A program made the position numbers and the translations under genes. Below, piece by piece: positions 1 to 64,000 of a DNA stretch of 64,000 nt. Position 1 is the stretch's first letter. Every line of letters starts with the position of its first letter. Source of the stretch: Pristiophorus japonicus (lineage: Eukaryota); the NCBI RefSeq assembly GCF_044704955.1, contig NC_091984.1, forward strand, positions 115,754,001 to 115,818,000, in the 5' to 3' direction. The notes under the pieces were generated by a model. It was not told the origin of the DNA, searched no databases, and saw only the letters and a program-made list of their open reading frames with translations.

Positions 1-589
1 TAACTTGAGTTTTATGAATATATGAACTCTGGTTTTTGAGTAATTCATTTTTTGGTATTACTGGGTACTGCACTGTGGTCTGGAGAATATTTTCTCCTTT
101 CCACTTTAATGAAGCAAGTTTCCCCTGTTTTATTGTTCACCCACTCACCCACCCACGCCACAACAGCTGCCTATCATCCATTCAAGTATGTGTTTCCCCT
201 ATTCTTAGCTGCAGTGCAGAATGAAGGAGTGCAGGTTCAGAGGGATAGAGCTAGGAATCAACAACTCAGGTGGGTGTGTATGCTTCCCATCTGCCTACCT
301 CCCTCCTTTTGGACACGCAGAAGTTGTTTCATAAACTTCTAAGGGAAGCAATGTTTGAAGAGCTTCCGGTTCCCCAGAGGAACTGCTGAGGATATTTGTA
401 AAATGCTGACTGCAGATCAGAGTCCAATCTCTAGAAACTCCATTACTCCTCTCTAAATTGAATGTGTCCCACTTAGCACTGCAGAGATGTATAAGGGACG
501 TAACTGATGAGCTATTTGAAAGAGCCTCAAATTGCATGAAGGTGCCAGAGGAGAATCAGATTCTCCAGGAAAGCTGGCTTTCTCATAGT

Positions 590-1060
590 ACATGGGGCCA
601 TTGATGGACCCCCTCATAGTGATGAAAGCTCCTTTTGTGAATGCTACTTCATAAATAAATAGAAAGAGATTCTACTGTTTCAATGTTGAACTTATCTGTG
701 CCCACCAGCACTGTGTAATATATGTGAATGCCTGCTGCTCAGGGAGCTGCTATGATGTGTTTCTTCTAAGGCAGTTGAGAGTGCCCACTATATTTCAGGG
801 AAAATCATTACATCTGGTTGGCTTTTGGGGGACCAAGGTATCCACTCCAGCCACTCCTGATGACACCTCGGTTTTCCCAGAGGTGATGCAAAGGAAAATT
901 ACAATGAGGTTCATTCTTTGACTAGAGTGATATAATAGCACATACCATTGGCATCCTGAAATCGTGCTTCAGCAGCCTAGACTGGTCCAGGGGAACTTCA
1001 CAATACTCTCCTAGATTTTCTGGGATTGTTTTGGTGTACTGCATGCCTCATAATCTCTCA
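590..1060 (+). pseudogene. Degenerate PIF/Harbinger (HARBI1-like) DDE transposase remnant inside a UCHL5 intron
   Basis: Frameshifted translation gives HGAIDG, NRKRFYCFNVELIC, VNACCSGSCYDVFLLRQ, GWLLGDQG, YNEVHSLTR and HTIGILK. These are the same motifs seen in the 27.0-27.8 kb transposase. Confidence 0.75.
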
Positions 1061-1636
1061 CTGGCAAGAGCAATAGGTAAACAAGGAGCTTCAGGAAGAA
1101 ATCGCGATGCAAGAATCCAGGGAACTAATTACATCATATCTGATGGTAATCGAGATGATGACCAACCTCTTCCAGCTGCAAGAAGCATTTGAAGCAATTT
1201 AATGAGGGATTGCTTTAACTAAATACGACGTATGACATTGTCAATTTAATGACATTCTGACAGCCCTCCAGGAACTAAAAACTAAATACCTGTCTGACTG
1301 AATTCAGTCAGATCAGACCCACGTCTACATTACCCACTGTTCCAACAGCCTACTGTTGATATGGACATCCTATTACAGCCTTACAATTTAAATGTCCAAA
1401 AATCATTCAATTATTAATAGAAAAAATCCAGCCTCCCAAGTGTGTACCTCATTTGCTTCTTAAGGAAATCTCTTCAGGGGCAGGGAGATGCTCACGGGTG
1501 TTCGGAGTCTGGAGAGAAAGTGGTACTGCTCGCTGGCTTGGCATCCTGCTCTCCATCAACCCACTGAAGTATGGAATAGCATTCGCAGTGATTTGAGAAG
1601 GATCAGTTAGGCCACAGCCTAGAACACTCTATTCCG

Positions 1637-2100
1637 TCACCAATCTATATAAGATCCCTGACAATAGCACCGTTTGCCCAAGGTTTCCAGAGCCTTCTCA
1701 ACTTGCCTATTATAGCTATCCCAGACTGCTGGATTTCCACTTGTCCTTGCATTTGTGTATGCCTTTTCTTTTAGCTTAATACCGTCTCTTAGCTCATTTG
1801 TTGACCTTGTTTGCTTAACTGCATAAGTGACGCCTTTTACGGGTATGCATTGGTTTTGTATTGTAACAAATACCTCTTTGAATATTTTCCACTGATTGTC
1901 TGTAGGTTTACTCATTTACAGCTCAGTCCGGTTTACTTTAGTCAATTTATTTCAAAGTTTGCCTTACTTAAATTTAAAATCTTGGTTTGTAACTCTTGCT
2001 TCTCCCTCTCAAACCTCATATCAAATTCAATCATATTATGGTCACTTTGCAAGACGTTCCCTTACAGTTATCACTAACTCTAGTATGGCCTTATCTCTTG
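1637..2100 (-). mobile_element. CR1 LINE ORF2 fragment (linker between APE and RT)
   Basis: ORF 1637-1915 (NQWKIFKEVF..QNQCIPVK..IKLKEKAY) is similar to the CR1 ORF2 linker at 22981-23367. Confidence 0.65.
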
Positions 2101-2104
2101 TATA

Positions 2105-3550
2105 GAAACAGAAAATGCTGGAAATACTCATCAGGTCAGCAGCATTTGTGTAGAGAGAAACAGTTCACGTTTCAGGTCGATGACTTTTGTCAGAATTAGA
2201 AAAAGTTAAGAGATGTAACAGATTTTAAGCAGGTGCAGAGGTAGGGGGAAGGTAGGAAAGAACAAAAGGGAAGGTCTGTGCTAAGGTGGAAGACAGAAGT
2301 GATTAATTGACAAAGGGGATGATAGTACGAAGCAATAGGAGATGGTAATGAGACAAGTAAAGAAACAAAAGATGGGTCTAGATGAAGTGTAAATAGGAAT
2401 GGCAAAAACATTAACAGCTGCCATATGGAAAAAATAGCAGAGGTTATAGTCTGAAATTATTGAATTCTATGTTGAGTCCAGAAGGCTGTAAAGTGCCTAA
2501 TCGAAAGATGAGGTTCTGTCCCTTGAGCTTATGGTGAGCTTCGATGGAACAGTGCAAGAGGCCGAGATCAGAGTGGGAGTGGAGCAGAGAATTAAAGTGA
2601 CCATCGACCAGAAGCTCGGGGTCACGCTTACGGACTGGATGGATGTGTTCTGCAAAGTGGTCACCCAGTCTGCGTTTGGTCTCCCCAATGTAGAGGAGAC
2701 TGCATCGTGAGCATCAAATACAGTATACTAAATTGCAAGAAGTACAAATAAATCACTGTTTCAACTAGAAGGAGTATTTGGGGTCCTGGACATTGGGAAG
2801 GGCAGGTATTTCAGCTCCTGTGATTGCATGGGAAGGTGCCGTGGGAATTGGAGGGGCTGTTGGGGGTGATTTGAGGATTGGACCAGGGAGTCTTGGAGGG
2901 AATGGTCCCTTCGGAATGCTGGGAGGGGAGGGGAAGATGCATTTGGTGGTGGTATCATGCTGGAGAGCGCGGAGGATGATCCATTGAATGTGGGGGCTTG
3001 TGGGCTGAAAAATGAGGACAAGGGGAACCCTGTTGTGGTTCTGGGAGGAAGGGGCGAGGGCAGAAGTGTGGGAAATAGAACGGACACGGTCGAGGGCCAT
3101 GTCAACCACAGTAGAGGGGAATCCTCGGTTGAGGCAAAAGGAAGACATATCGGAAGCACTAGTGTGGAAGGTGACGTCATCAGAACAGATGGCGTCAGAG
3201 AAACTGAGAGAATGGAATAGTGTCCTTGCAGGAAGTGGGGCAGGAGGAATTGTGGTCCAGGTCGCGGTGGGAGTCAGTGTGCTTACAGTGGATGTTTGTC
3301 GATAGCCTATCCCCAGAAATGGTGACACAGAATCCGAGGAAGGGAAGAGTTGGAGATGGACCAGATGAGGGAAGGGTGGAAATTGGAAGCAAAGTGAATG
3401 GAATTTTCTAGTTCAGGACGAGAGCAGGAAACGGCACCGATAGTCATCAATGTACCGGGAAAAAGAGGTGAGGGAGGGGACCAAAGAATGTTCCACATAT
3501 CCGACAGAGGCAGGTATAGCTAGGACCTATAGGGGGTTCCCATGGCAATT
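2105..3550 (-). mobile_element. Penelope-like element, degenerate RT and GIY-YIG endonuclease with 3' terminal region
   Basis: Minus-strand peptides DRLSTNIHCKHTDSHRDLDHNSS..IPFSQFL, ICSDDVTF..LNRGFP..RVPLVL and the GIY-YIG-type NLVYCI*CSRCSLLYIGETKRRLGDHFAEH. Confidence 0.85.
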
Positions 3551-4984
3551 TGGAGGAAGTGAGTGGAGTTAAAGGAGAAGTTGTTCAATGTGAGGACAAG
3601 TTCAGCCAGGAGGAGGGTGGTGGTGCTGGATGGGGACTGGTTGGGCCTCTGTTCAAGGCCTTATCTCTTTCTTGTTCTAAAACATATACTGTTCCAGAAA
3701 TCTGTCCCAAATATATTCAAGAAATTCATTGCTTGAGCTATTTTGTTTGTCCCATTCTAATTAAAATCAGCCATTATCACCTCATGGTTTCAGGTGCATG
3801 CTTCCCTGATCTCTGTATTTATATATTCTCCCACTACATCACTACTGTCAGGAGGTCTGGAGACAACTCCCACCAGAATCTTGTATCCTTTACTTTAGTT
3901 CTATCCATACTGGTTCACCCTTACTGATGTCCTTTCTTTCCACTGCTGCAATTGTTTTTTTTAATCAATATTGTTACCCCTCCTTTCCCAATTTTCTGGT
4001 CCTTTCTGAAGATCCTGTAGCCTGAAATATTCGGCTCCCAATTATACTCAGCTTGTAGCCAGGTCTCTAATGGCTACTATATCATATCCTTCAATCTCTG
4101 TAGACTCCTCCAGCCCTACAACTGTACATTAAAGCAGACCTCCGCTGCTCTGAGGTAATGGGAATCACATTAGAGTTTCAGATTGTGACCTCGAGCAGCT
4201 CCATACACTTATAACATGCAAACAGTTACAATTCATGTCTGTCTTGATCTTTGTGAAAAGGATGATTTCAAATGCTTTGTGCTCAAAGGAACAGGAGCAT
4301 TCATCCCCTCTGGCCTGTACTGCCATTCTGTGAGATCATGGCTAACCTGTGACCTAATGCTATGTACAATATGCCAGGTATAATGCATACATTAGTGCTT
4401 ATATGTCTCCAGGCCAAAGCATGTGCTGCCAAACCTTGTCCACCCTTGTCATTGCATTATAGGGTTGGAGGAGGTGGTACTAACTGCCAGTACACAGCAA
4501 AAGGGCCATTTCCCCCTTCCTCCAAATAAATTATCCCTACTTCTCCTATCTTCAGCCAACAGTACATCCAGCTTGCTCTCTACAAAATTGGCAGACCTTG
4601 ATCCTTACTTCTGGCTGACCACCTTAGCCTGGGTAACATCTTGGTTATCTGTCCACAGATTTTAAATGTTGCTTCCAATCCCGAATTACTAACCGCCGCC
4701 CCCCCCCCCCGCGGAGCTGTTTCCAATGCCTGGTGGATCTCCAGGGTAAGTTCACCCATTGATGGGTAAATCGGCTGGTCCTGGAAAACACATTGGGCTG
4801 GGAGGAAAGGTCAAATTAAAATAACATCCCTTACCTTTGCCCCCTGCAACAATCTCCATACCCTTGCCACTGATTCGAACCCTCTCCCCGGATATCTCAC
4901 CCATGAGCTGAGCTACCGACCCCATAGCCTCTCTCATCACAGAGATTGCCCATTTCCACTTCCATAACAATACTCACCTCTGTT

Positions 4985-6655
4985 CCTGCCTCAGCACATT
5001 GCTGCTAAAATCCTCACCCGTGCCTTTGTCACTTCTAGCCTTGACTATTCCAACACTCCCCCAGCCAGCCTCCCATCCTCCATGCTCTGTAAACTTGCTC
5101 TCTCAAAACTCTGCTGCCGAATCCTATCCCACAAGTCATTCTCAATCATCGCTCCTGACTTTATTGTCTTGCATTGGCTCCCAGTTCTCCGATACATCCA
5201 TTCTAAAATTCTCATACTTGTTTTTATATCCCTTTATGAACTTGCGCCTCCTTATAAGAACATAAGAAATAGGAACAGGAGTGGGCCATACGGCCCCTCG
5301 AGCCTGCTCCGCCATTCAATAAGATCATGGACTCAGCTCCACTTCCCTGCCTATTCCCCATAACCCCTCATCCCCTTATCGTTTAAGAAACTGTCTATTT
5401 CTGTCTTAAATTTATTCAATGTCCCAGCTTCTGCAACTCTCTGAGGCAGCGAATTCCACAGATTTACAACCCTCAGAAGAAATTTCTCCTCATCTCTGTT
5501 TTAAATGGGCGGCCCCTTATTCTAAGATCATGTCCTTTAGTTCTAGTCTCCCCCATCAGTGGAAATATCCTCTCTGCATTGACCTTGTCAAGCCCCCTCA
5601 TAATCTTATACATTTCGATAAGATCACCTCTCATTCTTCTGAATTCCAATGTGTAGAGGCCCAACCTACTCAACCATTCCTCAGAAGTCAACCCCCCATC
5701 CCCGGAATCAACCTAATGAACCTTCTCTGAACTGCCTCCAAAGCAAGTATATCCTTTTGTAAATATGGAAACCAAAACTGCACGCAGTATTCCAGGTGTG
5801 GCCTCACCAATACCTTGTATAGCTCTGTAAGACTTCCCTGCATTTATACACCATCCCCTTTGCAATAAAGATACTATTGGCCTTCCTGATCACTTGCTGT
5901 ACCTGCATACTATTCGTTTGTGTTTCATGCACAAGTACCCCCAGGACTTTGCAATCTTTCTCCATTTAAATAATAACTTGCTCTTTGATTTTTTTCTGCC
6001 AAAGTGCATGACCTCACACTTGCCAACATTATACTCCATCTGCCAAGTTTTTGCCCACTCAGTTAGCCTGTCTATCCTTTTGCAGGTTTTTTGTGTCCTC
6101 CTCAATTTGCTTTTCCTCCCATCTTTGTATCGTCAGCAAACTTGGCTACGTTACACTCAAGTCCCTTCTTCCAAGTCATTAATATAGATTGTAAATAGTT
6201 GGGGTCCCGCACTGCTCCCTGCGGCACCCCACTAGTCACTGGTTGCCAACCAGAGAATGAACCATTCTCTGGTTGGCAACCAATAACTAGTGGGGTGCCA
6301 CAGGGATCAGTGCTGGGACCCCAACTCTAGCCTACTCCAGTCCTACAACCCGCACCCTCAGACCTCTGTTCCTCTGACTCTGGCCTCTTGTGGGTCTCCC
6401 ATCCCTGCGCCCACTATTGTCGGCCGTGCCTTCAACCCCCTAGGCCCCATGCTCTGGAAGGTTCTCCCTAAATTCCCCCATCACTCCACCTCCCTCTCCT
6501 TCTTTAAGATCCTCTTTAAAACCAAGCTTTTGGTTATCCCACCTAATACCAATTTCTTTGACTTATCATCTATTTGTGTCTGACTGTGCCTCTGTGAAGC
6601 ACCTTGGAATGTTTGTCTATGTTTAAAAACTCAATACGAATGCAAGTTATTAATG
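4985..6655 (+). mobile_element. L2 LINE 3' remnant split by a CR1 insertion (L2 parts ~4985-5255 and ~6327-6655)
   Basis: LHWLPV..SKILIL motif, GRAF..GP.LW..LP, and an L2-type tail (tgtgaagcaccttgg..aatgcaagtt). The two halves join across the insertion. Confidence 0.75.
5256..6326 (-). mobile_element. 5'-truncated CR1 LINE (RT C-terminus and 3' tail) with a fold-back inverted duplication at its 5' end
   Basis: Peptides EWAKTWQMEYNVGKCEVMHFG and RRMRGDLIEMYKI; (ttcttatg)-type tail at 5256; palindrome at 6197-6326. Confidence 0.9.
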
Positions 6656-6815
6656 CTGGACTTGATTCATGAATCTGAGATCCCCCAAAAATGTGGAATC
6701 AGCGAATAATGGCCAATTTGGCCAGTCTCCTGGGTGGCTGTGATGGACACGTTCCACTGTATGTTTGATATAATATAGTATATGAGCTAACTTTATTGCA
6801 TTGGTCTTGTTTCAG

Positions 6816-6914
6816 ATCGAAAACGTCAGAAGAAAGCACAACTACCTGCCCTTTATCATGGAACTGTTAAAGACTCTGGCAGAACACCAGCAGTTAATAC
6901 CACTAGTAGAAAAG
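6816..6914 (+). CDS. UCHL5: UCHL5 (UCH37) penultimate coding exon
   Basis: ttcag acceptor, then 33 codons [33 protein letters not shown] matching the UCH37 C-terminal ULD region. Donor is AAG|gcaagt. Confidence 0.96.
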
Positions 6915-7797
6915 GCAAGTGTCTTGATTTCTTAGTAACTTAGTCACTCACTGAAAATAATGTTGATTTTCTTGGGACTGGAGACAAAGCAGCATGCTTC
7001 CAACTTGTCCAGTTTTATTGAAGTATTCATCTCAAATAAGTGAATAACTGAGGGCTTAGTGTCCAGGTATTGTGTTGGAGCTGTGAAAGAAGCTGTGCCT
7101 AATGGTGTAATGTGCCTCCCATTGCATGGCTGGGCATGAATTCCACACCTGTGATTCTCCACATAGTGGGTTCCTGGTTTGATGAGGGTTGTTTGGGGAA
7201 GTACAAAGCAACAACGAGCTACTCTTCCCTGACTGGGTGTTTTTTTTAAAAAAAAAAGGTCACCTGGACTACGCTTATGTCCTTCCAAGTGGTTCTTCAA
7301 AGACTGACTTAAGTGTAGATCTCCTATGCAATCTTAGTTTGGGAGTGGTGCATAGGTTTGGAGGAACCTTGGGAGGCAAGAGAAAAATGTAGGATTGAAA
7401 AAGAACACCTTTGTTAGCTGCAGAGTCTCTATCGTTGGCCAGATTCAATCTGTCGCCTGGTAAACTGGATCTGCATGTTTCTACCTTGGGACGCACAGCC
7501 CACTTTCCCAGTGCATTGTTACAGGTTTGGATTGGTCATAGCAACCCAACATTAGATAGCCATGGAGGCTGGAAGGCTGTCCTAAGAAAAAGGCACTGTG
7601 CACAGGGATAAGAGTTTATTTTTAAAAAAGGAACAAGTGTAGACAAACCCCCACCAAACACCACGATGGAGCAGATCAACGTATTCCATCTTGACGTGGA
7701 GTATAGTTTCCATCTGCCAGCAGCCTTGGCCATGTGACAGCAGGCCAAATTCATGAAGGTATGCATGTATGTGATATATATGTGTGTGATTTTAATA

Positions 7798-8325
7798 CAG
7801 GTGCAGCGCCAAAATTCCGGAGTTCCAGAGTCCGGAATGTTCCAGAATCCGGACTCCGGACCGATTGGTGGCGGGGTTGTCCGAAATCCGTAAACTGTTC
7901 CGGAATCCGGACCTGCCGATCTCGGGGGCCCTGCTGCCGCCCAACCTTGGGCCTTGCCTCGCCTCCGCTTGCCTCGTCCCGCCCACCGCTGCTTTCCTTA
8001 CCTCGGGGCCTCGCCGCTGGCCCGTCCGAACACCACCTCTGCGACGGGTCCTCGCCGCCGGCCCGTCCGAACACCACCTCTGCGACGGGTCCTCGCCGCC
8101 GGCCCGTCTGAACACCACCTCCGCGACGGGGCCGGCCTGCCTGCCCGAACACCTCTTCGGCGAGAACCCGCCCCCCTTCTGACGTTATGAAATCTGGAAA
8201 TATCTGAACCTGGGCTCAGGTGTTTCCGGATTTGTGACGTCAGAAAGAAGATCGAAAGTCCGGAAAAGCCCGGAATCCGGAACAGCCTTGGTTCCAAGGG
8301 TTCCGGATTCTCGATGCTGCACATA
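7798..8325. mobile_element. Tc1/mariner (Tigger-like) MITE with internal 41-bp tandem repeat
   Basis: Flanked by TA; imperfect TIR CAGGTGCAGC..GCTGCACATA; many TCCGGA palindromes; 41-bp units start at 8009, 8050 and 8091, plus a partial unit. Confidence 0.7.
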
Positions 8326-8703
8326 TACAACTTTTCAACAAATTTCAAAGTAACCTAAATGTAGGTTGCGATTGAGCTCATGGCTTGGAAAGTTTGCCGC
8401 TTGACCTGCCTGATGAGCATTGCTGGGGATTTCAAAGGGTGTGTGTAAGATGCAGTTTTGACAGCACAATCAAGAACTGCACTGGTGTGATTTCTTCATA
8501 GATACCAACAATGCCTCACATAAGTTCCCGATCTCAGGTCGGGAGATGTTTAAGAGTGGCAGATAATTGAGAGGATGGATCACTCCTGGTGCCCTTGTAC
8601 ACTTACTCTACTCAGTTATAGAATGCCATTGAATGTTGGGGGAAATAAAGTTAGGTACATCTTGCTGGATTCACCTGATAGAATAATGTGTTTATCATCA
8701 CAG

Positions 8704-8748
8704 GCTAAAGAAAAACAGAATGCCAAGAAAGCTCAAGAAGCCAAGTGA
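8704..8748 (+). CDS. UCHL5: UCHL5 last coding exon
   Basis: catcacag acceptor, in frame with the previous exon: AKEKQNAKKAQEAK-TGA (human ends AKEKQNAKKAQETK). Confidence 0.95.
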   Translation, partial: AKEKQNAKKAQEAK

Positions 8749-9089
8749 GACTTCCCTCTGATACATTGTGACCATTTGCTGCTGATAATTCTGTTTTAAG
8801 AAGTGAACTCTGACCTATACCCAGTGGACTTTTCAGATACTGTTAACGAGTGCAAAGCACTCTCATTTGTAATTATACGTCTCGTACAAGTCTGTTAAAT
8901 GTTCCCCATTTGCATCGCGTGCATGCATTATGTACCATTGAGAATACAAATGAGTTTTTTAATATATCTTTTTTTTTCCTCTTACAAACTGTTCAAAGTG
9001 CTGACGACACTTTACAACCCAGATTTCAAAAGGTTCAGTTTTCTCTGTCTCGTGTTGAGTAATGGAATTGACTAGGTGCATGACATGGT

Positions 9090-9160
9090 AATAAATGCTA
9101 AATAAAAATTATTATTTTGAAAAGAAAACGTTTCTCCTCTTCCCAGTGTGTTTTTTTTTC
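9090..9160 (+). terminator. UCHL5 polyadenylation signal
   Basis: AATAAA at 9090-9095 and 9101-9106, followed by a GT/T-rich downstream element (gtgtgttttttttt, ~9146-9159), about 350 nt after the stop codon. Confidence 0.7.
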
Positions 9161-9184
9161 CTGAGTAAAAGCAGCTTAGTAATT

Positions 9185-9630
9185 TAAAAGCGAAATACTG
9201 CGGATGCTGGAACCTGAAATAAAAATGGAAAATGTTGGAAATCTCAGCGGGTCAGGCAGCATCTGTGGAGCGAGAAAAACAGAGTTAACGTTTCAGGTCA
9301 ATAACCCTTCGTCAGAACTGGTGAATGTTCGAAAAGAACAGATTCTTAAGGAGGAGGGGGAAAAAAACAAAAGGGAAGGTCTGTGATAGGGTGGAAAACA
9401 GGAGAGATTAGAGAGACAAAAGGGATGATGGACTGAATTGAAATGGCCATGGCAAAAGTTAGAAAAAGGTTTGTCCAGATAGTGTGAATGGCGGAATAAT
9501 TACCAGCTGCTATTGAAGACAGGATGAGTTGGGAGGGGAGGGTGGGGGGGGGGGGGGTGGTGAAGGGAGCCAAAAATAGGCAGAGGTTATTTAAAATCGT
9601 TGAACTCGAGGTCGAGTCCAGAAGGCTTTA
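9185..9630 (-). mobile_element. Penelope terminal-region fragment
   Basis: Shares ctcagcgggtcaggcagcatctgtggag, acgtttcaggtc and gagtccagaaggct blocks with 2110-2490. Confidence 0.7.
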
Positions 9631-12600
9631 AATGCCATGGTGATTGCAAGTTTGAGTTCAGTGAGTGCCCAAAACCCTGGAGAAAAACAGAAGTTTGATT
9701 ATGGTGGTAGTAATTATTTGTTTCTTGTATTTTTTTTTAAGCATCATCAAGTTGTCATCCAACATTTTCAGGAATAGCAACCTGTTAAATAATGATCGCC
9801 GCGGGACATAACCAGCAATCTCTGTCCGGCAGTTAATGTACCTCGTTTACTGTGCACAGATGCGGACACTTTTTCTTCTGCAGGAGTGGGGGCAGGGACT
9901 GGATGTCAGAAATCTGGGATTTGGGCTGCGTTTGCTCTTTACTCGGTGGAATGGTGGTTGCGTTATTGAAAGAACAATTTAAAAACTGGTTGGAAACTAA
10001 AGTAAAATGGTGACATTTGCAATTGTTCTGCTCATTCTTCATTCCTGCTCATTTAGAATCTTTATCTAGCAGCCCAGTAAATTGAATTAAGAACGTTTAG
10101 CGCTGGCTGCTTTTGAATCAACTTGGTGGTTCTGTCTTTGCCATTTAAAATCCATCCCTGTGCAAGTTCAAGTCTGTGCATATGGACAAAATTAGGATTG
10201 AGTGATGCTTTATGATTTGTATGGGCTTAACTTGCCCCCACAAGAAAAAGTCTATAATCCCGTTTTAAATTTAAAAAAATCTATTTCCACTTTTCCCCAC
10301 AAGTGTCTTTTTACCACGCAGCATTCTGTCTTGGAAGTGAGAGTATTACCTACTGAATGAAGGCTGAAAAATGCTATTTTTTTAAGTCACTGTGCACCCG
10401 ATGAGACTTGCTCACAGTTATTGGGGTGCTTGCCTATTGCCATGAATCGGGATTGTTGTTCTTCAGCTGAGCACTAGGTGGCACTTGAGCAGTGCAGGTT
10501 GGAATCATAGAATCGTACAGTACAGAGAGACCATTCGACTCATTGTGCAGGTTAACTCGCCATCTGGTGAACCTTTTGCTTGCTCTGGGGAAAGTGTGCC
10601 TTGCCAGGTAATCAATTGGACTGTTACCTGGAGCACTCTATAGGAAACATGAGGAGAAACTGCATCTCAATGCTGTAGCATGGTATGTTTGGGCTGTGAG
10701 TGCGGTGGTTGCTATCGCTACAAATATGCTGGATTGACTACCATGGCATGTATATCTTTGAGTACAATATTTAATCAAAGGCCTAGCCACAGCTGTGAGT
10801 GGCCATTTCAGATCTATTACTTTATTTTAACAAAAAAAACTTTTGCAATGCTTCACAATCCTAACATAGTACAAAGGTTTACAGAGACAAAGTTAGTGAC
10901 CTTTTTTGCGTCCCAGTGAAATAAGGAGAAGCTGGGTGCTGAGAAATTGTGCAGTTTCTTGGTTCAGGCATCCGGGAGGAGAAATTGCGACCCTCGTCTC
11001 GCCTGTTTTTCAGGCAAAAAAGACCAGTTTCACGGGGCTACATCCTGCACCCAAAGGGCACCTGGAATAGAAGTTGGTAGCTAATACATGATGCCTCATG
11101 ATCTCTGAACACAATTAGGATTTGGCTTAAAATTGCTGCAGACAGCATTTACAAGAATACATTATTCAATTTTCAGAACCTAACAACAAGCAAAAGACTG
11201 CAGTTACACTATCGACTTCTATTTGCACATAATTGGCTTGGGCGATATTCAGAATCGACCATGAGGCTTCATGCAATATGCTGATGAATTGGGAACCTAA
11301 CGCTCTTCTTGACCCCTCTTGGATATTTGCCAGCACTGCGCAAGTATGTGCCCCATAGCTTTTCCAGGGCCTTGCAGCAGCCGAGCCAGCGATCCCTAAT
11401 GGGGGCTTCTCACGAGCAGCGCAATGGGCCTAAATCGGTGTGCTGGAAACCGGCCAGCTGCCTCTGGATGTTTGATTGGTAGTCGTGGCTTGCCGGAATG
11501 ATGTTGATGAGGCCCAATTTTAGACAACCCTTAGGCCCATCGTCTGGAGTGTGGTGCTGTAAGCATGCTGACCATTTCGGTTCTGAAAATGGGCCTAAAC
11601 TAATTTCTAGTCATGTTAGCGTCGAGGTTTCCAGGTGTAGTGTGTGGTGGCATTGGGGAATGCCTTAGCCCCAACATTTGAAGAGCAACTCCTTGAAGGC
11701 ACCTTGTTGCTGCCAAAAGTTGTAACTAAGTGAGTTTAAAGGCTGTGGAGGTCAAGTAGGCACGGATGGAGTACTGGAAGATGGTAAGGCCTATAATGGT
11801 CCACGTAGTCTCCTGGGCAAAGAGCTGGAAGCTGGAATATGACTTGAATGTGTGCAGTCAAATACCTCTGGTAAAATTTTCGAAGCAGCTAATTGATGAA
11901 AACCAATTTGCATTTTAAAAAAGACAAATAAAGCTGCAGACACCGGACATAATGTGAGTGACTAATCTATGTATGGGATTGTTGTATTTTCCCACTTTTC
12001 ATTGTCTCATTTCCTTGTAATTGATGACCTACAGCTACGACCAATCTTGTGATTCAGCAATTTTCAATGTTTTTCAATACTTTGTTATGGTTTAGTGCTG
12101 TCAAAAATAAGTATAAATAAATGTGATAGTTACGATTCTCAAAACAATAGTAAATTGAAAGGCATTTTTTCCATTTGGCACGTTAGAGTATTTTAGTTTA
12201 TAAAACTTGTGTGTCTGATCACATAAATCATTGGGTTTAAGGAGGCAATATGATTGTGTTGATCATTGAGGGACAGAACTGGTGTTGAGTCCCACTTTAT
12301 TCAGTTGTGGATTTGAGTTGCATTGAATCGGGGTGGGAGGGCTACACCAGCTCCCAACGGGAAGGGAAACTCAGGCAGGTTTTGGGGGGGTGGGGGGGAG
12401 ATTTCTGGTTGTTTGTTATTGGAATCATTGACACTGCCATGGAGGCAGGTCACAAGCTCGAGAAAGGAGCTAAAAATACAAAACAAAAAGGGGAACCTAT
12501 CCAAATAGTTGAGAAAACAATTGCGTCTCAGAATTTTGTGTAGGCAAATATATAGCTTGTTACAATAGTTATCCTCAAACGTGTTGACCTGACTAGTTTT

Positions 12601-12866
12601 GTACTTATTAGCATTCATTTACATGGAGAACTTATTACAAAAAACAGACATGAAGATGAGGCAAACTATTTATGTATTATTTCTGATCTTTTTAATACTG
12701 AAAGTGTTTTTGTTCAAAGTGGTGCAGCCTTCCATCTTTATTTGTAATGAAACAAAATGGCCATCAGGTGGCAGATGCTTCAAGCGCTGATCTTTAAGGT
12801 TAAGTACAACCACTTGTACACTTTGTTATCTGAACGAACTTTGCAGGCAATATGAGGTCATTTTGC

Positions 12867-14067
12867 AAGGCCTTTGACACTGTCAACCGTGAGGGTCTAT
12901 GGAGTGTCTTTCTCTGTTTCGGATGCCCCCAAAAGTTTGTCAACATCCTTCGCCTGCTTCACGATGACATGTAGGCAGTGATCCTTACCAATGGATCCAT
13001 CGCAGACCCAATCCACGTTCGGATCGTGGTCAAACAGGGCTGCGTTATCGCTCCAACCCTCCTCTCAATCTTCCTCGCCGTCATGCTCCACCTCACAATC
13101 AACAAGCTCCCCGCTGGAGTGGAACTAAATTACAGAACCACTGGGAAGCTGTTTAATCTACGCCGCCTCCAGGCCAGGTCCAAAATCACCCCAACCTCTG
13201 TCGTTGAGCTGCAGTATGTGGACGACGCCTGCGTCTGTGCACATTCAGAGGCTGAACTCCAGAATATAGTCAATGTATTCACTGAGGCATATGAAAGCAT
13301 AGGCCTTACGCTTAACACCCGTAAGACAAAGGTCCTCCCCCAGCCTGTCACCATCGCACAGCACTGCCCTCCAATCATCAAGATCCATGGCGCAGCCCTT
13401 GACAATGTGGATCATTTCCCATATCTCGGGAGCCTTTTATCAACAAAGGCAGACATTGATGCGGAGATTCAGCATCGCCTCCAGTGCACCAGCGCAGCCT
13501 TCGGAAGTCTGAGGAGAAGAGTGAAGACCAGGCCCTCAAATCTACCACCAAACTCATGGTCTACAGGGCTGTAGTAATACCCACCCTCCTGTATGGATCT
13601 GAGGCAGGGATGATGTATAGAAGGCACCTCAAGTCGCTGGAGACCAACGATGTCTCCGCAAGATCCTGCAAAATCCCCTGGGAGGACAGGCGCACCAACA
13701 TCAGTGTCCTCGACCAGGCTAACATCCCCAGTATTGAAGCACTGACCACACTTGATCATCTTCGCTGGGAAGGCCACATAGTTCGCATGCCAGATACGAG
13801 ACTCCTTAAGCAAATGCTTTATGCGGAGCTCCTTCATGGTAAACGAGCCAAAGGAGTCGAGTCTCAACGCAAAGAGCACGAAGAGGCCAAGCGCAGGCAG
13901 CGGAAGGACCGCACGGCAAACCAGCCCTACCGACTCCATCCCCTGACGAATGTCTGTCCCACCTGTAACAGGGTCTGTGGATCTCGTATCAGACTGTTCA
14001 GCCATCAAAGAACTCACTTTGGGAGTGGAAGCAAGACCTCTTCGATTCCGAGGGACTGACTATGATG
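12867..14067 (+). mobile_element. RTE-clade LINE, 5'-truncated and degenerate
   Basis: KAFDTV, VKQGCVIAPTL.SIF, ELQYVDDACV, FPYLGS, LLYGSE, C-terminal CPTC..SH zinc finger; ends gagggactgactatgatg. Confidence 0.9.
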
Positions 14068-14989
14068 CAGCATTCCCACTGCGGGATACTGTCACAAAGT
14101 CTATTGGCGTGTGTGCACGGTTAGCACGTGTCATTAACCCCTGACTGTCAGATACCTTATCCAGAGCTGCTTTTCAGAGCTGAAACACTTTATTCATCCC
14201 CATTATAGAGTAGCTGATCCTAAAAGGATTGTGCAAAGTGAGTTCTTTCAATTTGTATAATCCTAAAAACCTGAGTCCATTTCAAGGACTCCTGATGTAT
14301 GCGAAATTTATTTCAGTAGAACAACTCCCTGATGCAAAGCAAAACCCAAATTGCTGGGCCTCCGTTTTGGAAGATGGAGGGAAATTAGAAATATAACTAA
14401 AGGTACCTCCCCCTGAGGAGAGAGATTTATACAGAACATTTTACTGTTTTGCAGATGAGAAAACTATATTAAAAGTATTCCCACATACAGTCCGCCTCCT
14501 TTAAATCCAAAATCTAAATTTAAGCATAACGACATATCCAACTAAAAATTCTAATTATCAATGTTTCTTGGCCAGTTCAGCTCCTTTCCCTGGCATCTGT
14601 GTAATTAATGGTTTACTCAGGTGACAGGAGAAGCAGGAACCTGTTCTTGGGCCTCTGACAGTGTTGTGTGGTAACCACTTACAGGGACAAATATGAAAAC
14701 AGCCTGAGCTGAGTTGACCTCTGGCTCACACTTTGTCCACAGGGGACATGCCTCTCTCTGTTTGGCTGACCGGGGACAAACTGTGCCCAACTATTCCAAT
14801 GGCAGTAGGGTCAATTTTTACTGCGTTCTGGTGTTAATGGCCTCAAAATGGGGTCGGTTATGAATGTGAATGGCTCCATTGACTTACTGCCGGGTGTCAA
14901 AATTGCCTTTTAATATGGGAATCCGGGTCCTGTAAGTGTTTTTGACACACACCCACATTACAATTGTTGTAGACCTGGGAGAGATTACA

Positions 14990-16030
14990 TGGAAACATAG
15001 AAAATAGGTGCAGGAGTAGGCCATTCGGCCCTTCGAGCCTGCACCACCATTCAATACGATCATGGCTGATCATTCACCTCAGTACCCCTTTCCTGCTTTC
15101 TCTCCATACCCCTTGATCCCTTTAGCCATAAGGGCCATATCTAACTCCCTCTTGAATATATCCAATGAACTGGCATCAACAACTCTTTGCGTTCGGGAAT
15201 TCCACAGGTTAACAACTCTGTGTGAAGCTGTTTCTCCTCATCTCGGTCCTAAATGTCTTACCCCTTATCCTTAGACTGTGTCCCCTGGTTCTGCACTGCA
15301 CCTTCACTGCACTCCCTCAATAGCAAGAACGTCCTTCCTCAGATTAGGAGACCAAAACTGAACACAATATTGCAGGTGAGGCCTCACCACGGCCCTGTAC
15401 AATCGAAGTAAGACCTCCCTGCTCCTATACTCAAAATCCCCTAGCTATGAAGGTCAACATACCATTTGCTGCCTTCATCGCCTGCTGTAGCTGCATGCCA
15501 ACTTTCAATGACTGATGTACCATGACACCCAGGTCTTGTTGCACCTCCCCTTTTCCTAATCTGCCGCCATTCAGATAATATTCTGCCTTTGTGTTTTTGC
15601 CCCCAAGGTGGATAACCTCACATTTATCCACATTATACTGCATCTGCCATGCATTTGCCCACTCACCTAACCTGTCCGAGTCACCCTGAAGCCTCTTAAC
15701 ATCCTCCTCACAGCTCACACCGCCACCCAGTTTAGTGTCATCTGCAAACTTGGAGATATTACACTCAATTCCTTCATCTAAATCATTAATGTATATTGTA
15801 AAAAGCTGGGGTCCCAGCACTGAGCCCTGTGTCACCCCACTAGTCACTGTCTGCCATTCTGAAAAGGACCCATTTATCCCGACTCTCTGCTTCCTGTCTG
15901 CCAACCAGTTCTCTATCCACGTCCGCACATTACCCCCAATACCATGTGCTTTAATTTTGCACACCAATCTCTTGTTTGGGACCTTGTCAAAAGCCTTTTG
16001 AAAGTCCAAATACACCACATCCACTGGTTA
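14990..16030 (-). mobile_element. 5'-truncated CR1 LINE (RT and 3' tail)
   Basis: ORF 15431-16024 with YLDFQKAFDKVP, QGSVLGP and FADD; (tttctatg) tail at 14990-15005. Confidence 0.92.
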
Positions 16031-16031
16031 C

Positions 16032-17529
16032 TGTACTGAACAGATGAATGAGTCATGGATAAATACCCCGGTCTCAACCAGCAATGCTTTATTCAAGTTA
16101 AAACACACCTGCACCCAGTAAGAACACACCCTGGTAGTGTAATACAAACAAACACAATACAACACACGTCTGGCCTGTATAGTCAGGCCCCTATCCCGAA
16201 GTACCCAATGTCCAAAACCTCCCCCTTAAAACCCTTACTAAGATTTGGTTGGGAGAACACATGATACCCCGTCACACTGTGGCTATGATCTTAAAATTGC
16301 ATGGGCAGAGATGATGCTCACCGATTCATTGGCTTACTCGTTGCTTCTCCTGGTGAGTGTGTTTCTTCTGGTTTCTTCTTTTCGTCCCATGCAGAGTGCT
16401 TGGTTCTTGTGGAAGCGAAGCAGCAAGAGCAAGAGAAAGAGAGAGATGTGGCCTTGCGGCCCCTTTTATATGCGAAGTCTGTTTGCCTTTCCTGGCCCAA
16501 TAAAGTTTGTTCTTGTTTTGAGGCTTCCTGTTTGTGTGTCTTCTTCTGGCCTAATAAAGTTTTCCTTGTTTCGAGGCTTCCTGTTTTGAGTCCAGTGATA
16601 GGTTTTCGCTTCCATCCGATCTGGGGCTTAATGGCTTTCTATTATTCTGGTTTCCTGCCTCTCGGGGTTATCTCATCCAGGTAATGGCTCGATCACTGAT
16701 CAGTTCATCTGATCTAACTCTGACGCTTCTCGGCCTTTTGGCTAAGATCAAGTGTAGTACCGTTTCTGACCAGCCACCATGACCTCAGGATGGTTTCTCC
16801 CTGGTCAGGAAGGTATATGCTTGCATTTTTGGAAACAGGAGGTGGGTGGGGAGGGTTGACCCATCCACCTCCACGGAGGTGTGTGGGGGACCTGACCCAT
16901 CCACCTCCATGGCACGAACCTGGTATTGCAGTACTTCCAGGAACGGTGCAGTGGCTCTAGGCCTTTTGGCTAAGAGCATTGGCGCAGAGTGATCCTTGGC
17001 ATGTGCAAGGTGACCTCTGGCGTTTGTGATTTGACAAAGAATTGGAACGATTGGCTACGAATTAAAAAAAAAAACTCTGACGAGTTCACATTGCTTAACA
17101 ATGGACCCTCCATTTGCCCATTACCTATGGTGAGTTGCCTTATCCAGGCCATTGTCTTCCCAGACCACCCCTACCCATCATTTCAAGTCCAACATGGGAA
17201 AGTACCTGGGGCCCCTCCCACAAACAGGCTTCCAGTTTTGTCTGCAGTGAGAAAATATTATGCCCAACAATTCTTGGGGACCTGATGATTACAGACCCCA
17301 CTTGCCATTTTAGGTCAGACCTAATCAGAACTTGTGCAGTGCATGGGCGATGGAACCAAAGAGGCACGGACAAAGGTAACTTCAAATTATTTTTGTGGGC
17401 CCCGGAGGAGTTAGAGTTGCCGCCTTGGGACCTCACACTTGCAACCCCCACCTCCCCCTGTAACCTTCTGTTTTCCCCTTCCCCCAACCTTAACACTGGT
17501 TCTTTTGCTATGTTAGACTATGTTCAGCA
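16032..17529 (-). mobile_element. Probable solo LTR (ERV or LTR retrotransposon) hosting the U2-derived insertion
   Basis: Termini tgtactgaaca..tgttcagca; minus-strand TATAAAAGGG (~16461-16470) and AATAAA (~16088); duplicated ~54-bp block with an ETS-like motif (16494-16590). No TSD seen. Confidence 0.55.
16724..17074 (+). mobile_element. U2 snRNA-derived, poly(A)-tailed retroposon (SINEU-like element or retrocopy of a variant U2 RNA)
   Basis: 16724-16759 equals U2 nt 3-38; Sm site at 16825-16832; U2 stem-loop IV at 16918-16950; A tail at 17064-17074; direct repeat AACTCTGACG at 16716-16725 and 17073-17082. Confidence 0.9.
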
Positions 17530-20340
17530 GACTCAATGGCTTTGTGCACATAGAAATGAGTCACAGACAATGCATACATGTGACTATTGTGAACTTTTAT
17601 GCTGGTTAGCATAGATTTTAAAACTAAGCTGCTTAAATGCAATTTGCACCTGTGTAGAATTTAAAACTTGCGTGTGATGTGGAATCAACACTCAGAAATT
17701 TGCATAGTGTTCCTAAGCAATCTGTAACCCTTCATACATATTCATAAACACACTGACCTTCATGTGTTCACAAACACAGGACCTCCTGTGGGGTTTATGC
17801 CCACATTTATCCCCAGTATTGCTTGGAGAAATAGGAAGGCACACACTTGGGGCCCTTTTTAATCCTGTGGCACACACTTCCCAAGAGTGTTTACCAACTT
17901 GTGGGCCAGTCGACAGGCTGGTTTCCGTCTGCACCACAGCACCCATTGGCTTCTGGGTCTCGCCACAGTTGTTGGATTGGAGTGCACTGATTAGACGCTG
18001 AGCCGCTTACTCCAGCACCTGCATGGTTGAGTCTCGGATGGAGGGAGGACAATTGAATTGCAGTATGATTTTATCTGCTAGGATTCTTTGCACTGAATTC
18101 ATGTGGCTTGGTACGAGGCAAACTTGATTTGTGGAAAATCCTGGGTGCCAGCAGGTAGAGAAGGGTGTCATCAGCTGGGGCTGAATTCAAACCCAGGTCC
18201 CAGAGATGTTGGGAGAATGAGCTAGTGCCAAATTTTGAAACAATGTTTTAAGTATTGATGTAAACTTGCATTAGAGCTTATAATCTATGCATGGTGGTAC
18301 TAGGCAGAGGGGCGTAACCATTGCATATAGTACTGCACCAAATTAGTCTGGGAACTTAATGACCAAGTGGGATTTGGACTTTTATCCAGCGCCCCTTCAC
18401 CTTTTTTCTTTCCATTTGACGCTGATTTCCCACCCTCAGTATCCTGAGGTGGTGGTGGACCTTCTTGAACTGTTGCAGTCCTCGTGGCGATGGTGCTGCC
18501 ACAGTAGTGTTAGATGGGCAATTCAAAGCGTGTACCATATTGTACTTACACGACTGCTGGATCATGCAGAGACAATGACTTGGTGAAATGAGACCCACTT
18601 GGAGTCATTCTGGTTTGTCCCACAGTCAGTGCTGCAGCTTTCAACACCAAGATCCTGCCTCACGGATGGTTAGGTGCATTAGTGGCAAAACTTTCAATAT
18701 TACAGCAGCCTCTAATTTTATTGTATTGTCCAGCTTGGACACCGTAGCCTGGAAATTAATATGTGTGCTGTTAGTGTGTGAGCATTTAGCTTATCCTTAT
18801 GATATCGCTTTGTCAACTGTTTTAACAGAAGTATTAAGCCATTTATTAGCACTTCTATTAAAAGAACAAAGTAATATTACACAAGTAGGCTAAGTGTTGG
18901 TATGCTAACGTCACACAAAGTAATTTCAAGGTTCTTGAATCCTGCCTTACTGTATCTTATTTACATTTACATGACTGTGTAACACTGATCGAGAGTGACT
19001 ACCAAAATCTGCACAGGTGGATGATCTACACATTTTCACAATCTGTACCTTACCAGTTGGCCATGAGTTCTGATCCAAGTTTTATTAACTGTACATTCAA
19101 AAAAAAATTCCATGTAATTTTGCAATTCCTTATTCTCCATTAAGAGAAAAAAATAAATCTCTGCTCCTTTGATCACACCATTTCCCATTGCACTAGGCCT
19201 TGCAATCTTCATCCAAGGATTTGACATCCTTCAGAAGCTGCTTGTGGTTAGCTGAGCTGCAACATATTCGAGGATCTCCCTGCCACCTCGGGGCACATGC
19301 CCATCTTTTTAGTTTTTGCAGTCTGTATTTCAAAGACGATGAAAAATATCAGGGAATGAAGGAACATGTTCTCCAGGCAGTTCTCATGGGCTATTTTGGG
19401 CTACTGTTTACATGGAGTCTATTTTAAAAAGAACATTTCTTTCAGAATTAAAAACATAATGAAATAAACTGTTATTTGGCTGAATTATTTTTAAACATGT
19501 TTTTGAGATTGCAGACTTTATGCGGTTACCAGACATTGCGGACTAAAAATATCTGATGCTTACTTTTATTAAACGATATTTCACATTGCACAATTTATTC
19601 TCTTGCCACAATACTAACCTTATCAACTTCCCAGTAAAGGTTCTGTTTCTTAAGTTAGTTCATTATACTAGCACCAGCTGCAGCTTCTGACAACCCATTC
19701 CAGCTGCTGCTTGTCCAATGCACAAAGAAACACTTCTTGGTGTCTGTGCTAACTATGGCTGTTCAAATCTCTGAATTTGTGCCCTCTTGTCCTATTGCTT
19801 TGGCATTTCGGAAGTACTGTTTCTGATTTACTTTCTCATTCTGGTTCAGTACCTTGTATAATTTCATAAAGTCCCCTTGAGCTGCCTCTTTTCAAGGTTG
19901 AGCCAGCTTACCAATTTCTTCCTCACCGCTCGTTTGTTACCAAGCATCAGCCTTGCTTTTCTCTTCTGCACTGTCTCCAGGACTTGCATGGCCTCTAATC
20001 AGCCCAGGTGCTTATTCTATCGAGCTCTCTTTGAAACATGATGGACAGGATTTTTACCATGGAGTCAGGTCGGGTACATGCAGGCTGTGCAGTGGGTTTG
20101 GAATACAATGTTCTGCTCAGCGCATTCTTCAGGGCGACTTTAACTTCATGGCCCCACTTAAAGCAGTCATGTACAATTCCCGGCCAAATTAAGTGGAGCG
20201 GATCTGATGACGTTATCGATGACCCGTTTCCTGTGCCGATATTTAAAGCAGCCTTGCACACATCTCATTTGAAGGTTGCTGGAAGAGTGTGGAAGATGAA
20301 ATAGAAAAGTCTGAATACTGTCCCAAACTATCAATGATGG

Positions 20341-20562
20341 AAAGCTGCACCCCGATTTTCTGATGCCTCCCTGCATTCTCTGGTGCAGGCAGTGAGAGCA
20401 TGCAGGGAGGTCCTGTTCACTGCAGATGGGCACAGGAGACCTCCCAAAGACACCAGAAGGGCCTGGCTGGAGATAGCAGAGAAGGTCAGCAGCAGGGATG
20501 TGATGAGGAGGACATGGATCCAGTGCAGGAAATGATTCAATGATCTCATGAGGTCAGGAAAG
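20341..20562 (+). pseudogene. Harbinger Myb/SANT-like DNA-binding protein, exon 1 (one in-frame stop)
   Basis: KAAPRFSDASLHSLVQAV..EVLF..RAWLEIAEKVSS..RTWIQCRK*FNDLMRSGK, then donor gtgagc. Confidence 0.8.
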
Positions 20563-20660
20563 GTGAGCCACACTAACCTACATCCTGATGTGCCTGTCAT
20601 CATTGTGCCTTCTCAAGCCTACTCCTGCACATCATCCCTCACACCGACCTACCTTGCTCA

Positions 20661-20975
20661 AGCAGCGGGAGTCCGGAGCTGCATCGGAGAGGCCTATAAA
20701 AGGCCCAATAGTCAGCGGAGGTGAGAGTTCGAGCAGCGAGAGTCCGGGGCAGCGTGGGAGAGGTCTATAAAAGGCCCAACAGTTGGCGGAGGCGGGAGTT
20801 CGAGCAGCGGGAGTCCGGGGAGGTGTCAGAGAGGCCTATAAAAGGCCCAACTGTCGGCGGAGGCAGAAGTTCGAGCAGCAGGAGTCCGGGGAAGTGTCAG
20901 AGAGGCCTATAAAAGGCCCAACTGTCGGTGGAGGCGGAAGTTTGAGCAGCGGAAGTCCGAGGAGGTGTCAAAGAT
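20661..20975 (+). repeat. 71-bp tandem monomers, each with a TATAAAAG box (CR1 5' end)
   Basis: Units start at 20661, 20732, 20803 and 20874, with a partial unit at 20945; core gaggcctataaaaggcccaa. Confidence 0.9.
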
Positions 20976-21163
20976 GCCAGCCGGTGCAGCTGCAGGAGCA
21001 TAATATAAACAAAGAAGTAGAAAGAAATCGAAAGGTGACGTCACAGCCAAGGGCGTAAGTGATTGGCTGGTGATTGGTGAGTAGTTTTACTTTTTCTTTC
21101 CTTTATCAGTCGGTAACCTTTATCATTGTTGTTGCCAAATTAAGTTAATCTAAGGGTTAAGTC

Positions 21164-22055
21164 ATGGCAGGAGAGCTCGGACACGTGTTATGCTCCTGTG
21201 CTATGTGGGAACTCAGGGACGCTTCCAGTGTCCCTGACGACTACATGTGCGGGAAGTGTACTCTGCTCCAGCTCCTGACAGACCACATTGCAGTACTGGA
21301 GCTGCAGGTGGATTCACTCTGGAGCAGGCGCGATGCTGAGGATGCCATGAATAGCATGTTTAGTGAGTTGGTCTTACCGCAGGTAAAGGTTAGGGCAGAG
21401 GTCCCCTGCGGTCATCCCCCTCCAAAACAGATACACAGCTTTGGGTATTGTTGGGGGGGATGACTCATCATGGCAGGGCAGCAGCAGCCAAGTCCATGGC
21501 ACCGTGGGTCGCTCTGCTGTACAAGTGGGCAGGAAAAAGAGTGGGAAAGCTATAGTGGTAGGGGATTCTATTGTAAGGGGAATAGATAAACATTTTTGCG
21601 GCCGCAATCGAGACTTCAGGATGGTATGTTGCCTCCCTGGTGCAAGGGTCAAGTATGTCTCGGAGCGGTTGCAGGACATTTTGAAGGGGGAGGATGAACA
21701 ACCAGTTGTCGTGGTGCATATAAGTACCAACAATATAGGTAAAAAATGGGATGAGGTCCTACAAGCTGAATTTAGGGAGCTAGGAGTTAAATTAAAAAGT
21801 AGGACCTCAAAGGTAGTAATCTCAGGATTGCTACTAGTGCCACGTGCTAGTCAGAGTAGGAATCACAGGATAGCTCAGATGAATACGTGGCTTGAGGAGT
21901 GGTGCAGAAGGGAGGGATTTAAATTCCTGGGACATTGGAATCGGTTCTGGGAGAGGTGGGACCAGTACAAACCGGACGGTCTGCACCTGGGCAGGACCGG
22001 AACCAATGTCTTAGAGGGAGTGTTTGCTAGTGCTGTTGGGGAAGGGTTAAACTAA
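21164..22055 (+). pseudogene. CR1 ORF1 (Cys zinc finger, leucine zipper, SGNH/GDSL esterase), frameshifted
   Basis: CSCAMWE..YMCGKC..LELQV; IVVGDSIVRG; HISTNN; DGLHL. Confidence 0.9.
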
Positions 22056-22102
22056 TATGGCAGGCGGATGGGAACCTATGCAGGGAGACAGAGGGAAGTA
22101 GA

Positions 22103-24880
22103 ATGGGGACAGAAGCAAAAGATAGAAAGAAGAAAAGTAAAAGTGGAGGGCATAGAAACCCAAGGCAAAAATCAAAAAGGGCCTCATTGCAGCAAAATTC
22201 TAAAAGGGCAAAGTGTGTGAAAAAGATAAGCCTGAAGGCTCTGTGCCTCAATGCGAGGAGTATTCGGAATAAGGTGGATGAATTAACTGCACAGGCAGCA
22301 ATTAATGAATATGATATAATTGGCATCATAGAGACATGGCTCCAAGGTGACCAAGGCTGGGAACTCAACATCCAGGGATATTCAACATTCAGGAAGGATA
22401 GACAGAAAGGAAAAGGAGGTGGGGTAGCGCTGCTGGTTAAAGAGGAAATTAATGCAATAGTAAGGAAGGACATTAGCTTGGATGATGTGGAATCTGTATG
22501 GGTGGAGCTGCGGATTACCAAAGGGCAGAAAACACTAGTGGGAGTTGTGTACAGACCACCAAACAGTAGTAGTGAGGTTGGGACAGCATCAAACAAGAAA
22601 TTAGGGAAGCATGCAATACAGGTACAGCAGTTATCATGGGCGACTTTAATCTATATATAGATTGGGCTAACCAAACTGGTAGCAATATGGTGGAGGAGGA
22701 TTTCCTGGATGGTTTCCTGGAGTGTATTAAGGATGGTTTTCTGGACCAATATGTCGAGGAACCAACTAGAGGACTGGCCATACTCGACTGGGTGATGTGT
22801 AATGAGAAAGGACTTACTAACAATCTTGTGCGAGGCCCCTTGGGGAAGAGTGATCATAATATGGTAGAATTCTTTATTAAGATGCAGAGTGAAACAGTTA
22901 ATTTAGAGACTAGGGTCCTGAACTTAAGGAAAGGTAACTTTGATGGTATGAGACGTGAATTGGTTAGAATAGACTGACAAATGATACTTAAAGGGTTGAC
23001 GGTAGATAGGCAATGGCAAACATTTAAAGATCACATGGATGAACTTCAACAATTGTACATCCCTGTCTGGAGTAAAAATAAAACGGGGAAGGTGGCTCAA
23101 CCGTGGCTAACAAGGGAAATTAAGGATAGTGTTAAATCCAAGGAAGAGGCATATAAATTGGCCAGAAAAAACAGCAAACCAGAGGACTGGGAGAAATTTA
23201 GAATTCAGCAGAGGAGGACAAAGGGTTTAATTAGGAGGGGGAAAATAAAGTATGAGAGGAAGCTTGCCAATAATATAAAAACTGACTGCAAAAGCTTCTA
23301 TAGATATGTGAAGAGAAAAAGATTAGTGAAGACAAACATAGGTCCCTTGCAGTCAGATTCAGGTTAATTTATAATGGGGAGCAAAGAAATGGCAGACCAG
23401 TTGAACAAATACTTTGGTTCTATCTTCATGAAGGAAGACACAAATAACCTTCCGGAAATACTAAGGGACCGAGTGTCTAGTGAGAAGGAGGAACTGAAGG
23501 ATATCCTTAATCGGCGGGAAATTGTGTTCGGGAAATTGATGGGATTGAAGGCCGATAAATCCCCGGGGCCTGATAGTCTGCATCCCAGAGTACTTAAGGA
23601 AGTGGCCCTAGAAATAGTGGATGGATTGGTGATCATTTTCCAACAGTCTATCGACTCTGGATCAGTTCCTATGTACTGGAGGGTCGCTAATGTAACACCA
23701 CTTTAAAAAAAAATGAGGGAGAGAGAAAACGGGTAATTATAGACCGGTTAGCCTGACATCAGTAGTGGGGAAAATGTTGGAATCAATTATTAAAGATGAA
23801 ATAGCAGCGCATTTGGAAAGCAGTGACAGGATCGGTCCACGTCAGCATGGATTTATGAAAGGGAAATCATGCTTGACAAATCTTCTGGAATTTTTTGAGG
23901 ATGTAACGAGTAGAGTGGACAAGGGAGAACCAGTGGATGTGGTGTATTTGGACTTTCAAAAGGCTTTTGACAAGGTCCCACACAAGAGATTTGTGTACAA
24001 AATTAAAGTACATGGTATTGGGGGTAATGTACTGACATGGATAGAGAACTGGTTGGCAAACAGGAAGCAGAGAGTCGGGATAAATGGGTCCTTTTCAGAA
24101 TGGCAGGCAGTGACTAGTGGGGTGCCACAGGGCTCAATGCTGGGACCCCAGCTATTTACAATATACATTAATGATTTGGATGAAGGAATTGAGTGTAATA
24201 TCTCCAAGTTTGCAGCTGACAATAAACTGGGTGGCGGTGTTAGCTGTGAGGAGGACGTTAAGAGGCTTCAGGGTGACTTGGACAGGTTAGGTGAGTGGGC
24301 AAATGTATGGCAGATGCAGTATAATGTGGATAAATGTGAGGTTATCCACTTTGGGGGCAAAAACACAAAGGCAGAATATTATCTGAATGGCGGCAGATTA
24401 GGAAAAGGGGAGGTGCAACAAGACCTGGGTGTCATGGTACATCAGTCATTAAAAGTTGGCATGAAGATATAGCAGGCGGTGAAGAAGTCAAATGGTATGT
24501 TGGCCTTCATAGCTAGGGGTTTTGAATATAGGAGCAGGGAGGTCTTACTGCAGTTGTACAGGGCCTTAGTGAGGCCTCACCTGGAATATTGTGTTCAGTT
24601 ATGGTCTCCTAATCTGAGGAAGGATGCTCTTGCTATTGAGGGAGTGCAGCGAAGGTTCACCAGACTGATTCCTGGGATGGCTAGACTGACATATGAGGAG
24701 AGACTGGATCGACTGGGCCTTTATTCACTGGAGTTTAGAAAGATGAGAGGGGATCTCATAGAAACATATAAAATTCTGACTGGACTGTACAGGTTAGATG
24801 CAGGAAGAATGTTCCCGATGTTGGGGAAGTCCAGAACCAGGGAATACAGTCTAAGGTGTAAGCCATTTGGACTGAGATGA
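22103..24880 (+). pseudogene. CR1 ORF2 (APE endonuclease and reverse transcriptase), disrupted
   Basis: LNARSI..ETWL, GDFN, SDHN; KSPGPD, QHGF, DFQKAFDKVP, QGSMLGP, FAAD, RGDLIETYK. Confidence 0.95.
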
Positions 24881-25368
24881 GGAGAAACTTCTTCACTCAG
24901 AAAGTTGTTAACCTGTGGAATTCCCTATCGCAGAGAGTTGTTGATGCCAGTTCATTGGATATATTCAAGAGTTAGATATGGCCCTTATGGCTAAAGGGAT
25001 CAAGGGGTATGGAGAGAAAGCAGGAAAGGGGTACTGAGGTGAATGATCAGACATGATCTTATTGAATGGTGGTGCAGGCTTGAAGGGTCGACTAGCCTAC
25101 TCCTGCACCTATTTTCTATATTTCTATGTTTCCATGCAGGTCCACCGATCCCTCTCTGTCTATGCACCTACTCACATCCCCATCTGACTAACCACCCATG
25201 ACACTCACCCTCATCCTAATGCAATCATAGAAAGTAACAGCAAATACAGAGGCCATCTGACAATGTCACGCCACTCTCTGATAAACAGTCTCTACAGATG
25301 TAGCCCATCCATTCCTTATACTCATTCCATCAGTCTCACTCAACGTTCTCTTCTTTGCCTCCTTGCAG

Positions 25369-26580
25369 GAGAAAAGAGCGCAGAACATGCGGGAGAGGGA
25401 GAGAACTGGAGGTAGCCCCCTAGCATTCACCCAACTGACACCAGCAGAGGAGGGGGTCCTGGAGATATCGGAAGTTGCAGAGCTGCTGGTGGTGGGAGAT
25501 GGAGGAGGACATCCCAGCAACCTGGTGACAGACTTACGTATCATACAGCCACATGGCATACAGCAGTCACTCATATGGTGACTGATGTCAGCAGCCAGTG
25601 AAATGTCATCATATACATAATGGTAACGTTAACCATTCATATTATCGCACTTCTAATTCATCTCCCACCGGTCCATCAAGTGCCCCCCTCCCGCATTGTC
25701 CAGCTGGAGAAGGAAGATGACTCCTCAGAGAAAGCTCCAGCCTCTGAGGATGCACCGTCAGCAGACCCAAGCACTCCAGTACCAGCGCAGATATGCACAC
25801 CTCAGTGGCCCCTGTGCGAGATAGAGTAGTGTTCCCACCTGTTGTCTCACTTCACAAGTGAGCAAGAGCAGATGGTGTTGACAGGGACAGCAATGGAGAC
25901 TACTCACCGGAGGTTGCAGGATGCTCCCAGCTCTGCTGAGCTGCATGCAGTTGTTGAGCCTCGTGGGCCATCGAGAAAGAGGGTGTTCCTAGTGCGGCAG
26001 CAACAATTTCATAAGGCTCTGGCAGCTTTTGCAGCCATGATGTCTTAAAATGTTGCAGGTGATGGCGACGATGTACTGTTCCATGGAAAGGATGGCCACC
26101 TGCCTGAAGCAGCTAATACGTCAGTCACGTGAGCACATGCTCACTGTGGACAACCAATGGCAGGCGCTCATTGATCTCATCTCTAGGAAGGACACAAACA
26201 TAGATTTGGGCCTTCATTGCCTCACTGTTGTGCAGTAAGGTGCTCTCCAGCTCTTTGTTAGCAGGGCAGTGCGAGTGGCCCATGAGAGGGACATGAAATG
26301 GGGCTCCTCTCAAAGTGCTCACACTTCTCCCCTGTTGCCTCCTCCTCAGTCAGAGCCCCACATGCTGTCTTGGATCCCGATGACCAAGTCTGCCCCTGGA
26401 GAGCTGCAGGAGCAGCAGATTTTGGCGGGGCCCTCACAGACTCCAAAACCCAGAGGACATCCGCCAAAAGTATCTGAGCAGTTGCAACAGGGAAGTGAGC
26501 AGCCTGCCTCTACCTCTGCTGAAGCCACAGGGGTTGCACCTCATAAAAGTACTCGGAAAAGAAAAACAACTCAAAGGTAG
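25369..26580 (+). pseudogene. Harbinger Myb/SANT protein downstream exons (degenerate)
   Basis: Acceptor ccttgcag, phase-0 continuation EKRAQNMRERERTGGSPLAFTQLTPAEEGVLEI; basic C-terminus RKRK near 26570. Confidence 0.65.
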
Positions 26581-27011
26581 ATGCACATGGGTGGATGAAC
26601 AAATGTTAGTGATAAGTTTCAGTGATTATTTTGACACAGATAAATGTATTTCTTTGCACTACTTTCCGGTCTTGTCCATTTATGCCTGCTAAATTTTGAA
26701 TGGAGTCAAGGGCTATGGGGAGCGGGCAAGGAAGTGGATTTGAGGCCAGGATCAGATCAGCCATGATCTTATTGAATGGCGGAGCAGGCTCGAGGGGCCT
26801 GCTCCTATTTCTTATGTTCTTATGTACCTTGGAAGTGGCTTTGTCACTTGGAGTGAATGGTGAGACGTTACTTGTCCTCGAGCAATGGGAGTTTGGGTGA
26901 CAGGAATGGCTTGGTCATTGTAGAGATGCTTTATGGTGTGGGGGAGGGGGGAGGCGGGGGGGGGGGGTCTTAGTGCAGCATGTGGCAGCCAAATAGGTGC
27001 ATTGGAGTAAA

Positions 27012-27770
27012 TTAAGTAAATCTGGCCATGATAAGGCCATCCAAGGCTTCCCGGGCAGCTATATGCGCTGCTGCTGGTGCCATCTCCACCTCAGCTTCCT
27101 CCTCCTCCTCCTCCTCATCTTTCACCTGCTCCTCCTCCTCTGAAGAGGCTGTGTGCTCTGCACCTTGCTCCTCCTGCAGTTCCAATCCTCGCTGCTGCAC
27201 TATGTTGTGCAGCGTGCAGCAGACCACGATGATTCTGAAGACCCTGGTAGGTGTGTATTGAAGGGCTCCTCCAAATTTGTCGAGGCATCTGAAGCGCATC
27301 TTCAGCATGACTATTGTTTGCTCCATGACACATCTGGTGCACATGGGACTCTCATTATAATGTTCCTCGGCCTCAGAACATGGCATCTTCAGTGGATGGC
27401 CCTGGTCCCGAAGTAGCCAGCCGGTAAGTCTGTTTGGAGGTGCGAAGAGCTGAGGGAGGGTGGACTGGCACAGCATAAAAGAGTCATGACAATTGCCAGG
27501 GAATCTGGTGCACACACGCACGATGATCTTTTTATGGTTGCAGTCCAACTGCACATTGAGGGAGTGGAAGCCCTTGCGGTTCACAAAGACACGTGGGTGA
27601 TGAGGGGGTGCCTTGATGGCCACATGTGTGCAGTTGATAATGCCCTGCACCTGTGAGAAGTCAGCCAAAGCTGCAATGCCGTGCTCAGAAACACTGGCCT
27701 CATCAGTGGTAAAGTTATATAATTGGCTGACCTGTCAAACATGGCATCGGTCACCTGGGTGATGCATCGC
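27012..27770 (-). pseudogene. PIF/Harbinger DDE transposase, C-terminal part, truncated at 27770 by an inverted CR1 segment
   Basis: [58 protein letters not shown]; convergent with the Myb gene. Confidence 0.9.
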
Positions 27771-28475
27771 TATTCTTGTACTCAGTAACACGTGGCATCA
27801 GGAGAAATCCGGAGATTACTACCTTTGGGGTCCTACTTTTTAATCTTTTTCCTAGTTCCCTAAAATCTGCCTGCAGGATCTCATCCCTCTTTTTACCTAT
27901 GTCATTGGTACCGCTATTGACCATAACTTCTGGCTTTTCACCCTCCCCCCTCCGAATGTCCTGCAGGCATTCAGTGGCATCCTTAACCCTGGAACCAGGG
28001 AGGCAACATACCGTCCTGGAGTCACGTCTGCGGCCGTAGAAGCGCCTGTCTGTTCCCCATACTATCAAACCACTACTGCTCTTTCACTCTTCTTCCTTCC
28101 ACCCCCCCCCACCCCCCACCTCACCTCCCCATGCAGCTGAGCCATCTGTGGTGCCATGGACTTGGCTCTGGCTGCACTCCCCAGAGGAACCATCGCCCCC
28201 ACCAGTATCCAGAACTGAAAACCGGTTAACGAGCGAGATGCATTCGGGGGACTCCTGCCCCACCTGCCTGGTCCCCCTTGTCTGTCTGGCAGTTACCCAT
28301 TCCCTCTCTGCCTGCACACTCTTAAGCTGCGGGGTGACCACCTCCTGAAACGTGCTATCCACGAAGTTCTCAGCCTCACGGATACAGTGTAGTGACAGTA
28401 GCCGCCATTCAAGTTCTGAAACCCGGAGCTCGAGCTGCTCTAGTTGGCGACACATCCTGCACACGTGATCGTCCA

Positions 28476-31400
28476 TGTTATGTCCTTACACTCTACTGTA
28501 AATCAGCACGAGGCACATAGTGGAGACAAGGTCACTCTGTGACCTGTACCTTTATTCACAGGACCAAGAAGTGATGACCCTGCATGGGACCTCCCTTTAT
28601 GTACCTGGATGACCAGGTGAGGAGTGTCTCCCACAAGTTCACCCCCTGTGGTCAAGGTGTGCATTTCTTAGGTGTATACAGTGTACAGTGTTGTTACATG
28701 AAGGTTACAGTTACATGAAGGTTACATACATGACATCACCTCCCCCCCAACGTCTTTGGGTCAAAGATTGAGTCTTTCAAGTGGTCGACGCTCTCTCGTG
28801 GAGTGCCGCAGTTGGGGCTCTGGTTGTTGAGCCTTGGCATGCGTCTTTGTCACCTGTGATGATTCCGGCTCATCCGGGCTGACCGCAAGGACTGTGCATG
28901 CTGCTGACGGTTCTTGTTGCTCGTTCACTGGCATTGGTGTAGGCAGCATCTCATGATTTTCCTCAGGTTCTTCAGTGTTCATGCTGAACCTTTTTTTTTT
29001 TTACTTGGTCCAGATGCTTGCGGTATATCTGTCCATTGTTAAGTCTGACCACTATAACCCTATTCCCCTCTTTACCAATTACAGTACCCGCAAGCCACTT
29101 GGGCCCCAAAGCGTGATTAAGAATAAATACAGGGTCATCGATTTCTATACATCCCCTCTTTGAGTTACGGTCATGGCACTCATTTTGGGACTGGCGCTTG
29201 CCCTCAACAATGTCTGACAGGACTGGGTGAATGAGGGACAGCCGAGTTTTAAGTTTCATGAGTAATTCATGAGTAGTTTCATGAGTAGTTCCGCTGGCAG
29301 GACTCCCGTGAACGAATGCGGTCGGGACCTGTAGGCCAGCAGGAGGCGCGATAGGCGGCATTGAAGGGAGGGTCCTTGAATCCGGAGCATGCCTTGTTTT
29401 ACGATTTGGCACATTCTGCCTGGCCATTGGAAGTCGGCTTGAACGGTGCTCTCCTGACATGTCTGATGCCATTACCCGACATGAACTCCTGGAATTCATA
29501 GCTAGTGAAGCACGGGCCGTTGTCGCTAAACAGGATGTCCAGCAAGCCGTGGGTCGCAAAGACCGCATGCAGACTCTCCACTGTGGTGGAACTCGTGCAC
29601 GAATTCAATATGATGCACTCAATCCATTTCGAGTATGCATCAACAACAATGATGAACATTTTCCCCATGAACCGGCCCGCGTAGTCTACGTGAATTCGTG
29701 ACCATGGCTTGGTGAGCCAGGGCCACGGGCTGAGTGGGGCCTCCCTGGGGGCATTGCCCAGCTGGGCACACGTTGTACACCTGCGAACACAGTGTTCCAA
29801 TCTGCATCAATTCCCGGCCACCATACATGTGACCGGGCAATGGCCTTCATTAGCACAATGCCTGGGTGCCCCTGATGAATGCTTCCCTTCTCTTCTGGGC
29901 CATGATTACCCGGCTGCCCCATAGTAGGCAGTCGGCTTGGATGGAGATTTCATCCATCCGTCTGTGAAACGGTCTGACCTCTTCAGGGCATGCTCCGTGT
30001 GCGGGCGCCCAATCCCCAGTCAGGACACATTTCTTAATCAAGGATAGGAGGAGATCTCGCTTTGTCCAGGTTTTGATCTGGTGGGCTGTGATGGGGGAGC
30101 CTGCGCTGTCGAAAGCATCGACAGCCATGACCATCTCAGCGCTTTGCTCCGCTGTCCCCTCAGCGATGGCCAGTGGAAGCCTGCTGAGCGTGTCAGCGCA
30201 ATTTTCGGTGCCTGGCTGGTGCCGTATGGTGTAGTCATACGCAGCCAGTGTGAGAGCCCACCGCTGTATGCGAGCTGATGCATTGGCATTGACAGCTTTG
30301 CTGTCGGACAGCAGGGATGTTAACGGCTTGTGGTCCGTTTCTAACTCGGACCTTCTGCCAAAAAGGTACTGGTGCATCTTTTTCACCCTGTAGACACATG
30401 CGAGTGCTTCCTTTTCAACCATCCCATATCCCCTTTCTGCTTGGGAGAGCAACCTGGAAGCATAAGCCACAGGTTGGAGTTGGCCCTCATCATTACTCTG
30501 CTGCAACACGCACCCAACCCCATAGGATGATGCATCGCATGTCAAAACCAATTTCTTACAGGGGTTGTACAGGGTCAACAGCTCATTAGAACAAAGTAGG
30601 TTCCGCACCCGATTGAAAGCCCATTCCTGACAGTCCCCCCAAAACCAATCACAACCCTTACGCAGGAGCACGTGTAGCGGCTCCAACAATGTGCTTAAGT
30701 TCGGCAGAAAGTTCCCGAAATAGTTCAATAGTCCCAGAAATGAACGCAACTCTGATGTGTTGCCAGGCCTGGGCGCGCGACGGATCGCCTCCGTTTTGGA
30801 TTCGGTAGGCCGGATCCCGTCTGCAGCAACCCTCCTGCCCAAAAACTCGACCTCTGGGACCAAAAACACACATTTGGACTTCTTTAGTCGCAGGTCTACC
30901 TGGTCCAGTCGGCGTAGCACCTCCTCCAGGTTGTGGAGGTGTTCCTCGCTGTCTTGACCCGTGATAAGGATGTCGTCCTGAAATACGATTGTTCCAGGGA
31001 TGGATTTGAGCAGGCTTTCCATGTTCCTTTGAAAGATAGCGGCTACTGAACGAATGCCAAACGGACACCTGTTGTAGACAAACAGCCCCTTGTGCGTGGT
31101 GATGGTGGTCAGTAGCTTGGATTCTTCGGCCAGTTCTTGGGTCATGTAGGCCGAAGTGAGGTCCAACTTGATGAACAGCTTGCCGCCTGCCAGCGTGGCA
31201 AAAAGACCCTCCGCTCTCGGAAGCGGGTATTGGTCTTGTAGTGACACTCGGTTGATAGTGACCTTGTAGTCGCCACAGATCCTGACCGAGCCACCCGTTT
31301 TTAGGATGGGGATGATGGGGCTTGCTCAGTCGCTGAATTCAATGGGTGAAATTATGCCCTCTCTTAGCAACCTGTCCAACTCACTATCAATTTTCTCCCG

Positions 31401-33246
31401 CATCACATACGGCACAACTCTGGCTTTATGGTGTACTGGTCTGGCGTCCGGGGTGATGCGTATCACTACTTTGGTACCTTTGAAAGTCCTGACACCAGGT
31501 TGAAATAGTGACTCAAATTTCTGTAGGACCTGTGAACATGAACTTCGCTCCACAGATGAAATGACATGCACATCCCCCCATTTCCAGTTCATCTCGGCTA
31601 GCCAGCTCCTCCCCAAAAGTGCAAGACCATTTCCTGGGACAATCCAGAGTGGCAGCCGGTTCTCTGATCCATTATGTGTGACTACCAACATTGCACTGCC
31701 TAGCACGAGGATGACCTCTTTGGTGTACGTCCTTAATTGCGTGTCAATGCGTTCTAGTTTGGGTCTGCTAGCTCTGAGTGGTCATAGTTTCTCGAATTGT
31801 TGGACACTCATAAGTGACTGGGCTGGCTCCTGTGCCCAGCTCCATGCATACCAGGATGCCGTTTAACAGTACTCTCATCATCATAGGTGGCATCTTTGTG
31901 TATGAGCTGTGGATGTTTGCCACCTGAACCCACTGAACTTCAGCAGCCATTGCTGTGTCCCAAGCATAACCCTGCCTTGCAGACCCCTCTTGTGGTACAT
32001 CCGCTTCATATACCAGCCTCGCTGCGGACTTCCTGCACATTCTGGCTAAATGTCCACTGAAGTTACAATTTCTGCAGATGAATTGTTGAAACCTGCAGGT
32101 TTTCGCAGCATGTCTGACCCCACACCTCCAGCAGGAGCCGAGATTGTTGTGAACAAAAGAGCTGTTACCAGGCATTCCTCTCTGATTGTCTCTTTGATTA
32201 CTCTTGAGCACTCTGTTAGTGGGTGTCAATGGCCCCATCCTGGGACGTATTGTCCCTTGTGATGGTGTAAATATCCGTTCAACCTGCCATTGTCTATGTT
32301 GAGGACCCACCCTAGAATCTGTTACTGCCTGGTTGGTGTTGAATTGCCCTTGCCTGCCTGCGGGGTTCTGAGTTGCGTTTACCATGTTAACTCCCTGCTC
32401 CATCGCCACATTGGGAGCAGGGTTGCGTGTGTATATGATCTTGGTTTCCTCCTCCCCCGCCATGAAGGTTTGAGCCATCAACGCTGCTGCTTACAAGATC
32501 AAGTCCTTGGTCTCAATTAGCTTCCTAAAAACCCCGGCATGACCAATGCCTTCAATGAAGAATTCCCGTAACATGTCCCCCCTGCAGGTGTCTGTGAACT
32601 TATAGAGGCTGGCCAAGCGCCGAAGGTCCGCAACAAAGTCCGGTGTACTCTGCCCTTCCCGACGTCGGTGCGCATAGAATCGGTGTCGCGCCATGTGTAT
32701 ACTGCTCGCCGGTTTGAGGTGCTCACCGATCTGTTTGCTGAGCTCCTCAAAGGTCTTGTCCGCCGGCTTCTCGGGTGCGGGCAGGTCTTTCATCAGCGCG
32801 TACGTCTTAGGTCCACAGCTGGTCAGTAGATGCGCCCTTCGCTTGTCAGCTGCTGCTGCTCCCAGCCAGTCCTTCGTGACAAAGCTCTGCTGGAGCCTCT
32901 CAACGAAATTGTCCCAGTCCTCACCAACACAGTACCATTCCTCTGTGCTATCGGTGGCCATTCTCGTGAGTCGTTGATTCCCGTTTCTCGTCGCCAAATG
33001 TTATGTCCTTACACTCTACTGTAAATCAACACGAGTCACATACTGGAGACAAGGTCACTCTGTGACCTGTAGCTTTATTCACAGGACCAAGAAGTGATGA
33101 CCCTGCGTGGGACCTCCCTTTATGACCAGGTGAGGAGTGTCTCCCACAAGTTCACCCCCTGTAGAAAAGGTGTGCATTTCTTAGGTGTATACAGTGTACA
33201 GTGTTGTTACATGAAGGTTACATACATGAAGGTTACATACATGACA
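28476..33246 (-). mobile_element. Gypsy/Ty3 LTR retrotransposon, full length, frameshifted
   Basis: LTRs 28476-28735 and 32999-33246 (TG..CA); 5-bp TSD GTCCA; PBS TGGCGACGAG (tRNA-Ser-like); PPT; gag 32491-32997, CCHC knuckles, protease, RT FQDD and RNase H (29850-31247), integrase (PWSRIHVDYAG, DNGP). Confidence 0.96.
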
Positions 33247-33550
33247 GTCCAGGCCACGAGAAGTGTCCAGGACTTCCCACATGGCACAGGATGTGCATTC
33301 AACAGGACTGAGCTGCCTTTTCAGGCCTCTGTTAGATTATTAAGTAAAGTATACCACTCTGCCCTAAATAAGAGAGAAGAAAAGACAACAGTGATACTCA
33401 TCAATCAATCACCTACCTGCTGTCCTGTGACGTCCCTCGGTTTTTTTGGGAAATACACCATGGAAGGTACGCGCGCTGCTGCCTCCGATTAGCTCCATGC
33501 TGTTCCTCCACTCTCTTCTTTATGTTCCGCCACCGCTTCCGATTAGGAAA

Positions 33551-33608
33551 GAACATTTCACGAATTTGCGTGTCATCCTTGCGCAGAGGCCATGCTAATC
33601 TACTCTGT
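33551..33608 (-). pseudogene. U6 snRNA 3' half (from the ACAGAG box to near the 3' end)
   Basis: Reverse complement ACAGAGTAGATTAGCATGGCCTCTGCGCAAGGATGACACGCAAATTCGTGAAATGTTC. Confidence 0.93.
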
Positions 33609-36600
33609 TTAGAAACATAGAAATCTACAGCGCAGAAGGAGGCCATTTCGGCCCATTGTGTCTGCACCGGCTGACAAAGAACCGCACAGCCCTCGGTTAC
33701 ATATAAACCTACGAACAAAGAACAATGGCGGAAAGGCAACGAGCACCCAGCCCAACCAGTCCGCACCACACAACTATATTGAAACATTTGACACTCCACC
33801 CCAACCGGAGCCATGGGATCTCCTGGGAGAGACAAAAACCAGATAAATACTCAGGCCAATTGGGGAGAAAGAAAATCTGGGAAAATTCTTCTCCGACCCA
33901 TCCAGGTGATCAAAACTAGTCCAGGAGATCAGCCTGGCTGTATTCGATTCCCTGCAGTACTTACCATCATTTCTGCGCCAGCCAACAAGAGGTTTTCCAG
34001 TCTAATCCCAATTACCAGCTCTAGGTCTGTAACCCTGCAGGTTACTGCACTTTAAGTGCCCATCCAACCACCTTTTAAATGTGGTGAGTGTTTCTGCATT
34101 CACCACCCTTCCAGGCAATGAGTTTCAGACCCCCACAACCCTCTGCGTGAAGAAGCCCCCCCCATCCCCCCTCCCTCAAATCCCCTCTGAACCTTCCACC
34201 AATCACCTTAAAACTATGCCCCCTCATAATTGACCCATCCAGCAATGGAAATTGGTCCTTGCTATCCGCTATATCCAGGCCCCTCAAAATTTTGTACACC
34301 TCAATGAGGTCTCCTCTCAACCTCCTCTGTTCCAATGAGAACAAACCCAGCCTATCCAATCTGTCTTCATAACTAAGATTCTCCATTCCAAGCTGCATCC
34401 TAGTAAATCTCCTCTGCACCCTCTCTAGTGCAATCACATCCTTCCTATAATACAGCGACCAGAACTGCATGCAGGACTCCAGCTGTGGTCTAACCAGAGT
34501 ATTATACAATTTAAGCATAACCTCCCTGCTCTTGTATTCTATGCCTCGGCCAATAAAGGCAAGCATTCCGTATGCCTTCTTAACCACCTTATCCACCTGG
34601 CCTACTTTCAGGGATCTGTGGACAAGCACTCCAAGGTCCTTTTGTTCATCTACACTATTAAGTGGCCTACTGCTAATGTGTATACCCTTTTCTTATTAAC
34701 GCTCCCAAAGTGCATTACCTCACACTTCCTTGAATTAAATTCCATTTGCCACTGCTCTGCCTACCAGATCGATATCCTCCTGCAGCCCATGACTTTCCTC
34801 TTCATTATCAACCACACGGCCAATTTTAGTGCCATCTGCAAACTTCTTAATCATACTCCCTAATTTCAGATCAAAATCATTGATATATACCACAAAAAGC
34901 AAGGGACCCAGTACTAAGCCCTGCGAAACCCCACTGGAAACATCCTTCTAGTCACAAAAACATCCAGGAGCCTTTGCTTCCTACCTCTAAGCCAATTTTG
35001 GATCCAACTAGCCACTCTACCCTGGATCCCATGGGCTTTAACCTTTGTCACCAGTCTACCATGTGGGACCTTATCAAAAGCTTTGCTAAAGTCCATTTAC
35101 ACTACATCATATGCACTACCCTCAGCAACCCTCTTGGTTACCTCCTCAAAAAATTCAATCAGGTTAGTCAAACATGATTTTCCCTTAACAAATCCGTGCT
35201 GACTGTCCCTAATTAATCCTTACCTTTCCAAATGTAGATTTATCTTGTCTTTCAGGATTTTTTCCAATAATTTTCCCACCACTGAGGTTAGGCTGACAGG
35301 CCTGTAATTACTCAGCCAATCCCTTTCTCCCTTCTTAAACAAGGGTACTGTGGTGTATGTAGCACACAAATCACTGACTCCACACGGTCTGGTGTAAGTC
35401 TAACTGCTGTGACCTTCGTCCTTTATTGTTCAGCTCCAGAGTGCCTCCCAGGTGCAATGGTCATTCTTATATAGCCCTTGTTACAGGTACTACCAGGGTT
35501 TCCCACCGCAGCGCCCTCTGTGGTGTGGCATAGTACTTACAATACATTTAAGGTACTGGGACAATACACACATCATTACATAACATCACCTTCCCCCCGC
35601 CTCCCACCTGGACGCAGGACAACGATACACACATCATTACATAACGGAAGGCAGGTGGGCATAGACAGTGCATTAGTATGGTACATATTATCTGGTACAT
35701 TAACTGGTTATTGACTGGTAGCGGAACCTTGATTTCCTTGTTAGCCGTTATCATTAATTGTGCTTCATCCATTATTTTATACAAATACAGTGGCCATTCA
35801 GCATAAAAAAAGTAATTCTTATTATAAATTCACTATCTCACATTAACATAGCTCATTTTAGACTCGCTCTGCCAAACGGAAGTCCTTTGTCGGGACCACC
35901 TCTTTGTAAGGCCCTTTTAAGACTCCCGGGTGCATTTCCTCTTTAAGGCGCCATCTTTGATGCAGGAGGATTCCACGAGGCTTCTCCTTGGGCGCTGCCA
36001 TCTTTGATGCTCTGCAGCTCCGACACGATGCCGCCGCCATCTTCTTCTCCGCCACTCCGAATGCCCTCCGCCGTCGCAGCCTCTGCTCCCCTCCGCTGCC
36101 ACCTGACTTGCCGCCTCTCCTGCGGCCGCCGTGGCCTCTCCAGCGGCTGCACTTGCCGCGTCCCCCGCTGCCTCCATAGCGGCCTCCCCTGCGGCTGCCG
36201 CCGCCCAACGCTACCAGCTCCTCGGCGGGGCCTGCCCAACGGCCTCTTCCTCTGTGGTGCCCTTCCGAACCGCCGACCCCTGGATCCCTCAGCACCCCGC
36301 CCGCAGCGCCCCGCCGGCTCACTCCCCCCCCACTCGGCCCCTCTGTGCAGGGCTGCTTGCCTGTGGGGGCTGGGGCTGCAGGGTCTCTGTGAGGTCCGGG
36401 CCTGGGACTTGCCTGTGGGTGGATTGAGGCTGCAGCTCCAGCTCGGTCGGCGCTGCTCTCTGGGGACCCGGGGCACGGCAGCACCCCGGGGAGCAGCAGC
36501 CTGTGGAGGAATGAAGTCTTCCCAGCTCCCACGGACCGTCCCCATCCACCTCCGGCCGAGGAGTGTCGGCCCATCGCCTGCAACGACCCACAAAGGTAAA

Positions 36601-39428
36601 GCGTGCGTCTCGTCCCGGTGGGACACCTGCACCATCGCTCTGCCGAGAACAGGTATTAGTTCCCTGGTGTAGGTACGCAGCTTCGCCGTGACCGGGACCA
36701 GCTTGGGTCGTGCAGCTGGGTTAATCCACAGTTTATCAAAAGTTCTCCGACTCATCAATGACGGACCCGAGCCCGTGTCCACTTCCATACTCACTGGGAC
36801 TCCGTTGATTTTTACTTCCCTTATCACTGGGGGCGAATCGTCGGTGCACGTATACAGTCCCAACACCTCATCTTCTTCTACCTGCTCCTCGCTGAACAGT
36901 GGACCATCCCCCATCTCCTCAACCACATGGTGAGTCCGATTTCTTTTACACATACGCTGAAGGTGGCCTTTAACGTGGCAGGTATTGCACGTATACTCCG
37001 CAAACCTGCACCGGTGAGCCCCATGGCTTCCTCCACAGCGCCAGCATGGTGCTGCTTGATTGGCCCCCCTCGGCGGACTCTGAGCTCCAGGACCCCGAGG
37101 TCCGTGCTCTCTGCCCCGGGCAGAGCCACGTTCTGCAGCTTTGTCCGTGGTGGGCGCTATCCTGTGGACAGTGCCTGCCGGGTTCGAGACTGTGTGGATT
37201 ATTTGCTTGGTGCTGCAAGTCGAGGTCATATGTGCCCGGCTGATGACGATGGCCTTTGTCAGAGTGACTGTGGGTTCCGTGGCCAGCAGCTTGTGAAGGA
37301 GGCCCTCGTGGCCAATCCCCATAACGAAAATGTCCCGCAAAGTCTCGTCAAGGTGTGTCCCAAAAATCACACGGCGCCGCGAGTCTCCTGAGGTCCGCAG
37401 CATATTTGGTGACATCCTGGCCCTCGGGTCTGCAGTGATGGTAAAATTTGTATCTGGCCGTGAGGATGCTCTCCTTTGATTTCAACTGGTCACGAATGAG
37501 TTCAGTCAGCTCCTCGTATGACTTGTCCCTGGCGCTCCCAGGTGCCAACAAATTCCTGACGAGACAGTAAACCTCATCTCCACAACTGGAGAGCAATATC
37601 GCCTTACGCTTCTCTCTCATTGCGTATGTGTCCTCCGTCAGGTCGTTTGCTGAGAAGTAGTACTCGAGCCTTTCCGTAAAGGCTTCCCAATCATTGCCCA
37701 CGGTAAAATCCTTTAGCGAGCCCAGAGTAGCCATGGTTGCGTGGAGTTCGTCCGCTTCCTCGTTGCCAATGTGGTGTATCTAGCACACAAATCACTGACT
37801 CCACACGGTTTGGTGTAAATCTAACTGCTGTGACCTTCGTCCTTTATTGTTCAGCTCCAGAGTGCCTCCCAGGTGTAGTGGTCACCCTTATATAGCCCTT
37901 GTTACAGGTACTACCAGGGTTTCCCACCGCAGCGCCCTCTGTGGTGTGGCATAGTACTTACAATACGTTTAAGGTACTGGGACGATACACACATCATTAC
38001 ATAACAGGTACAACATTAGCAGTCCTCCAGTCCTCTGGCACCATGCCCAATTCCAAAGAGAACTGGAAAATGATGGTCAAGGCCTCTGTTATTTCCTCTT
38101 TTACTTCACTCAACAACCTGGGATACATTTCATCCGAGCCTGGGGACTTATTTACTTTCAAAGCTGCTAAGCCCCTTAATACTTCCTCTCTCACTATGTT
38201 TATTTCATCCAGAATATCACATTCCTTCTCGATAGCAGTATCTGCATTGCCCCTTTCCTTTGTGAAAACAGATGCAAAGTATTCATTAAGAACCACACCA
38301 ATATCTTCCGCCTCCACACAAAGATTACCCTCATGGTCTCTAATAGGCCCTACCCTTTCTTTAGTTACCCTCTTGCTCAATATATTTATAGAACATCTTT
38401 GGGTTTTCCTTAATTTTACTAGCCAATAATTTTTTATGCTCTCTCTTAGCATTCCTAATATCCTTTTTAATTTTTCCTTTTAACTTTCTATATTCCTCCA
38501 AAGATTCTATAGTATTTAGCCATCAGTATATGACATAAGCTTCCTTTTTTTTCTTTATCCTACCCTGTAAGTCCCTAAACATCCAGGGGGCTCTAGAATT
38601 ATTATTCCCACCCTTTTTCTTTAAGGGCACATGTTTGGCCTGAGCCTTCCGGATCTCCTCCTTGAATGCCTCCCACTGTTCCGATACTGATTTACCCACA
38701 AGTAGCTGCTTCCAGTCCACTATGGCCAAATCACTCCTTAACTTAGCAAAATTAGCTTTTCCCCAATTTGGGACTTTTATTCCAGACCTATCCTTGTCCT
38801 TATCCATAACTAACTTGAATCTGACTGAATTATGGTCATTGGCACCCAAATGCTCTCCCGCCAATACCCCTTCAACCAGCCCAGTGTCATTCCCCAAAAC
38901 TAAATCCAAAACCACCCACTCTCATGTTGGGATTGCTACATACTGACTAAAAACGTTTTTGAATGCATTTTAAGAATTCTGCCCCCTCTATACCCTTCAC
39001 ACTATATTTGTCCCAATCAATATTAGGATAGTTAAAATCCCCTGCTTTTACTACCCTATGGTTTTTGGACTTCACAATCTCCTCTATCTCCCTCCCACTG
39101 TTTGGGGGTCTATAATACACACCTAGCAGTGTGATCGCCCCTTTTTTATTTTTCAATTTGACCCATAAGACCTCATTTGATGATCCCTCTAACATATCAT
39201 CCCTTCTCATCGCTGTAATAGTTTCTTTAATTAATACCGTGTCCCCCTTTTATACCTTCCTCTCTATCTTGTCTAAAAATCCTGGAGCCAGGAATATTGA
39301 CATGCCAAACCTGCCCCTCTTTCAGCCATGTTTCTGTAATGACTATAATGTCATACTCCCAGGTATCTACCTGTGCTCTTAGCTCATCCGCCTTATTCGC
39401 TATACTCCTTGCATTAAAGTATATACCA
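33609..39428 (-). mobile_element. CR1 LINE (ORF2 and long 3' UTR) inserted within the U6 sequence, itself interrupted by a Gypsy element
   Basis: GIYFNARSI start near 39425, GDFNYP, KSPGSD, DFSKAFDKVP, RGDLIEVYK; tail (tttctatg) at 33610-33625. Confidence 0.9.
35349..38006 (-). mobile_element. Non-autonomous Gypsy LTR element (gag and protease only)
   Basis: 237-bp LTRs at 35349-35585 and 37770-38006; TSD GGTAC; PBS TGGCAACGAG; PPT; gag, CCHC knuckles and VDTGS protease, followed by GC-rich sequence with no RT, RNase H or integrase. Confidence 0.92.
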
Positions 39429-39469
39429 TATCATTCTTAACTTTGGGCTATGTGCTGCTGAAGTGAGCA
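39429..39469 (-). pseudogene. U6 snRNA 5' half
   Basis: Reverse complement TGCTCACTTCAGCAGCACATAGCCCAAAGTTAAGAATGATA versus U6 GTGCTCGCTTCGGCAGCACATATACTAAAATTGGAACGATA. Confidence 0.85.
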
Positions 39470-41507
39470 GATGAATGCGTGGCTGGAGAGATGGTGCAGG
39501 AGGGAGGGTTTTAGATTCCTGAGGCATTAGGTCCATTTCTGGGGAGGTGGGACTTGTACAAGCTGAACAGGTTGCACCTCAACAGGGCCAGGACCAATGT
39601 CCTCATGGGGGAGGGGTTGCTAGTGCTGTTATGGAGGGTTTAAACGAGCTTGGCAGGAGGATAGGAACTTGAGAGTAGATTCAGAAGGAGAAAAGAAAAG
39701 CTGGAAATGGAAGCCAGAAAATTAGTAAGCGAGTTTGGAAGGCAGAGGTTAGAAAATAGACAAGGGAGTTTGGCAGTGCTAAATGGTGTATAATTCAATG
39801 CAAGAAGTCTAGGGAATAAGGCAGATGAGCTGAGGGCACAGATAGACATGTGGGGGTATGATATAACTATTACTGAGACGTGGCTGAAAGAAAGTCAGGA
39901 ATGGCAGCTCAACATTCCTGGTTACAGGGTCTTCAGACAAGATAGAGAGGGAGATAAAAAGGAGGGGGTTCGCAATATGGATTAAAGAAACAATTGCATC
40001 TGTGAGGCGGGATGATATATTAGAAGGATCATTAAATGAGGCCATATGGGTTGAACTGAAGAACAAAAAAAGGGCAATCACACTGCTGGGAGTATACTAT
40101 AGACTCCCATACAGTCAAAGGGAGATAGAGGAGCAAATATGTAGGCAAATTTCTGAAGTGCATAAACAATAGGGCAGTAAGAACATTATTTGAAAAAATT
40201 CTAAGGGACAGGATAAATCTTCATTTAGAAAGACATGGAGTAATCGAGTACAGTCAGCATGGATCTGACTAACTTGATTGCATTTTTTAGGAGGTAACAA
40301 GGAGGGTCGATGAGGGTAGTGCGTTTGATGTAGTCTATATGGATTTTAGCAAGGCTTTTGATAAGGTCCCACATGGCAGACTGGTCATGAAAGTAAAAGC
40401 CCATGGGATCCATGGCAAAGTGGCAAGTTGGATCCAAAATTGGCTCAGAGGCAGGAAGCAAAGTGTAATGATCGATGGGTGTTTTTGTGACTGGAAGGAC
40501 GTTTCCAGTGGGGTTCCGCAAGGCTCAGTAATAGGTCCCTTGCTTTTTATGGTTTATATCAATGATTTGGACTTGAATGTATGGGGTATGATTACAAAGT
40601 TTGTAGATGATACAAAAATTGGCCGTGTGGTTGATAATGAAGAAGAAAGCTGTAGACTGCAGGAAGATATCAATGGACTAGTCTGGCGGGCAGAACAGCA
40701 GCAAATGAAATTCAATCTGGAGAAGTGTGAGGTAATGCATTTGGGGAGGGCTAACAAGGAAAGGGAATACACAATAAATGGTAGGACACTGAGAAGTGTA
40801 GAGCAACAGAGGGACCTTGGAGTGCATGTCCACAGATCCCTGAAGGTAGCAGGACAGGTAGATAAGGTGGATACAAAGGGAACAGGATACTTTCCTTTAT
40901 TAGTTGAGGCATAGAATATAAGAGCAGGGAGGTTATGCTTGATCTGTATAAAACACTAGTTAGGCCACAGCTAAACTACTGCGTGCAGTTCTGGTCACCA
41001 CATTATAGGAAAGATGTGATTGCAGTACAGAGGAGATTTACGAGGATGTTGCCTGGACCAGAGAATTTTAGCGATGAGGAAAGATTGGATAGGCCGGGGT
41101 TGTTTTCTTTGGAACAGAGGAGGCTGAGGGGAGACCTAACTGAGGTATATATAATTAAGATGGACCTAGATAGAGTGGATAGGAAGGACCTATTTCCCTT
41201 AGCAGAGGGGTCAATAACCAGGAGGCATAGATTTAAAGTGGCAGGAGGATTAGAGGGGATTTGAGGAGTATTCTTTCACCCAGAGGGTGGTAGGGATCTG
41301 TAGCAAACTGCCTGAAAGGGTGGTAGAGACAGAAATCCTCATAGCATTTAAAAAATACTTAGATCTGCACTTGAAGTACCATAACCTACATGGCTATGGA
41401 CCAAGTGCTGGAAAGTGGGAATAGGCTGGATAGCTCTTTGTCGGCCGGCGCGGACATGGTGGGCTGAAATGGCCTCCTTCTGTGCTGTAAATTTCTATGT
41501 ATCTATG
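39465..41507 (+). mobile_element. 3' portion of the U6-headed CR1 (ORF1 C-terminus, ORF2 with internal deletion near 40180, 3' tail)
   Basis: Begins EQMNAWLERWCRREGFRFL; APE start FNARSL; RT DFSKAFDKVP..FVDD; tail tttctatgtatctatg. Confidence 0.9.
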
Positions 41508-41508
41508 A

Positions 41509-41790
41509 GAATGTACACCAGTATTGTATCAGTGTGTGAATGTACACTACTATTGTATCAGTGTGTGAATGTACACTAATAGTGTATCAGTGTGAGAATG
41601 TACACTAATATTATATCAGTGTGTGAATGTACACTAATATTGTATCAGTGTGAGAATGTACACTACTATTGTATCAGTGTGTGAATGTACACTAATAGTG
41701 TATCAGTGTGTGAATGTACACTACTATTATATCAGTGTGTGAATGTACACTACTGTTATATCAGTGTGAGAATGTACACTAATATTATAT
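41509..41790. repeat. 29-bp minisatellite, about 10 copies
   Basis: Unit gaatgtacacta(a/c)tattgtatcagtgtgt. Confidence 0.92.
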
Positions 41791-43419
41791 CTCCCCTTTT
41801 GACCTCTCCAAGCTCATCTTGTCCATGAAACCCACTTCCTGCTCCCTTGATCCTATTCCCACTAAACTGTTGACCACCCAACTTCTTTTTTTGGCTCCCA
41901 TGTTAACTGACATTGTTAACAGTTCTCTCTCCTCAGGTACTGTTCCCCTCTCCTTCAAACCTGCAGTCATCACTCCTCTCCTCAAAAAAACAACCCTTGA
42001 CCCCACTGTGCTTGCTAGCTACCGCCGCATCTCCAACCTCCCTTTCCTCTCCAAAGTTCTTGAGCGTATTGTCGCCTCCCAAATCCGTGACCATCATTCC
42101 TGGAACTCAATGTTTGAATCCCTTCAATCTGGTTTTCGCCCTGCCACAGTACCAAAACGGCTCTCAGAAAAGTCACAAATGACATCCTTTGTGACTGTGA
42201 CAAAGGTAAACTATCCCTCCTCATCCTCCTGGACCTGTCTACCACCTTTGACACAGTTGACCACTACATCCTCCTCCACTATGCCTCGCCACCATTGTCC
42301 AGCTGGGTGGGACTGCACTCGTCTGGTTCCATTATTATCTATCTAATTGTAGCCATAAAATCTCCTGCAATGGCTTCTCTTCCCACTCCCGCATCGTTAC
42401 CTCTGGTGTCCCCCAAGGAACTATCATTGGCCTCCTTCTATTTCTCATCTTTTGCCCCTTGGCAGTATCATCCAAAAACACGGCATCAGTTTCCATATGT
42501 ACGCTGACGGCACCCAGCTGTACCTCTCCACCACTTCTCTCGACCCCTTCATGGTATCTAGATTGTCAGACTGCTTCTCCAACATCCAGTACCGGATGTG
42601 CAGAAGTTTTCTCAAATATTGGGAAGACCGAAGCCATTGTTTTTGGTCCCTGCCACAAACTCTGTTCCCTAGTCACTGACTCCATCTCTTTCCCTAACAT
42701 CTATCTGAGGCTAAACCAGACTGTTCGCAACCTAGGCATCATATTTGACCCTGAAATGAGCTTCCGGCCACATATCCGCGGCATAACTAAAACCGCCTAT
42801 TTCCACCTTTGTAACATTGCCCACCTCTGCCCCTGCCTCCGCTCTTCTGCTGAAACCCTCATTCATGCCTCTGTTACCTCTAGACTTGACTATTCCAATG
42901 CACTCCTGGCTGGCCTCCCACATTCTACACTATGTAAACTTGAGGTCATCCAAAACTCGGCACCCGTGCCCTAACTTGCACCAAGTCACGATCACCCATC
43001 ACCCCTGTGCTCGCTCAACTACATTGGCTCTCGGTTAAACAACGCTTCAATTTCAAAATTCTCATCCTTGTTTACAATTCCCTCCATGGCCTCGCCCCTC
43101 CCTATCTCTGTAACCTATTTCAGCCTCACAACCCCATGAGAATTCTGCGCTCCTCAAATTCTGCCCTTTTGAGCATCTCTAATTATAACTGCTCAACCAT
43201 CGGTGGCCATGCTTTCAGCTGCCTGGGCCCTAAGCTCTGGAACTCCCTCCCTAAACCCTCCACCTATCTTTCCTCCTGTAAGACGCTCCTTAAAACCTAC
43301 CTCTTTAACCAAACTTTTGGTCATCTGCCGTAATCTTCTTATGTGGCTCGGTCTCAAATTTCTGTTTTGTCTTATAACACTGTTGTGAAGCGCCTTGGGA
43401 CATTTTACTACGTTAAAGA
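41791..43419 (+). mobile_element. L2 LINE, 5'-truncated (RT and 3' tail)
   Basis: [55 protein letters not shown]; tail gtgaagcgccttgggacatttt. Confidence 0.92.
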
Positions 43420-45383
43420 TGCAGCCAGCGGGAGTTCGAGGAGCGGCCCATAAAAAGGTGCGGCCGTCGGGGAGCCGCCACAGGAGCAGCCAGTGGGAGT
43501 TCGAGGAGCTAGCTGGTGCAGGGGCACGGGCAGAAGGTAAACAAAGAAGTAAAAAGAAATCGAAGTGTGATGTCACAGCCAAGCGGGTAAGTGATTGGCT
43601 GGTGGATTGGTGAGTATTTGATCTTTTTCTTTTTTCTTATCAGTAGGAAACTGCAAATAGCCGTTAATGGGTATGATGTAATTGGGATTACAGAGACATG
43701 GCTCCAGGGTAACCAAGACTGGGAACTCAACATCCAGGGGTATTCAATATTCAGGAAGGATAGACAGGAAGAAAAAGGAGGTGAGGTAGCGTTAATGGTT
43801 AAAGAGGAGGTTAACACAATAGTAAGGAAGGACATTAGCTTGGATGATGTGGTATCTATATGGGTAGAGCTGAAAAACATCAAAGGGCAGAAAACGTTAG
43901 TGGGAGTTGTGTACAGACCACCAGACAGTAGTAGGGAGGTTGGGGGTGGCATCAAACAGGAAATTAGGGATGCGTGCAGTAAGGGTACAGCAGTTATCAT
44001 GGATGACTTTAACCTACATATTGATTGGGCTAACCAAACTGGTAGCAATGCTGTGGAAGAGGGTTTCCTGGAGTGTATAAGGGATGGTTTTCTAGACCAA
44101 TATGTCGAGGAACCAACTAGAGAGCTGGCCATCCTAGATTGGGTCTTGTGTAACGAGGGAGGATTAATTAGCAATCTGGTTGTGCGTGACACCTTGGGGA
44201 AGAGTGACCATAATATGGTAGAATACTTCATTAAGATGGAGAGTGACACAGTTAATTCAGAGACTAGGGTCCTGAACTTAAGGAAAGGTAACTTCGATGG
44301 TATGAGGCGTGATTTGGCTAGGGTAGACTGGCAAAGGATACTTAAAGGGTTGACAGTGGATAAGCAATGGCAGACATTTAAAGATCACATGGATGAATTA
44401 CAACTATTGCACATCTCTGTCTGGCATAAAAATAAAATAGGAAAGGTGGCTCAACCATAGCTAACAAGGGAAATTAGGGATAGTGTTAAGTCCAAGGAAG
44501 AGGCATATAAATTGGCCAGAAAAAGCAGCAAACCTGAGGACTGGGAGAAATTTAGAATTCAGTAGAGGAGGACGAAAGGTTTAATTAGGAGGGGGAAAAT
44601 AGAGTATGAGAGTAAGCTTGCAAGGAACATAAAAACTGACTGCAAAAGCTTCTATAGATATGTGAAGAGAAAAAGATTAGTGAAAACTAATGTAGGTCCC
44701 TTGCAGTCAGAATCAGGTGAATTCATAATGGGGAACAAGGAAATGGCAGACCAATTGAACAAATACTTTGGTTCTGTCTTCACTAAGGAAGACATGAATA
44801 ACCTCCTGAAAATACTAGGGGACCGAGGGTCTAGCGAGAAGGAGGAACTGAGGGAAATCCTTATTAGCCAGGAAATGATGTTAGGGAAACTGATGGGACT
44901 GAAGGCCGATAAATCCCCAGGGCCTGATAGTCTGCATTCCAGAGTACTTAAGGAAGTGGCCATAGAAATAGTAGATGCATTGGTGGTCATTTTCCAAAAT
45001 TCCATGGACTCTGAATTAGTAACTATGGATTGGAGGGTAGCTAATATAACCCCACATTTAAAAAAAAGAGGCATGGAGAAAACAGGGAATTATAGACCGG
45101 TTAGCCTGACATCGGTGGTGGGGAAAATGCTGGAATCAATTATTATAGATGTAATAGCAGTGCATTTGGAAAGCAGTGACAGTATCAGTCCAAGTCAGCA
45201 TGGTTTTATGAAAGGGAAATCATGCTTGACAAATCTTCTAGCGTTTTTTGAGGATGTAAGTAGTAGAGTGGATAAGGGAGAACCAGTGGCTATGGTGTAT
45301 TTGGACTTTCAAAAGGCTTTTGACATGATCCCGCACAAGAGATTACTGTGCAAAATTAAGGCACATGATATTGGGGGTAATGT
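43420..45383 (+). mobile_element. CR1 LINE with 5' UTR joined directly to APE (ORF1 deleted), 3'-truncated in RT
   Basis: 5' UTR motif gatgtcacagcc..gtaagtgattgg; ORFs 43591-44460 and 44662-45441 closely resemble 22.3-24.0 kb. Confidence 0.9.
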
Positions 45384-47689
45384 CTCTTTCTCTGCTGGTT
45401 GTAAAGATGCCCAATCACCAAGTCTCAAAAAGAATCTATAAGTATGGCTGGTTTGGAAAATAGAAAATATAATGTTGCTGCAGGAGGGATGTTCTTCTGT
45501 GGTTGGGTCTATAACATTATTGGGGGGAGAATAACTTACGCTGTGCGATACTTCACCTGAGATCACCCGATGCTGGTAGTAGAAGGCCGATCCTCCGAGT
45601 TTGTGCTTCTGGCTGAGAGCCTCCCCTGCCTAAAGCTCACATCAGGAAATTGCAGGTGTGTTGCCCTCAAAGCTTCCGGTCATCATGATTTTAAGTGGTT
45701 AAAAAACGGTGTGCTCAAATTTCCGGGCAGGGAAGTGGACCTGAGTCCATGATTGGATCAGCCATGATCGTGTTAAATGGCAGAGTGGGCTCGAGGAGTC
45801 ATGTGGCCTACTACTGCTCCTGTTTCTTATGTTCTTATGACAGCCGAGGATCCGTACTGGGAGTGCATTGTCGGAATATTAGGTGAAGAAAGTAGGGAAC
45901 GAGTTCCATTCCACAGCACTAACGCACCTTGATGAGCACAATGAGATTCACCGCATAAACAATAACGCTCCACGGGAGGTATCGTCACAAGGTACAATCG
46001 GAGTTGTAATTGTATAGTTGAGATCTAGCATGCTGTTGAGTTCATGATTGTATTATTTCCAGCGAGATGAACTGTGACTGGCTACATCAAGCTGCAAATG
46101 GGAATGAAACAAATCAAAGTCAGTCACCGAGAATCTCAACTTACTTAATAACTATTTTGAGAGTACTCAGACACCAGCTCTCTAACCTTAATGATGCAAT
46201 TCAAGCAGTGATATTGGAGATGTGTGATGAACAAGCACTCCAGTTTTATTGACATAAAAAAAATGACCATAAGTACAAAGCTTCTAAAACTGCAGTGGTT
46301 ATTTGCCAGCATGTGCAGGATAGTGAGGTCAGCTGAGATGTGTGCTAATCTGCAACTTTTATTTGCAGCTCTATTTCTTATCATTTTGGTTTATGGTGCA
46401 TAAAATGGGAAGTAGTTGTATATTTTTTTACTGTACAGAGAGTTTTCGTGGTTGGTGAGTTCTGCAGACGTGGGTTATTTTGTGTCATGAGCCGCGTGGA
46501 GACCTTTTACGGGAACATTTTCTGTCTGATTTTCTCACCACATTCATTGGATTATTTTCTCGAACGAAAGCACAAATGGCTGGACTGTTTGACTTTGCGT
46601 GGACTCAGTGCTGTACACTGTAGTCTCTGCTGTGTTGACAGTATGTCATGTAAACAAAGTTGGATTCGTTTAATGAGGTTTATCTAGATTACAAAAAAAT
46701 AAATTTTTCACATTCTAAGTGAATCTTGATTCTCTTTTTTAGTCTGGTACTGAGAGATTAAAGAGTTCATCTTCACACCAGGCCTCTGCAGATGCTTCTC
46801 TTGAGCAAGCTGTTAAGAGGTTTCGACCAGTGACATGCAGGCCAGCTTTTTCAACCTTGAACCTTGTCATAAAGTTGTTTTACCTGCTGTTTCTTTTATT
46901 GTCTTGCTGAGACCAAAGGCCCACAGTCTATCATTAAGTAAGTAATACGGCAAGTTGGACCATCAACAAGTAACAACACCACATTGTTAGTCCAGATATT
47001 TTTGTTTTTCTTAGCATTTCTCCTCTCCTTACGTGAAGTGACGTATAGTTAGTGGGGTGTCAGCAGCCCTCCATTACCATGCCAACGAAGCCATTCGTCA
47101 TGCATGTGTGGTGTTTAGGAACTTAAAAACATCACAGAGCTCACAAAGAGTTTCTTGGCATCTTTACTACAAGAGGGCCTTAGTACTTGGCTACTTTACT
47201 GTAAATGAACTGTGATTGATAGTCCAACAGCTAAACAGTTTGCACAAACGATATAAACAATCCAATAGATATCATTACAGCATGGGATTAGGCAATGAAT
47301 GTTGATAGACAGTGGGAGCGCATTGCTGCCAAGATAGACCTGTCCTCACTTATATCTGTCTGGCCTCGCAGTGGGCTATGGCCCGCATCCTTACTTGCTC
47401 CATTATTCAAACTTCTGTGCAAGTTCTTGCCAAGCTCCTCTGGCTTCCCATGACTTTTCAAATTGATTTTAAGATCCTCTTACTCACCTTCAAATCATTC
47501 CCTTCGCCTTGTTCACCCTTCCTCAGTGACCTTTGGCAGCTGCACATCCCCACACACTCCCATCCCTCCTCTGATCCTAGCCCCTCACTCCCTCTGTTCC
47601 ACCATTGGGGGCCACTCCTTTAGCAACTATGCTTCCACCCTGTGGCACTCCTTCTCTCATTACTTCACTTCGACCTCGCCACCCCCCTC

Positions 47690-48090
47690 CCTGTCCTGGC
47701 CAATATTTGTCCCTCAATCAACATAACAAAAACAGATTATCTGGCCATTTTCACATTGCTGTTTGTGGGGGCTTGCTGTTGTAATGTGGGAAACGCGGCA
47801 GTCAATTTGCTCACAGCAAACTCCCACAAACAGCAATGTGAAAATTACCAGATAATCTATTTTTGTTATGTTGATTGAGGGACAAATATTGACCAGGGCA
47901 CAACTCCCCTGCTCTTCTTCAAAATAGTGCCAAGGTTTAACATCTCATCCAAAAGACAGCACAGCACTCCCTCAGTACTACACTAGAGTGTCAGCCTAGA
48001 TTTATGTACTTAAGTTTCTTGGAGTGAGACTTGAACCTACAACCTTCTGACTGAGAGGTAAGTGTGCTACCCACTGAGCCACAGCTGACA
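47690..48090 (-). mobile_element. tRNA-headed SINE with L2-type tail (SacSINE1/DeuSINE-like)
   Basis: Reverse complement head gtcagctgtggctcagtgggtagc (A box) and ggttcaagtc (B box); body homologous to 55658-56105. Confidence 0.8.
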
Positions 48091-49627
48091 CTATTATATG
48101 TGGTCAAAATTAGCACTTAGGAGTGCCACAGTAATGTAAGTTGCTATGAGGAACACCAGTCTAGGTCTGTACTTCAAGATTAAATGTTTGTGTCTTTGGC
48201 AGTGCAAATTATAAGCAGTTCCATCAAAAAGAGCAGTTTGATGCATCTTATTCCATACCCTGATGTTCTGGTATTCTCAAGCTACGTTACCTTTCTCTGA
48301 TTGCCTCAACAGATTCCACCTTAAAAGTGCACAAAATCGTCTTGTCACCATTTTCTTTCAAGCCTTGCTGGAACTGAGTGGCACTATGACCAAGTGTTGA
48401 CAGTCATCCTAATGGAAGTTACCAATCCATTCCACTCACCGGCAAGTTTAATGGACATCACTGAGGCCAAGCCATGTTGCTATGCAGGGTGCTCCTGTGA
48501 AGGGGTAGAAATTATATTCAGCAATGTTCTTTTTTTTTCTGCATTCATGCTTACTGACATAAAGGTTAATGGGACATTGTCAAACAATACAATTTACTGT
48601 ATTAGTACGAAACATTAATTCCCGTACATAATTTATACCATGAGATTTATAATCTTGTCACAATGTCTTATTTCATCAAAGAGTGAAAGCTTGAACATAA
48701 TGAGACTAATAATGACACGTTGATGTCATCTTTCCTTGTTTATGTAATTTCTGCCTTATTTGTGCTCAATAACAACCACGCCCAAATAAAATACGCTACT
48801 AGGCACTGGGGAGAATGCAGAAGTCCATTTAAAGAGCCAGGCACAGATATTTTAAAGCTTTGCAGATTCCTTATTTATTTAAGATTTCAGAATTTTGTGT
48901 TGTTTTTGCTCCAGCCGCCAACTTGACCATTTTCCTTGCCACCATTTGCTGTGGGGCTGGCATTCCTCACTCCTTCCGGTAGGGGCTTCCATTGGGGATT
49001 CCCTTCTGCCTTTTCTTCATGGAAGATGAGAAGCAACAGATGGAGGCCCGGCTAGTGACAGCACCGGGGATACATGGTACTTCCCCACTAGTAAACACTC
49101 CCCTCCCCACCACCAGTGGTACAGGCAGAGGTATTCCTACCTTCATTTACCCACCGAGCTGGAGAAACTGCTTAAAGAGAATGTGAAGGGCAATTCTTTG
49201 CTCACTGCAAGCCACATTCAGGCCACATCTTAACGACCATATCTGCCTACTGAATAAACAGTCTCATCATGAACGTGCCATTATCTACAGAACCTTCTCT
49301 GCATGTCACTAATTACACAGCACACACTCATTCTACCAGGTGAGAGCGTCTTCAAAAACTTACAAGGGGCAGTGTAGTGTGGCCAAAATGTTAATGTAAT
49401 TCCCAACTGTGTGAGCGTCTCCTAATTCTTTCTGCTGTGATTCCCTTTGAAGCCTGTGCGTGATATGATTCCTTACTGTTATATGTTCTTTACGACATCA
49501 CTAACAAACACATTCTATAAGATGGCTCCAATACATCATGCGACTTTTATTGCATTTACAGCAGCAGTTGCATTACCACAGTAGTCCACTCGGTGGAGCT
49601 CTATATTACACTTACATCTAACATTGT

Positions 49628-50431
49628 GGGGCTGAAATTGCTCCTTTCCTTAAGGGCTGTTACCACCTCAAATCGGCCGCTATGCTGCGGAGTGGTGTGG
49701 CCGCTGACTTATCGTGGTATTACTGCTGCCAGCCCAATTGCTCTTCCGAGGTTTCCCGGCAGTGCCCCGATCCCCTCCCACCATTCCGCTGTTGCTGATC
49801 CGTGTTAAGTACATCATCACCGTGTGCACCGCCAATCTACCCACACCACCCCCCCTCACCCCAAACAGCGATATTCCGCTCTGAAAATCTTCGGCCCGCC
49901 CGGCAGTACCAAAACCTGTTTTGACCAGTGGTGCAGCTTCCCTTAAAGGGGAGGGTGCACTGTCGCTTCTGCCATGTTTTGTTTTGTTGGCTGACTGCCA
50001 TGTCGGCCTGACAACGATGTCCATGGGTTTGGCCGGGCCCCCAACAGGCAGCCTGGCATCCCCTCTTGGGCGCCAGGCCGCTGGTCCAGCCGAAATCCTC
50101 GCTGGTGGCCCAGTGGGCCGAAGTTTTAATATCGCGAAGGCTCTCCATTTTAAGTGAAGAGGAGAGCCGTGGTGACGCGGCACCGTGATGATGTCATCGC
50201 GGTGGTCAGTCCGCAGCCCCCAACTTCTGCCCCTCAGGTGTTGCCGCCGCTGCGTATCCGCTGCTCTCATGCAGTCACTGCCTCCATTAAGAGCGACTTC
50301 CGGATCTGAAGAAAAAAAACAACAAAGAGCGGAATTTCGCTCAAGAAGCAACCTCAACCAGAGCTGCGGTAAAAACCATTGAAATGGGGTGCATGTGCCC
50401 CGTTTCGGGTGGAGTGGCAATTTCTACCCCC
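49628..50431. mobile_element. GC-rich non-autonomous DNA transposon (Harbinger-type MITE)
   Basis: TIR ggggctgaaattgc / gcaatttctacccc; abrupt GC and CpG rise inside. Confidence 0.65.
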
Positions 50432-50594
50432 GTGTCTCTAAATGTTACCTGAGTGTTGAGGTAAGTGACTGTACTATCCCTGTACAAATGCTTTGGGACT
50501 GAGCTGGCCTACCATTCACTAGGAGTGATAGCAGAACATTGTGCAGTTGCTGAAGTGGGTGGAGATCTGCCTCAACCAATCCCAGCCTCATTAC

Positions 50595-53500
50595 TGTTAA
50601 AAATTTGGACTTATATTTACTCTGTACAGCCATCAGAGGGCTCATTCCCCGGAGTCCCAAGGGATCCCATAATCTCTTGGGAGCACAGGTATTTAAGAAA
50701 GCTTCACAGGTTGGAGAGGCACTCTGGAGACCTGCAATAAAAGACTAAGGTCACACTTTATTTTGAGCTCACAGTGTTCAGCCTGACTCTTTCTCCATAC
50801 ACTACAACTGGCGACGAGATACAGATAGCGAACCCAAAGATGCAGAGAACAGTGAGCATCCTGGAAAAATTTTCAGAGTGAGATGATTGGGAAACTTTTG
50901 TGGAGCTAGATGGGGAAGAGAGCTGCCAAATTTAGAGCGATTCTCCTCACCGCCTGTGGGGCACCAATGAATGGCCTCATGAAGAATCTGCTCACTCCAG
51001 CAAAATCCATGGAGAAATTGTATGACGATTTGTGCACACTGGTCCGGGAGCATTTGAACCCAAAGGAAAGTGTTCAGATGGCGAGGTACCGGTTCAACAC
51101 CTACAAAAGGTCTGAAGGCCAGGAAGTGCTGAGTTATGTCGCCGAGCTGAGACGCCTTGCAAGACATTGCGAATTTGAAGGACATTTGGAGCATATGCTC
51201 AGAGACTTTTTCGTACTTGGCATTGGCCATGAAACCATGCTTCGCAAGCTTTTGATAGTAGAAACCCCAACCTTGAGTAAGGCCATAGCGATAGCCCAGG
51301 CGTTCATTGCCACCAGTGACAATACTAAGCAAATCTCTCAGCACACAAGTGCTGCTACAAATACTGTGAACAAAGTGATGTTTTCGAATCGTAATGTGCA
51401 GGGCAGGTCACACATATCTGCAGCTACATGTCCGCAGATGTCTCAGATTCCACCATCAAGGGTGATGAATGCAAGGTCATTAACACCTTGCTGGCGCTGC
51501 GGGGATGATCATCGTTTCCATTCATGCCGATTCAAAGGATACGTTTGCAAGGGCTGTAGAACAATGGGACACCTTCAATGAGTGTGCAGGCGAGCTGCTA
51601 AACCTGTTAAACCTGCAAACCACCACGTTGCAGAGGAGGACAGATCCACGGAGGATCACTATGAACCAGAGCCCAGATAGAGGAGGCAGAGGTACATGGG
51701 GTGCACACATTCACCACAAATTGTCCCCTGATAATGCTGAATGTTGAACTAAATGGACTCCCGGTGTCAATGGAGCTGGACACGGGCGCGAGCCAGTCCA
51801 TCATGGGCAAAAAGACTTTCAAAAGGTTGTGGTGCAACAAGGCCTCAAGGCCAGTCTTAACTCCAGTTCGCATGAGACTAAGAACTTACACGAAAGAACT
51901 GATTCCTGTTATTGGCAATGCAACCGTAAAGGTCTCCTACGATGGAGCGGTGCACAAGCTATACCACTCTCGGTGGTACCGGGTGATGGTCTCACGCTGC
52001 ATGGCAGGAAAGATACGCTGGAACTGGGACGACGTCCGAGCGCTATCGCCCGCTGACGACACTTTGTGTGCCCAGGTCTTAAACAAATTTCCTCCGCTAT
52101 TCGAAGCAGGCATCGGGAAATTCCAAGGAGCAAAAGTGCAGATCCACCTAATTCCGGGGGCGCGACCCATCCATCACAAGGCGAGAGCAGTACCATACAT
52201 GATAAGAGAAAGGGTAGAGATCGAGCTCGACCGGCTGCAACAAGAAGGCATCATTTCACTGATCGAGTTCAGCGAGCGGGCCAGTCCTATTGTCCCAGTC
52301 CTAAAGGGAGACAGCACCGTCAGAATCTGTGGCGATTACAAAGTAACTATCAATCGTTTCTCCTTGCAGGACCAATACTCACCACCAAAAGCCGATGACC
52401 TCTTTGCAACGCTGGCGGGAGGAAAGACGTTCACGAAACTGGATCTGACTTCAACCTACATGACGCAGGAACTGGAGGAATCATCGAAGGCCCTCACCTG
52501 CATCAACATGCACAAAGGTCTTATAACAGATGCCCGTTTGGAATCCGATCAGCGGCGGCGATATTCCAGAGAAACATGGAAAGTTTACTGAAGTTGGTCC
52601 CACACACCGTGGTCTTCCAGGACAACATCTTGGTCACAGGTCGGAACATAGTCGAGCACCAGCACAACCTGGAGGAGGCTCTTAGTCGACTCAACAGCGT
52701 GGGGCTCAGGTTAAAATGCTTGAATTGTGTTTTCCTGGCGCCTGAAGTGGAGTTCCTGGGAGGGAGGATTGCGGCGGACGGCATCAGGCCCACCAACGCG
52801 AAGACGGAGGCAATCGAGAACGCACCGAGGCCACAGAACGTGATGGAGCTGCGGTCATTTCTGGGACTCTTGAACTACTTTGGTAACTTCTTACCGGGTC
52901 TCAGCACACTGCTAGAACCACTACATGTCTTACTACGAAAAGGGGGCGAATGGGTTTGGGGCAAAAGCCAAGAAAATGCCTTTGAAAAAGTGAGAAAATT
53001 GTTATGCTCAAACAAGTTGCTTGTGATGTATGATCCATGTAAGCATTTGGTACTAACATGTGATGCGTCGTCATATGGCGTCGGGTGTGTATTGCAACAA
53101 GCTAATGATTTCGGGAAACTGCAACTGGTTGCTTATGCATCCCGGAGTCTGGAGTCTGTCTAAGGCCGAGAGAGCCTACAGCATGATTGAAAAAGAAGCA
53201 TTAGCGTGTGTCTTTGGGGTAAAGAAAATGCATCAATACCTGTTTGGGCTAAAATTCGAATTGGAAATTGACGATAAGCCACTTATATCCCTGTTTTCCG
53301 AGAGTAAAGGAATAAATATCAATGCATCGGCCCACATCCAGAGATGGGCGCTCACGTTGTCCGCATACAACAACGCCATCCGCCACAGGCCAGGCACAGA
53401 AAACTGCGCCGATGCTCTCAGTAGGCTGCCATTGCCCACCACGGGGGTGGAAATGGTGTAGTCCGCAGATCTAGCCATGGTTACGGAAGCATTTGAGAGT

Positions 53501-55099
53501 GAGCAATCACCCGTCACTGCCTGGCAGATCAAAACCTGGACAAGCCAGGACCCCTTATTATCTCTAGTCAAAAGCTGTGTGCTTCATGGGAGCTGGTCCA
53601 GTGTCCCAGTGGAAATGCAGGAAGAGATAAAGCTGTTCCAGCAGCGCAAAGATGAAATGTCTATGCAGGCAGATTGCCTTCTGTGGGGCAATCGCGTAGT
53701 GGTCCCCAAGAAGGGCAGAGACATCTTCACCAATGACCTCCACAGTACCCACCCAGGCATCGTAATGATGAAAGCGATAGCCAGATCCCACGTGTGGTGG
53801 CCCGGTATCGCTGTGGACTTAGAGTCCTGCGTTCACAGATATAATACATGCTCGCAGTTAAGTAATGTACCCAGGGAGGCACCACTAAGTTTATGGTCTT
53901 GACCCTCCAAACCGTGGTGTGGGGTACACGTCGACTATGCAGGCCCGTTCTTGGGTAAGATGTTCCTTGTGGTTGTAGACGTGTACTCCAAGTGGATTGA
54001 ATGTGAGATAATGTCGGCTAGCACATCCGCTGCCACCACTGAAAGCCTGTGGGCCATGTTTGCCACTCACGGCTTACCCGATGTCCTGGTGATTGACAAC
54101 GGGCCATGTTTTACCAGTGCTGAGTTCAAAGAATTCATGACCCGTAACGGGATCAAACATGTCACATCTGCCCCATTTAAACCAGCATCCAATGGTCAGG
54201 CAGAGAGAGCAGTGCAAACCATCAAGCAAGGCTTGAAGAGGGTAACTGAAGGCTCACTGCAGACTCACCTATCCCGAGTCCTGCTTAGCTACCACACGAG
54301 ACCACATTCACTGGGATCCCATCTGCTGAACTGCTCTTGAAAAGAGCACTTAAGACAAGGCTCTCGTTAGTTCACCCTGATCTACATGAACAGGTAGAGA
54401 GCAGGCGGCTTCAACAAAGTGCATATACCATGATAGCGCAAATGTGTCACGTGAGATTGAAGTCAATGATCCTGTATTTGTATTAAATTATGGACAAGGT
54501 CCCAAGTGGCTTCCCGGCACTGTCATGGCCAAAGAGGGGAGCAGGGTGTTTCGGGTCAAATTGTCAAATGGACTCATTCACCGGAAACACTAGGACCAAA
54601 TCAAACTCAGATTCATGGACTATCCTGAGCAACCCACCTTGGATCCTACCTTTTTTGATCCTCCAACATACACACCAGTAGCAACCGACAACACGGTTGA
54701 CCACGAAGCAGAACCCATCATCCACAGCAGCCCTGCATGGCAAGGCCAGCTGCACAGCAGCCCAGCAAGGGCCCAACAAATAATTCAACAACACCAGCTT
54801 TCACACCGAGACGATCAACCAGGGCAAGAAAGGCCCCAGATCGACTCACATTGTAAATAGTTACACTATTGACTTTGGGGGGGAATGTTATTATATATTG
54901 GACTTGTATGTACCCTGTACAGCCACCAGAGGGCTCATTCCCTGGAGTCCCAAGGGATCCCATAATCCCTTGGGAGCACAGGTATTTAAGAAGGTTTCAC
55001 AGGTTGGAGAGGCACTCTGGAGACCTGCAATAAAAGACTAAGGTCACACTTTACTTTGAGCTCACAGTGTTCAGTCTGACTCTTTCTCCATACACAATA
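50595..55099 (+). mobile_element. Gypsy/Ty3 LTR retrotransposon, full length, frameshifted
   Basis: LTRs ~50595-50806 and ~54886-55099; PBS TGGCGACGAG; PPT tgggggggaa; imperfect TSD ATTAC/ATTCC; gag, LDTGA protease, RT, RNase H and integrase ORF fragments. Confidence 0.95.
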
Positions 55100-55657
55100 A
55101 TTCCCCAGCTCCATCGGAATACCACTCAAATATCGGCCAGTGCTCAGTGGAAAATTTGTCTATTTTAACAAACATCTCCCTTCTCCAGAGCTTAACAGCA
55201 TTCAGGTGAAAGGGTAGGCCAGCATCTACTATAGGCCTCTGTAAATGCTGGTTTATAACTGGTCATTTGGATCTGTATGAAGGCTGCTCAAAGTGACTCA
55301 TTCTCCCATTTCTCCCTCTCTCTCCCACCTGAGCTCTGCTTGTTACTACTCTTGCTGAGCCCAGGATCGTATTGTGTGGGGAATCGCAACCACAAGCATA
55401 CATCTTACCCTGTTGGGCAGATTCAGAAAATGTCACATGTTAAATAAACGTGGCCTTGCCAGGTCATAAAAATGCTGAGGTCACAAAATCCAGCGTGCTC
55501 AACGCGTAAAACGTGATGCGGTACTGAGGCATACAGACCAGGAAGTTCCCAAGATCAATCGCTGGTCTATTTTGAGTTAACTGATGTCAGCCTCAGTGGT
55601 CTTGGACTGGGGAAGAGTAAAACTAGCCACAATTCTCATTTCTGTTCACTGTCCTTT

Positions 55658-56105
55658 GTCAGCCGTGGCTCAGTGGCTCTTGCCTCTGAGTCATAAGGTT
55701 GTGGGTTCAAGAGACTTGAATTCCAGGGACTTGAGCACGTAATCTAGGCTGACACTTCAATGTACTGCTGAGAGAGTGTTACATTGTCAGAGATGTCATC
55801 TTTTGGACGAGGCATTAAACCGAGACCCCATCTGCCCTCCTAGGTGGACATAAAAGATCCCACACAAAAACTTCAAAGAAGAGCAGGGGAGTTCTCCCCA
55901 CCAGTGTCCTGGACAATATTTATCCCTCAATCAACATCACGAATAAAATACAGATTATTTTGTCATTATCACATTGCTGTTTGTGGGACCTTGCAGCAAA
56001 TTCACTGCCACATTTCCTGCATTACAACTTCAAAAGTATTTCATTGGCTGTAAAATGCTTTGGGATGTCCTGAGGTCGTGAAAGGAGCTGTAGAAGTCTT
56101 TCTTT
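55658..56105 (+). mobile_element. tRNA-headed SINE with L2-type tail (SacSINE1/DeuSINE-like)
   Basis: gtcagccgtggctcagtgg, ggttcaag, ctaggctgacac, then tail tgctttgggatgtcctgaggtcgtgaaagg. Confidence 0.82.
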
Positions 56106-56882
56106 CTCTACTGGGAATAATTGTGTATATGTGGGATCAAGCTCAATTGTGATGCTTTCAATTGCTGAATAACCTACTGTTATTCACAATCGAAGGGTCG
56201 ACGGTGCCTGTGGAGCCGAGCCTCTGTATGAGTCAGCATCTTCAGCGGCGCGGGGAGAGGTGGGTGTGTGCGGGGGGTGAGGGGAGAGAATTAGGAGAAA
56301 AGGAAAAAAGGAAGAGATCTGAGGTCATTGATTAAAGTGAACATTTATGGATTCAACAATTTAATAGGTATTTTCTATAGTCAAATCATTAAACCTGAGG
56401 GGTGAACATGACGGGAATGGCCTCCGTACTATACAATCATCTGACGGCAGTTGAATGCAGTGAGAAATACATCAATGTTTCACTTCTTCTTTAGTTAACT
56501 GCTTTGTTTGCCTTGCACGTTATTTCACAAAGTATAATGACTTGGCAAACCCACAACCACTTCTTCTTTTTAACCTCAAGCCATCAGCGAACATATTTGC
56601 ACAACTGAGGAAAAGCAACTGTCCCAAGTTGATAGTTTTTCGCCCAATGTAATGCAGGATTTGAAAACCCTATTTTAAAAATTAGAATTTTAGTTTTATA
56701 GCAGATGGGAACAGCTACGTAGAATCTCGGTCAGTTTACTCCCACTTACTGGTGAGCAGAATAGTACAATGTAAGCGTTAACGACACAAACAGTGCTAAC
56801 ATCACTCTGTGTCTTTCTGCTATGGGTTTAATATAATTGATTACTGACACTCAACAAAAACAGCCAGGCTGTGCACTCTGTT

Positions 56883-59800
56883 TTCGCTCCGCGTGAGGGC
56901 GGGGTCCGCGTACTGGCATTTTAACATCCAGCTGCTGGAGGACGTGCGGTTCCAGGACTCGTTCTGTCGTTTCTGGGCCGACTGGAGAAGGAAACAGGGG
57001 GGCTTCCCCTCCTTGAGGCTATGGTGGGACGTGGGCAAGGTTCACGTCCGTGTCTTCTGTCAAGAGTATGTGAGGGGGTCGACCAAGAGGCGGGCGGCCA
57101 GGGTCGGGTGCCTAGAAAAAGAGGTTACTCGATCTGGAATCCCTTCTCGGTCAAGTTGTCGAGGACCCGGCCCTGCGGACAGTGTACGAAGCGAAGAAGG
57201 CCGCGCTGAAGGACCTGCAGTTCGTCGGGTCCCGAGGCCCATTTGTGAGGTTGCGGATCCGGTTCCTGCGGGATCTGGACCGCGGCTCCCCCTTCTTCTA
57301 CTCGCTGATGCTGCTGGCCGATGACGGTTCTCTCGTCTCAGATCCGGAGGGCGTCAGCAACAGGGCCTGAGACTATTACGGGGCTCTGTTCTCTCCGGAG
57401 CCATCCAGCGAGGAAGCGCGTAGAGTTTTGTGGCAGGACCTGCCGAAGGTCGGCCCGGAGGGTGCCGAAAATCTGGAAGCTCCGCTAAGCCTGGCGGAGC
57501 TGACCGGCGCCCTCGACTGGCTCTCGAGGGGAAAAGCCCTGGGGCTGGACGTGCTGACCGTGGAGTTCCACAGGGTGTTCTGGGACGTCCTGGGAAGCGA
57601 CTACGCGCGGGTCCTGGGGGAAAGTCTGGCGACCGGGGAGATGCCCCTCTCTTGGCGCAGGGCAGTCATCGTCCTGCTGCCTAAGAAGGGCGATCTCCGC
57701 CTACTTAAGAACTGGCGCCTGGTCTCCCTCCTCAGCACGGAATACAAAATCTTCGCCAGGGTGATGTCTGCTCACCTTGGCGCCGTGCTGGACCACATGA
57801 TCCACCCCGACCAGTCCTACACGGTCCCGGGCCGGACAATCCACGATAACATCCATCTGATCCGGGACATCATCCATCACTCCCAGGAGGCTGGTCTGTC
57901 GGTTGCCTTCCTATCCCTCGACCAAAAGAAGGCGTTCGACAGGGTGGATCACGATTATCTGTTCGGAACTCTGTGTGCTTTTGGGTGCGGGACGCATTTC
58001 GTTGCCCGGATCCGACTTTTGCACGCTGCCGCAGAGTGTCTGATTAAGGTTAACGGGTCCTTGATGGTGCCCCTTCGCTTTAGGAGAGGGGTGCGCCAGG
58101 GATGCCCCATGTCCGGCCAGTTATACGCCATCTGCGTGGAGCCTTTCCTGTGCCTCCTGTGGACGAGGTTGATGGGACTGGCTCTGCAAGGGCCGGGCGT
58201 GGAGGTCGTCCTCTCGGCTTACGCCGATGACGTGCTCCTCGCGGTAGAGGATCCCGTTGACCTGCGGAGGATGCGTGAGTGCCAGGAGATTTACTCAGCC
58301 GCATCCTCCACCAGGATCAACTGGGAGAAATGTTCTGGACTCCTGGTGGGTCAGTGGCGGGTGGACTCCCTGCCGGAGGAGCTCAGGCCTTTTGCCTGGA
58401 GCACGACCCATCTCCTCTACCTGGGAGTCTACCTTAGCCCCGACGAGGAAGCCTGGCCGGCGAACTGGCAAGAGCTGGAGGCCAAGGTCGCCGCTTATCT
58501 AGGGCGCTGGACAGGACTGCTCCGAGTGCTGTCCTACAGGGGTCGAGCGCTAGTCATAAACCAGCTGGTGGCCGCTATGCTGTGGTACCGGCTGGTCACT
58601 TTGACCCCTCCCCCTGCGTTTGTCGCCAAGATACAGAAGAAGCTGGTAGACTTCTTCTGGAACAACAGGAAGCACTGGGTCTCTGCCGCGGTCTTGAGTC
58701 TCCCGCTTCGGGAGGGCGGTCAGTCGTTGGTGTGCGTCAGCACCCAGCTAGCGACTTTCTGTCTTCAGACCCTGCAGAGATACCTTTACGTTGAGCCCCC
58801 TCCTAGGTGGCGTGCGCTGGCGACGTATTTCTTCCGCCAACAGCACGGCCTCAACTACGACACGCAGCTCCTGTTTGTGAGCTTGGGGGGCGTCAGGACC
58901 GCCGTCCAGGGGCTGCCTGTCTTTTACCAGGAACTCATCAGGGTCTGGAACAAAGTCTCCACCAAGCACAGCTCTCCACCGGCTGGAGTGGCGGCCGTCC
59001 TGCAGGAGCCGCTGCTCGGGAATCCGTACCTCCACGGCCGAGCTTTTAGGTGGCAGTCGGACGAGAGGGCTGTGGCTGGTGAGGTGACCAGGGTCAGGGA
59101 CCTGCTCGATGGAGGAGGAGTGGGCTGGATGGCGCCAGACATGCTGGCACAGCGCCTAAATTCTGCCAACGTCCGCCGCACGGCCGATGCCATTGAGTCG
59201 CTAAAAACAGCTCTGGGTCCTGACTCCATTTGGTGTGTCGAGGAGGCTCAAGCACGTGGGGAGATCCCGTCCGAACTGACCCCCGTCCGGACGGAATTCC
59301 TTATCGGCGCCAAGCCCCGGAACCTTCCTCGGGAGCCGGTGCTTCACAACTTGAGCTGCCTCGGGGAAATCCCCTCTGTGCCTTTCAGTTCCGCGCGGAG
59401 GGGTTTCCTGTACGGGCTGCTCCTGCACACTCTCAACTTCGCCATCCTCGCCTGCCGTCCCGACACGCCATGGCATACCATCTTGCCGTCCGGAGGGGGT
59501 GGGGGTCCCCGATGGAGTGCACTCTACGCGGGAGTCCTCCTACTATTTATCGGGGACTTGGCCTGGAGGGTGGTGCACGGAGCAGTCCCGTGCAATAAAT
59601 TTTTAAGCCGGTTCACGGGCTCCCAGGCCGCCTGCAATTTCTGCGGTCTGGAAGAGTCCGTGTTCCACGTTTTTATGGAGTGTGTGAGGTTGCAGCCCCT
59701 GTTCCATTATTTAAAGGGGCTGCTCCTCAATTTCTGGTTGCGCTTCAGTCCCACACTCCTGATCTTTGGGCACCCTGTGCGGAGGGGAGCGGGTAGGTCC

Positions 59801-60283
59801 GAAGGCCTCCTCGTAGGACTGCTCCTGGGCACGGCCAAGGGTGCCATCAGCCGGTCCAGGCAGTGGGCGGTCGAGAGGGCCGTTCAGCCCGACTGCCTGC
59901 CTCTCTTCCATGCGTACACCTGCGCCAGGGTGTCCTTAGAGATGGAGATCACAGTGTCCACCGGTACGCTCGCGGCCTTCCGTGAGAGGTGGGCGCCGGA
60001 GGGACTGGAGTGCATTATTACCCCTGGCAACCAAATTTTAATTTGATTTTATATGTTTTAAAGTTTAATTTGTTTTAATTGCTGGTTTTACTGTCCCCTC
60101 CCCTTTTATAGGGGGCACTTGTAAAATATACGATTTTAATGCCCAAAAAAAAACCACAAAAAAAACTACAAAAATACAAAAAAAACAAAAAAAACAAAAA
60201 TGGGCATTGGAAAATGTTTGGAGTGGCCCCCAGATTGGGGGGCACTTGATTTAAATGTTTTATTTTGTCTTCTCTAAAAGAGT
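56883..60283 (+). mobile_element. Tx1-clade non-LTR retrotransposon, 5'-truncated
   Basis: 13-bp TSD TGTGCACTCTGTT at 56870-56882 and 60284-60296; GC- and CpG-rich body; YWHFN..LL and WWDVGK motifs typical of L1/Tx1 ORF2. Confidence 0.9.
57428..60046 (+). CDS. Tx1 ORF2 open segment: RT domain and C-terminal CCHC finger (872 aa)
   Basis: LLPKKGD..NWRLVSLL, DQKKAFDRV, GVRQGCPMSG, AYADD, YLG, CNFCGLEESVFHVFMEC. Confidence 0.88.
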   Translation: MWQDLPKVGPEGAENLEAPLSLAELTGALDWLSRGKALGLDVLTVEFHRVFWDVLGSDYARVLGESLATGEMPLSWRRAVIVLLPKKGDLRLLKNWRLVSLLSTEYKIFARVMSAHLGAVLDHMIHPDQSYTVPGRTIHDNIHLIRDIIHHSQEAGLSVAFLSLDQKKAFDRVDHDYLFGTLCAFGCGTHFVARIRLLHAAAECLIKVNGSLMVPLRFRRGVRQGCPMSGQLYAICVEPFLCLLWTRLMGLALQGPGVEVVLSAYADDVLLAVEDPVDLRRMRECQEIYSAASSTRINWEKCSGLLVGQWRVDSLPEELRPFAWSTTHLLYLGVYLSPDEEAWPANWQELEAKVAAYLGRWTGLLRVLSYRGRALVINQLVAAMLWYRLVTLTPPPAFVAKIQKKLVDFFWNNRKHWVSAAVLSLPLREGGQSLVCVSTQLATFCLQTLQRYLYVEPPPRWRALATYFFRQQHGLNYDTQLLFVSLGGVRTAVQGLPVFYQELIRVWNKVSTKHSSPPAGVAAVLQEPLLGNPYLHGRAFRWQSDERAVAGEVTRVRDLLDGGGVGWMAPDMLAQRLNSANVRRTADAIESLKTALGPDSIWCVEEAQARGEIPSELTPVRTEFLIGAKPRNLPREPVLHNLSCLGEIPSVPFSSARRGFLYGLLLHTLNFAILACRPDTPWHTILPSGGGGGPRWSALYAGVLLLFIGDLAWRVVHGAVPCNKFLSRFTGSQAACNFCGLEESVFHVFMECVRLQPLFHYLKGLLLNFWLRFSPTLLIFGHPVRRGAGRSEGLLVGLLLGTAKGAISRSRQWAVERAVQPDCLPLFHAYTCARVSLEMEITVSTGTLAAFRERWAPEGLECIITPGNQILI

Positions 60284-60329
60284 TGTGCACTCTGTTCTTC
60301 TAAGGGACATATCACCCTGACACTAGGGC

Positions 60330-60497
60330 GGAGTAATTTTAATCTAACCTGCCCAGCAGAAACTCACGAGATCGAATCGGTCACCCATTTTACACCTGGC
60401 CCGATTTGACCTTTCATTGACTTTATGGCGAGGTGTAAAATGGACGGCCAATCTGATCTCATCAGTTTCCCTGGGTGGGTCAAGTTAAAATTACCTC
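60330..60497. mobile_element. Short palindromic MITE
   Basis: Imperfect TIR gtaattttaatctaacctgcccag / ctgggtgggtcaagttaaaattac. Confidence 0.6.
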
Positions 60498-61309
60498 TAG
60501 AAATCACATTTTGTTCTTTTGTTTCCTTCCAAATCCTCCCCCGCCCCCACCCCATCTTTTCTTGTGCTCCTGACAATACCACCTGATACTTTGCCGATTC
60601 TCAACGAATCAGCCTGGACAGTCAGCGTTGTGTTGGCAGGCTGCTTTGACCAGGCTTGATCCTGATACCCAATCTCCACTGACAGATGCTTAACATCCAG
60701 TGTGGTAGGAGTGGCAACCCTGGCTGATTTGACCCTTTCCCAGACTAGGGTCACTGAGCTCTAACAACTCAGTATAAACTGGCAATTGAACCTGGCCTCG
60801 TGCAAAACTTGATATCTTAAGCCTCCACGCCACAAGGGGGAGCACTACTGGAATGTCTCTTAATATGGCCAACAGACATAAGCCAACGTGCTTCATATCA
60901 ATTTGAAATATATGACAGGATTTGTAAAATAAAAGAAATGATTAAACTTTACTGATCCATTATGAGGCAATATTTAATGATATTCAGCAATGCTAATTAT
61001 TTTCACCAACATTGTATTAATGGATAAACAGATATACTTACGTACGTTGCTCTGAATGGGCTGCCGGGGCTAAATTAAGGTGCAGGAATCGGAATGGGCA
61101 ACATAGAATTCCATGTAGGGCCCTTTAAGATTATATGCAGTGGAAAATTTGCAAATAGTATATAAAGTAAGTACATCTCTGGATAAGGTTATATCTTAAG
61201 CGGTTTATCTAATGGTAACAGTGCTGTTGTTATCTGCAGTTAGAATCTGATTTTCATGCTGACAGTGATAATTCCATAGCTGAGGAACATAACCAACTGC
61301 AAGGGAAGC

Positions 61310-62130
61310 AAAACAACAACTCGAATCTGCAAAGTGCCTTTAACGTAAGCAAAACATCCCAAGGCACTTCACAACAGGTTCACGTCGGAAATGGATGCCT
61401 ACTCAGGATGAAAGAGATTAGGAGATGCTGCAGAAAGTTTGGCTGAAAATATGAACTTTGAGAAGGTTTCTAAAGGTGGACAGAGAATGGTGGAGGGGCA
61501 GAGTGTTCTCGGGAAAGAGTTCCAGACAGTAGTACTGATGTGATTGAAGGCCCTATGGGGTGAAGGGAGGGGAGACAAATGGAAAGGTGGAGTCAGAGGC
61601 ATAAGGGTGCTCAGAAGGGTCAGAGAGCTGTCAGAGTTTGCAGGGGTGGGGAAAGGCTGTGGATTGGTTCTAAGATAAGGACAAGGAATTTAAGGAACAT
61701 TGCAGGACAGGAAGCCAGTAAATGTTAATGAGGACAAGAGTGATGAAAATTATTTGAGACAGGAAATGAGTGATAGAGTCTTGGAGTTTACAATGGGTAA
61801 AAAATCAGAAATAAAGAAGTAAAGGTATTAGAATAACCAAGTCAGGAAGTGACAAAGACATGGTTAAGGATTTCTGCAGCAGAGGGACTGAAGTCGGGGC
61901 GGAACTGACATTGTTGTGGCGGTGGAAGTAAGTCGTCTTAATGATGGACAGGGTGCGGGTTTAAAGCTCAGCCCAGGATCAAACAATACACCCAGACGGT
62001 AAACTGCCTGGTTTAGATTGAGAGAGGGCTGGGGAGGGGATGGAGTCTGTAGCAAGGGAATAGAATTTGTGGTGGGATCAATCAATCATAGCTTTGGTCT
62101 GCCCAATGTTGAACAGGAGGAAGTCATGAT
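61310..62130 (-). mobile_element. Old L2 LINE 3' fragment
   Basis: Reverse complement tail gtgaagtgccttgggatgtttt; peptide LNLNQAVYRLGVLFDPGLSF. Confidence 0.7.
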
Positions 62131-62789
62131 CCATCCTGAATCTGAAGTCAGACAAGTGGGGTGGCTGCCACTTTAGATGCGGGCTGTTAAATTGAGTGGT
62201 ATGTATAACGGGCGCTCAATCCATTATTGCCCAGTTCCTAGTTCCGCCTAAAGTGAGAATTATCCCCAAGCAGTCTGACAGTATGTGGGCATCTGAGGAG
62301 TTGAATGAACTGGTAGAGGGGTCGAGTTGAGTGTCATAATCATACCCTGTGGTCTGCAGATGATGCAACCGAGGGACAGCATTTGTAGATCTGAGAGAGG
62401 ACGATAGATCCCTATGGGACAACAGAGGTGAAAGTGTGATGAAGAGAAGTGAAACCATTGCTACTGACTACTTTTGGATCAGTACGAATGGAACCATTCA
62501 AGAGCAATCCCACTGATGGGAATTGGATGTCAACTGTATTAAATGCCCAAATAGATCCAGGAGGACAAGAGAGATTAAGCATCATGATCACAGTCATAGA
62601 GAATGTTATTCAAGGGCCATTTTGGTGCTATGAGAGAGGCAAAACCAGACAGGAGAGATGGATGTGGAACTTGGAGGTGACAGCATATTCAAGAACCTAA
62701 CAGAGGAAATGGATGTTATATATAGGGAGTGGAAGGTTGGAGTGGGCAGGAGACATAGGAGCAAGAGTAGGCCATTCAACCTTCGAACC

Positions 62790-63830
62790 TTATCAGCATA
62801 ACCTGGATATTATCCAGGTCTTGCTACATATGCAGGGATGGACTGCCTCATTATCTGACAAATTGCGAATGGAACTGAAAAAAAGTTTTTGCAATCATCA
62901 GCAAACATCCCCACTTCTGACCTTTTGATGGAGGGAAGGTCATTGATGAAGCAGCTGAAGATGATTGGGCCCAGGACACTGCCCTGAGGAACTACTGCAA
63001 TGATACCTTTAGTTGAGATGATTGGCCTCCAACAACCACAACCATCTTTTTTAGTGTTAGGTATGATTGCAGCCAGTGGAGAGTTTTCCCCTGATCCCCA
63101 TTGACTTCAATTTTACCAGGGCTACTTGGTGCCACACTCAGTCAAATGCTTTGCTGATATCAAGGGCAGTCACTCTCACCTCACCTCTGGAATACAGTTG
63201 CTTTGTCCATGTTTAGACCAAGACACCAAGACTGTAATGCCGTCTGGAGTCGAGTGATCTCGATGGAACCCAAACTTAGCATTAATGAGCAGGTTATTGG
63301 TAAGTGCTGCTTGATAGCACTGTCGATGACACCTTCCATCACTTTGTTGATGAGTGAGAGTAGACTGATGGGGCGGTAATTGGATGGATTGGATTTGCCC
63401 TGCTTTTCGTGGACAGGAAGTACCTGGACAATTTTCCACTTTGTCAAGTAGATGCCAGTGTTGTAGCTGTACTTACTGGAACAGCTTGGCTAGAGGCGTG
63501 GCTAGTTCTGGAGAAGAGACCTTCAGCACTATAGCCTGGATATTGTCGGGGCCCATAGCCTTTGCTGTACCAGTACGTTCAGCTGTTTCTTGATATCATG
63601 TAGAGTGAAGCGAAATGGCTGAAGACTAGTAGGGACCTCAGGAGGATGCCGAGATGGATCATCCAATCAGCATTTCTAGCTGAAGGTGGTTACAAATGTT
63701 TCCGCCTTGTGTTTTGCACTCACATGCTAGGTTCTGCCATCTTTGAGGATGGGGATATTCCTCCTCTCGCTAGTTGTTTAATTGTCCACCACTATTCACG
63801 ACTGGGTGTGGCAGGACTGCAGAGCTTTGT
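62790..63830 (-). mobile_element. Degenerate CR1-superfamily LINE RT fragment
   Basis: KWKIVQVLPVHEKQGKSNPSNYRPISLLSLINKVME; reverse complement also gives ALDISKAFD-type and GSSSGQCPGP (QGS.LGP) segments. Confidence 0.75.
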
Positions 63831-64000
63831 CTATAGCATACTGCTTTTTATTCATTCAGGTGATGTGGGTATTGCAGGAAAAGCCAGCATTTATTGACAA
63901 TCCTTAATTTCCCCTGAGAAGCTGGTGGTGAGTTGCCTTCTTGAACAGCTGCAGTCCGTATGGTGTAGCTACTCTCATGGTGCTGTTAGGTGGGGAGTTG

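Follow-up and report, generated by a model that had tools for sequence, protein, structure and literature searches.

Retroposons built from small nuclear RNA have been described under the name SINEU. In its available sections, the original description (Kojima 2015, PMC4494074) confines them solely to crocodilians, where they are inserted in Mariner-N4_AMi via Tx1-Mar, and the accessible part of a second paper cites them as crocodilian only (PMC4758252). It has been proposed that SINEU acquired U2 sequence at the 5' end repeatedly, through template jumps to the U2 snRNA. Their transcription is called an open question in the same sections, because snRNA promoters lie outside the RNA; flanking promoters were suggested. 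No U2-derived SINE outside crocodilians was found in the openly accessible literature that was searched.

Two other systems are relevant. The first is Keno, whose 3' target in U2, as quoted in the accessible text of PMC6136364, runs from nt 39 onward; the target at this junction is also used by Utopia, according to the part of PMC4640811 that was available. The SINE described below has the same 3' junction in arrays of U2 genes (PMC6136364, PMC4640811), the difference being that Keno is autonomous. In the literature searched, no non-autonomous U2-derived partner of Keno was found. The second system, the R2 SIDE and R2/R1 SIDE elements of Drosophila rDNA, would be the nearest mechanistic parallel, judging by the accessible part of their description (PMC3414825). 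They are non-autonomous, reside in a multicopy RNA gene, are co-transcribed from the promoter of their target and depend on a site-specific LINE. However, they are deletion derivatives of a LINE and are freed by a ribozyme, whereas the SINE is built from the target RNA itself, would need no 5' processing and is found genome-wide.

The element was recognized in the window, that is, the whole stretch of 64,000 nucleotides of Pristiophorus japonicus DNA that was analysed. The copy lies on the forward strand between 10-bp target-site duplications (TSDs). The last 2 nt of the left TSD (16716..16725) overlap the head, and the right TSD (17073..17082) overlaps the A-tract by 2 nt. The head (16724..16759) corresponds to U2 nt 3-38, which comprise stem-loop I and the branch-point recognition sequence. 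Its end at 16759 coincides exactly with the Keno insertion site, as given by the 3' target quoted in the accessible text of PMC6136364. The 5' domain (16750..16822) is remodelled and is predicted to fold into one long hairpin, in which most of GTAGTA is paired and the Keno target sequence is altered. The first-pass annotation had seen in the GACCAG/CTGGTC strands (16768-16773/16801-16806) a stem IIa; the helix is present, not as a separate stem IIa, however, but as part of this longer predicted hairpin. The 5' domain is followed by an Sm-like site, A-U5-GG (16825..16832), and two copies of stem III. Copy a (16838..16872) has been perfected to a continuous 13-bp helix (-26.4 kcal/mol compared to -13.4 in U2), and copy b (16875..16908) is an internal duplication with one pair broken by a G>T change. 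Downstream are stem-loop IV (16912..16949) and a second stem-loop I (16954..16977), which is left over from an inner head of U2 nt ~5-38 that is still complete in subfamily O0. A non-U2 tail (16978..17063), with a hairpin at 16981-17023 and, poly(A) aside, no resemblance to the 3' UTR of Keno, leads into a poly(A) tract of 11 nt (17064..17074). The TSDs, head, Sm-like site, hairpins and poly(A) are thus all where the first-pass annotation had placed them.

Comparison with the Rfam U2 model, a check that the annotation had proposed, gave 80.5 bits for the window copy (cut-off 46) against about 192 bits for the U2 genes of the genome itself, and 142 of 179 aligned positions are equal to those of the genome's U2. 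The folding z-score is -6.2, and none of 100 shuffles is as stable. The copy interrupts no long ORF and lacks an snRNA promoter and 3' flank. A classical Pol III SINE with a tRNA, 5S or 7SL internal promoter was considered and rejected, since Rfam gives only U2 matches at this place; a U5 run lies inside the element. Elsewhere in the window (33542-33641, reverse strand) Rfam matches, at 62.5 bits, a 5'-truncated piece of U6 snRNA that lacks the 5' stem-loop of U6 and has no evident poly(A).

A DNA search of the species' own genome (5.9 Gb, 4,318 contigs) yielded 1,799 candidates, of which 40 were scored; the best places among these have 98-100% identity and are dispersed. A 19-mer common to the family has 5,485 exact matches (control 0). 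Exact matches to subfamily head words, which are lower bounds, number 227 for A, the window type, 465 for B, 2,110 for C and 487 for the older O (control 0 each). Mean identity to the subfamily consensus is 99.5% in A (36 copies), 98.0% in B (32), 96.3% in C (24) and 97.4% in O (24), in a sample of 116 classed among 133 extracted copies, most of them picked as best hits; copies taken in order of position give 97.8-98.4% (2 A), 98.7-99.4% (6 B) and 94.1-99.7% (10 C). Most other copies are flanked by TSDs of 7-20 bp, copies end in poly(A), and they are often stacked, with the same TSD between the members of a stack. One O-type stack (L201:1460-1960) is intronic and lies downstream of a receptor-like exon. 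The window copy is almost certainly one member of a young, multicopy SINE family derived from U2. Processed U2 pseudogenes also combine U2 sequence, poly(A) and a TSD, but here thousands of copies hold common internal deletions, duplications and a common tail, which argues for descent from evolving source elements. The proposal of an snRNA-derived SINE family outside crocodilians, which was to be abandoned if the copy proved single and without covariation support, or identical to normal U2, is borne out by the thousands of copies and by a score of 80.5 against 192 bits.

The family agrees with the general definition of SINEU in its U1/U2-type head, its multicopy derived structure, its short non-coding sequence, its poly(A) and TSDs and its Tx1 target in common. 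In the available sections of PMC4494074, SINEU-1, -2 and -3 resemble it in having a U2-derived head, poly(A), TSDs, a length below 500 bp and an oligo-T run inside, as well as in the absence of a LINE tail in common, in tandem copies that sandwich a TSD, in the repeated gain of U2 sequence at the 5' end and in a Tx1 partner of the Keno branch. As the three are described there, the shark family is set apart by its target, which is the U2 gene or look-alikes of it, by its promoter-bearing copies and by its layout of a full U2, a second U2 5' fragment and a tail. It has neither the preference for Mariner-N4_AMi nor the crocodilian host of the named families; at 5.9 Gb, the host genome also exceeds those of crocodilians in size.

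In O0 the layout is as follows: a full U2 from which 9 nt, corresponding to the 3' strand of stem IIa, are missing passes at a microhomology into a second U2 fragment, which extends as far as nt 38 and precedes a short non-U2 tail. Because the inner fragment ends at nt 38, the inner module looks like an old Keno-site insertion to which a full U2 was later added on the 5' side. Subfamilies O1 and O2 have gained, further downstream, a new strand complementary to the 5' strand of stem IIa. In our reading, the present partner of that strand arose downstream and does not descend from the original IIa 3' strand. The first-pass annotation's stem IIa with compensatory changes has to be given up, since the IIa 3' strand was already deleted in the oldest subfamily; nor was the stem IIa/IIb/IIc switch retained, the region having been rewired later. 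In C the 5' domain is rewired and GTAGTA is lost, stem III is duplicated in later C, B and A, and A has regained U2 nt 1-38 with the target sequence altered. The order O, then C, then B and A, is a reading from characters in common rather than from a tree.

The dispersed copies have counterparts inside the arrays of U2 genes. Array B copies are positioned directly behind a U2 promoter and start at +1; past their A-tract, the sequence resumes with U2 nt 39-191 and then the usual 3' flank. A query composed of promoter and B matched 17 places at 100% over all 601 nt (among 40 scored hits). The 267 promoter ends in 38 array stretches lead into an intact U2 in 234 cases, into B in 17 and into a Keno-type LINE in 15 (2 of the 15 after a short extra segment), and one coincides with the end of a stretch. 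Among 3' ends joined to U2 nt 39 in the arrays, 19 are B-type and 14 are Keno. In a second U2 gene type, which has another promoter, one of 21 units holds a distinct B variant, and a third B variant, truncated at its 5' end, is found behind Keno within an array. The three distinct variants point to at least three independent hits on U2 genes. Promoter and 3' flank are both present at 18 B copies. The second U2 gene type is 96% identical and is organized in repeats of 18-21 kb (L053, L151-L172; C9 111.0-113.8 Mb); the units read have, after the gene, a truncated Keno and a U2 3' half or an O element.

That the family re-enters U2 genes, at the site used by Keno, goes beyond the account of the first-pass annotation, which had recommended a search for a master locus. 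B copies behind a U2 promoter are candidates for such a locus; no copy of the window type was found in this position. Neither A nor C was found behind a U2 promoter in the 38 array stretches, in 22 loci of the second U2 type or in the 40 scored hits of the promoter and B query. At eight exact-site junctions, too, no U2 promoter preceded A or C, and the A-tracts measured only 9-16. The arrays may be incompletely assembled, or these sources may have been lost.

The LINE that shares the arrays is an APE-type Tx1 element at Keno's specific U2 site. Its ORF2 has APE, RT and zf-RVT domains, ORF1 is ZCCHC3-like/zf-CCHC, and ORF2 is open in 14 array copies. Its protein relatives are of Tx1 type (amphibian 46-49%, fugu 39%, zebrafish 37%) and none is labelled Keno; there is also a short 81% match to a horn-shark protein. 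An intact 5.7-kb copy behind a U2 promoter carries a U2 nt 1-38 head of its own with the change T34G (L052:1130-6900 (-); L055:650-6005 (-)), and the LINE also inserts into its own head. A LINE in this location would require a long coding RNA from a Pol II snRNA promoter. Keno 3' ends have 487 exact matches, largely dispersed, and none of the 20 dispersed ends that were read is joined to U2 nt 39. Site choice by Keno is relaxed in this genome. At two loci a different 5' segment lies upstream of Keno-like 5' UTR sequence (L182:1900-2400; L184:1200-1300), an indication that a second, related family of Tx1 elements nests with the SINE and Keno.

The insertion sites connect this LINE with the SINE. 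TSDs begin with A at 54 of 58 primary dispersed sites, preceded by a pyrimidine in 50 of the 54 and with a purine-pyrimidine context at -2 in 39. Compared with the U2 site, 53 dispersed sites agree at 4.77 of 13 positions against 3.27±0.22, a value reached in none of 20,000 draws; three TSD-context positions were omitted from this comparison, which also excluded sites internal to stacks, those lacking a TSD of at least 7 and a single exact-site case. Window-type A copies have a TSD in common with a Keno 3' end and also occur at the exact U2 site within an O copy; an O copy sits inside a Keno head at the equivalent site. Such exact-site nests account for 15 of 169 ends, 13 of them from a query biased to these nests, and for none of the 31 3' ends in the position-ordered sample. 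It is very probable, from these sites, that Keno mobilises the SINE. Where the first-pass annotation had left the mobiliser as an L1/Tx1-type LINE, only the Tx1 part holds: L1-type mobilisation was rejected, TT|A being present in only 1 of 54 sites.

The RNA structure was compared with random-edit folding controls that carry an equal number of edits (1,500 controls). Stem III in C, B and A has a predicted stability of -23 to -26 kcal/mol compared to -13.4 in U2, matched by none of the controls in each case. The 5' domain is exceeded in stability by none of them when derived from O0 and by 14 from B to A. No gain over the controls is seen in stem-loop IV (102 and 398 of 1,500), the tail hairpin (103 and 121) or the 5' domain from O0 to O1/O2 (525 and 190). 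The folding predictions thus support the view that hairpins of the source RNAs, namely stem III and the 5' domain, were kept or strengthened, which is one part of the first-pass annotation's idea of a source RNA selected for structure. Correction of inverted repeats by template switching is a mutational route to stronger hairpins. A mutational origin of the strengthening, together with another Tx1 or an L1 family in place of Keno as the partner, is nevertheless extremely improbable. It would accommodate the scarcity of strict two-sided covariation, the one-sided or indel-paired changes in stem III, the stem-loop IV and tail hairpin values within the controls (398 and 103) and the descent of the subfamilies as one lineage; the LINE comparison, moreover, covered Keno rather than the range of Tx1 families. 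It accounts poorly for the G-U intermediates along the stepwise changes in stem III and the tail helix, for targets that resemble the U2 site and for TSDs in common with Keno.

The other part of that idea, kept protein- and RNA-binding sites, is not supported. GTAGTA is kept in only 227 of 2,802 exact A/B/C heads, and in A the branch-point recognition sequence has a predicted unpaired probability of 0.00-0.53 compared to 0.42-0.99 in U2. The Sm-site motif A-U5-G is present in 35 of the 36 A copies, in 29 of the 32 B copies, in 16 of the 24 O copies and in none of the 24 C copies, and its U-run is predicted to be partly paired in A, B and C. The models describe a structured RNA and not a working U2, because the branch-point site is mostly lost and is predicted to be mostly paired in A, and because none of the 24 C copies has the Sm adenine. 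The divergent long U2-like snRNA that had been suggested is not supported as an RNA with U2 function. Loop IV is identical in all 92 A/B/C copies read, 2 nt away from the genome's main U2; invariant as it is, this loop (of the stem-loop at 16912-16949) is unlike that of either U2 gene type read in the genome. In place of GTAGTA, B and C heads have TAACTAAC or TAACTGAC (L055:9260-9280 (-); L019:1870-1915 (+)), which we take to be a branch-point-like word; it occupies exactly the position of the U2 branch-point recognition sequence, and this could be chance.

These features bear on the suggestion that the array B copies are domesticated genes for a long U2-like snRNA with a cellular role, for example as a decoy for Sm/U2B'', the dispersed copies being its retro-pseudogenes. 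The intact promoter, the downstream U2 3' half with its flank, the invariant loop IV, the strengthened helices and the branch-point-like word are all compatible with it. Its probability is very low, given the fast turnover of subfamilies, the variable Sm site, A-tracts of 20-110 nt and a scattered, Keno-like occupancy of array units, all of which fit selfish selection.

The array copies are better regarded as candidate sources. The 16 full array copies represent two variants (14 and 2), and each variant has two exact counterparts among the best 12 dispersed hits, those of variant 1 sharing also its two private changes; such identity does not prove the direction of copying. A start at U2 +2 or earlier is seen in 43 of the 75 dispersed heads, in a sample where 42 of 72 loci were selected as full-length hits, and only one matches the promoter, by 5 nt. 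As head nt 1-28 equal U2, a template jump onto U2 snRNA would also yield ends at +1. The A-tracts of 20-110 nt in array copies compare with a median of 16 and a maximum of 35 in dispersed copies (123 read); long A-tracts are expected of source elements by analogy with Alu. U2 nt 39 onward, the sign of 3' transduction, occurs at none of 169 dispersed ends, and priming would therefore be on the internal A-tract. From these patterns we infer that array copies are transcribed and act as sources, that the A-tract is the priming site and that A and C once had such sources; U2 promoters probably transcribe the source copies in the arrays.

Alternatively, the array copies might be mere targets amplified by array turnover, with Keno mobilising an RNA that stems from host or Keno read-through and with heads added by template jumps onto U2 snRNA. 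The lack of a promoter-bearing A or C copy in the arrays and hits examined would then be no surprise, copies are indeed often stacked behind Keno poly(A), and the 14 of 16 array copies of one variant could stem from a single insertion. This alternative is unlikely, because heads stop sharply at U2 +1/+2 without upstream flanks, the heads of B and C depart from U2 at a single, fixed point (465 and 2,110 exact matches) and long A-tracts are limited to array copies. Furthermore, dispersed Keno heads carry the element's own T34G mark, which indicates that the head was copied from element RNA.

The best explanation, and probably the correct one, is a SINEU-type retroposon that Keno mobilises and whose source copies are driven by U2 promoters. 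It would be non-autonomous and without a promoter of its own. The Keno-type Tx1 LINE would cut U2 genes at nt 37/38 and reverse-transcribe the SINE RNA. Most insertions would fall on loose look-alike sites and become promoterless dead ends, such as the window copy. A few would enter real U2 genes and, because the head of the element is the U2 5' end, would be placed seamlessly behind the U2 promoter and start at U2 +1. These promoter-placed copies would be the sources, and array turnover would amplify and later remove them, giving a succession of subfamilies. Selection on structure would have acted on RNA stability and perhaps on the U2 3' domain, while the 5' part that is active in splicing and the head's Keno target would have been disabled. 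A more complete, closed cycle can be entertained tentatively, with the balance of probability against it. A SINE built from U2 would re-enter U2 genes by means of a LINE that targets U2, capture an snRNA promoter and mature as a pseudo-snRNP bearing Sm/U2B'', which would provide stability and nuclear re-import, evolution having disabled both its own splicing function and the target of its LINE; about 6% of the array units read would make the parasite and about 6% its LINE.

The family offers a candidate answer to the question of SINEU transcription that is left open in the available sections of Kojima 2015 (PMC4494074). One genome holds candidate source genes that are intact, a partner LINE that is likewise intact and a graded series of fossils from O0 to A, which makes that question directly testable. 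If the explanation is true, there would be a second origin of SINEU and a SINE that must home into its parent gene to complete its life cycle. The family would also be a natural experiment on which parts of U2 are kept by a selfish RNA (stem III, loop IV and the U-run) and which are dropped (the branch-point site and stem IIa).

Follow-up and report, generated by a model that had tools for sequence, protein, structure and literature searches.

The 64,000-nt stretch of Pristiophorus japonicus DNA analysed here (the window) comes from contig C8 of a genome of 5.9 Gb and consists of repeats nested in one another, of types that resemble those of cartilaginous fish. Positions 27770-41508 hold a CR1-type LINE together with three later insertions that break it up (Table 1), and from left to right the region reads as flank, inverted front part ending in a U6 snRNA copy, upright back part and tail. 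We call the CR1 family of this element family A, and a related one family B. The labels CR1, L2, Tx1 and Harbinger are provisional and rest on domain matches and anatomy; beyond the right-flank minisatellite lies a younger element that we take to be L2-like.

Table 1. Features of the U6-bearing CR1 and its flanks, in window coordinates
Feature	Positions	Strand	Remarks
Left flank: Harbinger-like DNA transposon (DDE_Tnp_4), 3' half, cut at 27769	25601..27769	-	left limit approximate
ORF1 continued, putatively esterase-type, ends ...EYKN	27770..28475	-	OSK E 1.6e-4, GDSL E 0.006, both below cut-off
Later LTR retrotransposon in ORF1	28476..33246	-	RT and RNase H domains; 5-bp TSD
Family-A CR1 5' UTR and ORF1 start	33247..33547	-	~1.2 monomers of a ~58-nt repeat
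TTT linker, U6 nt 98 to CR1	33548..33550	-	outside the CR1 monomer
U6 snRNA copy, 3' half (nt 41-98)	33551..33608	-	4 substitutions
Nested later CR1, from a different subfamily, inserted at U6 nt 41	33609..39428	-	5'-truncated at ORF2 start
LTR element inside the nested CR1	35349..38006	-	5-bp TSD
U6 snRNA copy, 5' half (nt 2-41)	39429..39469	-	8 substitutions, 1 insertion
GAGCA, 5-nt microhomology common to antisense U6 5' end and CR1 3' part	39465..39469		inversion junction
Probable 3' part of the same family-A CR1	39465..41508	+	ORF1 end (EQMNAW...), ORF2, RT, short-repeat tail
Right flank: 29-nt minisatellite	41509..41791		about 10 copies

Rfam finds U6 at 33641-33542 (-) with 62.5 bits, and alignment to L032, a gene from the genome's own U6 array that we used as reference, assigns this half to nt 41-98 at 93% identity. 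The 5' half directly adjoins the opposite end of the 33609-39428 insertion (78% identity, E 0.008), where it tops the 5116 tiles of the window with a score of 35, versus 28 and 24 for the next two. The two halves overlap by one A only, and the claim of an earlier note that removal of the insertion rejoins a split U6 is borne out, with nt 2-41 and nt 41-98 at its two ends. That note also described the Pol III terminator as missing: the U6 is indeed 3'-short, stopping at nt 98, but three T remain, being either a U-tail remnant or untemplated bases, and a T run of about 4-8 is not found at the junction. Shortened 3' ends are common in this genome, with 20 of 44 other dispersed U6 copies ending at or before nt 103. 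No U6 promoter is present upstream of the U6, where the sequence is antisense ORF1, and no intact U6 gene matching the window copy was found in the genome. A variant U6 gene was considered as the source and rejected, as no link emerged: one substitution of the window copy recurs in three diverged U6-like copies, which differ from it elsewhere.

The CR1 5' UTR monomer begins after U6 nt 98 and the TTT, with the U6 in sense and directly 5' of the LINE sequence. Eleven of 29 family-A loci tested, all picked with a query starting at the same place as the window copy, gave a monomer alignment; nine of the eleven start at phase 0-12 with 1.0-1.3 monomers, and two extend further. The window copy starts at phase 0, within the range of most aligned copies, and the comparison is suggestive of a U6 attached where family-A CR1s usually begin. 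The 5' UTR, described earlier as intact, has the usual start phase of its family but only about 1.2 monomers. ORF1, described likewise, is not intact: it halts at 33247 because the LTR element at 33246-28476 inserted there, holds a stop codon, and breaks off at 27770 with its remainder on the + strand from 39465. An esterase-type ORF1 is a CR1 feature (PMC13343379); the related family-B ORF1 passes the GDSL cut-off, and the focal fragment gives only OSK and GDSL matches below it. Non-CpG divergence of the U6, at 8 of 83 positions by hand count, compares with 7.6% for the CR1 5' piece (p 0.41), which fits a U6 as old as the CR1 front part.

The + strand CR1 adjoining the U6 5' end, overlooked in the earlier note, is most likely the 3' part of the same element and not host sequence. 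It carries RVT_1 at 40291-40914 (E 6.7e-19) and an ORF2 with an internal deletion near 40180, ends in a short-repeat tail rather than poly(A), and lies 6% from the family-A column majority, versus 14-15% for the nested CR1 (33609-39428) and 20% for family B. In family-A copies the match to 28475-27770 (-) directly precedes the match to 39465 onward (+), and the motif that ends the - piece lies 7 nt from the motif that starts the + piece in 12 of 20 loci. The front and back parts are therefore collinear, with 7 nt missing between them, and the reading frame across the break runs ...EYKN / EQMNAW. The inner breakpoint falls at U6 nt 2, which is where a cDNA would end, and has 5 nt of microhomology. 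On this sequence evidence, 27770-41508 appears to be a single CR1 with an inverted 5' part and U6 where the orientation changes, an arrangement like that of L1 twin priming. Non-CpG divergence is higher in the 5' piece than in the 3' piece (7.6% vs 5.5%, Fisher p 0.04), and the ratio of 1.37 is inside the range of uninverted copies (0.87-1.65, n=15). No second collinear inversion was found in 820 kb sampled, a non-random sample comprising 110 family-A and 213 family-B alignments. An origin of the inversion by recombination of the + strand CR1 with the nested one was also considered and rejected: neither of the two is chimeric, and such an exchange would leave the U6 halves opposed.

At the outer junctions, no TSD was found around the whole element, the left Harbinger half and the right minisatellite do not rejoin, and microhomology at the left (outer 5') junction is not above background. 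The 5' half of the Harbinger-like transposon was not found in the window, in the 60 kb to its left or in the 80 kb to its right; L181, the sole candidate for the missing half, belongs to a separate copy whose sequence runs on beyond the break. Among public runs, 65-70% of the junction words are present in four rows from a single sample, which may be the source, with at most 9% in any other row. Contigs from the public runs at the left junction are swamped by repeat copies, and the reads give neither confirmation of the junctions nor a sign of orthologues or expression.

We find that the U6-CR1 junction is single-copy. A 109-nt junction query gives a match extending beyond the U6 only at the window among the best 40 of 110 candidates, and a 29-nt junction pattern allowing 3 mismatches likewise finds the window only. 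A 22-nt U6 word with one mismatch gives 85 matches, of which 41 fall in two gene clusters and the other 44, among them the window copy, are dispersed; with one further copy from the Rfam search added to the remaining 43, none of 44 other dispersed U6 copies shares the junction, in a survey that may miss very diverged copies. The earlier note had offered two readings, a one-off template-switch or ligation chimera and a CR1 subfamily with a heritable U6 cap, and the first is the one supported. That a CR1 subfamily carries U6 as a heritable 5' leader, with the window copy as one member, now has a negligible probability, although the genome does hold two fusions of U6 to full-length CR1 (the window and L109, described below) and the scoring of the best 40 candidates and the 3-mismatch limit could miss very old members. 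A degenerate junction pattern suited to such members finds the window and two 3-mismatch matches, no better than the 3 of a reversed control; U6 lies upstream of none of the best 29 family-A 5' ends; and L109 differs in both CR1 family and U6 length. A pattern for the U6 5' variant likewise occurs at the window only. An internal promoter is moreover not reported for snRNA genes in the accessible part of PMC4494074. The copy cannot be a master because its 5' part is inverted against ORF2 and no U6 promoter lies upstream. The locus is a single event and a dead copy, not a member of a U6-headed family.

U6 is found at the 5' end of a full-length CR1 in two of the 45 dispersed copies, in two CR1 families. 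The other case, L109 (G000:C16, around 14,361,700-14,366,000, -), has U6 nt 64-106 and a T run on a full-length, uninverted family-B CR1, with an ORF1 frame open for 316 codons and an ORF2 split by one stop; it inserted cleanly into an older CR1, and host sequence continues on both sides. U6 has thus been captured at a full-length CR1 5' end at least twice, independently and in different CR1 families. Capture of U6 recurs in this genome: among the 44 other dispersed copies, nine have a CR1 3' part downstream in the same sense, in three cases beyond a 50-170 nt spacer, and nine have Tx1-like sequence there.

Several further U6 arrangements were seen in the same survey. The gene clusters lie at G000:C8:186.57-186.83 Mb (38 matches, mostly a ~2.55-kb tandem array) and C1:92.69-92.72 Mb (3 matches). 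Fourteen of the 44 dispersed copies occupy a single fixed position within antisense CR1 ORF2 (L096, L101, L104, L106, L107, L108, L119, L120, L121, L124, L126, L130, L131 and L133); three of them overlap the Tx1-like nine, and 13 have a short Tx1-type tail that resembles the window's own Tx1-like element at its 3' end. These likely represent a CR1-targeting Tx1 family that captures U6. L108 also carries what we take to be 5S rRNA-like sequence, and L133 what we take to be tRNA-like sequence. A diverged U6-like sequence is found in L139, L141 and L142 (also L118 and L134); the first three copies have shared changes, each lies by a Tx1-like 3' end, and their sequence is possibly an old U6 variant.

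We consider that 27770-41508 is one dead CR1 whose U6-fused front part was inverted relative to its back part in a single two-primer insertion, with a probability of about 0.65. Reverse transcription would have been primed at the tail and copied back to ORF1, while a second cDNA, primed by the other DNA end, would have started within ORF1 (or at a broken RNA end) and run to the 5' end of the RNA. There the enzyme would have jumped to a U6 RNA at its 3' end, the cDNAs would have been joined end to end through the 5-nt match GAGCA, and flanking DNA would have been lost or rearranged, then or later. The alternative to an enzyme jump is prior ligation of U6 to CR1 RNA. In the accessible part of PMC6789731, ligation by RtcB needs the U6 cyclic phosphate and a partner with a 5'-OH and gives 4-8 T; since the U6 here is 3'-short with 3 T and its partner is joined at the usual 5' start, we infer that the jump is favoured. 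A capped CR1 RNA would favour it further, as RtcB needs a 5'-OH (PMC6789731, same part).

A single insertion event has points against it, namely the absent TSD, the left junction without microhomology and the more diverged 5' piece (p 0.04). As far as the available text of the two papers goes, ~95% of 5'-inverted L1s have microhomology at the outer junction (PMC2912911), which the left junction here lacks, and in human cells 5' inversion occurs almost only with L1 and not with the L2-clade ZfL2-1 (PMC4245944); TSDs of L2/CR1-type elements are only 3-5 bp in the same source (PMC4245944). That left junction without twin-priming hallmarks, the flanks that do not rejoin and the poor documentation of twin priming outside L1 would all suit an uninverted U6 on a full-length CR1 whose front was flipped later by a local rearrangement through GAGCA that also removed flanking DNA, and L109 demonstrates that the uninverted form arises in this genome. 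We nevertheless judge a later flip unlikely, and prefer an origin at insertion, because the breakpoint of such a flip would have to lie no more than 1-2 nt from the U6 5' end, a position that we infer to matter to reverse transcription alone; a single 3.6-kb family copy contains GAGCA 6 times, so the match by itself does not pick the site.

Separate arrival of U6 and CR1, with a U6 retrocopy landing at the CR1 5' end or the inversion point, or the reverse order, is quite improbable. The region is densely nested, with its three later insertions, and a U6 ending at nt 98 plus TTT is unlike the mature end plus 4-8 T of human U6/L1 in the accessible part of PMC6789731; but an independent retrocopy, for which the earlier note had looked to a TSD of its own, finds no TSD around the U6 alone, and the U6 has the same orientation as the UTR, joins it at the start phase typical of the family and matches the CR1 front in age, in a genome where sense U6-LINE fusions are frequent. 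Slightly less probable still is that the CR1 pieces on the - and + strands represent separate family-A insertions, their ends matching only by coincidence. The unequal divergence (p 0.04) and the lack of a TSD are compatible with two insertions, and a subfamily test through shared minority alleles, which has no power even in intact copies, gave no link between the pieces; against this, the two belong to the same family and lie head-to-head with breakpoints within 7 nt in a ~4-kb element, for which we estimate ~0.5% for position alone, and no other such chance pair occurs among the 110 family-A and 213 family-B alignments.

The single two-primer insertion that we prefer can be compared with known systems, described here as in the accessible parts of the papers cited. 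Chimeras of U6 with LINEs are reported as U6/L1 in mammals, U6/L2 and Mon-1 in platypus and U6/RTE-like and AnolisSINE2 in lizard (PMC4476161, PMC11838501, PMC6789731), together with a single U6/CR1-like case from turkey that is unresolved (PMC4476161); every human U6/L1 chimera is unique and non-propagating, in a catalogue that excluded 5'-inverted L1s (PMC11838501). The locus resembles these retrocopies in having U6 in sense directly 5' of a LINE, a short T run and a unique, non-propagating junction, but its CR1 is joined at the usual 5' start and not as a 5'-truncated 3' end, its U6 stops at nt 98, it has no TSD and the U6-bearing part is inverted relative to the 3' part. With 5'-inverted, twin-primed L1s (PMC2912911, PMC4245944) it shares collinear inverted 5' and upright 3' segments, few bases lost and junction microhomology, and it differs in being a CR1, in lacking a TSD and outer 5' junction microhomology and in having captured U6 at the inversion junction. 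Inverted snRNA/L1 twin-priming chimeras, mostly of U5 (PMC4476161), also place an snRNA antisense to and adjoining a 5'-truncated LINE 3' part; there the snRNA is primed directly from target DNA, whereas here ~1 kb of LINE 5' part lies between U6 and flank. The snRNA-derived head on a retroelement recalls SINEU, the U1/U2-headed SINEs of crocodilians (PMC4494074), which unlike the single-copy U6 junction are multicopy with shared junctions; the SINEU-like element of the window is instead the U2-headed one at 16724-17075. Neither a U6 on a full-length CR1 nor a 5'-inverted CR1 appears in the accessible text of the mostly open-access literature searched.

Clear U6/CR1 chimeras are present in this genome, and in two of them the U6 joins a full-length 5' end, while the LINE partners in the accessible parts of published accounts are usually 5'-truncated. 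To judge by the inversion, L1 may not be alone in using two-primer insertion. It is an even bet that CR1 reverse transcriptase can both run two-primer insertion and, at the 5' end of a full-length CR1 RNA, recurrently jump onto U6, with this locus recording both; if so, full-length CR1s would have a route to new 5' ends. As a single dead copy with no sign of function, the locus is of mechanistic rather than biological value.

Other elements of the window were also characterised. The sequence at 16724-17075 (+) belongs to a U2-headed, SINE-like family of about 351 nt (L221-L249), composed of a rearranged U2, a second short U2 5' motif, a tail of about 100 nt and poly(A). Its 40 scored loci, the best of 1799 candidates, are all 98-100% identical and dispersed, some of them in tandem, and TSDs of 9-29 bp are found at 19 of 30 loci, compared with 52 of the 870 control pairs, which were mismatched. 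The family is very young and a true multicopy snRNA-headed element, and may be a better lead in this window than the U6. SINEU is reported only from crocodilians in the accessible part of PMC4494074, and titles and abstract openings in our literature search gave no SINEU-like element in other lineages. The tail recurs in L092 (G000:C3:301077105), a U6/SINE chimera in which U6 nt 8-106 is followed by the last 97 nt of the U2-headed element tail (100% identical) and poly(A). Among CR1 copies, 20661-25135 (+) of the window is a full-length family-B element with 4.5 copies of a 71-nt 5' UTR monomer, and L157 (L016), a family-A 5' end elsewhere, has ~130 nt of its ORF1 start duplicated and inverted inside the 5' UTR, a geometry that is not that of twin priming. 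The Tx1/L1-like element at about 56870-60280 (+) is 5'-truncated and retains an 891-codon open frame (RVT_1, zf-RVT). Two near-perfect fold-back inverted repeats lie in repeat copies, at 6201-6321 with 59-nt arms 3 nt apart and at 47692-47900 with 88-nt arms 33 nt apart.
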